From an uncultured Acidobacteriota bacterium (GTDB lineage Bacteria; Acidobacteriota; Thermoanaerobaculia; Multivoradales; UBA5704): a stretch of 64,000 nt of DNA. Where the stretch lies: the NCBI GenBank assembly GCA_963756455.1, contig CAVWNC010000004.1, positions 824,074 to 888,073 on the forward strand, read 5' to 3'. Each line of letters opens with the position of its first letter. Positions within the stretch are counted from its first letter, which is position 1. Under the pieces are notes generated by a model, which was not told where the DNA came from, did no database searches, and saw nothing but the letters and a program-made list of their open reading frames with translations. Positions 1 through 64,000 of this stretch are shown piece by piece. Made by a program: the position numbers and the translations under genes.

Positions 1-60
1 GAGGGCGAGGGGGGTCGCGACGCTGAAGACGCGGGCGACGCTCAAGTTTCTCTGGGCCAT
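1..60 (-). CDS. 5' end of probable TrbC/VirB2-type pilin (runs off window)
   Basis: ATG at 60 with AAGGAGAG RBS just downstream of trbB; reads MAQRNLSVARVFSVATPLAL (signal-like). Identity inferred from trbB-trbC gene order only. Confidence 0.45.
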   Translation of the reverse strand, partial: MAQRNLSVARVFSVATPLAL

Positions 61-72
61 GCATCTCTCCTT

Positions 73-1038
73 TCAGAGGGTTTCGAGACGGGGTTGGTCG
101 CCGGACAGCCCGCGGACGCGGACGAGATCGGTGACCCGGCGGCCGAGGTTGTCGCCGGCGGTGATGACGACGAGATCGATCGTTCGAGCGATCTCGGGGA
201 GTTGCGAGGGAACGCCGTTTCTCTGCGCGAGCCGGTCGAGCCGGAAGAGGGCGCCCTGCGGATCGGTCGCGTGGAGGGTCGCGCAGCCGCCCGGGTGCCC
301 GGTCCCCCAGGCGTCGACCAAGTCGAGCGCCGAGTGGTCGCGGACCTCGCCGACGATGATTCGGGTCGGGGAGGCGCGGAGCGTGGCGCGGACCAGATCC
401 GCGAGCGAGATCCCGGGGCAGGTGCGGAGGGCGAGGTGATCCGCGGCCACGCACTGAAGCTCGATCGTGTCCTCCAGGATCACCAGCCGATCGGTCGGGC
501 AGAGCTCCGCGATCTCGGCGAGAAGGGCGTTGGCGAAGGTCGTCTTGCCGGATCGCGTGCCGCCGGCAACAAGGATGTTTTGGCGCTCCAAGACCGCCTG
601 GCGCAAGGCCAGGCGGTGCTCAGGCCGGAGGACCCGGGTCTCGACGAGCTCGTCGAGCCGGTAGACGCGGGCCGGTGGATTGCGGACGACGAAAGTCACC
701 TCCGGGACGCAGGGAGGAACAAACCCCTGAAGCCGGGCACCTCGAAAGGTTCCCCGCGGAAGCTCGGCCTCGAGCATCGGCGAGGCGTCGCTTAAGGGTG
801 TCCCGAGCGAGCTCGCGACGGTGTTGAGAAAAGCCCGGGTTCGGTTGGCTTCGAGGACGAGCTCCGTGGCATTGCGCCCTTGGGAGCGCGTGTCGACGCG
901 CACCCGGCCGTCCGGATTGACATAGAGCTCGGTGACGTCCGCGTCCGCCAGGAGGGCCGAGACCTCCGGCCCCAGCAGGCGTTCCATGATCTCTGCGAAG
1001 TGTGGACCTGAAGAGGGCCCAGCCACGGAGCGTTCCAT
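73..1038 (-). CDS. trbB: P-type conjugative transfer ATPase TrbB (VirB11 family)
   Basis: VTELYVNPDG, Walker A GGTRSGKTT, Asp box ILEDTIEL, RIIVGEVR, His box TGHPGGCATLHA. Confidence 0.9.
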   Translation of the reverse strand: MERSVAGPSSGPHFAEIMERLLGPEVSALLADADVTELYVNPDGRVRVDTRSQGRNATELVLEANRTRAFLNTVASSLGTPLSDASPMLEAELPRGTFRGARLQGFVPPCVPEVTFVVRNPPARVYRLDELVETRVLRPEHRLALRQAVLERQNILVAGGTRSGKTTFANALLAEIAELCPTDRLVILEDTIELQCVAADHLALRTCPGISLADLVRATLRASPTRIIVGEVRDHSALDLVDAWGTGHPGGCATLHATDPQGALFRLDRLAQRNGVPSQLPEIARTIDLVVITAGDNLGRRVTDLVRVRGLSGDQPRLETL

Positions 1039-1046
1039 GGCCGCGA

Positions 1047-1075
1047 ACGGTACACGAAAGAGAGTGACTCGTCAA
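1047..1075 (-). promoter_or_regulatory. Candidate sigma70 promoter of trbB
   Basis: TTGACG - 17 nt - TACCGT on minus strand, ending 8 nt before the trbB ATG. Confidence 0.45.
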
Positions 1076-1206
1076 CGTTAAGATAGCCGTGAGTAGGTTA
1101 TTAGTTTGCAGTCTAGTCAGATTGAAAGCCGCCATGTTCGATGTGTTCGGGGTTCCGCCCGGGGCCGAGCCCCTCACGCCTCCCTACAGCCGCGCTGTCA
1201 GGGCTA

Positions 1207-1710
1207 TGCATTCTCTTCGACGACCTCGCCGTCAACCAGGTCCTCTCCCCCACTGTCCCGCCGACGCGGTGCACGTCCCGAGTCTCTCGTCCGAGCCGAA
1301 AAGAGGAGCAAGCAGGCGAGCAAGCTCGGCGGCGGTTCGTCGAGTTCTTCACCGCCGAGAACCGCAACTACCCGAAGGGCCTACGGCTCTGCCGTAGGCC
1401 GCTTCCTCTGCTGGTGCGAGGTCCGCGGTCTCACCCTTGAGACTCTTGTATCCCTTCCTCGTCGCCTCCTACATCGAGGAGCTCGCGGCGACTCACGCGG
1501 TCGCCTCGGTCAAGCAGCATCTGGCGGCGCTGCGCATGCTCTTCGACAACCTGGTCGTCGGCCAGGCCCTTCCCCCACAACCCGGCTGACGCCGTCCGCG
1601 GTCCGCGCCTTGTCATCCGCGCCGGCAAGACACCGGTCCTCCAGGAGGAGCCCGGCACCCTGCTCGCCGCGATCGACGGAGTCGACCTGGTCGACCTCAC
1701 GGCGGGACGC
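1207..1710 (+). pseudogene. Degraded tyrosine recombinase/integrase (N-terminal SAM-like part only)
   Basis: Frameshifted pieces RRRFVEFFTAENRN / TRRAYGSAVGRFLCWCE / VASYIEEL..SVKQHLAALRMLFDNLVVGQ / HNPADAVRGPRLVIRAGKTPVL. Catalytic C-terminus absent; 1207-1290 partly duplicates the LFD..DAV segment. Confidence 0.75.
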
Positions 1711-1978
1711 TCAAGCGCGCCGCGGCGATCGCTGGCCAAGCCTCGACCCGGACGACGCAGCTCTACGGCCGCCGGCACGAGTTGGTGGAGCCTGACGAGA
1801 TTGAACGAGTGAAGTTCTCGGGGGCGAGCCTAAGCCTGGAGACTCGCTGATCGGAGCCTCCGACTTCCTGAAGAATCCTGCGGCCTGGGAGCCAGCGCTC
1901 GAGAGCTCCAAGAGCGTTCCCGGCGCACCGCCGCGCCGGCCGATCCAGGCGCGCCAGGCGAGGAAGCCACCCCTCTAC

Positions 1979-2233
1979 CTACGGAAACTCCGAGGAGCGC
2001 AGCTTTCGGTCCGCTTCCTCCGCCCCCGCAGCCCCTTCCTCCCACCAGGTGACCCGGCCGGCCTCGTCGACGACGGCGGCGAAGCTCCGCGGCTGCCGCT
2101 TCTGGCCTTCGTAGAAGCCGGCCCAGAGCCGCTCCTTGTCGGTCCAGGCGCCGACGTCGCCGATCCCGACGTCGAAGGCGCGGCCGATCGCCAGCCGCAG
2201 GCCCTCGATCGCTTCGCTCCTCGTTCTGGGCAT
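1979..2233 (-). CDS. Small hypothetical protein (84 aa)
   Basis: ATG with GAGAGGAG RBS; normal protein composition. Confidence 0.5.
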   Translation of the reverse strand: MPRTRSEAIEGLRLAIGRAFDVGIGDVGAWTDKERLWAGFYEGQKRQPRSFAAVVDEAGRVTWWEEGAAGAEEADRKLRSSEFP

Positions 2234-2427
2234 CCTGACACTCTCCTCTCGTTGGTGATCGCCGTTCGGTCCTGGCTCCCCGCTCCCCCGTCGCCCGGGG
2301 TTATTCGATGCAGCCAGGCCAGCGCCCGCCGCTTACTGTCGCCGTTCGCTACCCTCGGAGAGGGGTCGCGGACGGAAGTCTCATGCCGAGCTCTTTCCCG
2401 GGGATCGGTTTCTCATCCACCTCACTC

Positions 2428-2530
2428 GGGCGAGGCTAAGGCCAGGGGCCGGACTTTGCCTCCAAGTTTCCGGACGTGCGTCCTTCAGCCGGCCGAAGGC
2501 CGGCACCTTGGAGCGCCCTGCAACCCTGGC
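2428..2530 (+). repeat. Structured repeat family A, copy 1
   Basis: Near-copy at 63906-64000; nested inverted repeats GGCCAGGG/CCCTGGCC, CTCCAAG/CTTGGAG, GGAC/GTCC, GCCGGCC/GGCCGGC. Confidence 0.75.
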
Positions 2531-2581
2531 CTTTTCGCTCTGCCCGTGGCGGATGAACCGACACCCCGAAAAGGAGACGAC

Positions 2582-3106
2582 ATGAGCGCATCCCTCCCCC
2601 TTCCGATCTCGATCGCAGAGGCGATCGTAGCCATCGAGACGCGCCTCGACGCTCACCCCACCGCCCCGGTGACCCCGCCGCTCCGTGCGGCTCTGAGCCG
2701 CCTGCTCCAGTTCCCGGTGGGCTCTCCCCTTCCCGACCTGGAGGAATACGAGCCCGCGTTCATCGCCGCCGAGCGAGCGAACCAGGCCGCCTTCGATCGC
2801 AATCTCTTCGTGATGGAGAACTTCGTCGTGGCCTTCGTCTCGGAGTGTCAGGCCGCCCTACCCGGGCCGACCGAAGTCGCCTGGATGGAGGCCCTGCACG
2901 ACTCAATGCTCGCGCATCTCCGGCTCTGGTTTCGGGCCTACTCTCGGGAGATCCGCCCGGACGAGATCCCGAGCGATATCGAGGGCTGGAGCCTCTGCCG
3001 CCTCGTAGCCGCCTTCCAGACCGCGAATGCGGTCGACCCAGACCTCTTCCCCTACCAACCCCTCACCCCCGCCGAGCTCGTCGCCCTCTCGGCGAACCTC
3101 TGTTGA
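2582..3106 (+). CDS. Hypothetical protein (174 aa) downstream of repeat A
   Basis: ATG at 2582 preceded by GAAAAGGAGA RBS; the longer 2252 start is unlikely. Confidence 0.6.
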   Translation: MSASLPLPISIAEAIVAIETRLDAHPTAPVTPPLRAALSRLLQFPVGSPLPDLEEYEPAFIAAERANQAAFDRNLFVMENFVVAFVSECQAALPGPTEVAWMEALHDSMLAHLRLWFRAYSREIRPDEIPSDIEGWSLCRLVAAFQTANAVDPDLFPYQPLTPAELVALSANLC

Positions 3107-3240
3107 GATCCTCCCCCGGCCGGCGATCTCTTCGCCGCCGGCCTCAAATCGAAGGAAAGGCGGATGGGAGGGCGACAGCTGCATAGGTGCAGCCGCCCGG
3201 TGCGGCGGGGGTCATAACAACGGACGGGAGGTGAGCTGAG

Positions 3241-3280
3241 GGCTAAGGGCTTGATTCTGCTGGTGCGGCTGGGAGGACTC
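3241..3280 (-). other. att-like site: 20-nt tRNA 3' end fragment plus flanking motif
   Basis: Minus strand GAGT-CCTCC-CAGCCGC-A-CCA (T-loop end, T-stem, acceptor arm, discriminator, CCA) followed by GCAGAATCAAGCCCTTAGCC; no 5' tRNA half. Confidence 0.6.
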
Positions 3281-3317
3281 TACCCTGACCTTGAGTTTAG
3301 GAAACCCAATCCGCGCC

Positions 3318-3407
3318 TGTCTCTCATTGTTTTCTGGTGATCTACAGTGTCTCTATTGTCACTCGAATCAACGATTTACCGCAACTGCCGTTCGCACAAC
3401 AGAGACA
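3318..3407. promoter_or_regulatory. Candidate RepA-binding repeats / oriV
   Basis: TGTCTCTCATTGT (3318), TGTCTCTATTGT (3348) and inverted TGTCTCTGTTGT (3396-3407) in a more AT-rich stretch upstream of repA. Confidence 0.4.
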
Positions 3408-3541
3408 CGACAACCACCCAGGAGACGCCGAGGGGCAGACATCAGGGTGCCAAATGAGGGCCAAGGAAACTCATCCGCCCTTCTCCCTTGGCCATGGTTC
3501 GCTGACTTCTGGGACGCAGAGTCGGACCTCCTGGAGGTCCG

Positions 3542-4570
3542 ATGAGCAGCGGCAAGCGGCCTGCGCAGAAGATGCGCAAACAACAGATTCCCAGCCGCTG
3601 GCTGGACCAGGTAAAGCTCAATCCGCCTCCGGAGCTCGCGGCGGAAGACTTGAGATCGATGGCCCTCTCGGTTTCCAAGGAAAACGGACTCCTACCTGCC
3701 CCTGGCTCTGAACCCACCCTTGCCGATCGTCCCGACGACCCCAACTCCCTCCTTCTCGCCGCCAAGGCTCTGGTCTTCTGCGGCTTCCCCTACAAGCGAA
3801 GCCCCTTGACCACGATCACCCGCGAGGCCCAACTCGGCTCCGACACCCACCTGACCGTCTACTTCTCGACGACGGAGCCCGACGTCCCCATCCCCTTCGG
3901 CGCCGACCGCGCCCTCCTCGCCTGGATCACCACCCTCACCTACGACACCGGCTTCGTCAACTTCGCCAGCCTGACCGACTTCTTCGAGGCCTTTCAACTC
4001 GCTCGCTCCGGGGTGCAGTACCAGCGCTTCGAGGAGCGCCTGCAACGCCTCCTCAGCCTCTCGCTGACCCTGCTCCTGCGAACCCCGAGCGGCACCGCCC
4101 GGCTCAACATGAGACCGATCCAGAAGGCCTATACGCCGAGGGACGGGGCCGAGGCCCGGCAACTCCTGGCGACCGAGAACCGCTCCCAACTCTCCTTCCT
4201 ACCCGTCGATCTGAGGCGGTACGGGGTCGTCCTCGACCCGGCATTCCATGACTACCTGCGCAACAGCCCCGTAGTCCTGCCGTTGCGCCTGATGCGCAGG
4301 TTGCACAACCGCCCCCTCTTCTGGGACGGCGCCTCTTACCTCCTTTACCGGTGTTGGTCGGCCGTAACCCCGTCCCGGATCACCTGGCGGCGCATCCGAC
4401 GACAACTCGCGAGCATCGACCAGCACGATCGTCGTCTCGCTTCTACCCTCAACTGCGTCGCCGAGGAGATCCGCAGCGATTATCCCGACTTCCCTGCGCA
4501 GGTGGAGAAGGGTACCCACGATCTACTGGTGGGACCCTGGCGGCCGCCGCAGGAGCATTTCCGCCCTTAA
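3542..4570 (+). CDS. repA: Plasmid replication protein RepA (RepA_C/IncW-like family)
   Basis: LVFCGFPYKR, IPFGADRALLAWITT, SLTDFF..GVQYQRFEERLQRL, FHDYLRNSPV motifs resemble this family. Confidence 0.75.
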   Translation: MSSGKRPAQKMRKQQIPSRWLDQVKLNPPPELAAEDLRSMALSVSKENGLLPAPGSEPTLADRPDDPNSLLLAAKALVFCGFPYKRSPLTTITREAQLGSDTHLTVYFSTTEPDVPIPFGADRALLAWITTLTYDTGFVNFASLTDFFEAFQLARSGVQYQRFEERLQRLLSLSLTLLLRTPSGTARLNMRPIQKAYTPRDGAEARQLLATENRSQLSFLPVDLRRYGVVLDPAFHDYLRNSPVVLPLRLMRRLHNRPLFWDGASYLLYRCWSAVTPSRITWRRIRRQLASIDQHDRRLASTLNCVAEEIRSDYPDFPAQVEKGTHDLLVGPWRPPQEHFRP

Positions 4571-4999
4571 GCCTCTTCCTATTGTCTTCCACAGTTCACT
4601 GCGGCCCGCCACGGCACCCGCGGCCCATAGGGAAAGCCGAATCACGAGACCGCGGAGTTGATCGTCCATGAGCCGAATCGAAAATCTGCGGCGATCAAAA
4701 CCATCAGCACCGTAGCCTAGATGGCTTCCCCGAACTCGGGACGCTCGCGGGGATAAGTGGCCTCGGTGAGCTCCACCCGGGTGCCCCGGTGAGGTATAGG
4801 GGCGTACCCCGATGCCCGGAAAGTGTCGGCGATCCATCCCCCTCGCCAACCGTGGCATCGGGGGTCCTACCAGCGGGGTCTGAGAACAAGGATCGCTCTA
4901 GGCCGGGGGCCTTACGTTAGCTTTGGGAGGTAGTCTGCGACATCCGTCTTTACTCCGCATTCGGTTTTCTGCCAAGATTGCTTTAGCTCTGACAGAGAT

Positions 5000-7090
5000 A
5001 TGTCCGCCGCACGCCACGCCCTGTTGATCGGCATCAACCGGTATCCGCAGATCCCGGGCGCGGATCTCCAGGGGTGCGTCAGCGACTTGGAGCTAATGCG
5101 CTCCCTCCTCATAGATCGCTTCGGCTTCCCCGCCGACAGCACCCGGGGGTTGCGCAACGAAGAGGCGACGCAGCAGGGGATCCGAGACGCGCTCGCCGAG
5201 CTCGCCTCCGGGGTGGGAGAGGGCGATGTCGTTGTCCTCTTCTACGCTGGCCACGGCTCACGGCTGGCGGATCCCCGCCAAATGGATCGCATGATCGAGT
5301 CGATTGTCCCCTACGACAGCGGGCGCGGCGAGCTGCCCAACCTCGACATCATCGACGAGGAGATCGACCGGTGGGTCCAGGGGGTGAACCAGAAGACACC
5401 CTTCGTCACCCTGATCTTCGACTGCTGCCACTCGGGCTCGGTGACCCGCGACCCCTTCGGCGAGGCGACCCGCGAGGCCCCCGCCGATCTCCGCTCACCG
5501 GCCGAGATGTTTGGTGGCGGACCGGTGCCGGAGGTCTTCGCCGCCACCCGCGTGGTCCGAGCGGATCCAGCCGAGAAAAAGGGGACGGCCGGTTGGCTGT
5601 CAGGACGGCGGCGCGCGGTGGTGATCGCTGCTTGCCAAGCGGACGAGTATGCCAACGAGCTCAAGACCTTCACCGGCGAGAAGGTGGTCAAGTACGGCGC
5701 ACTCACCTATTTCTTGGGCCAGGCGCTGCTGCGGGCGCAGTCGGGCGCCACCTGGCGGGACGTCTTCGAGCAGACCACTCCGGTCCTCACGGCGAAGTAC
5801 GGCCGCCAGCATCCGCTCCTCGAGGGCAGGATCGATGAGCTGCTTTTCGACACCCAGGAGATCCGGCCCGCCTCCTACCTGCAGGTGCTGGCGGCGAGCG
5901 ACGGCAGGGTCGATCTCGGCGGCGGTGGAGCTCATGGCTTGCGGCCGGGCTCTCTATGGACTGTGCGCTCGTCCGGTGCCCACCACCGCGAGGCAGGCGA
6001 CGAGATCGCTGTTGTCGAGGTGCAGACGGTGCGCGCGGCGTCTTCCACAGCGCGAGTGATCGAAACGCAGCGGCCCGACCTTCTCGCCGCTGGGTTACGG
6101 GCCTTCCTGCGCGAGCAGCGGCTGCCGGAGCCCGGCCTCACACTGGCCATCGCTGCGCCCGAAGAGCCGCGTGCCCGGCTTGTGGAGGCTCTGGTCGACA
6201 CCCTCCTTCTCCGACGGGTCGAGGAGGCCAAGGAGGCCGACGTGCTGGTCCGCTGCCTCGAACCGCGGCAGGCCGCCGGTCCTGACGATCCCTGCCCCGC
6301 GGTGGGCCCCCTGGTGGAGAGAACCTGGGCAGCTGTCGGGCGCGACGGCCGTCTCGCCGTGCGCTTGCGGCCGGACCGGCCCGAAGAGATGCGCGGCCTG
6401 CTCGACGACCTCGCCGGTGCCGGCCGCTACCGCCAGCTCCTGGCCCTCGACAACCTGGACCCGTCGAGCCGTCTGAGAGGCCGCGTCCTGCTGCGAGCCA
6501 AGCGCTGGAATCCCGACCAGAAGACCTTTGCCGACGCCCTGCCGGAAGCGGGCATTGGCATGATCGTCTTCCGCGCGGGCGAGAAAGCCGATTTTGAGGT
6601 CATCAACAATCATGATGCTCCGGTCTGGGTCACCCTGGTGCAGTTCGGCTGCGACGGCAAGATCGAGCTGCTGATGCCGATGCCCGGACACGCCACCTAC
6701 GCCCGAGGGGGGTTGCGGATCGGGCCGGGAGAGATCCTCCACCTAGCCGCCGATTACTACCGTCAGGATCCGCAGTTCGCCGATGCGGCGCTCGAAGGTC
6801 TACCTTTACATCTGCCGGCAGGTTTCCCTTGGGCGGCCGAGCCGGGAGAGCAGGCGGAACGGGGCTACGTCACGCTCAAACTTCTGGTAACCCCGGCGAC
6901 CGCCGATTTCGAATTCCTGGAGCAGGAGGCCACGCGGGCCGCGACCGCGGCCGGCCGCAACCCGCTTGAGCAACTCGCCCTGCTCTACGCCATGGGAGAG
7001 GGGAAGCGAAGCTTCCGCCCCGCGCCCCTGGAGACCGTTCCGGAGATGGACTGGGCGGCAGTGAGCCTGCCGATGGGAGTGCGGAGGTAG
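5000..7090 (+). CDS. Caspase family (peptidase C14) protein with C-terminal DUF4384-like domain
   Basis: HALLIGINRY, LQGCVSD, catalytic YAGHGS and FDCCHSG, AACQADEYANE, GALTYFL, QHP. Confidence 0.9.
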   Translation: MSAARHALLIGINRYPQIPGADLQGCVSDLELMRSLLIDRFGFPADSTRGLRNEEATQQGIRDALAELASGVGEGDVVVLFYAGHGSRLADPRQMDRMIESIVPYDSGRGELPNLDIIDEEIDRWVQGVNQKTPFVTLIFDCCHSGSVTRDPFGEATREAPADLRSPAEMFGGGPVPEVFAATRVVRADPAEKKGTAGWLSGRRRAVVIAACQADEYANELKTFTGEKVVKYGALTYFLGQALLRAQSGATWRDVFEQTTPVLTAKYGRQHPLLEGRIDELLFDTQEIRPASYLQVLAASDGRVDLGGGGAHGLRPGSLWTVRSSGAHHREAGDEIAVVEVQTVRAASSTARVIETQRPDLLAAGLRAFLREQRLPEPGLTLAIAAPEEPRARLVEALVDTLLLRRVEEAKEADVLVRCLEPRQAAGPDDPCPAVGPLVERTWAAVGRDGRLAVRLRPDRPEEMRGLLDDLAGAGRYRQLLALDNLDPSSRLRGRVLLRAKRWNPDQKTFADALPEAGIGMIVFRAGEKADFEVINNHDAPVWVTLVQFGCDGKIELLMPMPGHATYARGGLRIGPGEILHLAADYYRQDPQFADAALEGLPLHLPAGFPWAAEPGEQAERGYVTLKLLVTPATADFEFLEQEATRAATAAGRNPLEQLALLYAMGEGKRSFRPAPLETVPEMDWAAVSLPMGVRR

Positions 7091-7108
7091 GTACGCGAGG
7101 AGATTGCG

Positions 7109-7384
7109 GTGGCGATGAATTATCTCGATTTCAAGCTTCTCATCGGCGCTGGCGCATCAGGGATCTATAACGTTACGCTGCTCGATTCTCCGGGTAGTGG
7201 CGAGTGCCACCCCGCATGGAGATCCCGCTTGCCAATCCGCGGCTCCAGGGCTGTCTCTGGGCGATGGAATGGACGCGCAGCGAAGATGGGCGCAGCTTCG
7301 CTCCCCGTCCGGCAGCAAACGCCGATGCAGCCGCTCCGGCGGTTTCATCCGCAGCCTGAGGTCGAGGCGGAAATGGTCGCATGA
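7109..7384 (+). pseudogene. Truncated N-terminal fragment of a probable CHAT-domain protein
   Basis: MNYLDFKLLIG..YNVTLLDSPGSGE resembles CHAT-protein N-termini and has an RBS; the ORF then degenerates. Confidence 0.45.
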
Positions 7385-7483
7385 ATCGCCAATTGGCTGG
7401 GGCAGAAAGAATGGTTGATCAATTCACCGTTCGGGTTGGCATGTTTGTCGTCTACGGACTGATCCTCGAATCATTGTAAGGAG

Positions 7484-9082
7484 ATGATGATGACCTCGAC
7501 CGTCCTCGTTCTAGCGTTTCCAGGCCGCGAGGCCGATGCGGAGACCGCTCTCATCCGGCAGCACCTCGACGGAGGCGATTTCCGAGTCGAGACCGCCAGG
7601 ATCGAGCAAACCACGGATCTCATCGCGGCGCTAGTGGAATACGATCCGCCGATCGTCCATTTCGCCGGATCGGGCGGCGAGCTCATCGCCAATGGCAGCG
7701 CGCTCTCACCCGAAGGGCTAGGCAGCCTTTTCGCCAAGGCCGAAGCCGCCCCGGACTGTGTGCTGCTCAACGCCGACTTCAACCTGGAGCGTGTTGACGC
7801 TCTGCTCGATCTTGCCCGTTGCGTGGTCGGAACGCCGGGCGGCGACCGCAAGGCGGCGATGCGTTTCTGGGATGGCTTTTATCAGGCTATCGGCCGCGGA
7901 GAAGCGCCTGCGGCGGCTTTCGAGCGCGGCCGCGTCGCGGTCACTACCTTAGGTCTCGGCACAGAGCAGACTCCCCGCTTTGCGAGCCGCTACCCGAACA
8001 TCTTCGATGTCGAACGGGACCGCCTGCGCAGCGAGGACGCGGCGCCGTTGCGTGGGACGGTCTTCAAGGCTTTCAGCGAAAAGCCCTCCGAAACTCCTCT
8101 CTATCCGCTGTGGTTCGGCACCAACCGCGCGTTGGTGGACGCTGGCGATGTGACCAAGGGCTTCTCCGGCGAGCGCGACACGGCACTCCACTATGGCACC
8201 TGCCGGGTGGCAGTGCCCAGGTCGCACAGGATCGGCTCGGTGGGCTCGGCGTGGTGGAAGCGGCTGCTCACTGCCGAAGACGATCGGCTGCGACTGGACT
8301 GGAGCGCGCTCCGCCTGCTGGCCGACGAGGCTTTCTGGGCCGATCTCTCCCGCGCCTTAGCCGAGCGCGACGCCGGCCAGCGTATGGGGTTGGTGGTCAT
8401 CCACGGCTACAACGTGAGCTTCGAGTCCGCGGCGCTGCGGGCGGCGCAAATCGGCTTCGACCTCCAGGTTCCCGGCGCGACCGCCTTCTTCTCCTGGCCT
8501 TCGCGGGGCCGGTTCGCGGGCTATACCGCCGACGAGGCCACCATCCAGGCGAGCGAAAAACACATCGCGCAATTCCTTCTCGAATTCACACGTCGGAGCG
8601 GCGCCGACGAAGTTCACGTCATCGCCCACAGTATGGGCAATCGCGGCCTGCTGCGCGCCATGCAGCGCATCGTGGCAGAAGTCGGAGAGGCGACTCGGGT
8701 GACCTTCGGGCAGATCGTGCTCGCCGCACCGGACGAGGACCAAGAGGTCTTCACCGAGCTGTGCGCCGCCTATCGCAAGCTGGCTAGGCGAACCACCCTT
8801 TACGTCTCGGCCAAAGACAGGGCGGTGGCCACCTCGCTCTTGGTCCACGATGCGCCGCGGGTGGGTTTCACGCCGCCGGTGACCGTCGTCCCCGGTATCG
8901 ATACCGTGGAGGTGACGAACGTCGACGTCTCGCTTCTCGGCCACGGCTATTTCGCCGACGCCCGCGATCTGCTGCACGACATCCACAGCCTGTTGATCGC
9001 TGATGCGTCCCCCGCCAACCGCATGGGTTTACGGCCGGCGACCACGGCCGATGGCCGGGGCTACTGGGTGATTGAAGGGTAA
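7484..9082 (+). CDS. Degenerate CHAT-like domain fused to DUF900-type alpha/beta hydrolase
   Basis: N-terminus PPIVHFAGSG..CVLLNAD; C-terminus WFGTNR, IHGYNVSF, FSWPS, AHSMGN nucleophile, LAAPD, GHGYF. Confidence 0.85.
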   Translation: MMMTSTVLVLAFPGREADAETALIRQHLDGGDFRVETARIEQTTDLIAALVEYDPPIVHFAGSGGELIANGSALSPEGLGSLFAKAEAAPDCVLLNADFNLERVDALLDLARCVVGTPGGDRKAAMRFWDGFYQAIGRGEAPAAAFERGRVAVTTLGLGTEQTPRFASRYPNIFDVERDRLRSEDAAPLRGTVFKAFSEKPSETPLYPLWFGTNRALVDAGDVTKGFSGERDTALHYGTCRVAVPRSHRIGSVGSAWWKRLLTAEDDRLRLDWSALRLLADEAFWADLSRALAERDAGQRMGLVVIHGYNVSFESAALRAAQIGFDLQVPGATAFFSWPSRGRFAGYTADEATIQASEKHIAQFLLEFTRRSGADEVHVIAHSMGNRGLLRAMQRIVAEVGEATRVTFGQIVLAAPDEDQEVFTELCAAYRKLARRTTLYVSAKDRAVATSLLVHDAPRVGFTPPVTVVPGIDTVEVTNVDVSLLGHGYFADARDLLHDIHSLLIADASPANRMGLRPATTADGRGYWVIEG

Positions 9083-9279
9083 TTACTTTGTTTCACTTCA
9101 GGCTCCGCGCTGCCCACTCCGGGATTGCTCATTTCGGTTCGCGGCTCCGCGGTGCGGGTCCAGAGTCACCGGTATCGGCACAGACAAACCGGCATCATAG
9201 GATTCTGTAGTACCCAGTTTTCGCTGGACATACTCTTGGAAGTCGAAGGTCACCTAGGCCGCCCGCCTAGGGACGATCG

Positions 9280-12200
9280 TCAGTTCCTGTCCACGCCCCA
9301 TAGGATTACGGTCTCGTTCCCACCCGCCGAGGCCAGCCACTTCCCGTCCGGACTGAAGGCGAGTCCGAAGACCACGTCCTTGTTCCCCTCCTGCGTGAGC
9401 AAGGCCATGTGCTTCCCGTTAGGGCTGAAGGCGACGCCAGAGACCACCTTGTGCCTCTCCAGCGTGGCCAGCAGCTTGCCGCTGTCCATGTCCCACAAGA
9501 TCGCCGTCTGGTCCCCACTCGCGGACGCCAGCCGCTTCCCGTCAGGGCTGAAGGCGACGCCATAGACCGCGCCCTTGTGCCCCTCCAGCGTGGCCAGCAG
9601 CTTGCCGCTGTCCACGTCCCACAAAATCACGGTCCGGTCCCCACCCGCCGAGGCAAGCCGCTTCCCGTCAGGGCTGAAGGCGACGCCATAAACCGTGTCT
9701 TTGTGCCCCTCCAGTGTGGCCAACGGCTTGCCGCTGTCCACGTCCCACAAGATCACGGTCCGGTCCGCACTCGCCGAGGCAAGCCGCCTCCCGTCAGGAC
9801 TGAAGGCGATGCCATAGACAGCGGCCCTGTGCCCCTCCAGAGTCGCCGACGGCTTGCCGCTGTCCACATTCCACAAGATCACGGTCCGGTCCGCACTCGC
9901 CGAAGCCAGCCGCTTCCCGTCAGGGCTGAAGGCGACGCCATAGACCGCAGCCCTGTGCGCCTCCAGCGTGCCCAAAGGCTTGCGGCTGTCCATGTTCCAC
10001 AGGACCACGGCCTGGTCCGCACTTGCCGAGGCCAGCCGTTTCCCGTCCGGGCTGAAGGCGACGTCATTGACCTTGCCCTTGTTCCCCTTCAGCGTGGCCA
10101 GCCGCTCGTAGCTGAGCGGGTCCATCGTCACTTTTGACTGCCCGGCCGGTGAGATCTTCGCCAGCGATGTGAGACCCCAGCCGCCAACGAGGACCCCGAG
10201 GACTGACAAGAAGGCGGTCAGCAGGACGACGGCTCCAGTCCTCGGGCCGAGAGCGGCGAGTCCCTGGTCCCAGACCCAGCGTCTCCAGGTTTTGGGAGCC
10301 AGCACTTGGAGACGGGTTGGCTTCTTGCCGACGAGGAAGCTGACGAAGATCTGATCGCGGAGCGGGCCTTCCTTGGGTTCGTCATGCGCCCAGTCTTTGA
10401 TCAGCCGCCGCCAGTCCCACTTCTCTACCCAGCGCCGAAACCGATCGCGCAGCCTCCGCGCCTCGGGTACCGGCGGCCTCGCCACGTCGAGCCGGAAGCG
10501 GCTGCCGGGCGTCTCGCGCCATTGCAGAAACTGAAGCAGCCACTCGCGGACCGCCTTCTCGTCGGCGGCCGAGAGGTCCTGCAGGAGCCGCAGCCGCAGC
10601 CAGTCGGGCATCGAGCCGTGGCGCGGCCAGGGCAAGCGGGTCAGCGCCATCAAAGTCGCCTCGTCGAGCACGGCCCGGCCCTCGCGGCGCCGCAGGAGGA
10701 GGCCCAGGTAGAGGGTGAAATACCAGTCGAGCTCCGGGTAGACGGCCTGCGAACAGAGCCATCGGTAGCCGTCCGGCCCCAGATAGAAGGAAAGCTCATC
10801 GCACAGATCGGACAGCTCTCTCTCCCCTGACGGGTGACGCTCGAGAAAGCGCCCGGGACGCGCCGCGAGGAGGTCCGGGTACGGCGGTTGCCAGGGATCC
10901 GCCAGTGGGCGGGCCACCACTCCCTCCTCCCCTTGCAGCATGTCGGCGAGTCGTTCAAGGCCCGTTTCGTTGGCGGGAAGGACGGTGAAGCCGGCGGCGG
11001 ACAGGTCGAGCTCCCGCCGTCCCCAATGGCAAACCGGCACCGGAGTAAGGAGAGCTTTCCGGGGCCAGGCGGCGAACAGCTTGACCACCCACGGCGCGAG
11101 CCGTCCGGTCACCGGATCGGCGAAACCGGAGCCATCGGCGAAGACCGCCAGGTGGTGGCTCGGGTGGAGGCCGGCCAATTCCTCGAGGTCGCGGTGGACC
11201 TCGGCGACGTCGCACAATGCCACGCGTCGAGGATCTCGGTCGAAATCGTAGCGGTCGAGGTCGACGCCGCTCGTCTTGAGGCGGTCGACCAACAGGTCCA
11301 CCATTTGTGCACGCTGGTCGCGGAAGCCGACCCGATCGATCAGCGCCAGATAGACAGGGACGTCGAGCCGTGCCTTGAACACGGGAGTGAAGAACCCGAG
11401 CCGCCGCACGGAGGCCTCGACGGTGGCATCGGCGTCGAGGTCTCCCGCTCCGAACCTCTGGCGCCTCCGCAACTCGACCCAGACGCGGGCCAGCCTGGCG
11501 CCGCGGTACAGATCGTGGCGTGGCTCGGGCAGGGAGAGAGCGGCGGTGGCCTGCTCCTCCCGAGTGGAACGGCGCTCGAGAACGAGTCGCCGGCGGCGCC
11601 GGACGCGCCAGACCAGCCAGGGCCCGGCAAAGACAAGGGGAAGGAGCGCAAGGCCGGCCTGGACCTTGCGCTGGTGCTCCAGCAGGCGTTCCCAAAGGCT
11701 GATCGGCGCCAGCGTGACGCGCAGGTTGCCTCCGGCCACGCTGGAGTTGAGGATGAAGGGTGGTGTGGAGTGGTGATCGGGATGAGTGAAGAGAATGGCC
11801 GCCGGTCCGGTGGGAAAGCCCATCTCGCCTTGCTTGTTGCTCGTCGCCAGGATCGGAAGAGTTGCCGGGTCGAGATCGACCTGTGGGGCCGACCACCAGA
11901 TTCGTGCAATACCGTCTTCGCATCCGGTGACGACACGCCGACCGTCGGGGCTGAAGGCGGCGCTGTTCATCTCAACTTGAGGGCCACGGAGGATCACGGT
12001 CTCGCCGGAGCCATCGGTCGATGTGACCCGTGCAGTGCCGTCTGCGGAGGCAGTGACAATCCGCCTTCCGTCTGGGCTGAAAGCGACGCCAAAGATCTGA
12101 GCCTGATGCCCCTTCAGCGTCGCCAGGGGCGTGCGGTTGTCCACGTCCCAAAGGATCACGGTCCGGTCCCAACTAGCCGAGGCCAATCGCTTCCCATCCG

Positions 12201-13443
12201 GACTGAAGGCTACGCTAGTGGCCGCGTCCTTGTGCCCTTCCAGTCGAGCCAGAGGCTTGCCGCTGTCCGGGTCCCACAGGATCACGGTCTTGTCCTCGCT
12301 CGCCGAGGCCAGCCGCCTCCCGTCCGGGCTGAATGCGATGCCAAAGACCGCGCCCTTGTGCCCCACCATCTTGACCAGTGGCCTGCCGCTCTCCACGTCC
12401 CACAGAATCGCGGTCCGGTCCCCGCTCGCCGAGGCCAGCCGCTTCCCGTCCGGGCTGAACGCGACGTCATAAACTGTGTTCTGGTGCCCCGCCAGCTTGG
12501 CCAGTGGCCTGCGGCCATCCACATCCCATAGGATCACGGTCTTGTCCTCGCTCGCCGAGGCCAGCCGCCTCCCGTCCGGGCTGAAGACGACGGCCCAGAC
12601 CTTGTCCGTGTGGCCGCGCAGGACCACAGGCTTGCCGGAGCCATCAGCCGCCCACACCTGCACCGTCGTGTCTGCTGAGGCGGAGGCGATGCGCTTTCCG
12701 TCCGAGCTGAAAGCGACGCTCAACACCTCACCCTCATGGACGCGGAGCGCGAGCAGTTCCCCAGTGGCCAGGTGGGCCGCCGTCTGACGTATAGGGCGGC
12801 CGACGAGGTCAACGACTCGGACCTTCAACGTCGCGGTCCTTTGAGCCTTCCCCCCGACTCGCCCTCCCCCCAACCCTAGCTTTGCCGTGCCCTGGTTGGT
12901 GTCACGGGATCCGGTGTCCGGTCCGGCGACTGTAGGGCCGGGAGCGGGAACCGCCTTTTCGGTTGGAACGAACCAGGAGCGCCAGTGCCCCACGAGGCTC
13001 GACCCCCAGATCAGACCTGCTACGACTGCCGCCGTCCCCAACGCCGACGCCGTCCACCACTTCCACGGTCGGGTGTGCCGCACCAGCTCGGCCAGCTCGC
13101 TCTGGTGGAGAGGTGGCGGCGGGAGGGATTGCGGCGGGAGCTCTCCTTGCTGTCCGCCCACGTGATCGACCCACCACGCGTCGAACCGGCGATAGAAGAG
13201 CTGCTGTTGCTCCGGGTTGGTGCAGAGGACTGGCGCCAGGTAATTGCGCAGGCGATGTGGATCGCCGTCGACGCCGTCGCGATGGCAAGCGGCGGCCGCT
13301 GCCCGGGCTTCGAGGTACTCCCCAACGCCAATGGCGAACCCCTCGCCGCGCAGCTTGTCGAGGAGGGCGAAAAGGGCATCGTCAGACCACCCTGGAGCGG
13401 GTCCGCCGGCGCTCGGCGGGGCTAGTTCCGGCTCTGCGCCCAC
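9280..13443 (-). CDS. vWA-type component of MoxR ternary system: membrane protein with two WD40 beta-propellers
   Basis: N-terminus [87 protein letters not shown]. Two WD40 arrays, three hydrophobic segments, overlaps moxR. Confidence 0.85.
   Translation of the reverse strand: [1387 protein letters not shown]
9290..10100 (-). repeat. Highly conserved 126-bp WD40 tandem repeats (C-terminal propeller)
   Basis: Near-identical units encoding LEGH..[36 protein letters not shown]. Confidence 0.9.
11900..12770 (-). repeat. 126-bp WD40 tandem repeats (N-terminal propeller)
   Basis: About seven GH..AFSPDG.RLASAS.D.T.ILWD units. Confidence 0.9.
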
Positions 13444-14402
13444 TTGGCAACCTCCGGACGGGCCCGGTCGCGATCCTCCTTGGTCTTGATCAGCGTGCAG
13501 AGAGTACGCTCCACCAGCCGGTCTCCCGCAGTAGGCGGCCCGCAGACAAGGTCCTGAACCCAGGCCAGGAGCTCTCCCGTGGAGGGCGTCTTGATCAGGC
13601 CGAGAGCCGGATCGCGGAGGTGTAGGAAGAGGCCGAGGGCGGAATCCAAGAAACGGTCGTCGCCGAGCGCCACGCCCAGCCGGCGGTGGATGATTTCCTC
13701 CAGACGCCCCCGGGAGGGGAAGGGGATGTAGTAGAAGACGCAGCGCCGGAGGAACGCCTCGGCGAGGTTCTTCTCCGAGTTGCTGGTCAACACCACCACC
13801 GGCCGCAGAGCGGGGTCGGCCTCCACCAACTCGTTGCTCAGCTCGGGGATGCGGAAATACATGTACTCGATTTCGTTGAGCAGGTCGTTGGGGAAGTCGC
13901 GCGGTGCTTTGTCGACCTCATCGATAAGCACCAGCGACCGCCGCCGCCCCGGATGCTTATCCGGGGCGAGCAGATGGGCAACCCGCTGCGGGTCATTGGC
14001 ATAGAGGATGGCCCGCCCCAGGGCCGTCCATTGAATGTAGTCGAGAGCGCTGATCGGGCCCTTGCCAGCCTGGGCGGCTTGGAAGCGGCTCAGGGTGTCA
14101 TAGGTGTAAAAGAGGTCGCGCGCGACGCTGGTGGACTTGGTCTCGAACTTGAGCGGCTTGCCGTCGCCCAGGTGCAACTCATGGGCGAGACTGGAGGCAA
14201 GTTGGGTCTTGCCGGTGCCCGGCTGCCCGGTCAACAGCAACGGCTGGCCCAGGTGGAGGGCCACATTGACGGCGTCGATCAGTCCCTTGTCGGCCAGATA
14301 GCCCTCGGACTTGGTGAACCGATCGGTGAGCGGTGTCGGCAGCTCAGGAGGGCTGTTTCCGGGCCAGGGCTCACCGGTGCCGCGGTACCAGGGGGATTCC
14401 AT
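13422..14402 (-). CDS. MoxR family AAA+ ATPase
   Basis: YLADKGLIDAVNVAL, GQPGTGKT, LIDEVDKAPRDFPNDLL, TSNSEKNLAEAFLRRC. Confidence 0.92.
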   Translation of the reverse strand: MESPWYRGTGEPWPGNSPPELPTPLTDRFTKSEGYLADKGLIDAVNVALHLGQPLLLTGQPGTGKTQLASSLAHELHLGDGKPLKFETKSTSVARDLFYTYDTLSRFQAAQAGKGPISALDYIQWTALGRAILYANDPQRVAHLLAPDKHPGRRRSLVLIDEVDKAPRDFPNDLLNEIEYMYFRIPELSNELVEADPALRPVVVLTSNSEKNLAEAFLRRCVFYYIPFPSRGRLEEIIHRRLGVALGDDRFLDSALGLFLHLRDPALGLIKTPSTGELLAWVQDLVCGPPTAGDRLVERTLCTLIKTKEDRDRARPEVAKWAQSRN

Positions 14403-15962
14403 TTAGACGCCTCCTTGATTGAGACACTCGAGGAGCTGGCCGCGCAGCCTCGGCGCCAGTTCCTCCATGGGAAGGCTCGGCGAGGTGCGGAACATCTCCA
14501 GCGCCTTCTCCTTGAGGCGGTCGCAGATCAGGGAGTTGCGCTCTGCGCCAGACACCTGGCAGGCGAAGCTTTTGGCGTACATTTCGATCCATAGGCGGAC
14601 GTCCCCCTCGACGATGCTCGCGAGCTGCGGCAACTCAGCGATGCCGAGGCCGGCCGGCCGCCGAGCCGTGACTTGGGCCAGAAGGTCCGCGACCCTCCGG
14701 CTCGGGCTTCTCTTCCAGAACTGCAGTCGTGAAGGGGCCGCGGTTTCGTGGTAGCCGAAGCGGAGCAGAAACAACAAGTCCTGCCCCTCGGGAAGATCGG
14801 GCCAGCGCGCGAGATTGCCGAGCCAGGCCTTGAGCAGCTCCGGACCGAGTTTTGGCTGGTCTTCCTCGAGGGCGAAGACGATGTCGACCATGACCGGGCT
14901 CTTACACGCGACGACCGCATTCGCCATCGCCTCGAGCCCGGCGTTGCGGTCGCCGCAGAGCCTTTCGGCCAGGTTTCGCCGCAGCGGACCCAGACGCTCT
15001 TCGAGACTGCCCCCGCCCGGATCTTTAAAGGCGAGGGGTCCCTTGCGGACCAAGGGCGCTTTGCCCAAGTAGCGCGGGAGGGTCGGGTCCAGCAGGCGGT
15101 CAACGAAGCGGTCGAGCGCCTGCCGGTAGTCGCCGTGGATCAGTATGGCCAAGGGACGGCATGGGAGGTGGCTACGGTGGGCGGCAACGGCGGCGTCGAG
15201 CCGGCCCTCCTGGTCGCTTCGGTCGCAGAGGTAAGGCAGGAGGTCCGGGATATCGTCCGTCGCCTGGCGGGTGGTGGGCGAGCCGGCGGCGCCGAAAAGC
15301 TTCCAGCCCCTGAGCCGATCCTCACTGCCCGGGGCGAAGTGAAGCTCCCAGGGCCAGTCCACCATCCCACCGGCGGGCTGGGGCGCGAAGGAACGGCAGG
15401 CCCCGCGGCTGTCTTTCACCTGCGAGCGGACGATGTCCACCGCTTGCTCAAAGGCGGCGCCCAGAGGGGCCTCCGTAGCGAGGCTTTGATAGAAGCGAGC
15501 CGAGAACTCCGTCGCTATCTTGTCGTCGATGGCCCGGGTCGTGGCAACCACCGCTGGCACGCCGGCCGCCAGCAGGGCCTGCACCTGCGGACCGGTGGAG
15601 CAGCCGTTGAGGAAGACCAATTCCAGGCCTTGCTGCTTCCCCAGGAAGCCGGCCAGCCCCTCGGCGTGGACCTCTGCCGCCGCTCCGTCAGGAGTCTCCA
15701 GCAGGATCTCTTTGCCACCCGCATGGCCGCCGAAGTGGAAGACCGCGATGCGGCCTGTGAATTCGCGATCGAGGAAGACGTTCCACATCTCGTCGGTGGT
15801 AGTGTCGGGCCGCTCCACCACGTCGCAGCGGCCGGCCTGCCTCGCCGCGTTCAGGGCCTTCCGGACTCGCTTTTCCTCCTCGGCGAGGTTGCGCAGGTAG
15901 CGCTTCCCGACGGCGCGGTCGTTGGCGAAGGCGAAGAAGACGACGGGCTTGGTCATGACCAA
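14403..15962 (-). CDS. CHAT protease fused to inactive STAND (iSTAND) domain (ATG alternative at 15956)
   Basis: CHAT dyad FHFGGHA / FLNGCS; C-terminal LLPYLCDRSDQ..ILIHGD..DRFVDRL; directly upstream of moxR. Confidence 0.8.
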   Translation of the reverse strand: MVMTKPVVFFAFANDRAVGKRYLRNLAEEEKRVRKALNAARQAGRCDVVERPDTTTDEMWNVFLDREFTGRIAVFHFGGHAGGKEILLETPDGAAAEVHAEGLAGFLGKQQGLELVFLNGCSTGPQVQALLAAGVPAVVATTRAIDDKIATEFSARFYQSLATEAPLGAAFEQAVDIVRSQVKDSRGACRSFAPQPAGGMVDWPWELHFAPGSEDRLRGWKLFGAAGSPTTRQATDDIPDLLPYLCDRSDQEGRLDAAVAAHRSHLPCRPLAILIHGDYRQALDRFVDRLLDPTLPRYLGKAPLVRKGPLAFKDPGGGSLEERLGPLRRNLAERLCGDRNAGLEAMANAVVACKSPVMVDIVFALEEDQPKLGPELLKAWLGNLARWPDLPEGQDLLFLLRFGYHETAAPSRLQFWKRSPSRRVADLLAQVTARRPAGLGIAELPQLASIVEGDVRLWIEMYAKSFACQVSGAERNSLICDRLKEKALEMFRTSPSLPMEELAPRLRGQLLECLNQGGV

Positions 15963-16414
15963 GTAACTTTAGGAGCTCCATGGTGGGTCGCGCTATGCGG
16001 TTCTGTGCCGTGGCGGCGGATCATCTTATTTCTCGATATTTGCAATTCCAGCCGCCTGACTCAAACTTTCGAGCTTGTCCATCGTAGTTTGCTCCTTGCC
16101 TGCGCTTGGCGGCTCGACAGGTCAGCCAAGCGATGGACAACTCTAAATGGCAAACGACTACTGCCACTCCGATGAGAAAAGGGTCGATGTACAAGGCTAG
16201 CCGAGCGGGTCCGCGAAAGTCTAATGGCATCATGCCTCTATTTGTAGACCTCGAAATATCCAGCGTTCCTGCCGAGTAGACGGACTCAATCCGGAATTTC
16301 CCAACTCGGGTCTGCAGGCCCAACACTTGATTCTCCAGAGGCGCGAGCCGTCCCGCGGGACCTGGTATCGCGCTACTCCGGGAGTGAACGCGGAGCAGGC
16401 TTCACCCCGCTACG

Positions 16415-16517
16415 GCCCCACCACACGGCGGTGCCATAGCAAAGCACCTCGGTGACCTCCTTCCTCACCTCGTTGGCGTCGTAGCGAACGCCGACGACGG
16501 TGTTGGCCCCGAGCGCC
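16415..16517 (-). pseudogene. C-terminal remnant of YbjQ/UPF0145 family gene
   Basis: [31 protein letters not shown] begins immediately after the stop codon at 16518. Confidence 0.7.
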
Positions 16518-18371
16518 TCACGGCGACACGCACCGAGCCGTCACATCGAAGAGAGGCAGCACTTCCCTGGTGTCCGGCGTCGTATCGAAGACCGTGCAAT
16601 CCCGCGGCTCGAACCGGTACGACCCGCCCACGAAGATCGAGCTCGCGCCCTCCTCGACCTCCACCCAGTCGCCGGCATTCCCCACCATGTCGAGCAACCC
16701 GAAGGGGCTCACGCCTGCGGGGAAAGCCGCGCTGGGCTGCACCTGGCTCGGAACCCCCACCGCCGCCGGGAGACCCGCGTTCGCCCGCCGGCGGTCCCAG
16801 ACGTTCCCCCACGGATAGATCCGGCCGTCCACCCCGCGCGCCGCGAGCTCCCACTCCTCTGGTCGCGGCAGCCGCTTGCCCTGGCCCGCGCAGTAGAGCC
16901 TCGCCTCGATCCGGCTGAGCGGAGCCGGGCACTCCGGGCAGGTCCCCTCGATCTTCGGCAGATGGGCTGCCGCCTCTGCATGGGGTTCCCGGGTCGCGAC
17001 CTTCCGTTCGACCCGGTCGATCACCCCGAAGATCGCACCGAGATCTCCCACGAGCTTGCCGGCCGCCGGGAGCCCCACCGCCTGGAGGCCCGCCCGATTC
17101 TGAAGCCGGGTGAGGAGGACCGACTGGAAGCTTTCGAGCTTTCCCTGCTCCACCGCCCTCTGGGCGAGGGGCAGGTACTCCCGCACCGTCACGGGCTGGA
17201 GATCCATCCAGAAAGCCTTCGCGCTTTGCGCCGAGGTCTTCTCCTCGCCAGCCAGCCACGAGGTTCTCGGGATGTAAGACATCCCGGGATGGCGAAGCAC
17301 CTCCGCGGAGGTGGGCAGCGCGAGCTCCACGTACTTGGCCGAGAACCGCCATCCTGGTTCCTGCCGGAGGGGGTAGTGGATCACCCGCGGCGCGCCGTCC
17401 GCATAGTTCCCCTCGACGGTGAGGATGAGGTCGACCGCGGGAAGCTGATCGCGGAGTTGGGTGTCGAGGCCCACCTTCCAACTGCGCAGCCGCCGAGAGA
17501 GATTGCGCCCGGGATCCTGCTCCCAGGCGGTGATGCGGAGATTCTTCGCTGCTTGCGGCAGATCTCCCAGGCGCACCATCAGCCGGAAGTGATCCCGGTA
17601 GTAGAGGGCCGCCGTCCCCGCCGAGGCGGCCAGCAGGATTCCCGTCGCGATGAGGATGGCCCGGAGCAGGGTGTAGGTTCGGGAGCGGCCGCGAGCGATC
17701 GAATCCTCGCTCGATCGCGAGAGGCGGAGGGGCCGACCGCTCGCCCAGTAGTCGATCGCCTGGGTCGGAACGAGCGGCGCCGCCCGAATCACTTTTTTCA
17801 TCCCGAGCGCGAGTTGCGCGACGTCGATCTCCTCCTCCCGGCGGAGCGCGTGGAGGGTCTCCGCGAAGGCGAGAGAGAACCGAGTCGCCCCGTCCACCGG
17901 GAGCTCCAGGGCGGAGTCCTCCGCCGCGGAGGCGAAGACGAAGGCGTAGCGCCCCCTCAAGCCCTCGGGCATCTCGTCGGCGAGCGCCGCGGCGTGGCAG
18001 GTATCAACCAGGACGAGACCGTGGCCTTCGGCCGCGAGGAGCTCGCCCATCCGGGCCAGCCACTCGCCTCCGGGAAGAAGCCGGGTGCGCCCCTCCTCGA
18101 GGGCTGCGACCGTATATCGCCCCTCCTCGTCTCGCCAGGCGTGGCCCACCAGGTAGAGGAGGGTCAGGCCCTCCGCGGGAGGGAGCCTCGCGAGATCCCG
18201 GAGGTCACGGATGGACTGGACCGAGGCGCCTGGCGCCAGGAAGGGGGTCAGGGCTTTCTCGATCAGCGTGGCGCTCCGCCCCAGAGTTCGGAGCGGCGGC
18301 AATCCCAACCGGGCAGGGGGTTCCCCCTCCAGGGTGAAGAGGAGAGCTCGTGCGATTTTCGCCACGCTCAC
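16518..18371 (-). CDS. Caspase-like domain + TM + FGE-sulfatase (SUMF1/CLec) protein
   Basis: GTG start overlapping the upstream stop (GTGA); LYLVGHA and LVDTCHAA; [22 protein letters not shown]; [36 protein letters not shown]. Confidence 0.8.
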
Positions 18372-18703
18372 CCGGCCAGGAACTGGCGGAAGCTGGTGTC
18401 CTCGGCGACCCCTTGCGCCGTGTGCAAGGCCGGCGCCGCGGCGATCAGCTTCTGGAGGAGGAGCGGCGTCGCGGCTCCCAAGTGGAAGCAGAGAAGAGCC
18501 GAGGCGCTCCCGGCGATATAGAGGACCGGCATCAGGCCACCGAGCGCGATCATCGCGACCGTCCACACCCAGTATCCCTTCCGCCGGGCATAGCGCGCAC
18601 TCCCCGCCGGCTTGCGCGACAGCATGTACCAGTGGAGCACCTCCGCGCCGAGGCCTCCCAGCAGAGCCAAGACCACCTGCTGCCACAACTGCTCCAGAAC
18701 CAT
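18368..18703 (-). CDS. Small multi-pass membrane protein (111 aa)
   Basis: GAGGAGGAG RBS, three hydrophobic segments, coupled to the downstream caspase-FGE gene. Confidence 0.75.
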   Translation of the reverse strand: MVLEQLWQQVVLALLGGLGAEVLHWYMLSRKPAGSARYARRKGYWVWTVAMIALGGLMPVLYIAGSASALLCFHLGAATPLLLQKLIAAAPALHTAQGVAEDTSFRQFLAG

Positions 18704-18869
18704 GTGCTCCTCCTCGCCTAGAGGCCGCCGGAAAAGAGTGCCTGGCCGCCATCAGGAAGCAGCGAAAGCCACTCCTGTTCCTTCTCCATCTCTGTGGAGA
18801 CGAGTATACCGGCGGTCGTGGCGAGTACGTGGGAACTCAGGAATCCTTCAGAGTCCTTGCGGTAGGGCT

Positions 18870-18966
18870 TTTGGGCGTGCCCCCGGCTCCGCCGGGGTCG
18901 GGCTCTCCGCTCTATCTCCTCGGCGGCTCCGCCGCCTGCGGGGATGCCGCTGCGATCCCTCACGCG
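18870..18966 (+). repeat. Structured repeat family B, copy 1
   Basis: 43-nt block TTTGGGCGTGCCCCCGGCTCCGCCGGGGTCGGGCTCTCCGCTC identical at 45987; shared GATCCCTCACGCG end. Confidence 0.8.
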
Positions 18967-19300
18967 GCCTCCGGCGGGAATCCCTCCACCAAACCTCACC
19001 GGGCTACAACACCACCTGGTGCAGAAACAGGCGGCGAAGTCTCGCACCGTAGTTTAGATAAGATAGCTGGAGATAAGGTGCTTAGTACCTTATGGCCTGA
19101 GTACCGCAGGGGGCACCAACAAGGTCAGCTCTCTGTCCTGGCCGGCTCTAAGGCCTCTTGGTTATGGTACCTCCTGCCCTTGCTATACTTCTTTCTCGCC
19201 CTGCCGTTCAGCTATCGCCCGCTGCCTACGACCGGAGGCCGCGACGTAGGCAAACCGGCCGGATGGTAGAGAACCGGGCCAACCTTGGGGAGGTCGACCG

Positions 19301-19699
19301 ATGCTGTTTGTAGAGACCGCCGCGCATACGGGCGCCGTCCAGATTCCCTCGGAATTTTTCACTCTCCAGAGCATGCTGACCTTGACCGGCGCCTCCGGCG
19401 CCACGTTTGTCGTCTGTAACGGTCTCCAACGGGCTTTCGACTTCAATCCTCGTTGGCTCGCTCTCCTGGTCGCTCAGATCGTGGTCATCGTGGGCACCCA
19501 CCTGAGCCACACCGGAGGCGTGGGCCTCGGTGACTACTTCGTCGCGGTTCTCAATGGATTCTTGGTCTATGCCACCGCAGCCGGGACCACCCACATCCTC
19601 GGCGGTCCTTCCGAGGCTCCTGCGGTGGCCCGCGGGGCGCGAGAGGTGAGCCCGCCCTCTTTTGGGAGCCGCCGGCGCTTCCTCTCTCCGTGGTTTTAG
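19301..19699 (+). CDS. Small multi-pass membrane protein (132 aa)
   Basis: GGGAGG RBS; EFFTLQSMLTLTGASGATFVV, NPRWLALLVAQ, VAVLNGFLVYATAAG; overlaps the next gene. Confidence 0.75.
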   Translation: MLFVETAAHTGAVQIPSEFFTLQSMLTLTGASGATFVVCNGLQRAFDFNPRWLALLVAQIVVIVGTHLSHTGGVGLGDYFVAVLNGFLVYATAAGTTHILGGPSEAPAVARGAREVSPPSFGSRRRFLSPWF

Positions 19700-22416
19700 G
19701 GTCCGAGAGAGCGAGCGCCGAGAGCTTCGCCGCCCAGACTTGGGCGCTCGTGGTCGGCGTCTCCTCATACCAGGATCCGGGTCTGCCCGGGCTCTCTTCC
19801 CCCGCCGCCGACGCTCAGGCCCTCTCGGAGACGCTGAACGATCCTCGGGGATGTGCCGTGCCGCGGTCTCAGGTGCGCCGACTGCCGGCGACCGGCAATT
19901 CGGTTCGTCGCGGCGAGCTCCTAGAAGCGCTGGGCTGGCTCGCCGAGCGCGCATCGCCTCAAACCCTCCTCCTTTTCTACTTCGCCGGCCATGGCCTGCG
20001 CCGGGACGAACAGTTCTATCTCTGTACCAGCGAAACCTCCCTGGCAGCTCCGGAGGGCTCGGCGGTCAGTAGCGAGGACCTGGAGCGGTTGTTCCGCGCC
20101 AAGAGTCCCCGGGGTCTCCTGTTTCTTTTCGACTGCTGCCGGAGTGCCGGCTTCGCCGAAACCGCGCCTCAGATCTTTCGCCAGCTCTCGGGAGGAGATT
20201 TCCGGATCCTGTTGAGCGCCTCCCGGACGGACGAGCCCTCGTGGGAGCTTCGAGATGGCAAAGGGACTCTCTTCACCCACCATCTCCTCGCCACTCTCTC
20301 CGGGAGGGAGGTCGCGGGGGCCGCACCCGGGCCGATCTACTTCTCCGACCTTCTGCGGCACCTCCAGGACCGCCTTGCCGAGGATCTGGAATCGCTCTAC
20401 CCGAACCTCGCGCGGCAGGAGCCGGTCTTTGCCGGTGTGTTCTCTCGCGATCCGCTGCTTTTTCTTCACCAGCAGCTGACTCTCTCCCGAGTCGCCGTCC
20501 GGACCTCGCGCTACTCGCCCGCCTATCTCCGTCGCCTGGTAAAGCGGAGCATTGCCGGGCTCGCCGCTACGGTCTTCTTTTCGCTGGGGACCTTATATAC
20601 CTTCGCCGAACAGCACCAGTTCGCCCAGGTCGATGGCGGCGCCCTCGCGCTCTTCCAAGGCTACCCGGGACTTTCTTTTTTTGGCTTTCCCCGACGGATC
20701 TCTTCCCTCGATCTGGGACCGGGAGCCCTCCGTCCCGGAAGCCCCTTGAAGAAGCCGGGAGGAGCCCTCGTCGCCTCGCTCCAGCAGCCGGTGCTGCCCT
20801 CTCTTCTCGGCCAACTGGAGCCCCCATTTCGGGCACAGTATCTCTACTCACAAGGCTTCGACGACGACGCTCGTCGAGAGATCCGGGCCTTTCTGCACTC
20901 CGGCGCCGAGAGGAGCGAGTGGCATGGCGCGGCGGTCGGTCTCTTCGCGATTCTCGCCCAGGACTCCGACCGTCCGCTTCTTTCCTCTCTTCTCTCGCAC
21001 CCCAGAGACGACGTGCGTCTCCCTGCCTTCCTCGGGCTCTTGCGGCTCGACCGCAGGCGCGCTCTTCCGCTGGCGTCGGAGATCATCGCGAGCAGTGTGT
21101 CGAACGAGGCGAAGATCTTCGACGAGCTTTCCGAGCCCTGCGATCCGCTGACCCAGCGCTTCTTGATCGAGCGGCTTCACGGGGAGAGGTGGCTTCCCGA
21201 CGCCAAGGGGATCCTGGACGCCGCCCTGCGGACCCGCTGCCCTCTGACCCTCGCCGATGTGCTCGTCTATACCCTCGACAGCAACGACAGCCCGGGACGC
21301 CGCGACGTCGCCCTCTTTGCCTCGTTGCAGTACGGAGATCGCTTCGCCGCCGAGATCCGGGGCCTGCTCGCCAAGGCCTCGAGGCTGCCTCTCTCTTCTA
21401 TCTCCCAAGACCGGTTGGGGCACCTCTTCGAGGGCCTGCGGTTCGCTCATGGCACCGGATGTCCGTCCGAGGTTCTTCCCTTCGAGAGCTCCAAGGACGC
21501 AAAGCTCGCCTCTGCGGCGATCCTGACCGAGATCGTCCTCTGTCCGGGGCTCTCCGAGCCGGACCGCGCCCGGAAGCTCGCTTCGCTAGCCGCTCTCGCC
21601 CCCGGTCAAGACCCCAGTGTCCTGGGGACACTGCTACGGTTCCAGCTTCTCGACACGGTGGCCTTTCTGGCGGACCCTCGGCACGATCGGGCGCTCGCCT
21701 CTGTAATCGGGGATCTGGAGGACAGGGTCTTCACCCCGGTCCCCGGGGAGCGCTCGAGCTTTTCTCGTCTTCTGGCCTCGAGCGATGCTAGGGTCCGCGC
21801 CTGGTCTCTCCACCAGCTCCGGCGCCTGCATGCTCCGGTGCAGAATCTCTCTCGCTTCTTCTTCGATGCCGACCGCCAAGTCGAGGAAGAGGCCTATGCC
21901 TCGTTCTGGGAACAGGATGCTGCCGGCGCTCGCCGGGCACTTCTGGCGCGGATGAACGATCAGTCCGCCGACTTCCTGCCCGAGTTGCTGGGGAGAGTCC
22001 CCCTCGCCCGCGGAGATCTGGAAGCGTTTCGACCCTATCTCAAGGGTAGCCCCCTCGAGCGCCAGCACGCCTCGGCGGTGCTCGTCCTGCGCGGGAGCTT
22101 GGAGGATGCGGTCGGCCTCGTCGATTCGCCCGATCCACTCGTTCGGAGAGCCGCCCTGGACCATGTCGGCATCCGGTCGGATCTCGCGAGCGTCGCCGAG
22201 AGGGTTCGTCAGGCGCAGCAGCGACACCCGGATCGTCCTCATCCCATAGCTTCGTTGACAGGAGCGCTCGCCGAACGGACCCTCCTCGCGGGAGAGATTA
22301 CGCGACTCCCGGTCTGGGCGAAGCCCTGGCGGGGCGAGGTGCTGCGCGAGGCGCATTCCCCCGAGCCTGGTGCTCGGCTCTGGCTGGAGCAGGCGGTCGG
22401 ACGGCCGACTGGGTGA
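19690..22416 (+). CDS. Caspase (C14) + TM + HEAT-repeat-like protein
   Basis: WALVVGVSSY, YFAGHG, FDCCRS, LFTHHLL, QEP; TM IAGLAATVFFSLGTLY; helical repeats such as HPRDDVRLPA, DARVRAWS, DPLVRRAAL. Confidence 0.85.
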   Translation: MVLGSERASAESFAAQTWALVVGVSSYQDPGLPGLSSPAADAQALSETLNDPRGCAVPRSQVRRLPATGNSVRRGELLEALGWLAERASPQTLLLFYFAGHGLRRDEQFYLCTSETSLAAPEGSAVSSEDLERLFRAKSPRGLLFLFDCCRSAGFAETAPQIFRQLSGGDFRILLSASRTDEPSWELRDGKGTLFTHHLLATLSGREVAGAAPGPIYFSDLLRHLQDRLAEDLESLYPNLARQEPVFAGVFSRDPLLFLHQQLTLSRVAVRTSRYSPAYLRRLVKRSIAGLAATVFFSLGTLYTFAEQHQFAQVDGGALALFQGYPGLSFFGFPRRISSLDLGPGALRPGSPLKKPGGALVASLQQPVLPSLLGQLEPPFRAQYLYSQGFDDDARREIRAFLHSGAERSEWHGAAVGLFAILAQDSDRPLLSSLLSHPRDDVRLPAFLGLLRLDRRRALPLASEIIASSVSNEAKIFDELSEPCDPLTQRFLIERLHGERWLPDAKGILDAALRTRCPLTLADVLVYTLDSNDSPGRRDVALFASLQYGDRFAAEIRGLLAKASRLPLSSISQDRLGHLFEGLRFAHGTGCPSEVLPFESSKDAKLASAAILTEIVLCPGLSEPDRARKLASLAALAPGQDPSVLGTLLRFQLLDTVAFLADPRHDRALASVIGDLEDRVFTPVPGERSSFSRLLASSDARVRAWSLHQLRRLHAPVQNLSRFFFDADRQVEEEAYASFWEQDAAGARRALLARMNDQSADFLPELLGRVPLARGDLEAFRPYLKGSPLERQHASAVLVLRGSLEDAVGLVDSPDPLVRRAALDHVGIRSDLASVAERVRQAQQRHPDRPHPIASLTGALAERTLLAGEITRLPVWAKPWRGEVLREAHSPEPGARLWLEQAVGRPTG

Positions 22417-22750
22417 GCCGCTGGAGAAAAGTAGATTCGGGGAAAAACTCTCTGAGAGGTCAGGAGGGCTCAGATAATCGATTCCGGCTTCGGCTCTCTT
22501 TGGAGCCTCCAGAACTCAGTGACGAGCTTCTTTGTCCTCTCCGGCGCTTGACGTTTGGCGGCCAACCGCAGCAGTTGCCAGGGACCACTTGATGAACGGC
22601 TCGCCTACTACGGTGCCTCGGAAGCCGGGATAAAATATTGAAAAGACTAATAGTTACGGAAGTGCCAAGTGCCTTTCCGTCGGTCGTAATCCCTGCGATG
22701 ACCGTTGAAGCTCACGCCCGGCGCGCAAGACCATTGCACTCTGCGAGATA

Positions 22751-25700
22751 ATGTTCGACGGAGTGAGTACCAACGACGAGCCTGGCCGGCTACCTGCCGC
22801 CGCCCCAGAAGAGCACAGGCCGAGCGCCGCAGATACCCCTGTCGTCCCCGCGGGAACGTCGGGCGGAGCTCTGGCGTCTCCCGACGAAGACGCCACTTTA
22901 GAGCTCGAAGCGCTCGCCGATAAAGCCCGTTCGCACCGCGAGGCGGCTGGCGAATTCATAGACGCCTCCGTAACACTGCCCGCCCAAGCCACAGCCACCG
23001 CGCTGCGCCGGAGGCCGGCACCTGCCGAAGGCGAACGGGCCGCGGTCGTCGGATACCTCGGTCAGTACGAGTTCGCCGCCGCACGAACCCTACAGGCTCT
23101 ATTGGATGGCACCTTGGTCTCGGTGCGTGTGGCGGATATCAAAGCCGGGCAGATCGACGACTTCCAGGTGCAGTCGACCGAGCTCGTGGATGCCCATCAG
23201 GTCAAGTGGAGCCTTCACCCCGGAAGCATAGGTTACGCGGAGTTCGTCCGCGACACGGAGGGTCGGACGCGCTACATGCGGCAACTGGCCGATGGTTGGG
23301 AGCGACTCACTGCACTTCACCGCCCGCGGCGAGTCGTAGTGCATTTCGTTACCAACAGCCTCCCCTCGATCGGTGCCAGCCAGTCGATCCCACGGCCGGC
23401 CGGCCCTCGGGCCGATGGGGCTGTCCGGACCCGGAGCTTCGCCGCCTTCCTGGCCGAGGCGTGGAAGCCCGCCGTCGAGACGGCACGTGCGGGGGCCGAT
23501 CCGGAGGGCGTGGTACCCGCGCACTGGGCTCCCGCCATGGCGGCGCTCGTTGACGCGAGCGGTCTCGACGCCGATGCGTGGCGCCGTTTCCTTGCCGACT
23601 GCGAGCTCGAGTTTGGTGTGCCGAGCCTTGAAGCCAGAATCGCGTCCGCGTTGGGGACCGACACCGAGCGGGCGGTGCTCCGCGAAGATGCCAACCGATT
23701 GGCGCATGCGTTCATGCAACTCGTCGCGCGCCCCGACCGTCATATCGAGTTCACTCGCGAGCAGCTACTTGACGAACTCGGCTGGCGATACCGCGCAGAA
23801 TTCAAGTCTGAGCACGAGTTCCCCGACCCCGAGATCCCGTATCGGAACATCTCAGAGACGGTGCGCGAGGTCACCACCGCTATCGAACAGTTCACGGGCG
23901 GCTACCTCGCCGTCATCGGGTCGCCGGGGTCGGGGAAGTCGACGCTCCTCACGCGAACACTGCGCGAAAGCGCGTACCGCGTAATTCGCTATTACGCGTA
24001 CGTACGCGATGCAGTCGGCGGGAGTCTCCGCCGAGGCGAGGCGGTCAACTTCTTCCACGACCTGACAGTCGCGCTCGACCGGACGGGATTCCGCGTCGGC
24101 ACCACTCTGCCCGTCGACAACCTCGACCTCCTCACGGTCCGCGTGTATGCGCAGCTCGCGCAGGCTCACGCGGAATGGGCGGGGGGAGGCAAGCGCACGA
24201 TCGTCCTCGTCGATGGGCTTGATCACATTCCTCGCGAGCAGCAGCCGACGCAGTCGCTATTAAACCACCTGCCCCACCCGGAAGATGTGCCGGGCGGCGT
24301 GCTCTTCGTGTTGGGCACCCAGACGGACCGCCTTGAGGGCATCTCGCCGCGCATCCGCGAACAGCTCGATGAGTTGGGGCGACGCATCACGATGCGCCCC
24401 CTCGAGCGCCAAGATGTGCTCGATATTGTCGAGTCAGCGACCGATCTGGCCCCCGCACCCACCCAGGCCGAGCGTGAGCGTATCTTCGAGCTCAGCGCCG
24501 GGCATCCCCTTTCCCTCAACTACATTATCAACCGTCTGCGCCACGCTTCCGATACCGCGGTCGTGGACACGCTCAATGATGTCGAACCGTTCCGCGAGGG
24601 AATCGACCGACAGTACGCCACCCTTTGGGGCACCGCCGAGGACGATGTCAACCTCGCGCGCCTGCTCGCTCTGCTCGCCCGCGCGCGCGGTCCCGTACGA
24701 CTCGATTGGTTGCGCCGCTGGGCACCACACCAAGCGCTGCACACCGTCACGACGCGCCTCGCCTACCTGTTTCGTCAGGAACATGGCGGTCGTTGGGCGT
24801 TCTTCCACAACAGCTTCCGCGCCTTCCTCATTGAGCGCACCCGCGGGATGCCCGCCCTCGGTGGCGACATTGACCTGTTTATCGAGCTAGCCGATCGCTG
24901 CGCGGCGACGGATGCTCGCGAGCCTGAGAGCGCTGACGAGCTCTACTATCGTGCGCGGACTGGCGACACCGCGCGTGTCCTGGGTCTCGCTGACCCCGAG
25001 ATATTCCGCACGCAGTTCGTGGCTGGGCGGTCCGCGACAATTATCCGTGACGATCTCGCCTTAGCTCTGGATGCCGCCGTGATGAGGCGCGACATCGTCG
25101 CGCTCACGCGGGTTCTGCTGTGCAGCGGGGAGTTCGCCCAGCGGGAGTATTACGCGAAGCGGCTGCCGCTTGCCGAGGCGTGGCTTGAACTCGGCGATAT
25201 CGACCTGGCGCTCGGCGCGCTCCGAGAGGGTGCCTCCCTGCGCACGTCGCGGGGGGCTGCGTTGCGCGCGGCGGCTGCGCTCGACACACGAGGCTTCTCC
25301 TTGGAAGGGCGCGAGGTCTTCACGCTCGCAGAGCCGCTCGACGTGCTCCGCGGAACCTCAGAGAGGACTCGTGCACCTCGCGACGAGATCGACCTTCTCC
25401 ATGCCTGGATCACCGTCGCGCCCCGCTTCCGGTCGGTGCCCGTGCTCCTCGAGAGGATCGAACACGCACAAGCGGCTGCCGATGAGGTGTGGCCACGCGC
25501 CGAGCAGAACCAGACCGACCCAGACGAGACCAAGGCTCGCCAAAATCGGCTATTGCAAGGACTCGCGGTCGCCCTTGATGAACTGGAACGGCGGGAAGAT
25601 GCCGACGCGGTACGCGCGACACTCCGCGGCCGGGACGGGGCGGTCGGCTGGTGGTTCTGGTCGCAAGCGCGGGGATGCTACGATGCACTCGCCGCTGGCG

Positions 25701-28700
25701 ACCGGTCGGGGGCAGAGGCTAGGTTCGGCGTCTTGCGCGAAGCGTTTGAGCAGGGTGAGCTCCCGGAGGAAGTCCTCGAGCCGGCGGCACGCATCGCGAT
25801 GGCGGGAGGCTACCTCCGGATCGCATGCGACGCCGATGCAGCGCGGCGCGTGCTCGGGAACGTCGGGCAGCCGGCCCCTGTTACTGAAACGTACGGGCAC
25901 GGTGAGGGCTGGAACCCGTTCCATGAGCTCTTCTCGCTTAACCGGGCACTCGGTGCCCTCGGTGACCAGCGGCCACTTCATGAGATCGTGCCTGACGTGC
26001 CAGCTGGGTCGGCGTCAATGCAAGGTCGGAGGGAGGAAGGCACTGCACTCGTCAGAAAGTTCGAGCGCGGGGTTGTGCATCTCGGCCGTCTGGCCGGACG
26101 CATCTGGGTGGGAGAGCGCTTAACGCCACCCGACTTCGAGCTCTCCGTGCGGCCGCTCGTCCGCCTTTTCCCCGATCACCCAAATCTGGTGAGCGGGGCC
26201 TACGTCGCACTCGCTGCGCGCGGCGAGTTCTACACGCGCCTCGTTCAGGTTGCGTCGGACCAGGGGGCGGAGTGCGTAGCTGTACTTCAGCGACTGTTTG
26301 AGGCCGAGTGGTCCGACGAGGCGCGGCGCAACGCATGGCCGGACTCTGTCGTGCGCGTGATCCTCACCGAGTCGCTCTCGGCCGGCGCGCCTGCGGACTG
26401 GGTGCGGAGTTGGCTCGCGCAAATCGAGCCGACGATGTTCCGCGGTGAAGAGCTCGAGACCAGCCTGACCGACGGCGTTGCGCAGGTACGCGCGTGGGTG
26501 GCCTCTGGAGACATCGTCGCGGCGCGAATAACCCTCGAGCGTGTTCTTCGCGCAACCTTCGGGAACGAGTCGAAAGACGGCCAGTTGACCACATGTCTCA
26601 AGTGGGCGGTCCACGCCAACCATGAGGACCCTGCGCGCACACCGGAGCGGCTTGGGCAGATGGCTGCAGCAATTCTCTCCATCGCCGGTACTGAGGCGCA
26701 GGGCTACGTCGGGCCGCACTTCCTTGAGGCGGGCGTGGCAGCGGGAGCTCGGCCAGCCCGTGCCGTTGTCGAATGGGCGCTGAGGACCGGCGTGCAGAGG
26801 TGGGCGGAAGCGCTGACGATCCTAATCGACGGGTTCGCGACGCGCGCCCCGGTCGCAGCGGGGGCGCTCTCTGCGTGCTACCGCTCGCTGGTGCTTCCAT
26901 TCGCGCGGGCTGCGGATGTCGACTCCGTCGCGCATCTGAGCGCAGCACTCCGCACGGCAGAGGACACGGAGGAGTTCGACGCACTGGCAGAGGCCATCGA
27001 AGTCGTGGCGCTTGGCTCGACGCGCCCGGCGCTTCGTGAGGCAGTGGCAGGACACCCGGAAGATGCCGCAGAACTCCTGCGTGACGCGATGGCGGGAGAC
27101 GCCAGGGCTCCCAGGCAGATCGTCGACGCGTTCGAGGGTTTGTCACTCACGTTGGGCGAGCTGCAGGCGCGTGTTCAGAGCGTCGCGGATGTCGAGGACC
27201 TCGCCCAGCGGCTCAAGCCGAATGCGTACTTGTACCAGTGGGAGCTCATCCTCGCCCCGTTCCTCGCCAGAGCGGCGGCGGACGAGCTGATCGCCACGGC
27301 TGCTGCGATACCGCAGAACGAGTGGAGAGTCCTGGCCACTATCGCCGAGCGGCTCCTCGACCTGGGCGACTCACGAGCAGGGGCGGTGGTGGCACACGTT
27401 CTCCGAAGCTCGCGAGCCGCCGGGTGGTGGACGCACTACGACGGCGGCAGCCGCCTTACCGCGTATGAGCTCCTAAACCGCGTCTCTGCGGAGAATGGTC
27501 GAGATGCGGCGTGGCAAGCCCTGCGAAACGATCTCGCCGCTGGCGAAGTGGGGCCGATTGACGTCTTCCGCGAATGGCACCGCGTGGTACCGGTACTAGC
27601 GCCTGGTACGCCGGCGGTAAATATCTGGGAGGTGGTCTCGCAGCACGTGGCGGCTCTCGTTGCGTGCGCGCCGCAGGGCGAGCCGCTCGTGGTCCCAGCG
27701 GCGGAGGATCCCAGCAACCCCGCGGCGGCGGCCGAGGCGGTGTGCGAGCTCGTGGCCAGCTATCTCGATCACCATGCCCTCGCGCTTTCGCAGGGGGCAC
27801 AACAGTTTTTCACGGACCGGTTGCTCGCCGCGGATGCAGTCGCAGAAGCGACACTGGCAGCGCGGCTTTCGGATATTGACACCCCGAAAAATGGTGCGCT
27901 CCTAGTCCTGCGCGCCGTTACCCGCGTGCATGGCACGGTGCCTTCGTCGATGCAAGAAGCCTTGCACGCGCTGCGCGAAGCGCCGAGTTTTCCCGACCGT
28001 CGGATTGCTCTCGCGCTCAGCGTCCTTCACGAGGGAGCCGGCAACGTCGACGGCGCTGGGATAGCTAGGGTCGTTCCTCCGCCGGGGATCGTGCGGCCGC
28101 TCCCGCCGGTCTTCAGTCTCGTGCATCCGCCGGCACCGGCACAACGCAACCGACCGTTGCCCGGGCGAGGTGAGATGCTCGAGCCGGCCGAGGATGCGGC
28201 GGCCCTCGTGTCGTTGTTCCGCCCGGAGCTCGATCTCATCGCGGAATGGGCTGGCGTGCAGCCGGAGGCGCTGTACCAGTACGTCGCCGATCGCGCCATC
28301 GCCAGCCTCCCTGAGGGTAGCCGAGACTACGCGTTTAATGAGGAGCCGGCGCTCCGTAACGAGATGAGTCGCCTTGGGCTCGAGGTCACATACCGGCGCC
28401 CGCGCCCACGTCGAGTTGAGCGAGCGATGGCCGAGGCAATAGCCATGCTTGTCGACCACGGCTGGCTCGGGGAGCGATACCTGCCGGCGCTCGACCGGCT
28501 CTTCCGAAGTGCCGATCCGCACTTCCTCGTCGTGCGGCCTACACGACGGCCTTCGATCGTAGCCCCTATCCGCGAGCGCGCGGACGCTCAGTATGTTGGA
28601 AGCGCCTGGACGGCAGACGTGAGATCGGACGACGCGGTCACTGGGCGCACGATGCCAACCGTGTCGAGTCTGTCAGTCGATCGCAAACGAGGAGAAATGA

Positions 28701-29389
28701 CCGAATCGCAGCCGTCCAATGCATTTAACGACGCTGCTGTTGCCGATAGATCGGCGGGAACTGCCGACGATGGCTGGATCGTGCTGGCGGAGGAGACGTG
28801 GCTTCGGTGGCTCGACTGGAAACAAGCCACGGAGACACGTGTCGCGGCCCGACTTGAGCCCAAGGTTTGGGCATCGATCGATCCCGAGGAAGCTTCCGAG
28901 AAGGCCGCGGACCCGGACGACATCAACGGTGATGCCGCGGCGGGCCAAGCGCTTGCAATACACGTCGCCGAGTTCTCGCACCTTACAGCGGACGAGTACC
29001 TCATTCGCGCCCGCGCCTCCTACTCGATCGTCGTCCGCAATCTCACTTATCGCTTCGAGACGCCGGGAGGGGGATGGCTCGGCCTCAATCCATCTTTGGC
29101 CGAACACCTTGGGTGGCGGCCTGCCCCGGACGGTCTGTTTCGCTGGATCGATGCAGATGGAAAGATCGTCGCGGAGTCCGTCTGGTGGCAGGACGGCTTC
29201 GCGCAACAGTGGCCTCCCCTCTTCGACGATGAGGTCGGTTATGGATGGCTGGTGCGCGTCTCCGCCAGCGGTTGGCAGAACCTATCGACCGCTGTCGGCG
29301 CATGCGTTGACTGGCGGCGGGTTGCCCGGCTTGCCCAAAAACAGCCGCCGAAAAGCGTGGAGGAGTGGACTCCAGTCTCCATCGCATAG
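22751..29389 (+). CDS. Avs (AVAST)-like STAND ATPase with N-terminal PD-(D/E)xK nuclease and long helical sensor region
   Basis: AVVGYLGQY..GQIDDF..HQVKWS nuclease motif; GSPGSGKST; VLVDGLDH; GHPLSL; FFHNSFRAF; 2212 aa; start codon uncertain. Confidence 0.8.
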   Translation: MFDGVSTNDEPGRLPAAAPEEHRPSAADTPVVPAGTSGGALASPDEDATLELEALADKARSHREAAGEFIDASVTLPAQATATALRRRPAPAEGERAAVVGYLGQYEFAAARTLQALLDGTLVSVRVADIKAGQIDDFQVQSTELVDAHQVKWSLHPGSIGYAEFVRDTEGRTRYMRQLADGWERLTALHRPRRVVVHFVTNSLPSIGASQSIPRPAGPRADGAVRTRSFAAFLAEAWKPAVETARAGADPEGVVPAHWAPAMAALVDASGLDADAWRRFLADCELEFGVPSLEARIASALGTDTERAVLREDANRLAHAFMQLVARPDRHIEFTREQLLDELGWRYRAEFKSEHEFPDPEIPYRNISETVREVTTAIEQFTGGYLAVIGSPGSGKSTLLTRTLRESAYRVIRYYAYVRDAVGGSLRRGEAVNFFHDLTVALDRTGFRVGTTLPVDNLDLLTVRVYAQLAQAHAEWAGGGKRTIVLVDGLDHIPREQQPTQSLLNHLPHPEDVPGGVLFVLGTQTDRLEGISPRIREQLDELGRRITMRPLERQDVLDIVESATDLAPAPTQAERERIFELSAGHPLSLNYIINRLRHASDTAVVDTLNDVEPFREGIDRQYATLWGTAEDDVNLARLLALLARARGPVRLDWLRRWAPHQALHTVTTRLAYLFRQEHGGRWAFFHNSFRAFLIERTRGMPALGGDIDLFIELADRCAATDAREPESADELYYRARTGDTARVLGLADPEIFRTQFVAGRSATIIRDDLALALDAAVMRRDIVALTRVLLCSGEFAQREYYAKRLPLAEAWLELGDIDLALGALREGASLRTSRGAALRAAAALDTRGFSLEGREVFTLAEPLDVLRGTSERTRAPRDEIDLLHAWITVAPRFRSVPVLLERIEHAQAAADEVWPRAEQNQTDPDETKARQNRLLQGLAVALDELERREDADAVRATLRGRDGAVGWWFWSQARGCYDALAAGDRSGAEARFGVLREAFEQGELPEEVLEPAARIAMAGGYLRIACDADAARRVLGNVGQPAPVTETYGHGEGWNPFHELFSLNRALGALGDQRPLHEIVPDVPAGSASMQGRREEGTALVRKFERGVVHLGRLAGRIWVGERLTPPDFELSVRPLVRLFPDHPNLVSGAYVALAARGEFYTRLVQVASDQGAECVAVLQRLFEAEWSDEARRNAWPDSVVRVILTESLSAGAPADWVRSWLAQIEPTMFRGEELETSLTDGVAQVRAWVASGDIVAARITLERVLRATFGNESKDGQLTTCLKWAVHANHEDPARTPERLGQMAAAILSIAGTEAQGYVGPHFLEAGVAAGARPARAVVEWALRTGVQRWAEALTILIDGFATRAPVAAGALSACYRSLVLPFARAADVDSVAHLSAALRTAEDTEEFDALAEAIEVVALGSTRPALREAVAGHPEDAAELLRDAMAGDARAPRQIVDAFEGLSLTLGELQARVQSVADVEDLAQRLKPNAYLYQWELILAPFLARAAADELIATAAAIPQNEWRVLATIAERLLDLGDSRAGAVVAHVLRSSRAAGWWTHYDGGSRLTAYELLNRVSAENGRDAAWQALRNDLAAGEVGPIDVFREWHRVVPVLAPGTPAVNIWEVVSQHVAALVACAPQGEPLVVPAAEDPSNPAAAAEAVCELVASYLDHHALALSQGAQQFFTDRLLAADAVAEATLAARLSDIDTPKNGALLVLRAVTRVHGTVPSSMQEALHALREAPSFPDRRIALALSVLHEGAGNVDGAGIARVVPPPGIVRPLPPVFSLVHPPAPAQRNRPLPGRGEMLEPAEDAAALVSLFRPELDLIAEWAGVQPEALYQYVADRAIASLPEGSRDYAFNEEPALRNEMSRLGLEVTYRRPRPRRVERAMAEAIAMLVDHGWLGERYLPALDRLFRSADPHFLVVRPTRRPSIVAPIRERADAQYVGSAWTADVRSDDAVTGRTMPTVSSLSVDRKRGEMTESQPSNAFNDAAVADRSAGTADDGWIVLAEETWLRWLDWKQATETRVAARLEPKVWASIDPEEASEKAADPDDINGDAAAGQALAIHVAEFSHLTADEYLIRARASYSIVVRNLTYRFETPGGGWLGLNPSLAEHLGWRPAPDGLFRWIDADGKIVAESVWWQDGFAQQWPPLFDDEVGYGWLVRVSASGWQNLSTAVGACVDWRRVARLAQKQPPKSVEEWTPVSIA

Positions 29390-30016
29390 GCACAGCAGGA
29401 CGGAGCCTGAACTCGCGATCCTCCGTTACCCAATTTTTTAGGGAAGTACTACGCCTCCTCGGCTTGGCCCCAGGCTAGCACCTCCCACAACCATGCGCGG
29501 AGAGTTCTAACTCGCGCGCAGTTGGTCCATCAACGCGCGGAGCCCGTGGTCGCTTGGCAGCGGCAGCCGGCGGGCATCTACGGCTTCGGACGGGACCCCT
29601 CTTGGTCCGCCGAGAGCCGCTGCCACTGCGGCACTGTTGGCGCCGCTTATGAGGAAGAGGAGAACAGCCAGGTAGCAAAACGGTTTCTGTCACATGGTCG
29701 AATCTCCGAAAGGACGATCAGTTCGCCTTCCTCAATACGTCGGCCCTCCGCGATCAGACTCAACCTCTCTACGGAGGAGGACCTCGAAGAGCAGGAGGGT
29801 GAAGCCAGTCGCCGCCTGGCCGATCAGAGTTCGATAGAAAACGGCCTATTCCTGGCGAGCGAACCTCCCCAAGCGAAGTACGAGAAACATCTCATCATCG
29901 CCTCAGTCTTATCGCACTTTAATCAGACCTAGAGCAGGCGCCAGCCCAGCCGAAGAATGGTATGGGTCGTCGCGCTCCAACAAGCGAGGTCGAAAGCAAG
30001 CGCCAAATGTATGCTG

Positions 30017-30823
30017 TCAATGATTGATAGTACCTGCGCCAAGGTTGCCTGCGAACAACTCCTCTTCCTCCTCAACCTCCGTTCCCAGCGCCTTACACCG
30101 TCGCCCCGAGAAGCCCCAGACTACCTCGGTCCCTATAAAAAAATCGTCCACCAGCTCGCATCGTACGCCCGCGCGTTCCAGATCGTTTCTTAGCTGGCTC
30201 AAAATCTTCTGTAGACGGCGGTAGAGAGGCTTCGATTCGAGGCCCATTCGGCGAGCAATGTCCACCCCTTTAGTACCGTACCAAAACCTCATCTTGAGGA
30301 TCGACTGGTCTTCCTCGGGTAAATTTTTCAACATGCCCCTGAGCGCGGCATAAACACGAACTCGGCTTTCGCGCAGTTCGCGCTCGAAGATTCGCCCTTC
30401 GGGCCGATCCTCGGGCGCCAAGAGATCCTTAAGTTTCTCTTCCCCCTCTATGCGCCGCGAGGCCTTCTTCGGGAGCCGCTTCCAGATCTCCTCAAGCTCC
30501 TGTCGAGACTCCGTCACCCGGTGGTTAATACGCAGGACTTCGGATGCCTCGTCCAAGGTCAGCCCCTCATCGGACACGAGACCCTCGAGCTTGACCGCCA
30601 CCTGCCCCAGCCTTATCGCCTCGGCAGAGGGGCGCCGCCGTCCCCAGTGCCGAGCTCGAAAGTCCTGGAAGGCCGTTGTGGCGACAATGGTCAGAAAGGT
30701 CTTTATACTAGTCGCTCCCTTAAACTTTCGAAAAATTGCGTAGTTATCCTCAACGAGCTTCATCTTGAGCTCCGAGCAGAACTCTTCCTCCTCGTCGATG
30801 CTTGCGTGGTGACGTCGTGCAAT
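30017..30823 (-). pseudogene. ECF-like sigma-70 factor lacking its native N-terminus
   Basis: LVEDNYAIFRKFKG..SIKTFLTIV, WGRRRPSAEAIRLG, region 4 LPEEDQSILKMRF..IARRMG..LYRR. Confidence 0.7.
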
Positions 30824-31166
30824 GAGTCCCCACCACCCCTGGTAGTAGAGGAGCTCCACGGGGTCCTGTGCGTCGCGAAGCTTTCGGGGGTACTCCCCGG
30901 CCCGGTAGGCCCGCACCCCAAAATCCTTCACCCCTTCACGCCGGAGGATCTCCAGGACCTGCCGGGCCATGGCCTCGGCCTGCTCCTGCGGCACCAGGTC
31001 GGACGGCCGGGCGTCGGGATTCTCCCGGAACTTGGCCGCGATCCGCCGGAAGCTCGCCGACGGATCGGACCAGACGGACCTCGTAGGCCCCCATCTCCAG
31101 CCAAGGGGAAATCGTCCTGGCGGGGGCGGCGGAGGGAGCGCTGAAGAGAGCCTGCTGACCGGGCAT
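30824..31166 (-). pseudogene. N-terminal fragment of DprA/SMF-like DNA-processing protein
   Basis: ISPWLEMGAYE, then frameshift, then FGVRAYRAGEYPRKLRDAQDPVELLYYQGWW; fused in frame to the sigma remnant. Confidence 0.65.
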
Positions 31167-31264
31167 ACGCGGCTCGATCCTATCCTGGAAGTGGATTCCT
31201 GAGGAGGACGGCTCCGGCGATGCCCTGGGCGGCTCGGGAGGGTCGACCCGCTGGCCCTCCGGGT

Positions 31265-31663
31265 TCACCGGCGAGCCCTCTCGCGCCCCTCCTCCCCCAG
31301 CGCCTCCTCCAACTCCCTGGCGATCTTCGCCACCTTCCCGGCCGACGAGCTCGCGAGGGCCGCGAGCCGCGCACCCCTACCCGGCGCGAGCCCGACTTCT
31401 TCCTCGGCGGCCTCTCCGGCCGCACGAAGGAAGTATCCGAGGTACGCCAGGTCGCGGGCGGCGGCCCGGAGCTTCCCCGTCGTCCAGGACCCTCTGCGCG
31501 GGATGCGGCGCTCGTAGGATTCGAGGGCATGGTCGAGCAGCATCCACGCGAGCCGTTTCAGGGCCTTGGCACTCTTGGGACGGAAGTGGAGCAGCATCGT
31601 CTCGCGAAAGCCTTCTTCGCGGTCCCAGTGGATGTCGTCAGACTGCCCTGGATCGTTCGTCAT
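31265..31663 (-). CDS. Hypothetical helical protein (132 aa)
   Basis: AGAAGGAG RBS; GC-biased codons. Confidence 0.6.
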   Translation of the reverse strand: MTNDPGQSDDIHWDREEGFRETMLLHFRPKSAKALKRLAWMLLDHALESYERRIPRRGSWTTGKLRAAARDLAYLGYFLRAAGEAAEEEVGLAPGRGARLAALASSSAGKVAKIARELEEALGEEGRERARR

Positions 31664-31800
31664 CCTGTGCTCCTTCTTTTCAAGCTACGGAGAAAGTTTC
31701 TCGGCTGTGGCTCTCTCGGCTCCCTCTCCTTTCCGTGTCCGCCGCGATGTCCCCAATCCCGGGGGGAAGGACATCGCAACGACACGGAAGGAGATCGAAC

Positions 31801-32400
31801 ATGAACCCCTGCCCCACCGCCGACCTGACCCTCACCTGCCGCACCGCCGACGCCCACCGCTTCGTGGAGCTCGGCCTCACTCCCGTCCGGGTCCGGGGAC
31901 CCCTGGCCGATCTTGAGCTCCCCCGCTTCGACCCGGCGCACTCGGCTCCCCTGCTCTCCGCCGGCCGCCACCAGGTCGCCGCCGACGGCGTGCCCTTCTA
32001 TGGCCACACCTCCCAGAGCCGGGACGGCGGTCCGGTCGTCTTCGCGGCGGACGGGACGAGCTACATCGAGGTGCCCGCGAGCCTGGACCTCCTCCCCACC
32101 GTCCGCCTCCGGATGCAGGCGTACCCGGACTCGTACGATCTCCTGCTCGGCCGCACCTACCTCCGCAACCTCGCCGCCACGGTCCTCGCCCTCCCGGATC
32201 CCAAGCCCTGGCTTCCCGTCCCGTCCCACGAGCTCGTGGCCCACATGGGCTGCGACTGCGGCGGTCGCGGCTGGTTCCTGGCCGAGGACGAGGACTCGGG
32301 CTTCTTCCAGATCGTCGCCTGCGACATCTGCCGGCAGTACGAGAGCGACGGGCTCGCCGGGCTCCTCGCCAATACCGCCATTGAGGCGGGCTGGCCGTAG
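31801..32400 (+). CDS. Hypothetical protein with C-terminal CxC..CxxC motif
   Basis: ATG 31801 after GGAAGGAG RBS; CDCGGRGW..ACDICRQY. Confidence 0.65.
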   Translation: MNPCPTADLTLTCRTADAHRFVELGLTPVRVRGPLADLELPRFDPAHSAPLLSAGRHQVAADGVPFYGHTSQSRDGGPVVFAADGTSYIEVPASLDLLPTVRLRMQAYPDSYDLLLGRTYLRNLAATVLALPDPKPWLPVPSHELVAHMGCDCGGRGWFLAEDEDSGFFQIVACDICRQYESDGLAGLLANTAIEAGWP

Positions 32401-32402
32401 GC

Positions 32403-33110
32403 TCACGGCTTCCGCATCTTTTCGCGCCCCAGCCGGAGCGCCGCGTCCGCGATCCGGGCCGCCGCGTGTCCGGCGGCGACGGTCCCCAGGCTCGTATGCC
32501 GTCCCTGGGGATCGATCATCCGCGCCCGGATCTGCCCCAGGAGGAACTCGATCGTCCGGATCTTTCCCCGGACCCCGAGCGCCGCTTCGAGCTTCCCTCT
32601 CGCCGCCCGGGTCGGGGTCTGCCCGCGCTCCTGGCGGGAGATCGCCGCCTCCGACACCCCCGAGGCCGCCGCCAGCTCGTCCTGCCGCCAGCCGCGCAGC
32701 AGCCGCAGGACGATCAGCAGAACCGACCACTCCAGGGGGGGCCGGCGCTCGCTCCCCTCCTCCGTCCGGCGGAGATCCTCGAAGCCCAGGGCGACCACAG
32801 CCTGGGTGATGTGGAGGGCGGCCGATGCCACGCCGTCGATCTCCCGGATCGCGTTTCGGTGATCGGGATCGACCATCGTCGCCCGGAGCAGCGTGAGAAA
32901 CATCTGGATCTCGTTCGTCCATCCGGCCACCCCAAGCGCTTCCTCCAGTTTTTCCCGGGAGCCGCTGATCCCGGAGACCGCCCCGACCTCCTGCTTGGAG
33001 ATCGCCGAGGTCGAGACTCCCGAGGCCGCCGACAGCTCCTCCTGACTCCAGCCCCGGAGGGTCCGCAGGAGGATGAGAAGAAGCGGCCATTCGAGATCCG
33101 TGGGTGGCAT
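32403..33110 (-). CDS. Tandem double XRE-family HTH protein
   Basis: Two internal copies of LEW..LLI.LR.LRGW.Q.EL.AASGVS..AIS.QE.G..KLE.ALGV. Confidence 0.85.
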   Translation of the reverse strand: MPPTDLEWPLLLILLRTLRGWSQEELSAASGVSTSAISKQEVGAVSGISGSREKLEEALGVAGWTNEIQMFLTLLRATMVDPDHRNAIREIDGVASAALHITQAVVALGFEDLRRTEEGSERRPPLEWSVLLIVLRLLRGWRQDELAAASGVSEAAISRQERGQTPTRAARGKLEAALGVRGKIRTIEFLLGQIRARMIDPQGRHTSLGTVAAGHAAARIADAALRLGREKMRKP

Positions 33111-33364
33111 GGTGGTCTCTTGAGACTCTGCAAGCCCCGGCCGGCGCTCTCAGAGAGTCCCACGACGCTCGCGGGAGATCCGGCGCCGGCCTCCCTTGGA
33201 GTATCTCCCGAAGCTTCCGTCCGAGCGCCGGAGACCCCTCCATCGCCTAGCTACTAGGCATCTCCTATCCACTTTCCGGAGTACGCTTGTTGAAACCACA
33301 TCTGAGGAGGCCGCCGGGCCGCCAGGGAGGCGTCTCCGGTCGAGCCGCCTGAAAGGAGCTTTCC

Positions 33365-33655
33365 ATGTCCCGCAGCTCTCGTCTCCTGGCCCTGCCTGTC
33401 CTCATCCTCCTGTCGGCCTCGCCCGCTCTCCCCCAGACCCGCCCCGGCGCGGCTCTCCCGCAGCAAGCCTCGTGGGGCGAGGCCTTGCGAGAGATCCTGC
33501 CGGACTTTCTGACTCGGTTGTGGGTACACGGGCAGGCGGGGCGACCGGTGGCCTCTTTTTCGGCCTCCCCGCGATCCCGATCCGCTGACCTGGGATGCAG
33601 CATCGACCCTTATGGAAAGTGTGTAGCGGCGACCCAGCAGACCGGCGGCCACTAA
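33365..33655 (+). CDS. Small secreted protein/peptide precursor with C-terminal GCSIDPYG motif
   Basis: AAAGGAG RBS; Sec-type signal MSRSSRLLALPVLILLSASPALP; convergent with the HTH-TPR gene. Confidence 0.7.
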   Translation: MSRSSRLLALPVLILLSASPALPQTRPGAALPQQASWGEALREILPDFLTRLWVHGQAGRPVASFSASPRSRSADLGCSIDPYGKCVAATQQTGGH

Positions 33656-33693
33656 CTAAGCCTGATCGGACCGGAGTCCCGAAGCTCCGGTCC

Positions 33694-35161
33694 TTATGCC
33701 GCCGGGTCGAAGCGCAGTTCCGGAGACCTTCGCGCCCGCTGCAGGTACTTGACGATCCGCATCACCAGCTCGACCGACGCCACTTCCTGCTCGGCCGCCT
33801 CCTGGAACAGTCGAAGCGCGCTCTGCGCCTGGGCATGGAGATCTTGGCTCGCAAAGATGGGAGCCGACTCCGCGGCGAGATTCTTCACCGCGCCGGTCCT
33901 CCCTTCTTCGAGGAAGATCCTCGCCAGCTCCAGCGAGACCGTAGCGGTATCGTAAGGATTCCCCCGGTCAAGGAATTCGGCTCGGACCGCCCAGAGGTGG
34001 TCGAGGGCCTCCGCCGGCCGGCCGCGCCCGGCGGCGATCCGACCCTGGAGCCACCGCAGGCGAATCTGGTCGCCCCCGGTGGCATACGTCAATCCCTCTT
34101 CCAGAAGCTCCGGCATCAGGCTCTCGGCTTCTTCATGGCGATCTAGATTGCAGAGGTTGACGAGTATGTTGAATCGGTTTGGAAAACCGAGATGCGGCGG
34201 AATAATCGCCGCCGCCTGTCGCAATACTGCGAGCGCCTGATCGTAGCTCTCCATCTCCTCCAGAATCTTGGCGTGGGTCAGGAGGAGATAGGGCCTCTCC
34301 TGGAACGTGGCATCGGCCAGGGCCTGGTGAATAAGCCGCAAGGCTTCCGGGAAGCGATCCTGGTGCATGCGGAGGGACGCTTCCATGCCCCAGACGCGGC
34401 CGGCATCGAGAACCTTGTAAGGATCGCCTCCCGCTCCGGCTGCCCAGAAGGCGATGGCTCGGGAGAACGCGGCGTCCGCCTGCTTCAGCTCTCCACCGGC
34501 CCGGTGGACGTTTCCGATGTGCGCCCAGGCGAAGCCCTCCAAGCGCTGGCGAAAACGCTCGTCTCCCGGCACTACCTCGGCCACCACCCGCGCGGCCTCC
34601 GCGAGCTCGGCCGCCCGCTCCGGGTCGCGCGCGATCACCTTCAGGCTCTCGTCGGCCAGCCACTCCGCCACCGACCATAGGTGGCAACCGGGATCCTCGC
34701 GCACGAACGCCACCAGGTTCTCCCGTCCGCGTAGGTAGAACCCGATCTCGCTCGCGATCGCCCGCTCCCTGGCGGCCTCCGCGTCCGCCCAGTCCTGCAG
34801 GATCCAGTCGCTGAAGCCATCTCGGGCGACCCGGCCCATCTCATCCCCAAACTCCCGGGCCGAGCGCATCCGGGCGGCAGAAACGAGGATCGGCCCCACC
34901 CAGACATCCAAGGTCGACCCTTCCCGCCCCACCCCCTCCGCCAAGGCCAACACTTCTTCCAGGAGGAGCCTTGCTCACTCCCAGAGCGGAGGCGAGCCGC
35001 TCCAGGACCGGCAGGCTGGGCTCATGCTTGCCCCGTTCGTAGGCTTCGATCGTCGATTCCTTCATCCTGGCGGCTTTCGCGAGGTCTTTTCGTTCCACCC
35101 CGAGAAGAGTCCGCAGAAAAAAAAGAACCGCGCTCCGTACGGGTCGCTTGGTCCGTGCCAT
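33694..35161 (-). CDS. XRE-HTH + TPR regulator (frameshift near 34968)
   Basis: LRTLLG..DLAKAAR..TIEAYERGKHEPS..LERLASALGV, then TPR-like helices AWAHIGNVHRAGGEL, RLRWLQGRIAAG, YDTATVSLELA. Confidence 0.8.
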
Positions 35162-35281
35162 CGGCCTATTTTCGCCTCCCTTTTCTTGGGTCCCCATTGG
35201 ACCATCTCCATTTTCCGGAGTCAACTTGCACATTCTTTGCGCTTTTGTCCAGAGACTGGACGACACCCTCGCCACAGAGCC

Positions 35282-35308
35282 TCCAGAGGGGACAAGTCCC
35301 CCCCTGGA
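35282..35308 (-). other. GC-rich hairpin 3' of the last variable region (terminator or DGR target hairpin)
   Basis: TCCAGAGGGGAC-AA-GTCCCCCCCTGGA, 50 nt past the stop, after CTCTG repeats. Confidence 0.55.
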
Positions 35309-35357
35309 CTCCCCCTTTCAGAGACCCGGAGAAAACAGAGTCCAGAGCTTTCAGAGA

Positions 35358-35480
35358 TCAGAGCGGGAATGGGGAAAGCACAACCCGAAACCCTATGTAG
35401 TCGCGCCGGTAGTTCGGGAAGCTCCAGCCGCGGGCGGCGCAGCGGACGTTCCTCGCAGCGTCGTCGAACGCCCCGCCGCG
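35358..35480 (-). repeat. DGR-type variable region VR-a
   Basis: 123 nt colinear with the other two copies; NNC codon variation. Confidence 0.8.
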
Positions 35481-38400
35481 AACTATGCGTAGAACTTGCG
35501 CCGATGCTTTCAAAACTTCGCGACCATCTCCGGCTGCGTAGGGATAGCCCTCCTCGACGCTCCGCGTCCACTCCCAAACGTTCCCGCTCATCTCCTCGCA
35601 GCCGAAGGGGCTCGCTCCACCACCGAAGCTGCCCACCGAACTCGGTTCGAGGAGACCCGTTCTGTCGAAGTTCGCCCGATTCGGATCCGCCTTCACTCCC
35701 CAGGAGAAAATCCTTCCATCTGTGCCTCGTGCGCCTTTCTCCCACTCCGCCTCCGACGGCAGGCATACCCTCAGATTTCCTGCAGCCAGACCAGGCCAGG
35801 GCCCACCCCCCCCATTCCTACTCCCTTCCCCCAACTCGCGTAGCCGCTCGCCCAGCCACCCGCAGTACGCCAACGCGTCGAACCACGGGACCGACGTAAC
35901 CGGATGGTTCGACGGACCCTCCAACTCGCTCACCTCTAACGGCTCATAGCCGGACTCCTTCACGAACAAACGGTACTGCGCCACCGTGACCGGGTAACGA
36001 GCCAACCAATATCTCGGCAATGTCACCTCGTGCCTGGGCCTTTCCTCCTCAGCTGACGAGGGGTCGACCTTCCTATCGCTCCCCATTAGAAAAGGCAACC
36101 TGCCGGAACCTCCACAAACCCGAGGAACGGCTCCGCCGGCAGATACCACCTCGCCGCATCGAACCGCGGATCTCCCAGAACCGCGAGCGACTTGCCCGCC
36201 GCCGCCCGCTCCCGCGCCGGAAAGCTCTCGGAACGGAGCAGGTGCAGCTGCCACCGCCGAACCCGCTCGAGCTTCGGCTCGTCCTCCTCGTCCAGCTGCG
36301 CCAAGTTGGCCGACTCCGTAAGCGCCTGCCCTGCGAGCAGAGCCCCCCAATCGTCCGCCGCACCGGTCCCCGCACCCCCCGGCTCCCGGAAGCAGAGAGC
36401 GTCCGCCAGTTGCCACACGCTCGACTCCGCGCCCCGCGCCGCCTTGGCACCCGCTAGGAGCACCGCCTCCCGCCAACGCCCCGGGTCTTCCCGGCCCAGA
36501 CGCGCCGCGCCCTTCGGAAAGTTGCGAGACGTCAGATGGCACGCCGCCAGGTACTCCTGAAACGTCCGGTGCGGGAATGTGTAGACCCCTTCTCCCCGCT
36601 CGACCAGGAGCCCTGCCCGATCGCGCAGGTAGTCCATCAGCTGCCGGAAGTCCGCGTCGGGATTCCGGCTGAGGCGGAGCAGCCGACCGACCAGCTTCCC
36701 CTCCTCCACATCCGCCGTGTCCTCCAGCCCCAACTGCGCGCTGTGGGCCTCAAAGGCCGCCGCATCGAGCGCCTGCCGGACCTCCTCACGGTCGACCTTC
36801 AGCCACTCGGCCAGGCTCGCCGGAGCCAGCACCGGAGCCCCCGACTCGTCGACTTCCAGCCGCCGCCGCTCCCAGGTGTTCAGGAGCAGCTCGACCGTCT
36901 CCGCGTAGAGTTGCTCCCGCCGCTCCGGCAGGATCCCGCTCTTCCAGGCGTGGAGGCTCGCCATCAGGGTCAGGAGGAGCGGCCGCTCCGCCAAGCTGAG
37001 CAGGCGGTCGCTCGCGAAGATCGCCCGCCGCAGACGCTCCGCTCTCCCCCGCGCCTCCGCCTCCGGGAGCCTTCCCTGGGCTGCCATCTGGGCGTACCAA
37101 AGACCGACGAAGCGATCGATCTGCCCGCGGCTGAACGGCGCCAGGACCGCCTCCTCGAAGCCCCGCACCCACCACTCCGGCTTCTGGTAGGCGTAGGTCC
37201 GGCTCGTCAGCACCACCCGGCTCGTTCCCAGGCTGCCCGCGAAGGCCTCGATCGCCTGGCGGATCTGCGGTCGCCGCAGCTCCGCCTCCGGCACCTCGTC
37301 AAGGCCGTCCAGGAGCACCAACCCGTGCCCTTCGAGCAGCTCCTTCCGCACCTCGGGGTACACCTCCGACAACCCGGCCCGCGTGAGCTCTCGCTCGAGG
37401 AACCTCCAGAGATCCTCCGCCGCCGCACACTGCCCCGGCGGAGGCAGCCCCCGGACCGCGAAGTCCCGCAGGACCACCCGCACCGGGAACAATGGGCCAT
37501 GGTTCCAGGGCTGGGGCTCCTCACCCTCCTGTCTATCCTCGCCGGGCAAGGGCGAGGTCAGGAGCTGGAGGTTCGCCTCGTTCCAACCCAGGAGCTCCCC
37601 CGCCATCGACAGGGCCAAGAAGTTCACAAAGGTGCTCTTGCCGCTCCCGGGTTCGCCCAGGAGCACCAAGCGAGGATGCCGGTTGAGCTGCTCCAGAGCG
37701 GAGAACGGGCGGTTCTCCCGGCCGACTCGGAGGGCCTCTCCCGGCTCGCCGCGCTCGCGCGCCGAGCGCGTCAGGAGAGCGGTGTAGATCGCGTGCAGGC
37801 GGAGCCGCGCCTGCCGATCCGTGGCGAGAGCCGGATCGACTCCGGTCAGGTCCAGGAACCCGGTCTCGTCGACCACCTGGCGCAGGTAAGCCTCCCGCAG
37901 CGAGCTCCGACTCGGACCGGCTGACGCCGGCGCCGCCTGCGTGATGGTGACGTTTCCGCCCGCGGCGATCCCGCCCGCTCCGGCGGCCACGGCGCCGGCC
38001 CCGTTCGCCGCCGCGCCGTCGCCCCGCACCTGGACCCGAATAGTCTCTCTCTGGATTCGGAGCCCGGCCAGCACCGCTTCCGCCTGCTCGGGAGGCAGAG
38101 ACGCCCGCAACACCGCCTCGTTCGCGAGAGCTGCCTCGACCTGGGCCAGCATCTGGCCCAGGTCTTCCCGCTCCGGGACCTCAGCCACGGTCCCGAGGAG
38201 CCTCCCGGCATTCCCGGCCACGGTGTGCCGATTACGACGTCCCCTCCGGCCGCGATCCCATTCTTGCCGGCCGCCACCGCTCCGTCCCCCTGGGCGATCG
38301 CTCCGCCCCCCTCCACCTGCGCCCAATTGGCGCGCGGGCCGGCCGCCTTCAGGAGCTCCGCGATCTCGCTCGCGAAGCCCGGATTCGCGGTGAGGATGTC

Positions 38401-38659
38401 TTCGAGATGGAGCTCGACCGCCCCCTGCGCCCGCGAATCCTGGGGCCGTCTCGCCAGGCACCTCGACTGCTCCCTTCGCCCCTTCCTGCGCCGCGACCTG
38501 GGGGCTGACCTTCCCCCAGAGCTTCTTGGCCTTCTCCCATACCCCCTCGCCAAATTTCTTGGCTGCCTCCTTGCCCACTTCCTCGCCGGCCTTTTGCAGG
38601 TACGGGAGGAAGGGAGTCAGGTACAAGACCAGATCGTGCGCGAGCGTCGCAATGTCCAT
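35358..38659 (-). CDS. NLR-like protein 3: helical N-domain, two amyloid-like motifs, NACHT, FGE/CLec (frameshifts near 38459, 38220 and 36098; may be two genes)
   Basis: GEPGSGKST, LLDGLDEV, RPLLLTLMA, FPHRTFQEYLAA, LPSEAEWEKGARG, MSGNVWEW, GFRVV. Confidence 0.85.
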
Positions 38660-38679
38660 CGGCGGTCTCCTTTCAGAGT

Positions 38680-38802
38680 TCAGAGCGGAAATGGGGAAAG
38701 CACAACCCGAAAGCCTAAGTAGTCGCTCCGGACGAACGGGTTACGCCAGTCTCGGAAGGCGCAGCGACCTTTCCTCCTGTTGTAATAGAACGCCCCGCCG
38801 CG
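38680..38802 (-). repeat. DGR-type variable region VR-b
   Basis: 123 nt; RGGAFYYNRRKGRCAFRDWRNPFVRSDYLGFRVVLSPFPL. Confidence 0.75.
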
Positions 38803-41695
38803 AGCCACGCGGAGGCCTTGTGCTGATGCCTCTAAATCTTCGCGACCATCTCCGGCTACGTAGGGATAATTCTTCCTGACGCTCCGCGTCCATTCCAGAA
38901 CGTTTCCGCTCATTTCTTCGCAACCGAAAGGGCTGGAGCCGCCGGGGAAGCACCCGACGCTGCTCGGTTCCCCCATCCCCGTGTCAGCAAAGCTGGCTCG
39001 GTTCGGGTCCACCTCGCTGCCCCAAGGAAAGATTCGGCTTTCCAAGCCACGCGCAGCCTTTTCCCACTCCGCCTCCGACGGCAGGACCGCCCGTAACCTC
39101 CCCGACGCCAATTCCTCCCAGAATTCGTCCCCTTGCCCTCGCCTCTCAACCGCCAACTCCCGCAGCCGCTCCCCCAGCCAACCGCAATACGCCAGCGCAT
39201 CCTCCCAGCTCACCCAGACCACTGGAGCGTTCGAAGCACCCTCCAGACTCCGCGCATCGCCCACCTTTCCGCCGCTCGCCGCGACGAAAGCCCGGTACTG
39301 CCCCACCGTCACCGGAAATTTCGCCATCCAGTACCCCGGCAGCCGCACCTTACGTCGCGGCGACTCGTTGCTGTGAGCGCCTGGATCGTCCTTCCGGTCG
39401 TTTCCCATCGGGAACGCCCCCTCCGGCACCTCCACGAACCCCAAGGTCTCATCCTCCGGCAGAAACCAATGCTTCTCGTCGAAGCGAGTGTCCCCCAGCT
39501 TCGCCAGTGCCTTACCCGCCTCCCCTCGCTCCCGGGCGGGGAAATGCTCGGCCTGCAGCAGGTGCAACATCCACTCCCGCAGCCTCTCGAGCTTCGCCAC
39601 GTTCGCCTTCCCTACCCGATCCAGATCGGCCGATTCGGCGACCACCTGGGCGGCGAGGAGCGCTCCCCATTCGTCTTCCGGCTCAGCCCTCCCCTCGCCG
39701 GGCGGCGGACCCGCGCACATCGCCTCCGCCAGGTACCAGACCACCCCCCTCCCCATCTTGGCTCCCACCAAGAGAACTACCTCCCGCCAGCGGTCCGGGT
39801 CCTCCCGGCCCAGCCTCGCCACCTCGTCGGGGTAGGTGTCGGCGCCGGTCAGGTAACAAGCCGCCAGGTACTCCTGAAACGTCCGGTGCGGGAATGCGTA
39901 CCTCCCGCGGCCGCGCGCCAGGAGCAGTCCAGAACGATTCTCAAGATAGGACAGCAGTTGCCCCGTATCGACCTTCCCCCTCGTCTCGCCGCCCGCCGGG
40001 CTGCGGAGAGCAAGGAGCCGTTCGACCAGCCTCCACCCGGGCACGTCCGCGGTTCCCACTCGCTCGGCCTGCCCCTGATGGGCCTCGAAAGCCAGCTCCT
40101 CGAGGGCCTTCCGGACCTCGCTCCGGTCGACCTTCAGCCAGGCGGCGAGGCTCGGCTCCGTGACCACCAGCTCGCCCTTGCGGCCCAGCCGGGCGCGCTG
40201 CTTCTCCCAAACGTGGAGCAGCAGCTCGACCGCCTCCTCGTACAGCTGCTCCCGACGTTCCGGCAGGTCGCCGCCCCGCAGAGCATGGAGGCTCGCCATC
40301 AGGGTGAGGAGGAGCGGCCGCTCGGCGAGACCCAGCAGACGGTCGCTCGCGAAGATCGCCCGCCGCAGGAGCGCGCCGCGGCCTTGCGCCAGATCTTCCG
40401 GCATCCTCCCCAGGGCCACCTGATGCTCGTACCAGAGCTCCACGAACCGCCCGATTTGGGCCGGGCGGAACGGCGCAAGAATCGCCACCTCGAAGCCCGG
40501 CAAGCGGGCGCCCGGATCCTGGTACGCGTAGGTGCGGCCGGTCACCAGCACTCGGCTCTCCCCGATTCCCATGGCGAAGTCGGCGACCGCCTCGCGCACC
40601 TGCAGGCGGCGGTCGTCCGACTCGGGGACCTCGTCGAGGCCGTCGAGCAGCACCAGAGCGCGACCGGCGATGAGCCTCCCGCTGGAGGATCGGAAAGAAT
40701 CCGCCATGCCCGGCTTTCTCCAGATCTTTCTCAAGAAACTCCCAAAGGCGGCTGGCCGTCGCCGGCTCTCCGGGCTCTCCCAGAACTCCCGTGCTGGCGA
40801 AGTCCTGCAGCACCACCCGCACCGGCAGGAGCCGGCCGCGGCTCCAGGGTTGGGGCTTTTTCTCGCCGTCCTCCTCCCCCTCCGGCAGGGGAGCCCGAAG
40901 CTTCTCCAGGTTGGCGTCCGCCCGCCCCAGCCCCTCCCCGGCCAGGCAGAGCGCCACATAGCTGACGAAGGTGCTCTTCCCGCTCCCCGGGTCGCCCAGA
41001 AGGACCAGCTTGCGGTGCCGGTCCAGTTGCTCCAGGGCCGAGACCGCCACCCGCTCCTCGGCCCTCGTCTCCCGGTCCTTCCCCGGCTCGAACCGGGCCG
41101 AGAGGGTCAACAGCGCGGTGTACACCCCGGGAAGCTTCAGCCGCGGGTCCTCGTGGCGATCGGCGATCTCGCGATCGAGGACCGAGAGTGGCAGGATTTC
41201 GGTCTGCTCGATCACCCGCCCGAGATAGGCCCGCCACAGGACGTCCTCGCCGGGACCGAAATCGGCGACGCCTCCATGGAGATGAAGGTTCACGTCCCGG
41301 CCGGCCCCGATCCCGTCCGTCACCGCAACCGAATGATCGCCGAGCGCCATCGCCCCCGGGATCTCGCCGAGCCGCCTCTCGACATCCTCCGCGAGGCTCA
41401 AGTCGGCCGCGAGGATCTCCTGGAGATGCCGTTGCCAATCGTCTCGTGCCGGACCCGTCTCCGGTCCCAGGGCCGCTGCTCTCGCGGCCTGGATCGCTTC
41501 GGCCTGCCCTTCTACATTCTGCCGCAATCGGTTCCAGAGGCTCTGGAGCCCCTCGGGAAGGGGAGGACGACGACCGGCCGGTTGGCCGGCCTCTCCCATC
41601 GTCTGTCCTGTCCCCTCGACGTTCCCTTGGACCAGTTCCGGCAGTACCGGCGCGAGCGCCGCCGCCAGGGCCTCCGCGATCCGACCGATCTCCAA
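38680..41695 (-). CDS. NLR-like protein 2: helical N-domain, NACHT, FGE/CLec (frameshift near 40675)
   Basis: TTG start after AAAAGGAG; GDPGSGKST; LLDGLDEV; FPHRTFQEYLAA; LPSEAEWEKAARG; GFRVVLSPFPL. Confidence 0.85.
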
Positions 41696-41724
41696 GGCTG
41701 CTCTCCTTTTGCGCGTGTCAGAGA

Positions 41725-41847
41725 TCAGAGCGGGAACGGGGAAAGCACAACCCGAAATCCTACGGAGACGAGCCGGCCGTCCGGGAAGTGCCAGTTGCGG
41801 GCGGCGCAGCGGACGTACCTCGAGGTGAAGTCGAACGCCCCGCCGCG
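41725..41847 (-). repeat. DGR-type variable region VR-c
   Basis: 123 nt; RGGAFDFTSRYVRCAARNWHFPDGRLVSVGFRVVLSPFPL. Confidence 0.8.
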
Positions 41848-49900: not shown

Positions 49901-52339
49901 CTCTTCGGCTTCGAGGCCCGCCCGCACACGGCTCAAGTCGATAGCGAGAAGAGGGCTGTGCGCGAGAAACGCTTTCGCTATGGCAATAAAGAGCGCGACG
50001 AGCTCACGGCCGATGAGAAACACCTGCGCGAGATCGACGAGACGAGTCGCTTCCTCCCCGTCCTCTTCTGCTCGCCGACGATGGAGCTCGGCGTCGACAT
50101 CTCGGCCTTGAACGCCGTCTACCTGCGAAACGTCCCACCGACGCCGGCCAACTACGCGCAGCGCAGCGGTCGCGCTGGCCGGAGCGGCCAGGCCGCTCTC
50201 GTCGTCACGTACGCCGCGGCGCAGAGCCCGCATGACCAGTATTTCTTTCGTGATCCCAGGGCCATGGTCCATGGCGAGGTTCGCCCGCCGCTCCTCGATC
50301 TCGCCAATCGCGATCTCGTCAACAGTCACCTCCAGGCGGTCTGGCTCGCCTGCACCGAAACGCTGCTGAGCCCATCGATCGCCGATCTTCTGGAGCTTTT
50401 GGACGCGAAACGCCCGCTCAAGGAGGAGTTGAAGCAGCCCATGGCCGAGCCCGGTGTCGCGGCACGGGCAATCGAGCGGATGGGGCGAGTGCTCGACCTC
50501 CTGGCCGACGACCTCACCCCCGCGCACGCCCCCTGGTATATCGGGGGACGCGACGCGTATGCCGCCGCCGTCGCTCAGGAGGCGCTCGCCCGCTTCGATG
50601 CCGCTTTCAAACGCTGGCGTGATCTTTTTACCGCTGCCGAGCAGCAACGCGATGCCGCTCGCCGCATCATGGACAACTACGCCGCGCCACAGGAGGAGAA
50701 GCGAGCTGCCAAGAGCCGGCACACACAGTCGATCGACCAGCTGGACCTGCTCCAGAAAGGCACCAGCACCCAGTCGAGCGACTTCTATACCTACCGCTAC
50801 CTCGCGACCGAGGGGTTCCTGCCCGGCTACAACTTCCCGCGGCTGCCGCTCATGGCCTACGTGCCGGCGACGAGCGACAACCATGGCAAGCAGACGTATT
50901 TGCAGCGGCCCCGCTTCCTGGCCCTCTCCGAGTTTGGGCCGCGCAGTCTGGTCTACCACGAGGGCCGCGCCTACCGCGTTGTGCGCGCGCTCCTCGCCCT
51001 AGGCCCACAGGACGCCGCCACCGCCGAGGTCCGCCTGCCGACGCAGTCCGTGCGGATCTGCCGCGCCTGCGGCGCCGGCCACTTCGACGACCAGGCCTCG
51101 CTCTGTCGCGGTTGCGGCGTCTCGCTCGGCAATGCCGAGATCGTCAACGATATCTTCCGGATCGAAAACGTGGCGACGCATCCGGCCGAGCGCATCACCG
51201 CCAACGACGAGGAGCGCCAGCGCCAGGGATTTGAGTTGCAGACAACCTTCGAGTGGGCGATGCGCGACCAGCTGCCCGACGTACGGAACGACAACGCTAG
51301 CGACGGCGCAGGCGTTGTCGTCCGTCTCTCCTACGGTCCTGGAGCGACGATCACGCGCCTCAACAAGGGACTTCGCCGCCGCGCTGACCGTACCAAATTC
51401 GGGTTCAGCATCGATCCCGTCTCCGGCTGGTGGGCCAAGAATGAGGACGAAGACGACGAGCCCTCCGACCCAACCGTGTCAGCTCGGCAGAGGATCGTGC
51501 CCTCGGTGCGCGATCACAAGAACGCTCTCCTTCTCCAGCCCGCTGACCCGCAGCTCTCGTCGCTCACTCTGACCACGATCCAGCACTCCTTGCTCCGCGG
51601 CATCGAGGCGGTCTTCCAGCTCGAGCAGGGCGAGATCCTCGCCGAGCCCATGCCCAGTCGTGAGGCTCGTAACGGATTCCTCCTCTATGAGGCGGCGGAG
51701 GGCGGCGCCGGTGTCCTCACCCGTCTCGTCGGCGAGCCGACGCGGCTCGCCGAGGTGGCGAGGAAGGCCCTGGCGATTCTGCACTTCGACATCGAGGGTC
51801 AAAGCGGCCTTCCCGCCGAGGCCGAGGCGCTCGTCGATCTGCCGGATACGGCTTGTGTCGCGGCCTGCTATCGCTGCGTGATGTCGTACTACAACCAGCC
51901 GGATCACGAGCTCCTCGACCGCCGTGACCCGCAGGCCCGGAGCGTCCTGCTGCGGCTCGCCCGCAGCAGCACCTCCGGCCTCGATGCCATACCGGGGAGC
52001 CGCTCGACGCTGGACGCCGAAGTCGGCTCCCCTGCCACGCTCGACCCAGCGCTCGCCCACTGGCTCGCTCTCGCCCGAGCCCGCGACTTGCCACCTCCCG
52101 ACCCCAAGCCGCTCTCCCTGATTCCCGCTGCCGAGGGCGGCGAGGCTCGCCTGCCGCTCGTCTGGCGCACTCACTACGTCGCGGTGCTCCTTGATGATGC
52201 CATGCCCCAACACCTCGACCGGCTCGCGGACCGCGGCTTTGAGGTCATCACCTTTCCCGCGGCCCCTTCCGCCGATCCTCTCGTAGCATGGGATGAGCCC
52301 TTCCGTCGTCTTGCGACCGCCCTCGGACGGAGCGCATGA
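46979..52339 (+). CDS. Large YprA-like DEAD/DEAH helicase with DUF1998 (DrmA/B- and DruE-related)
   Basis: TTGTGSGKS, YPMNALANSQ, LDELH, TSAT, FTDNRQDA, SPTMELGVDI, QRSGRAGR, CVAACYRC..YYNQ. Confidence 0.88.
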   Translation: MGAKNMDAFALRDSVVDEYKSFATSFTTIFAQDIRQQVDAIYAEGRFWPEPLLQINPSYRRSKTVGELVASGMLQPGCAEIFQDSGEPLRLYKHQEQSIALASQDESFVVTTGTGSGKSLCFFIPIVNSVLAEKAVGGEKRTRAIIVYPMNALANSQLEELDKFLSNVSGPRPITVARYTGQENSDQRHQIAEDPPDILLTNFMMLELLMTRQDEIDRRVIGNCAGLRFLVLDELHTYRGRQGADVALLVRRVRERLSPERLQCIGTSATMASEGSQVDKNHLVAEVASRLFAAPIPDSNVVVETLERVTNPDISEPWVLAALGPAIDAGIPPHISDSGLRTHPLAIWIETRLGIEWSDLDQRWGRARPRTVTEAVAVLAADARRAPDACQVALRELLLLSSIPETERTGDPNANSHSFFAFKLHQFISGAGHAFATLEPPGSRIVTVEGQQFLPGAPEKRLYAVHFCRECGHEYHPVRLVNEAGERIFLPRNIDDAPPKPPDSDDAAELTGEEDPDREEFGFLTLHATDPGFDFAGREEQYPETWLEIGPKGIQRLLRNYRAARPHPFLVAPTGKVGSGIQAWFLPGRFRLCLRCRETQSTSAKDRTRLASLSAEGRSSATTVLVTSALRWMHGLDSGLEGFTRKLLGFTDNRQDAALQAGHFNDFLFVSLIRAGFLGALETAGPAGLRSDQLGLAQQRALGFDRPDPELRAEWLLEPALKGFAVQDAEATLRQVLAYRVWFDQRRGWRYTNPNLEQLRLVQVRYLGLEELASDETAFADAPAVLRQASPQVRADVYRELLDHLRKWMAVRSQVLEPTSIEQMLQRSYSRLRVPWGFGSDEKPRRAGWLMIASPPRKDVKLRDQDLIVRGGSRSALGKALRSSDLWGGNAIRSLKPKELDALVASLLSAASMHGLVSEEVTPFGSHTGWRLNDGCVEFHLGEASRDAALDRENAFFCDLYGNLAQLLREVGHPLFGFEARPHTAQVDSEKRAVREKRFRYGNKERDELTADEKHLREIDETSRFLPVLFCSPTMELGVDISALNAVYLRNVPPTPANYAQRSGRAGRSGQAALVVTYAAAQSPHDQYFFRDPRAMVHGEVRPPLLDLANRDLVNSHLQAVWLACTETLLSPSIADLLELLDAKRPLKEELKQPMAEPGVAARAIERMGRVLDLLADDLTPAHAPWYIGGRDAYAAAVAQEALARFDAAFKRWRDLFTAAEQQRDAARRIMDNYAAPQEEKRAAKSRHTQSIDQLDLLQKGTSTQSSDFYTYRYLATEGFLPGYNFPRLPLMAYVPATSDNHGKQTYLQRPRFLALSEFGPRSLVYHEGRAYRVVRALLALGPQDAATAEVRLPTQSVRICRACGAGHFDDQASLCRGCGVSLGNAEIVNDIFRIENVATHPAERITANDEERQRQGFELQTTFEWAMRDQLPDVRNDNASDGAGVVVRLSYGPGATITRLNKGLRRRADRTKFGFSIDPVSGWWAKNEDEDDEPSDPTVSARQRIVPSVRDHKNALLLQPADPQLSSLTLTTIQHSLLRGIEAVFQLEQGEILAEPMPSREARNGFLLYEAAEGGAGVLTRLVGEPTRLAEVARKALAILHFDIEGQSGLPAEAEALVDLPDTACVAACYRCVMSYYNQPDHELLDRRDPQARSVLLRLARSSTSGLDAIPGSRSTLDAEVGSPATLDPALAHWLALARARDLPPPDPKPLSLIPAAEGGEARLPLVWRTHYVAVLLDDAMPQHLDRLADRGFEVITFPAAPSADPLVAWDEPFRRLATALGRSA

Positions 52340-55189
52340 CGATCCCCGCCGCCACGTCGCAGCCCACCGTCCCGGCCAGTCAGGAGCTCTACAGCCCGGG
52401 TAGCCTAGTCAGCGCCCGCGGTCGGGAGTGGATCGTGCTCACGGGCAGCGACGCCGAGACGCTCCGCGTGCGACCCGTTTCCGGCTCGGAGGAAGACGGA
52501 ACATTCATCCACCTCGCGCTGGAGCCCGAGCCGGTGCGAGCGGCGCGCTTTCCGCGGCCTGGTGTGACCCAGCGCGCCAGCCACGACGCGGCACTCCTCC
52601 TGCGCGACGCCCTGCTCCTCTCTCTCCGCCGCGGCGCGGGCCCGTTCCGAGGTGCCGGTCAGATCGCCGTCGAGCCGCGCGCCTACCAGCTCGTGCCGCT
52701 CCTGATGGCGCTCAAGCTCGATCCGGTGCGCCTGTTGATCGCCGACGACGTCGGCGTCGGCAAGACCATCGAGGCGGCGCTCATCGCGCGCGAGCTCCTC
52801 GACCGTGGCGATATCGAGCGCACTGCCGTTCTCTGTCCGCCTCACCTCGTTGATCAATGGCTCGGCGAGTTGGAGACGCACTTCCACATCCGCGCGGTCG
52901 GCGTCACCGCGACGAGCGCCGGCCGGCTCGAACGCAATCTGCCGCCCTCCGAAAGTGTCTTCTCGGCGCACCCGCATACCGTGGTCAGCCTCGACTACAT
53001 CAAGAGCGACCGCCGCCGCGCCGACTTCTTGCGCACCTGCCCCGAGTTCGTGATCGTCGACGAGGCGCACACCTGTGCCGCGACGGGCGCGGGTCGCCAC
53101 CAGCGCTACGAGTTGCTCCGCGGCCTTACCGAATCGCCGACCCGCCATCTGGTGCTCCTCACCGCCACCCCTCATAGCGGTGACGAAGCCGCCTTCTTCC
53201 GGTTGCTCGGTCTCCTCGACCGCGACTTTGGCCGGCTCGCCGAGGCGACCGGCGAGGAGAGACTCCAACTCCGCGAGCGTCTCTCGCGTCACTTCGTGCA
53301 ACGCCGCCGACCCGACATCGCCGAGTGGAAGGAGGGCAACCTCTTTCCCCGCCGGGAGACGAAGGAGCTGACCTACGAGCTCACCGGCGGTTGGCAGAAG
53401 CTGTTTGACGGGGTTCTCGACTACTGCGCCGCCGTTGTCGACTCGGCAGCCGGAGACGAGCACCGCGCGCGGCTCAGCTTCTGGGGAACGTTGGCCCTCA
53501 TGCGCTGCGTAGCCTCGAGCCCGGCTGCGGCGGCGCAGGCCCTCCGCACCCGTGCCGGGCTGGAAGAGTCCGAGGATGCGGAGGCCCTCCTGGACCAGGT
53601 CTTCGACGGTGGTGCGGATTCGCTCTCGGAGGATGACGTCGAGCCCCTCGCCGGCAACGACGAGCCGGCTCTCGTGGGTCTTATTGCCCAGGCCGAAAAG
53701 CTTGCCGGCCAGACCGGTGACCCCAAGTTGAAGTTGCTCACCGCTCACCTGGGTGAGCTTGTGGCGGATGGTTTCAATCCGGTCGTCTTCTGCCGCTACA
53801 TCGCGACCGCCCACTACCTCGCGCGCCACCTAGAAGGCCAGTTCGCCGACGTGACGGTAGCGGTCGTGACGGGCGAGCTCACTGCGGAGGAGCGCCGGGA
53901 GAAGGTCGACGCCTTGGGGGACGCCGACCGCCGTTTGCTGGTCGCCACCGACTGTTTATCCGAGGGCGTCAACCTCCAGGATTTCTTCGACGCGGTCGTT
54001 CATTACGACCTCTCCTGGAATCCCACCCGCCACGAGCAACGCGAGGGGCGGGTCGACCGTTTCGGCCAGCCCTCTCGGGTCGTGCGTACGACTCTCCTCT
54101 ATGGCGCCAACAACCCCGTCGACGGTGCCGTGCTTGACGTCATCCTGCGCAAGGGTGCCCGCATTCGGGAGGAGCTCGGCGTGCCGGTTCCCCTTCCCGA
54201 CGATGGGCACACTCTGAGTCGCGCCCTGATGCAGGCGGTTCTCCTCCGCACCCGGGCGAAGGATGGACAGCGGCAGCTCACCCTCGACTTCCTGGAGCTC
54301 CCCGAAGCGAAGGCGATCGACTCCCGATGGCAGGACGCGGCCGAGAAGGCGAAGCAGAATCGCACGGTCTTCGCCCAACGCCGCCTCAAGCCCGAGGAGG
54401 CTCCTCCCGGAGTGGGAGAAGACTCTCGCCGCGGTCGGCGGCCGGGACGAGGTGCGCCGCTTCACCGATCGCTCGCTCGCCCGACTCGGCTCCGGGCTGG
54501 AGACTCTGCGGCGCGGCTTCAAGGTGCCGCTCGCCCCGCTTCCCGAGGAAGTGCGCGAGCGCCTCGAAGCCGAGGGGCTCACCGGCACTCTGCGCATCGA
54601 CTTTGCCTATCCGCCTGCGTCGGGTTGCCGGCCGGTGCAGCGCAGCCATCCACTGGTCTCCGTGCTCGCCGAGACTCTGCTCGAACGCACCCTCGCTTCT
54701 CCAGCGGATTCCACCGGTTCCGCGACTCCCACCGACCCGGGCGTGCTCGGCCGGGTCGGTTGCTGGGTGTCGGCCACCGTCGCGGAGCGCACGACGGTAG
54801 CGCTCCTGCGCCTTCGCCACCAGCTCGGCACCCAGCGGCCCGGCCGCGGCGCAACTACGCTTCTCGTCGAAGAGGCGACGGCTCTCGCCTGGATCGGCGC
54901 CGACGGCGCTTCGCTCGTCGAAGGCGCCGACGCATTCGCGCTCCTCGTCGCCTCACCGGTCGGCGACCCACCGCCGCACGTGCGCGACCGCATGGCGACA
55001 CAGGCGCTAGAGCTCGTGGCTCTCCGCAACGCGGACCTCGACGCCTTCGCCGAGCGCCGCGCCGAGGTGCTCCTTGCCGATCACCGCCGCATCCGAGAGG
55101 CCGCCGCCGCACGCGGCAGCTACAGCGTCAAGGCGCTTCTGCCGCCGGATGTCGTCGCTGTTTACGTTCTGCTCCCGCCGGTGAGCTGA
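52336..55189 (+). CDS. SNF2-family helicase, DrmD-like (frameshift near 54400)
   Basis: PGSLVSARGREW, LIADDVGVGKTIEA, VDEAH, LTATPHSG, SEGVNLQ, QREGRVDRFG; C-terminus continues in ORF 54263-55189. Confidence 0.88.
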
Positions 55190-55193
55190 CGCG

Positions 55194-58100
55194 ATGGCCG
55201 CTCGACGCACGACAAGTAAGGAATCGAAGCCGCGGTCCTCGGTGCGACCGCGCCCGCCGCGGAAGCCCCGACGCCGTGAGGTGAAGCTCGCCTTCGAGGC
55301 TCTGACGATCGAGGGCGGCCTCCTCTCTCCCGACTGGCTCGCCCGCGTCGCCGCCCTCGAGGCGGGCGGCCAGGGAGAGGCCGACTACCGCATCCCCAAG
55401 GGCTTGCAGTTGCGGGATGAAATCGGCCGCTACTGGCGCATCGCGCAGGCATACTGGAGTGACTTCACGACCGGCCTTGCGAGCGCCACCAAGCCTGAAG
55501 CCGCGCAGGCGCTTTCCGAACGCTTCGTGCTTTCCCTGCTCCGCGAAGGCTTCGGCTTTGGCTCGCTCACCGCGACCGAGCCGCGGGTGCTCGCCGAGCG
55601 CAGCTATCCGATCGGATTTACTGCGCTGGGGGAACGGGTTCCCGTCGTGATAGCTCCGGCCGGGAGAGGGCTCGACACCCTGGCGCCCACCTTTGGCGAG
55701 GGCGGCCGGCGGCGCAGTCCCTTCGGCTTGGTGCAAGAGTACCTGAATGCTGCCGAAGGCGCGACCTGGGGGCTCGCATCGGATGGGCTCGCTTTGCGAA
55801 TCGTTCGCGATAACGCGAGCCTTACGCGGCCGGCGTGGATCGAGGCCGATCTCTCTCGGATCTTCACCGAGGAGCGCTATTCCGACTTTACGGCGCTCTG
55901 GCTCCTGGCCCATGAGACGCGCTTTGGACGCGCCGACCAAGCTCCAACGGAGTGCGCTCTGGAAGCCTGGCGCGACGCTGGCCGCGAGGAAGGGACTCGC
56001 GCCCGCGAGCACCTGCGGCGTGGCGTCGAGGAGGCCCTTCTCGCCTTCGGGCAGGGCTTTCTCGCCCAGCCTGAGAATACGGCCCTGCGCGCAGCGCTCC
56101 AGAACGGCTCGCTTTCGACGATCGCCTACTTCCAGGAGCTACTGCGCCTCGTCTACCGCCTCATCTTCCTGCTCACGGTCGAGGAGCGTGGTCTGATTCA
56201 CCCTGAGGGCTCGGCAGAGGGAGCGCGCCGGCTCTACGCCGATGGCTATAGCCTACGGCGCCTCCGTGAGCGGTCGATCCGACGAAGCGCCCACGACCGA
56301 TTCTCGGACCTCTGGGAGGCAACGAAGATCGTTTTCCGGGGCCTTGCGGTGGGGGAATCGCGGATCGCACTACCGGCGCTCGCCGGCATCTTCGCCTCGA
56401 CCCAATGTCCGAGACTCGATGTAGCAAAGCTTGAGAACCGGGCGCTGCTCCTCGCCGTCTTCCGCCTCTCGTGGCTGCGCGAGGCATCGGGCCTCGCGCG
56501 CGTCAACTGGCGAGACATGGGGCCCGAGGAGCTTGGGAGCGTCTACGAAAGCCTTCTCGAGCTGGTTCCCCAGGTAACGCTGGGAGGCCGCCTCTTCGCC
56601 TTCGCGACCGGCGGGGAGACGAAGGGGAACGCGCGTAAGACGAGCGGCAGCTACTACACACCCGACAGCCTGGTGCAGGTTCTCCTCGACAGCGCGCTCG
56701 AGCCGGTCGTGGCCAGCACCCTCGCCGCGAGCCCCGAGCGGCCGGTCGAGGCCCTGCTCGAGCTCTCCGTCGTCGACCCCGCCTGCGGCTCCGGCCATTT
56801 CCTTCTTGCCGCCGCTCGTCGGCTCGCTGGCCACGTCGCGCGTTTCCAGGTGAACGGTACGCCGACGGCTGCCGAGTACCGCCACGCCCTCCGCCAGGTG
56901 GTTGGGCGTTGCCTTTACGGCGTCGACCTGAATCTGATGGCGGTCGAGTTGTGCAAGGTTAGCCTCTGGATGGAAGCCGTCGAGCCCGGCCTGCCGCTAA
57001 CCTTTCTTGATGCCCACATCCGCCACGGCAATGCCCTTCTAGGCACGACGCCCAAGCTGATGGAGGCGGGCATCCCGGACGCGGCTTGGAACACGATCGA
57101 GGGCGATGACCGCGAGGTCGCGAGCGGGTTGAAGAGACGGAACAAACGATCTGAAGGGGGTCAGCGAGCGCTCGACACTCTGTGGACCAAGCCAGTCGAG
57201 AGCGAGACGGCAGAGGTAGAGCATGCCGTTGCGGCTATCGAGGCGGCGCCGGATACAGACGTCGAGGCGCTGACGCGCAAAGAAGCGCGATGGGAAGGCC
57301 TACTCGACTCTGAGGCCTACCGCCACCAGAAGCTCGTCGCTGACACATGGTGCGCCGCGTTCGTCTGGCCGAAACAGCCGGGGCCACTCCAAGACGCGGC
57401 GCCGACCAACGACGTGTGGATCCAGATCCACGACCGAAGGGGGCTACCGAACCCGCTCACGGTGAGCACAACCGAGGGCCTTGCTGATCAGTACCGTTTC
57501 TTCCACTGGCATTTAGCATTCCCACAGGTCTTCGCGAGGGGGGGGTTCCATATTGTGCTAGGAAACCCGCCGTGGGACCAGCTCCAGTTTCGGGAACAAG
57601 AATTCTTCTCCTCTCGGAATCCAAGTATCGCTGAGGCCTCGACCGAAGCGGCGAGAAAGCGAATGATCGGCTGCCTCTCCGTGAGCGACCCGCGCCTACT
57701 GGCCGAATACCAGTATGGTCTTCGTGCGAATTCCGGTGAACGCTTCTTTGCACTCACAAGTGGCAGGTATCCCTTGGGGGCACGCGGAAGAGTGAATACC
57801 TACTTACTCTTTGCGGAAGTGGCCAGCGAGATAGGCAGCAACGTCGGGCTGATCCTGCCCACCGGAGTGGCTACAGACGAGAGCGGCCGCCTTCTGTTCA
57901 GCCACTTATTCTCGGGCGGTCGACTTCGCATGCTGTGGGACTTTGAGAATCGGCTACGGTTGTTTGCGGACGTAGATGGAAGGGCGCGGTTCGCACTTTT
58001 CTCCCTTTCCAGGCAATCGTCTGTACCCGCCGATCTCTGCTTTGGTCTTCACTCTGTTGCGGATGGCAACGATGAGAAGCGGCACTTCACACTAAGCGCC

Positions 58101-59741
58101 TATGAGCTTAGTTTGCTCAATCCAAACACCCATACTTGCCCATCCTTCCTCCGCCGCTCTGATGCAGAACTCGTGAAGCAGATACACGAACGCATTCCCG
58201 TGCTGCTGAAGGAAAACGATGTATCTAGCAAGCATGACTCCTGGGATGTTGTCACCAAGCCAGGCCTTTTCAATATGGCGACGGACTCTGGTCTTTTCGT
58301 CGAACCTGAGGAGGGTCAGAATCTTCTCCCCGTTTATGAGGGAAAGATGTTCGGGATCTACGACCATAGAGCGGCCGATGTCATCCTGAGCGAGACTGCG
58401 ACTATTCGTCAAGGACAGAGCGACTTGATCGGCGATGAGGAGCATAGAAATCCTGAACGTTACGCTCGACCACGTTACTGGGTCTCTCAAACCGAGATCA
58501 AGAGACGAGTTCTGGGTCAATGGGATCGCGGCTGGATTACAGGTTGGAAAGAAATTACAAGTCCTACAAACTCGCGAACGCTGATACCTGCGTTGCTACC
58601 ACTCTCCGGGATCGGCCATAAGATTCCAGTCTTCCTTCCTTCCGTAAATGTTCGCGGCCTAAGCCATGCCCTTGTCGCCAACATGGCATCGTTTGTGTGC
58701 GACTATGTCTGTAGAAACAAGCTAAACGGGACGAGCCTCACACCTTTTACCCTGAAGCAACTCCCCGTCTTGCCGCCAGGCACATACGCCAAGAATGCTA
58801 TTTGGGATCCAGGCACGACACTTGGTGCCTGGGTCCTACTCCGTGTTCTCGAACTAACGTATACCGCCTGGGATCTCCAGCCCTTTGCCCTCGATGTTGG
58901 CTATGACGGCCCGCCCTTCTGCTGGAACCCGGAACGCCGGTTCCTGCTGCGGGCCGAGCTCGACGCAGCTTTCTTCCATCTCTACAGCCTCTCGCGCGAC
59001 GAGACTGCTTACATCCTCGATACCTTCCCGATTATCCGCAAGAACGACGAGAAAGCGCACGGCGAGTTCCGCACCAAACGCCTGATCCTCGAAATCTATG
59101 ACGCCATGGACGAGGCCACCCGCACCGGCCAGATCTATGCCACGCGTCTCGGCCCAAGACCTGCCGATCCACGTGTTGCCCATCCCCCGCGCATCGGCAG
59201 CGTTATCCGGTTTCCTTCTTCCATGCTTGTGCCGCCGCTCCCGGCATGGGGCCAAGAACTCTTTGCCGAGGTCGCAGCGCGCACGCAAGTCAGTCTCACA
59301 GCTGGAACGTGGGGAACGAGCCTATCAGGCGAGAACCTCGGCATGGTCGCGTTGGCCGCTGTGTTGCGCAACCTGCCAGGGCCGCGCGCTCGTGAGGAGG
59401 TCGAGCGCGCCGTGGTTCTCGCGCTGGTTCCGCGACTAATGCAGCCGAACTTCGACAACATGTCTGCGAAGACATGGGGTAGCTTAATTGGTCGTGAGAA
59501 CCTCAAGATCACCTCAGTCAGTGCCCTTGGAATTCCGTGGAACGCTGTGATCCGTAGAGCGATCCACCAGAATGTCCTCGCGGTGGAGGTGAATGGCCGT
59601 TGGGGCCCGGGGACGGAGGTCGCCGACGCCCCATCTCCCGCATTTGAAGCACGCACGCTCGTTGTCCTCGCATGGTTGGCCATGGTGCCCGCGGAGGATG
59701 ATGAGGTGAGCAAGCAGATGGAGGATCTCCATGCCGCGTAA
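55194..59741 (+). CDS. Large N6-adenine DNA methyltransferase (Eco57I/DrmMI-like) with C-terminal extension
   Basis: ELGSVYESLLEL, SGSYYTP, DPACGSGHFL, FHWHLAFP, GNPPW, LRAELDAAFFHLY. Confidence 0.9.
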   Translation: MAARRTTSKESKPRSSVRPRPPRKPRRREVKLAFEALTIEGGLLSPDWLARVAALEAGGQGEADYRIPKGLQLRDEIGRYWRIAQAYWSDFTTGLASATKPEAAQALSERFVLSLLREGFGFGSLTATEPRVLAERSYPIGFTALGERVPVVIAPAGRGLDTLAPTFGEGGRRRSPFGLVQEYLNAAEGATWGLASDGLALRIVRDNASLTRPAWIEADLSRIFTEERYSDFTALWLLAHETRFGRADQAPTECALEAWRDAGREEGTRAREHLRRGVEEALLAFGQGFLAQPENTALRAALQNGSLSTIAYFQELLRLVYRLIFLLTVEERGLIHPEGSAEGARRLYADGYSLRRLRERSIRRSAHDRFSDLWEATKIVFRGLAVGESRIALPALAGIFASTQCPRLDVAKLENRALLLAVFRLSWLREASGLARVNWRDMGPEELGSVYESLLELVPQVTLGGRLFAFATGGETKGNARKTSGSYYTPDSLVQVLLDSALEPVVASTLAASPERPVEALLELSVVDPACGSGHFLLAAARRLAGHVARFQVNGTPTAAEYRHALRQVVGRCLYGVDLNLMAVELCKVSLWMEAVEPGLPLTFLDAHIRHGNALLGTTPKLMEAGIPDAAWNTIEGDDREVASGLKRRNKRSEGGQRALDTLWTKPVESETAEVEHAVAAIEAAPDTDVEALTRKEARWEGLLDSEAYRHQKLVADTWCAAFVWPKQPGPLQDAAPTNDVWIQIHDRRGLPNPLTVSTTEGLADQYRFFHWHLAFPQVFARGGFHIVLGNPPWDQLQFREQEFFSSRNPSIAEASTEAARKRMIGCLSVSDPRLLAEYQYGLRANSGERFFALTSGRYPLGARGRVNTYLLFAEVASEIGSNVGLILPTGVATDESGRLLFSHLFSGGRLRMLWDFENRLRLFADVDGRARFALFSLSRQSSVPADLCFGLHSVADGNDEKRHFTLSAYELSLLNPNTHTCPSFLRRSDAELVKQIHERIPVLLKENDVSSKHDSWDVVTKPGLFNMATDSGLFVEPEEGQNLLPVYEGKMFGIYDHRAADVILSETATIRQGQSDLIGDEEHRNPERYARPRYWVSQTEIKRRVLGQWDRGWITGWKEITSPTNSRTLIPALLPLSGIGHKIPVFLPSVNVRGLSHALVANMASFVCDYVCRNKLNGTSLTPFTLKQLPVLPPGTYAKNAIWDPGTTLGAWVLLRVLELTYTAWDLQPFALDVGYDGPPFCWNPERRFLLRAELDAAFFHLYSLSRDETAYILDTFPIIRKNDEKAHGEFRTKRLILEIYDAMDEATRTGQIYATRLGPRPADPRVAHPPRIGSVIRFPSSMLVPPLPAWGQELFAEVAARTQVSLTAGTWGTSLSGENLGMVALAAVLRNLPGPRAREEVERAVVLALVPRLMQPNFDNMSAKTWGSLIGRENLKITSVSALGIPWNAVIRRAIHQNVLAVEVNGRWGPGTEVADAPSPAFEARTLVVLAWLAMVPAEDDEVSKQMEDLHAA

Positions 59742-61720
59742 GCCGGTTCAACAGAGACTACCTTTCCCTGCTCCTCCTAGGCTCGAGTGCGCTACCGGCC
59801 GGGCTGAGCCAACCCTCTGGGTCCGCCGCCTCCTCCTGTGGCACGACGTGTCCAAGGAGCCCATCCGTGACGTCGCTCTGTATCGCGGTCTGAATATCGT
59901 CTGGTCCCCGACCGGAAGCGACTCCGAAGCTCTCGCCACCGGCCACGCGGCAGGGAAAACCTTGTTCTGCCGCCTGCTTCGATACTCCCTGGGCGAGGAC
60001 TCGTTCGCGGACCCCGAGGACTCCGATGCGATCCGCACGCGATTTCCTGAAGGAGGAGTGGGGGCGGAAATCAGACTTCGAGGAGAGACCTGGGTGATTC
60101 GGAGGCGGTTCGGAACTCCGCGGGACGATCGCGCGGTGAAAGCGGAGAGCGTCGAGCGACTCTCAGATGAGAGCCTTCGCGGTTCCTTCGGAGCCTTCCG
60201 CAACGAAATCGAAAGCACCGTCTTCGACGATAACCAGCGACGCCTTCTTGGCGAGATGGCAGATGTTCAGAGCGCGTGGCAGTACGTCCTAGCATGGCTG
60301 ACCAGAGACCAGGAATGCCGAATCGACGGATTGACTCATTGGCGGCATCCGGAGTCCAGTTCCCAGTCTCCTGTTCGTAGTGCGGGGCCTGAGACCCGGC
60401 TGAACGTACTCCGTATCGCGATCGGACTGTATTCGGAAGCATCGCGCGTGGCCAGAAGGGCAGTCGCGGATGCAGCCAGCCGAACGAAAACGACGAGCGC
60501 CGTGGCTCGTCAAGCGGAGGTGCGTTTCGACTCGCTACGAGACGAGCTGGCAGCTGCTCTCGGCGTTGAGGCCGACCTCATCTGGCCTCCGCCGGTCGAG
60601 CTTCTTCAGGACGAGCAGACTGCACGAGAGGAACATCTTCAATCATTGACGGCACTTGCCGATCATAAGATTCGCGGCACGACTGCCGTGTCTATGGACC
60701 CGACGCACGCGCGTGACGAAGAGCAACTGGAACAGGCCGCTGGCGACTTCGCCCGAGTGACACAACGAATCGCGAATCTCGCAAGTGAAGTCGAACGCAA
60801 GCGTGAACGCGCGAAGCTGCTGGAACCAGAGAGTGCCGAGCGCTGGAAGGAGGTGCGAGAAGCAAAGCATCCTGTCTGTCCGTATGACGGTACGCCACTG
60901 GATGTCGACGAGGCGAGATTCGTGTGCCCGCTCCCGCGCCTTCCCGATCCCGCCGCTGCCGAAGGGATCGCCGCGGAAACCGAGGCGACTCGGAAGGAAG
61001 TGTTGAAGTGACCTTGAAAAGGACGAGAGAGATCTGACCGCGCTCAACGGTGACAGAGCGTCGCTCGAGGCGAAGGTAGGAGCACTTCGGCGAAGCATCG
61101 AGGCTCACCGCCTCGCCGTTGCCGCAGCGACCAGCGCCAGTCAGGCAGCATGGGCAACGAAAGGGATGGTGCGCCGACTGTTCGAGTTGCGGGCACAGTG
61201 CGACAATGCGCTTCGCGCCGAAGCGGAAGCCAAGGAAGCACTCCGAGGGCGTCAGGACGGTCAGGTTGAAGGATTGTCCGCGTTCTCGACAGGCAAGCTC
61301 GAACGATGGTTCGATTTCCTGGTTCAACGCGTAGTCGCGCCCGAGGCAACAGGGGCGATTGTGCTGGATGGCAACGGCCTGCACCCAAGGATCCAATGGC
61401 GCGGGACACGGCGTTCTGTCGCGCTCAACTCGCTCCAGATCGTGCTCTTTGATCTCGCTGCGATGTTGTGCGCAGTGGAGGGTGACTCGCGAGCCCCAGC
61501 CTTTCTAGTGCATGACAGTCCTCGCGAAGGAGATCTCGATCCGTGGACCTACGCACGCCTCTTTGAAGCGCTCTTCGAGCTTGGGCCGAACGAGAGTACT
61601 GCACCATTCCAATACGTCGTGACGACAACGACCGATCCGCCTGAGGAAGTGCGATCAAGAGTTCGGCTGCGGATCAGCGCCGGCGAGGAACAGCAGCGGC
61701 TGTTTCGGGTCGATCTGTGA
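59731..61720 (+). CDS. SMC-like coiled-coil ABC ATPase (ABC-3C/DUF2326-like; frameshift near 61008)
   Basis: GLNIVWS..GHAAGKTLFCRLLRY, coiled coil with CPYDG..CP, Walker B FLVHDSPREGDLD, FQYVVTTTT. Confidence 0.8.
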
Positions 61721-61821
61721 TGTCCGGCGCCATTCTCTGAAATCTTGGTGCTGCATCGTCATTACCAGCCTGAAGCACAAGCGCTGAGGAAGCCTCCCCG
61801 CACCGACCGAGCGAGGTACTG

Positions 61822-62607
61822 ATGCCCCTTGGCCCGTCCGCCGCCACTCTCACCCTGCTCGAAAAGCTGGCGGTCGACAACGGCTTCGATCGAGAGCTGC
61901 CTCGCGAGGGCGAATGGCTCGCTTTCGCGAGCACACAGAGCCCCTTGCGAATCTGGCTGTCGTCACCTGGAGAGGCGCTGTTCCTTGCCGCGCTCTCCCA
62001 AAGCAATGTCGCAGCCGCGCTCGAGATTGGCACAGCGACCAAGCCCCTCCTTCCCTCGATCGCGGTCGCCGCCCGAACCGTCACCAACCTCCCGGCGCTG
62101 CACCATCTCGTCCGCCGCGCTTTCCAGCTCTCGAAGACTCTTCCACACGAACTGCTTCACACCTTCGAGAAGGAGACCGCCAGCCTTCCTCGCTCGACCG
62201 AGGCTGAGCGCCTCGTGGTCCAGCGCGTCGGCCAGGATATCTTTCGTACCGGCCTCCTCGAATACTGGGAGGGCCGCTGCGCTATTACCGGTCTCGATGT
62301 GCCCGAGCTCCTGCGCGCGAGTCACATCAAGCCATGGGCCTCCTGCACCAGCGACACCGAGCGGCTAGACGTGTTCAATGGCTTCTTGCTGGCCCCGCAC
62401 CTGGACGCGGCCTTCGACGGTGGCTTCATCACCGTAGCCGATGATGGAGCTGTGGCGCCGTGGGAAGGGCTTGGCGCGGACGCTCGACAGCTGCTGGGTC
62501 TCGCCACCCCATTGAGGGTCACAGCGCTCGCCCCCGGCCATCGCGCTTACCTACCTTGGCACCGGGAGCATATTTTCCGCGGGAGCGCCTACGCTGAGGA
62601 CTGGTAG
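61822..62607 (+). CDS. HNH endonuclease
   Basis: QRVGQDIFR, CAITG, LRASHIKPW, NGFLLAPHLDAAFDGGFIT, YLPWHR. Confidence 0.9.
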   Translation: MPLGPSAATLTLLEKLAVDNGFDRELPREGEWLAFASTQSPLRIWLSSPGEALFLAALSQSNVAAALEIGTATKPLLPSIAVAARTVTNLPALHHLVRRAFQLSKTLPHELLHTFEKETASLPRSTEAERLVVQRVGQDIFRTGLLEYWEGRCAITGLDVPELLRASHIKPWASCTSDTERLDVFNGFLLAPHLDAAFDGGFITVADDGAVAPWEGLGADARQLLGLATPLRVTALAPGHRAYLPWHREHIFRGSAYAEDW

Positions 62608-62665
62608 ACTTCTGGCCTCTTCGGCCCCAGCGCAGCGGTGATCGCGCGGGTCATGATCGGTCCTT

Positions 62666-62872
62666 CTACTCATCGCTATCGACCTTATCTGTCTCTCTTG
62701 ATTCTTCTGACATCTCAGGGCTAGCAATGGTTCCGATATCCTTCCGAGGCAGCCTTACAGGCGGCATCGGAATATCATTGACCTCGAAGGCCGAAATGGC
62801 GAAACCAGACTTCGGGCCTGGACCAGTGTTTTCCATGAAATCATCGTCTGTGGGTTCATCAGGGCGTCTCAT
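62666..62872 (-). CDS. Small acidic hypothetical protein
   Basis: ATGA overlap with the upstream gene; GGAGAAG RBS. Confidence 0.45.
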   Translation of the reverse strand: MRRPDEPTDDDFMENTGPGPKSGFAISAFEVNDIPMPPVRLPRKDIGTIASPEMSEESRETDKVDSDE

Positions 62873-63441
62873 AGATCTTCTCCACTTTCTCCATAGAACG
62901 TTGAAAAATAAATCCTTGCCTCTTTCTTGGCCCTGGATGAGTAGCCTTTCCTCTGAGGCAACGGATCGCCGTGCAAATTCTTTATAAATGCCTTTTGAAA
63001 GCGACGCCTGACATCCATAGAAAGACGATTGATTTGAGCATCCGTAAACTCACCTTCGGCGACAGAGTACCAATTGCTCTCGGCAAGATTAAAGAGATCC
63101 GCTAGCTCTGAACCTAGGGATGCGATCTTCTCAGCCCTACGCTGGTAAGGCAACAATTCCTTTACTGCGGAAAGAAGCTGTGACCCCGCAATAATCGCAG
63201 CCCACAAAAACTGAAGATGCTGCCACACAACCCAGGCCGCTATGCTGCTACTGGAAGCCAGAGCTAGGACAATCTTAATACCAGTATCAATCCGCTTAGA
63301 CTCGAGTTCATAAGAGGACAGATACATGGCATAGATTTTTAGCTGCACTAGTTCGTTCCAGTAGCGCCATTGCTGATAGTGTGGGCTCTGTCTTCTTCTT
63401 GCTCTATTCCTAGACTTACCCATCTCAACTTCGGTAGCCAT
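62869..63441 (-). CDS. SLATT-like two-TM protein
   Basis: YWNELVQLK, TM pair IVLALASSSSIAAWVVW / LWAAIIAGSQLLSAV, LPY; AT-rich relative to the window. Confidence 0.6.
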   Translation of the reverse strand: MATEVEMGKSRNRARRRQSPHYQQWRYWNELVQLKIYAMYLSSYELESKRIDTGIKIVLALASSSSIAAWVVWQHLQFLWAAIIAGSQLLSAVKELLPYQRRAEKIASLGSELADLFNLAESNWYSVAEGEFTDAQINRLSMDVRRRFQKAFIKNLHGDPLPQRKGYSSRAKKEARIYFSTFYGESGEDL

Positions 63442-63905
63442 CGCCTCCTCCGCCTGGAATGCGCGTTCTGAGCTTAATTTCAGTAGTGACAGCAGAAGGA
63501 AATATTAGTAGGCCAGGGAGACGCTGTCAATGACATCTAAATCTTTGCGGCCACTTCGTTCGCCTGCTGACGTGGCGAGATCCGCACTGGAATCAAGAAC
63601 CTCCGGCGACAGGACGCGCCTCCGCGCTGCCCTTGATTCCTGGATCCATGGGCTCGGGTCCAGCATACTGACCCGTATCCTGGAGAGCGATCAGGGCATC
63701 GCCGAGCAAAGGAGCCGCTTCAACTGCCAAACCTCCTGCCGGTGATCGACTGCCTCCTCACCGAGACCGCGCAGATCCACAGTCTGCCCCCTCGTGGCCT
63801 TTCCCTTCCCGTGGGACGTCAGACAGTCTCCGCCCGCTGCCTGCGAATCCGGCCCATGCACCCAGTCTTCCCGGTCTCCCACCGGGATCTTCCGCTCGGA
63901 ACCCT

Positions 63906-64000
63906 GGGCCAGGCTAGGCCGGAGCCGGGCTTTCCTCCAAGTCTCCGGACGTGCGTCCTCCGGCCGGCCGGGAGGGCCGGCACCTTGGAGCGCCCGGACT
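63906..64000 (+). repeat. Structured repeat family A, copy 2 (runs off window)
   Basis: Same core CCTCCAAGT.TCCGGACGTGCGTCCT..GCCGGCACCTTGGAGCGCCC as 2428-2530. Confidence 0.75.

Follow-up and report, generated by a model that had tools for sequence, protein, structure and literature searches.

A Bell/BASS6/NLR array with fused and split effector-receptor genes in an uncultured Acidobacteriota bacterium

The closest described systems

Bell/BASS signalling was proposed from genomics and, as far as the available text of the two sources goes, has been demonstrated experimentally for BASS1, BASS3 and BASS11 only (10.1101/2020.01.06.895854; 10.1101/2024.11.07.622273), the tests described in that part of the 2020 preprint being those of BASS1 and BASS3 (10.1101/2020.01.06.895854). 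A full-text literature search revealed no BASS6 experiment among the 10 of 57 matches listed, which were the grammar paper and unrelated plant-transporter papers. A Bell domain starts with a hydrophobic helix, and residue 2 or 3 is acidic; such domains are found mainly in proteins of 120-140 aa and rarely at the N-terminus of an NLR (10.1101/2020.01.06.895854). The Bell/BASS/NLR pairs of the BASS6 class (10.1101/2020.01.06.895854; PMC8086366) resemble the array described here in a Bell domain of ~100 aa and five helices, the first of them acidic and hydrophobic, in the Gly-rich motif of 25-35 aa common to the effector C-terminus and the NLR N-terminus, and in the adjacent, often overlapping collinear genes (C1 and C2 of the array overlap by 8 nt). 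However, the sensors of the published pairs are TPR or WD repeats, whereas those of the array are FGE-sulfatase domains; the array motif, unlike that of the published pairs, is the long, three-heptad form of the class; and A and B of the array are all-in-one proteins, with the motif still located between Bell and NACHT. Dyrka 2020 stressed filamentous Actinobacteria and Cyanobacteria, whereas the named relatives of the array are Acidobacteriota and Gammaproteobacteria MAGs.

Three other systems, each compared here on the available part of its description, share particular features with the array. Bab/Agp of E. coli (BASS11; 10.1101/2024.11.07.622273) is an abortive infection system in a defence-island context. 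Its effector is small, helical and Bell-related, has a 'MEPIS'-type N-helix and, at the C-terminus, an amyloid motif, and is switched on by a neighbouring sensor with a matching motif; the array is predicted to share these features. The Bab/Agp sensor is of the TPR-GreA/B-C-PIN kind, whereas that of the array is a NACHT NTPase; the motif belongs to BASS11 rather than BASS6, the effector is shorter (~80-aa Babybell), and we obtained no sequence or fold match of the array to Bab/Agp. In HET-S/NWD2 of Podospora anserina, as described in the 2020 and 2024 preprints (10.1101/2020.01.06.895854; 10.1101/2024.11.07.622273), a single polypeptide carries both the amyloid motif and the killing domain, as in A and B, the NLR bears the templating copy, and motif folding is thought to release the N-terminal membrane helix, as we propose for the array; however, the HeLo fold and HRAM motif have no detectable sequence relation to the array, and in A and B, unlike HET-S/NWD2, the receptor itself also bears the killing domain. 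Defence STAND/NACHT NTPases with FGE-sulfatase (Nature 2026, PMC13581612) combine a NACHT-type domain with a C-terminal FGE-sulfatase sensor near defence genes, as in the array, but the main text of that paper has 0 occurrences of either 'amyloid' or 'Bell', whereas the array contains both Bell and the BASS6 motif.

Organization and integrity of the array

The window, a stretch of 64,000 nucleotides, contains on its minus strand an operon-like array of NACHT and FGE-sulfatase NLR-like genes (Table 1). Each of the three units has a ribosome-binding site and a start codon, with spacers of 29 nt and 20 nt. The two motifs that the earlier note had assigned to one third paralog belong to two genes, C1 (Bell-BASS6) and C2 (BASS6-NACHT-FGE), which form a canonical pair: with the frames of the relatives, the TGA of C1 lies ~25 residues past the C1 motif and overlaps the GTG start of C2. 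A and B are fused forms that retain the motif in cis, so that one operon unites a split pair (the trans form), fused proteins (the cis form) and one paralog with a decayed motif.

Table 1. Features of the array (all on the minus strand; positions refer to the window)
Feature	Position	Strand	Remarks
Gene A	41725..44691	-	988 aa, intact; Bell-like domain, BASS6 motif, NACHT, FGE-sulfatase
A start		-	TTG; AGGAGG upstream
A Bell-like five-helix domain	44392..44691	-	residues 1-100; helix 1 hydrophobic, begins M-D-I
A BASS6-class motif	44284..44382	-	40.3 bits; heptads GSGASAV/GDGAVAA/GQGGYAA, then GRDI
A NACHT NTPase region	43126..44049 (approximate bounds)	-	Walker A GDPGSGKST; 32.6 bits (cut-off 26.7)
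A FGE-sulfatase (SUMF1-like) C-terminal domain	41746..42486	-	presumed sensor; 157.6 bits
Gene B	38680..41695	-	fused architecture as in A; one frame break near 40671-40676
B degenerate motif	41285..41356	-	GAMALGDHSVAVTDGIGAGRDV; homologous position; 5.9 bits over the whole stretch, 7.8 bits best match
Gene C1	38181..38659	-	free Bell-like + BASS6 effector, ~160 aa if read as in relatives
C1 start and stop	38659; 38183-38181	-	ATG; TGA; in this assembly the frame is broken near 38459 and 38199
C1 BASS6 motif	38224..38325	-	alternate frame, 50.7 bits; GGGAIAQ/GDGAVAA/GKNGIAA/GGDV
Gene C2	35358..38188	-	short helix, BASS6 motif, NACHT, FGE-sulfatase; frame break near 36095
C2 candidate start	38188	-	GTG; GGGAGG upstream; 8-nt overlap with C1 stop
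C2 NLR-side BASS6 motif	37937..38038	-	43.2 bits; GDGAAAN/GAGAVAA/GAGGIAA/GGNV

Both the NACHT and the FGE-sulfatase domains of A score above the Pfam cut-offs, and together with the Walker A motif and the C-terminal position of the presumed sensor they identify A as a predicted NACHT-clade STAND NTPase (NLR-like). A has no PADLOC match, and its match to the antiphage protein EruA is weak and partial (E 5.8e-8), far under the EruA cut-off. The "hypervariable" sensor postulated in the earlier note did not hold up: the paralogs are most alike in their FGE-sulfatase domain (63-70 % identity, vs 44 % for the Bell domains of A and B and 41-56 % for the motif). Thus, the sensor domains of the paralogs are not diversified, which we count against reading the array as a Bell/BASS6 immune module.

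B contains one frame break and the C pair three, so that A is the only gene that is certainly intact in this assembly. The array might be largely decayed in this strain, with B, C1 and C2 being pseudogenes and only A able to act, which would make cross-talk between the paralogs moot here; we consider this a serious possibility, somewhat short of the probable. None of the four breaks lies in a homopolymer run of >3 bases, and other long ORFs of the window are open (1786, 2212 and 1515 aa), which argues against a generally error-prone assembly. However, all four breaks are extra bases relative to 90-95 % identical contigs from two independent metagenome runs, so the genes have been kept intact in those close relatives, and consensus errors in the present assembly may account for the breaks.

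Upstream of A, the ORF at 44763-46604 on the minus strand was rejected as a gene on account of its codon-position GC; ORFs 44877-45710 and 46032-46700 on the plus strand fit the coding pattern.

The N-terminal domain and the motif

The ~100-aa helical N-terminal domain described in the earlier note is real. The AlphaFold2 model of A comprises five helices (residues 3-23, 35-49, 52-63, 68-84 and 88-98), with block pLDDT of 79-98 over residues 1-100, and the proteins start with M(TTG)-D-I (A), M-E-I (B) and M-D-I (C1), each with the acidic residue expected of Bell. A phmmer search against 1.84 billion representatives retrieved 667 cluster representatives at E <= 1e-3, mostly stand-alone proteins of 130-165 aa that end just past the motif. 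Among the 150 matches listed of these 667, 125 are shorter than 200 aa, 20 are of 200-499 aa and 5 are of at least 500 aa; an acidic residue occupies one of positions 2-4 in 121 of the 150. Some members start with MEPIS or MEPIN, a signature reported for the N-termini of Bell, Bab and Avs2. Thus, five helices, an acidic helix 1 and a predominance of short free proteins, all characteristic of Bell, are found in this family.

A more direct connection is provided by the L013 protein, to which A is 41 % identical (E 2e-16) and whose tail is, letter for letter, entry C09_s023 of the published Bell-side set (PMC8086366 supplement). Given that the tail of this relative is listed in the Bell-side BASS6 set, the array is a Bell/BASS6/NLR system, as had been guessed from the initial inspection; by way of the L013 protein, the sequence comparison also indicates, indirectly, that the N-terminal domain itself is homologous to the authors' Bell set.

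Fold searches with the model of this domain yielded nothing specific. Foldseek found no PDB match to the model at E <= 0.001; the best Z in the wide VIA-align search was 5.0, within the noise for helical bundles, with no HeLo or MLKL chain listed; an ankyrin-repeat protein was matched weakly (E 0.0016), through its C-terminal helices, in a PDB profile search that gave nothing stronger; and no Pfam model covers the domain. A language-model Atlas search led to actinobacterial clusters of ~140 aa, some of which bear the annotation HetE-N or RHIM. The HetE-N identity was proposed by this search only, and the domain was not assigned to HetE-N because PF20701 matched 0 of the 150 members at E <= 0.01.

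The wide fold search lists chains of the CARD, death-domain and bacterial death-like-domain types at Z 3.5-3.8, and membrane activity of the Bell domain is proposed here by analogy; both are compatible with a regulatory or adaptor bundle, for example, a death-like one, that recruits another effector instead of disrupting membranes itself. We consider this very unlikely: those Z values are within the noise for helical bundles according to the tool's own note, the conserved acidic residue and hydrophobic helix 1 fit the Bell/Bab signature, and the domain is mostly a free ~150-aa protein with nothing else attached, and so must itself be the output.

C-terminal to the N-terminal domain lie three Gly/Ala heptads of the pattern G-x-G-A-hydrophobic-A-x. 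Near-identical strings are listed in the PMC8086366 supplement under C09, the label of Bell-side motifs that the README maps to BASS6, and an HMM that we built from 22 family tails, in place of the published BASS6 HMM, yields 40.3-50.7 bits for A, C1 and C2, in support of the assignment to the BASS6 class. All four motifs reported in the earlier note are in place, and those of A, C1 and C2 are significant and carry the BASS6 sequence pattern; the motif of B, at only 5.9-7.8 bits, is below significance on its own and is accordingly regarded as a degenerate copy. Across the 8.9-Mb genome, read in six frames (89,295 ORFs, minimum length 50 aa), the HMM has just three matches, at E 1.6e-12, 1.4e-9 and 3.2e-9 when ranked by E value, and together these are the motifs of A, C1 and C2; the next-best match is at E 0.45. 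The motif thus exceeds chance. A short-form BASS6 HMM (ASGERSVAIGG...TGD, 14 tails) misses B (4.6 bits) and gives no match elsewhere in the genome at E < 0.4. Within the family, a strict regular expression for the long motif recognizes 38 of the 125 short matches, a count that understates the presence of the motif, given that the remaining tails, inspected by eye, are mostly of the short BASS6 form or otherwise Gly-rich.

The motif of A is disordered in the monomer model (pLDDT ~50), and a four-copy complex prediction for A residues 96-140 scored 0.20 against a mark of 0.42, which speaks neither for nor against stacking. The heptads could instead form a finite, non-amyloid beta-roll that serves as a homotypic adaptor, like death-fold or EAD adaptors, and links effector to receptor stoichiometrically, with neither prion-like templating nor amplification. 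The YadA_head beta-roll repeat is matched at E <= 1 by 17 of 49 members of the family and at E <= 0.01 by 7 of 150, the PDB profile search contains a faint match to a trimeric autotransporter adhesin (E 9.6), and the fused forms keep the motif in cis, where no propagation is required. However, the YadA_head matches are under the Pfam cut-offs, and BASS6 was delimited by the genomic reasoning that also gave BASS1, 3 and 11, which form prions and fibrils in experiments; we therefore consider the finite beta-roll improbable and retain the amyloid-like reading of the motif.

Relatives and proposed function

In 12 related loci, the motif HMM detects all 12 of the 12 Bell-like ORFs and, in 8 of the loci, also a total of 10 P-loop ORFs, upstream of Walker A. 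This bears out the notion that Bell effectors are paired with adjacent NLRs by the motif: in the relatives (8/12 loci), it is found at the C-terminus of the free Bell protein and at the N-terminus of the adjacent NACHT protein, as it is in C1 and C2 when these are read in the frames of the relatives. All 11 P-loop ORFs that were chosen by hand near Bell-like genes in these loci, not all of them matched by the motif HMM, encode NACHT and FGE-sulfatase, and 2 of the 11 carry an N-terminal PNP_UDP_1 domain in place of Bell. The fused form recurs in related genomes, with 8 matches that begin with the N-terminus of 979-1192-aa open frames, 7 of which extend through the positions of the motif. A search for near-full-length homologues, in which 8000 candidates were scored, returned A itself and one relative, which is not a count of fused forms. 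A match is present in 21 of 61 related genomes, the patchy distribution expected for a defence gene, and nearby are DruE-, DrmD/DpdE- and DrmMI-like genes, an Avs1b-like STAND gene, a caspase gene and a CHAT gene. No RNA holder of the locus was listed.

With its domain architecture, family membership, motif shared between effector and receptor and defence-island context, the array is probably an NLR immune module of abortive-infection type that belongs to the Bell/BASS6 family. From HET-S/NWD2 and Bab/Agp we infer, by analogy, oligomerisation-driven templating, an amyloid structure, killing at the membrane and sensing of phages. A trigger, probably a phage-derived molecule, would be bound by the C-terminal FGE-sulfatase domain, and NACHT would oligomerise, bringing together the Gly/Ala heptad motifs of neighbouring protomers. 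The motifs would then fold cooperatively into a stacked beta-arch or beta-roll (amyloid-like), and this fold would be imposed on the motif beside Bell, in cis in A and B (one polypeptide) and in trans in the C pair (free C1). The hydrophobic helix 1 of Bell would be released, leading to membrane damage and cell death. Cross-seeding between the paralogs may also occur.

More tentatively, and rather doubtfully, the motif that the fused proteins keep between Bell and NACHT might be more than a wire between two proteins, namely a conformational trigger without which the Bell executioner would not fire, as in HET-S. The array would then be a network of many receptors with one fold, in which activated oligomers of A, B or C2 would seed each other's motifs and the free C1. 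If so, one ligand-bound receptor may recruit unliganded paralogs and amplify killing, and fusion and fission of effectors and receptors would be frequent and functionally neutral.

The array is thus a known Bell/BASS6/NLR system in an unusual fused form. Occurring side by side, the trans, cis and decayed-motif forms are natural constructs, with which one could ask whether amyloid folding is needed to fire Bell even when it is covalently attached to the receptor, and whether paralogous receptors cross-seed. With the array, the BASS6 class takes in NACHT receptors that have FGE-sulfatase as their presumed sensor and, outside the filamentous groups emphasised at first, MAGs of Acidobacteriota and Gammaproteobacteria.

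Gene array and its Bell-like N-terminal domain

A tight array of paralogous genes occupies the minus strand at 35358-44691 of the window. Gene A is the first gene of this array because codon-position GC indicates that the region upstream is coded on the plus strand (two ORFs). In A, Pfam models detect NACHT at 32.6 bits (cut-off 26.7) and FGE-sulfatase at 157.6 bits; both domains are also detected in B and the third unit (C), across their pieces. The first ~190 residues match no Pfam or NCBIfam model, and PADLOC gave no match for A.

Features of the NLR array and its surroundings (window coordinates; X1 and X2, related contigs from two metagenome runs)
Feature	Position	Strand	Description
Gene A	44691-41725	-	intact; TTG start with AGGAGG upstream
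Gene B	41695-38680	-	29 nt after A; own GGAG and TTG; one frame break
Third unit	ATG start 38659	-	20 nt beyond B; three frame breaks
C1	ATG 38659 to TGA 38183-38181	-	Bell-like domain and motif 1; about 160 aa (relatives' frames)
C2	candidate GTG 38188 to 35358	-	GGGAGG upstream; short helix, motif 2, NACHT, FGE-sulfatase
Frame break in B	near 40675	-	one base fewer in relatives, at 40671 (X1) or 40674 (X2)
Frame break in third unit	near 38460-38475	-	X1 without one base at 38459
Frame break in third unit	near 38199	-	X1 and X2 without one base
Frame break in third unit	near 36095	-	X1 without two bases
ArdC-N-like ORF	44877-45710	+	divergent from A
ORF	46032-46700	+	upstream of A
Three large genes	46979-59741	+	like DruE/DrmA helicase with MZB domain, DpdE/DrmD SNF2 helicase, and DrmMI/type IIG methyltransferase
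Further conflict-system genes	9280-29389		
WD40 protein	within 9280-29389		1387 aa
AAA	13422-14402		
CHAT and iSTAND	14403-15962		
744-aa protein	16518-18752		partial FGE-sulfatase domain
Caspase	19690-22416		
Avs1b-like STAND	22751-29389		2212 aa

The earlier note had described a helical N-terminal domain of ~100 aa, and the AlphaFold2 model of A residues 1-154 (49-row alignment) bears this out, with five helices (3-23, 35-49, 52-63, 68-84 and 88-98) and block pLDDT of 79-98 over residues 1-100. Searching 1.84 billion cluster representatives with the same segment, phmmer retrieved 667 proteins at E <= 1e-3 (93 at E <= 1e-10). Among the 150 matches listed, 125 fall below 200 aa, 20 have 200-499 aa and five at least 500 aa; 121 of the 150 carry an acidic residue at positions 2-4. 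The short proteins stop soon after a Gly-rich tail of a long (GSGAIAQGPGAVAAGKGGIAVGGDV) or short (ASGERSVAIGGDVTGSTIVTGD) form, and a few family members start with MEPIS or MEPIN. In single members (among P0005-P0154), the Bell-like domain is followed by EAD7, TCAD2, CyanoTRADDas_TM or CHAT domains.

This family matches the published description of Bell, a small helical putative death domain. In the available text of Dyrka et al. (2020, bioRxiv 10.1101/2020.01.06.895854), Bell domains are mostly proteins of 120-140 aa, modeled with five helices, in which helix 1 is hydrophobic and position 2 or 3 is acidic; an N-terminal 'MEPIS' signature is described as common to Bell, Bab and some antiphage NLRs. 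The grammar paper (PMC8086366) labels Bell-side motifs C09 in its supplement, and the README there equates C09 with BASS6, a Gly/Ala amyloid-signalling motif class; C09 entries include SGAIAQGQGAVAAGAGGIAVGGSVHGG... and DGAVAQGPGAVAAGKGGVAVGGDLHGGARIGGTEITGT. Compared by eye, the latter agrees exactly with the tail of the free Bell-like protein from a related locus, L013; this protein is 41% identical to the A N-domain (E 2e-16). Because of this chain of matches, we place the N-domain, by sequence, within the Bell set of these authors and the motif within their BASS6 class. Fold searches with the N-domain did not connect it to HeLo, MLKL or any other fold of known structure. A profile search of the PDB yielded nothing stronger than a weak match (E 0.0016), in which positions 33-115 of the A1 profile align with C-terminal helices (residues ~385-467) of an ankyrin-repeat protein whose structures are 7xql, 7kj6 and 7ew8.

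BASS6-class motif

All four amyloid-like motifs had been placed correctly in the earlier note. Direct reading of the sequence reveals three heptads G-x-G-A-hydrophobic-A-x followed by G-[GR]-[DN]-[VI] in A (GSGASAV/GDGAVAA/GQGGYAA/GRDI), C1 (GGGAIAQ/GDGAVAA/GKNGIAA/GGDV) and C2 (GDGAAAN/GAGAVAA/GAGGIAA/GGNV); P0005, a relative with 87% identity, has an additional, fourth heptad. A motif HMM built from 22 family-member motif tails scores A, C1 and C2 at 40.3, 50.7 and 43.2 bits, respectively. The corresponding stretch of B scores 5.9 bits (best match 7.8 bits), and the B motif is, judged by these scores, decayed. When the 8.9-Mb genome was searched through its full set of 89,295 six-frame ORFs (50 aa or longer), only the A, C1 and C2 copies were significant (E 1.6e-12, 1.4e-9 and 3.2e-9; next best E 0.45); therefore, the motif is not a by-product of high G+C. 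The A motif is disordered in the AlphaFold2 monomer (pLDDT about 50). Weak matches to the YadA_head beta-roll repeat (17 of 49 family members at E <= 1; 7 of 150 at E <= 0.01) fit a beta-solenoid-like rung and prove nothing. An X2 contig contains a compensating insertion/deletion pair within the A motif region (44309-44314). A full-text literature search found no experiment on BASS6; among the matches listed, only PMC8086366 was relevant, and its experimental section covers BASS3-like and sigma peptides only.

Effector-receptor pairs and fused forms

The X1 and X2 contigs, 90-95% identical to the window, were aligned over 35300-44900. Their base differences coincide with the four break sites, none of which lies in a long homopolymer; elsewhere in the window, long ORFs are unbroken. 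The four sites of extra bases may be either assembly errors or real lesions. Clearly, B, C1 and C2 are maintained in close relatives, where the frame breaks are absent. The third locus had been taken for a single paralog with two motifs; both motifs stand, but the relatives' frames give two genes, C1 and C2, and therefore one motif is the effector copy and the other the receptor copy of a canonical pair. C1 stops about 25 residues past its motif and shares 8 nt with C2, and the helix-plus-motif N-terminus of C2 resembles that of separate receptors in loci L008, L009 and L010. A short X2 contig aligns with window 35325-38892 as a mosaic in which the B and C2 3' ends precede the C1 start, perhaps as a result of exchange between paralogs.

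A scan of GTDB genomes identified 12 related loci (Competibacteraceae, Thermoanaerobaculia, Holophagales, an Acidobacteriota MAG, a 'Rhizobium sp.' MAG and a Proteobacteria MAG). The motif HMM matches 12 of 12 Bell-like ORFs there and also 10 P-loop ORFs in eight of the loci, always upstream of Walker A. This is exactly the sharing of a motif between effector and receptor by which BASS are defined in the literature. All 11 hand-picked P-loop ORFs tested near Bell-like genes encode NACHT and FGE-sulfatase domains, whereas published BASS systems have TPR or WD repeats as the sensor; FGE-sulfatase sensors in defence STANDs have already been described (Fig. 1 legend of PMC13581612). In two of these 11 (L011 1870-5280; L013 224-3751), an N-terminal PNP_UDP_1 phosphorylase domain plus motif replaces Bell in an all-in-one receptor located beside a free Bell-BASS6 gene and a second receptor; thus, the motif serves more than one effector type. 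Two receptors flank one free Bell-BASS6 gene in L008, L011 and L013, and a fused Bell-motif-NACHT-FGE gene adjoins a free Bell gene in L007 and L012. In one L008 receptor (NACHT-FGE, 3071-5920), a hydrophobic, membrane-like N-terminus followed by a motif-like Gly/Val/Ala stretch replaces Bell.

In A and B, Bell, motif and NACHT lie on a single chain. Eight family-profile matches in other genomes likewise begin N-terminally in open frames of 979-1192 aa, and seven of these span the motif as well, reaching at least profile position 137. Among the phmmer matches listed, P0027, P0028, P0071 and P0072 are fused with the motif, and P0046 without it. The preprint mentions all-in-one Bell NLRs and removed Bell homologues of at least 200 aa before motif mining; its available text does not discuss a motif retained in cis.

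With broken genes read through and X at each break, paralog identity is 44% in the Bell domain (A-B), 41-56% in the motif, 37-43% in the pre-NACHT linker, 55-63% in NACHT, 62-63% in the middle region and 63-70% in FGE-sulfatase. The latter, the most conserved region, thus speaks against the hypervariable sensor previously proposed; the diverging part is, from these alignments, the effector-side module.

Defence setting and proposed mechanism

The family has a patchy, defence-like distribution, with profile matches in 21 of 61 genomes (60 related ones and the window's own); 18 of the 36 genomes from the same family match, and 2 of the 24 from other families within the order. The array sits in a defence/conflict island that includes DruE-, DrmD/DpdE- and DrmMI-like genes, an Avs1b-like STAND, a caspase, a CHAT-iSTAND gene and an ArdC-N-like gene. 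The three large plus-strand genes look like a DISARM/Dpd/Druantia-like defence module beside the NLR array. The match of ORF 44877-45710 to the N-terminal domain of ArdC, an anti-restriction factor (E 1.9e-7), hints that the island is on or beside a mobile element.

Architecture, family membership and the motif common to effector and receptor genes are shown by the sequence analysis; the signalling mechanism we infer from HET-S/NWD2 and Bab/Agp. Ligand binding by the FGE-sulfatase domain would be followed by NACHT oligomerisation, upon which cooperative folding of the motifs of neighbouring protomers would produce a stacked beta structure. This fold would be passed to the Bell-adjacent motif, in cis in A and B and in trans in C1, and release of helix 1 would lead to membrane damage and cell death.

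Some of these Bell/BASS6 pairs may already be present in Table S2 of the preprint. The original proposal of a Bell-like effector domain with a BASS-type motif in an NLR array was right in kind, as to family membership and motif class: the system is a BASS6/Bell module on FGE-sulfatase NACHT receptors, with cis-fused and trans-split forms side by side.
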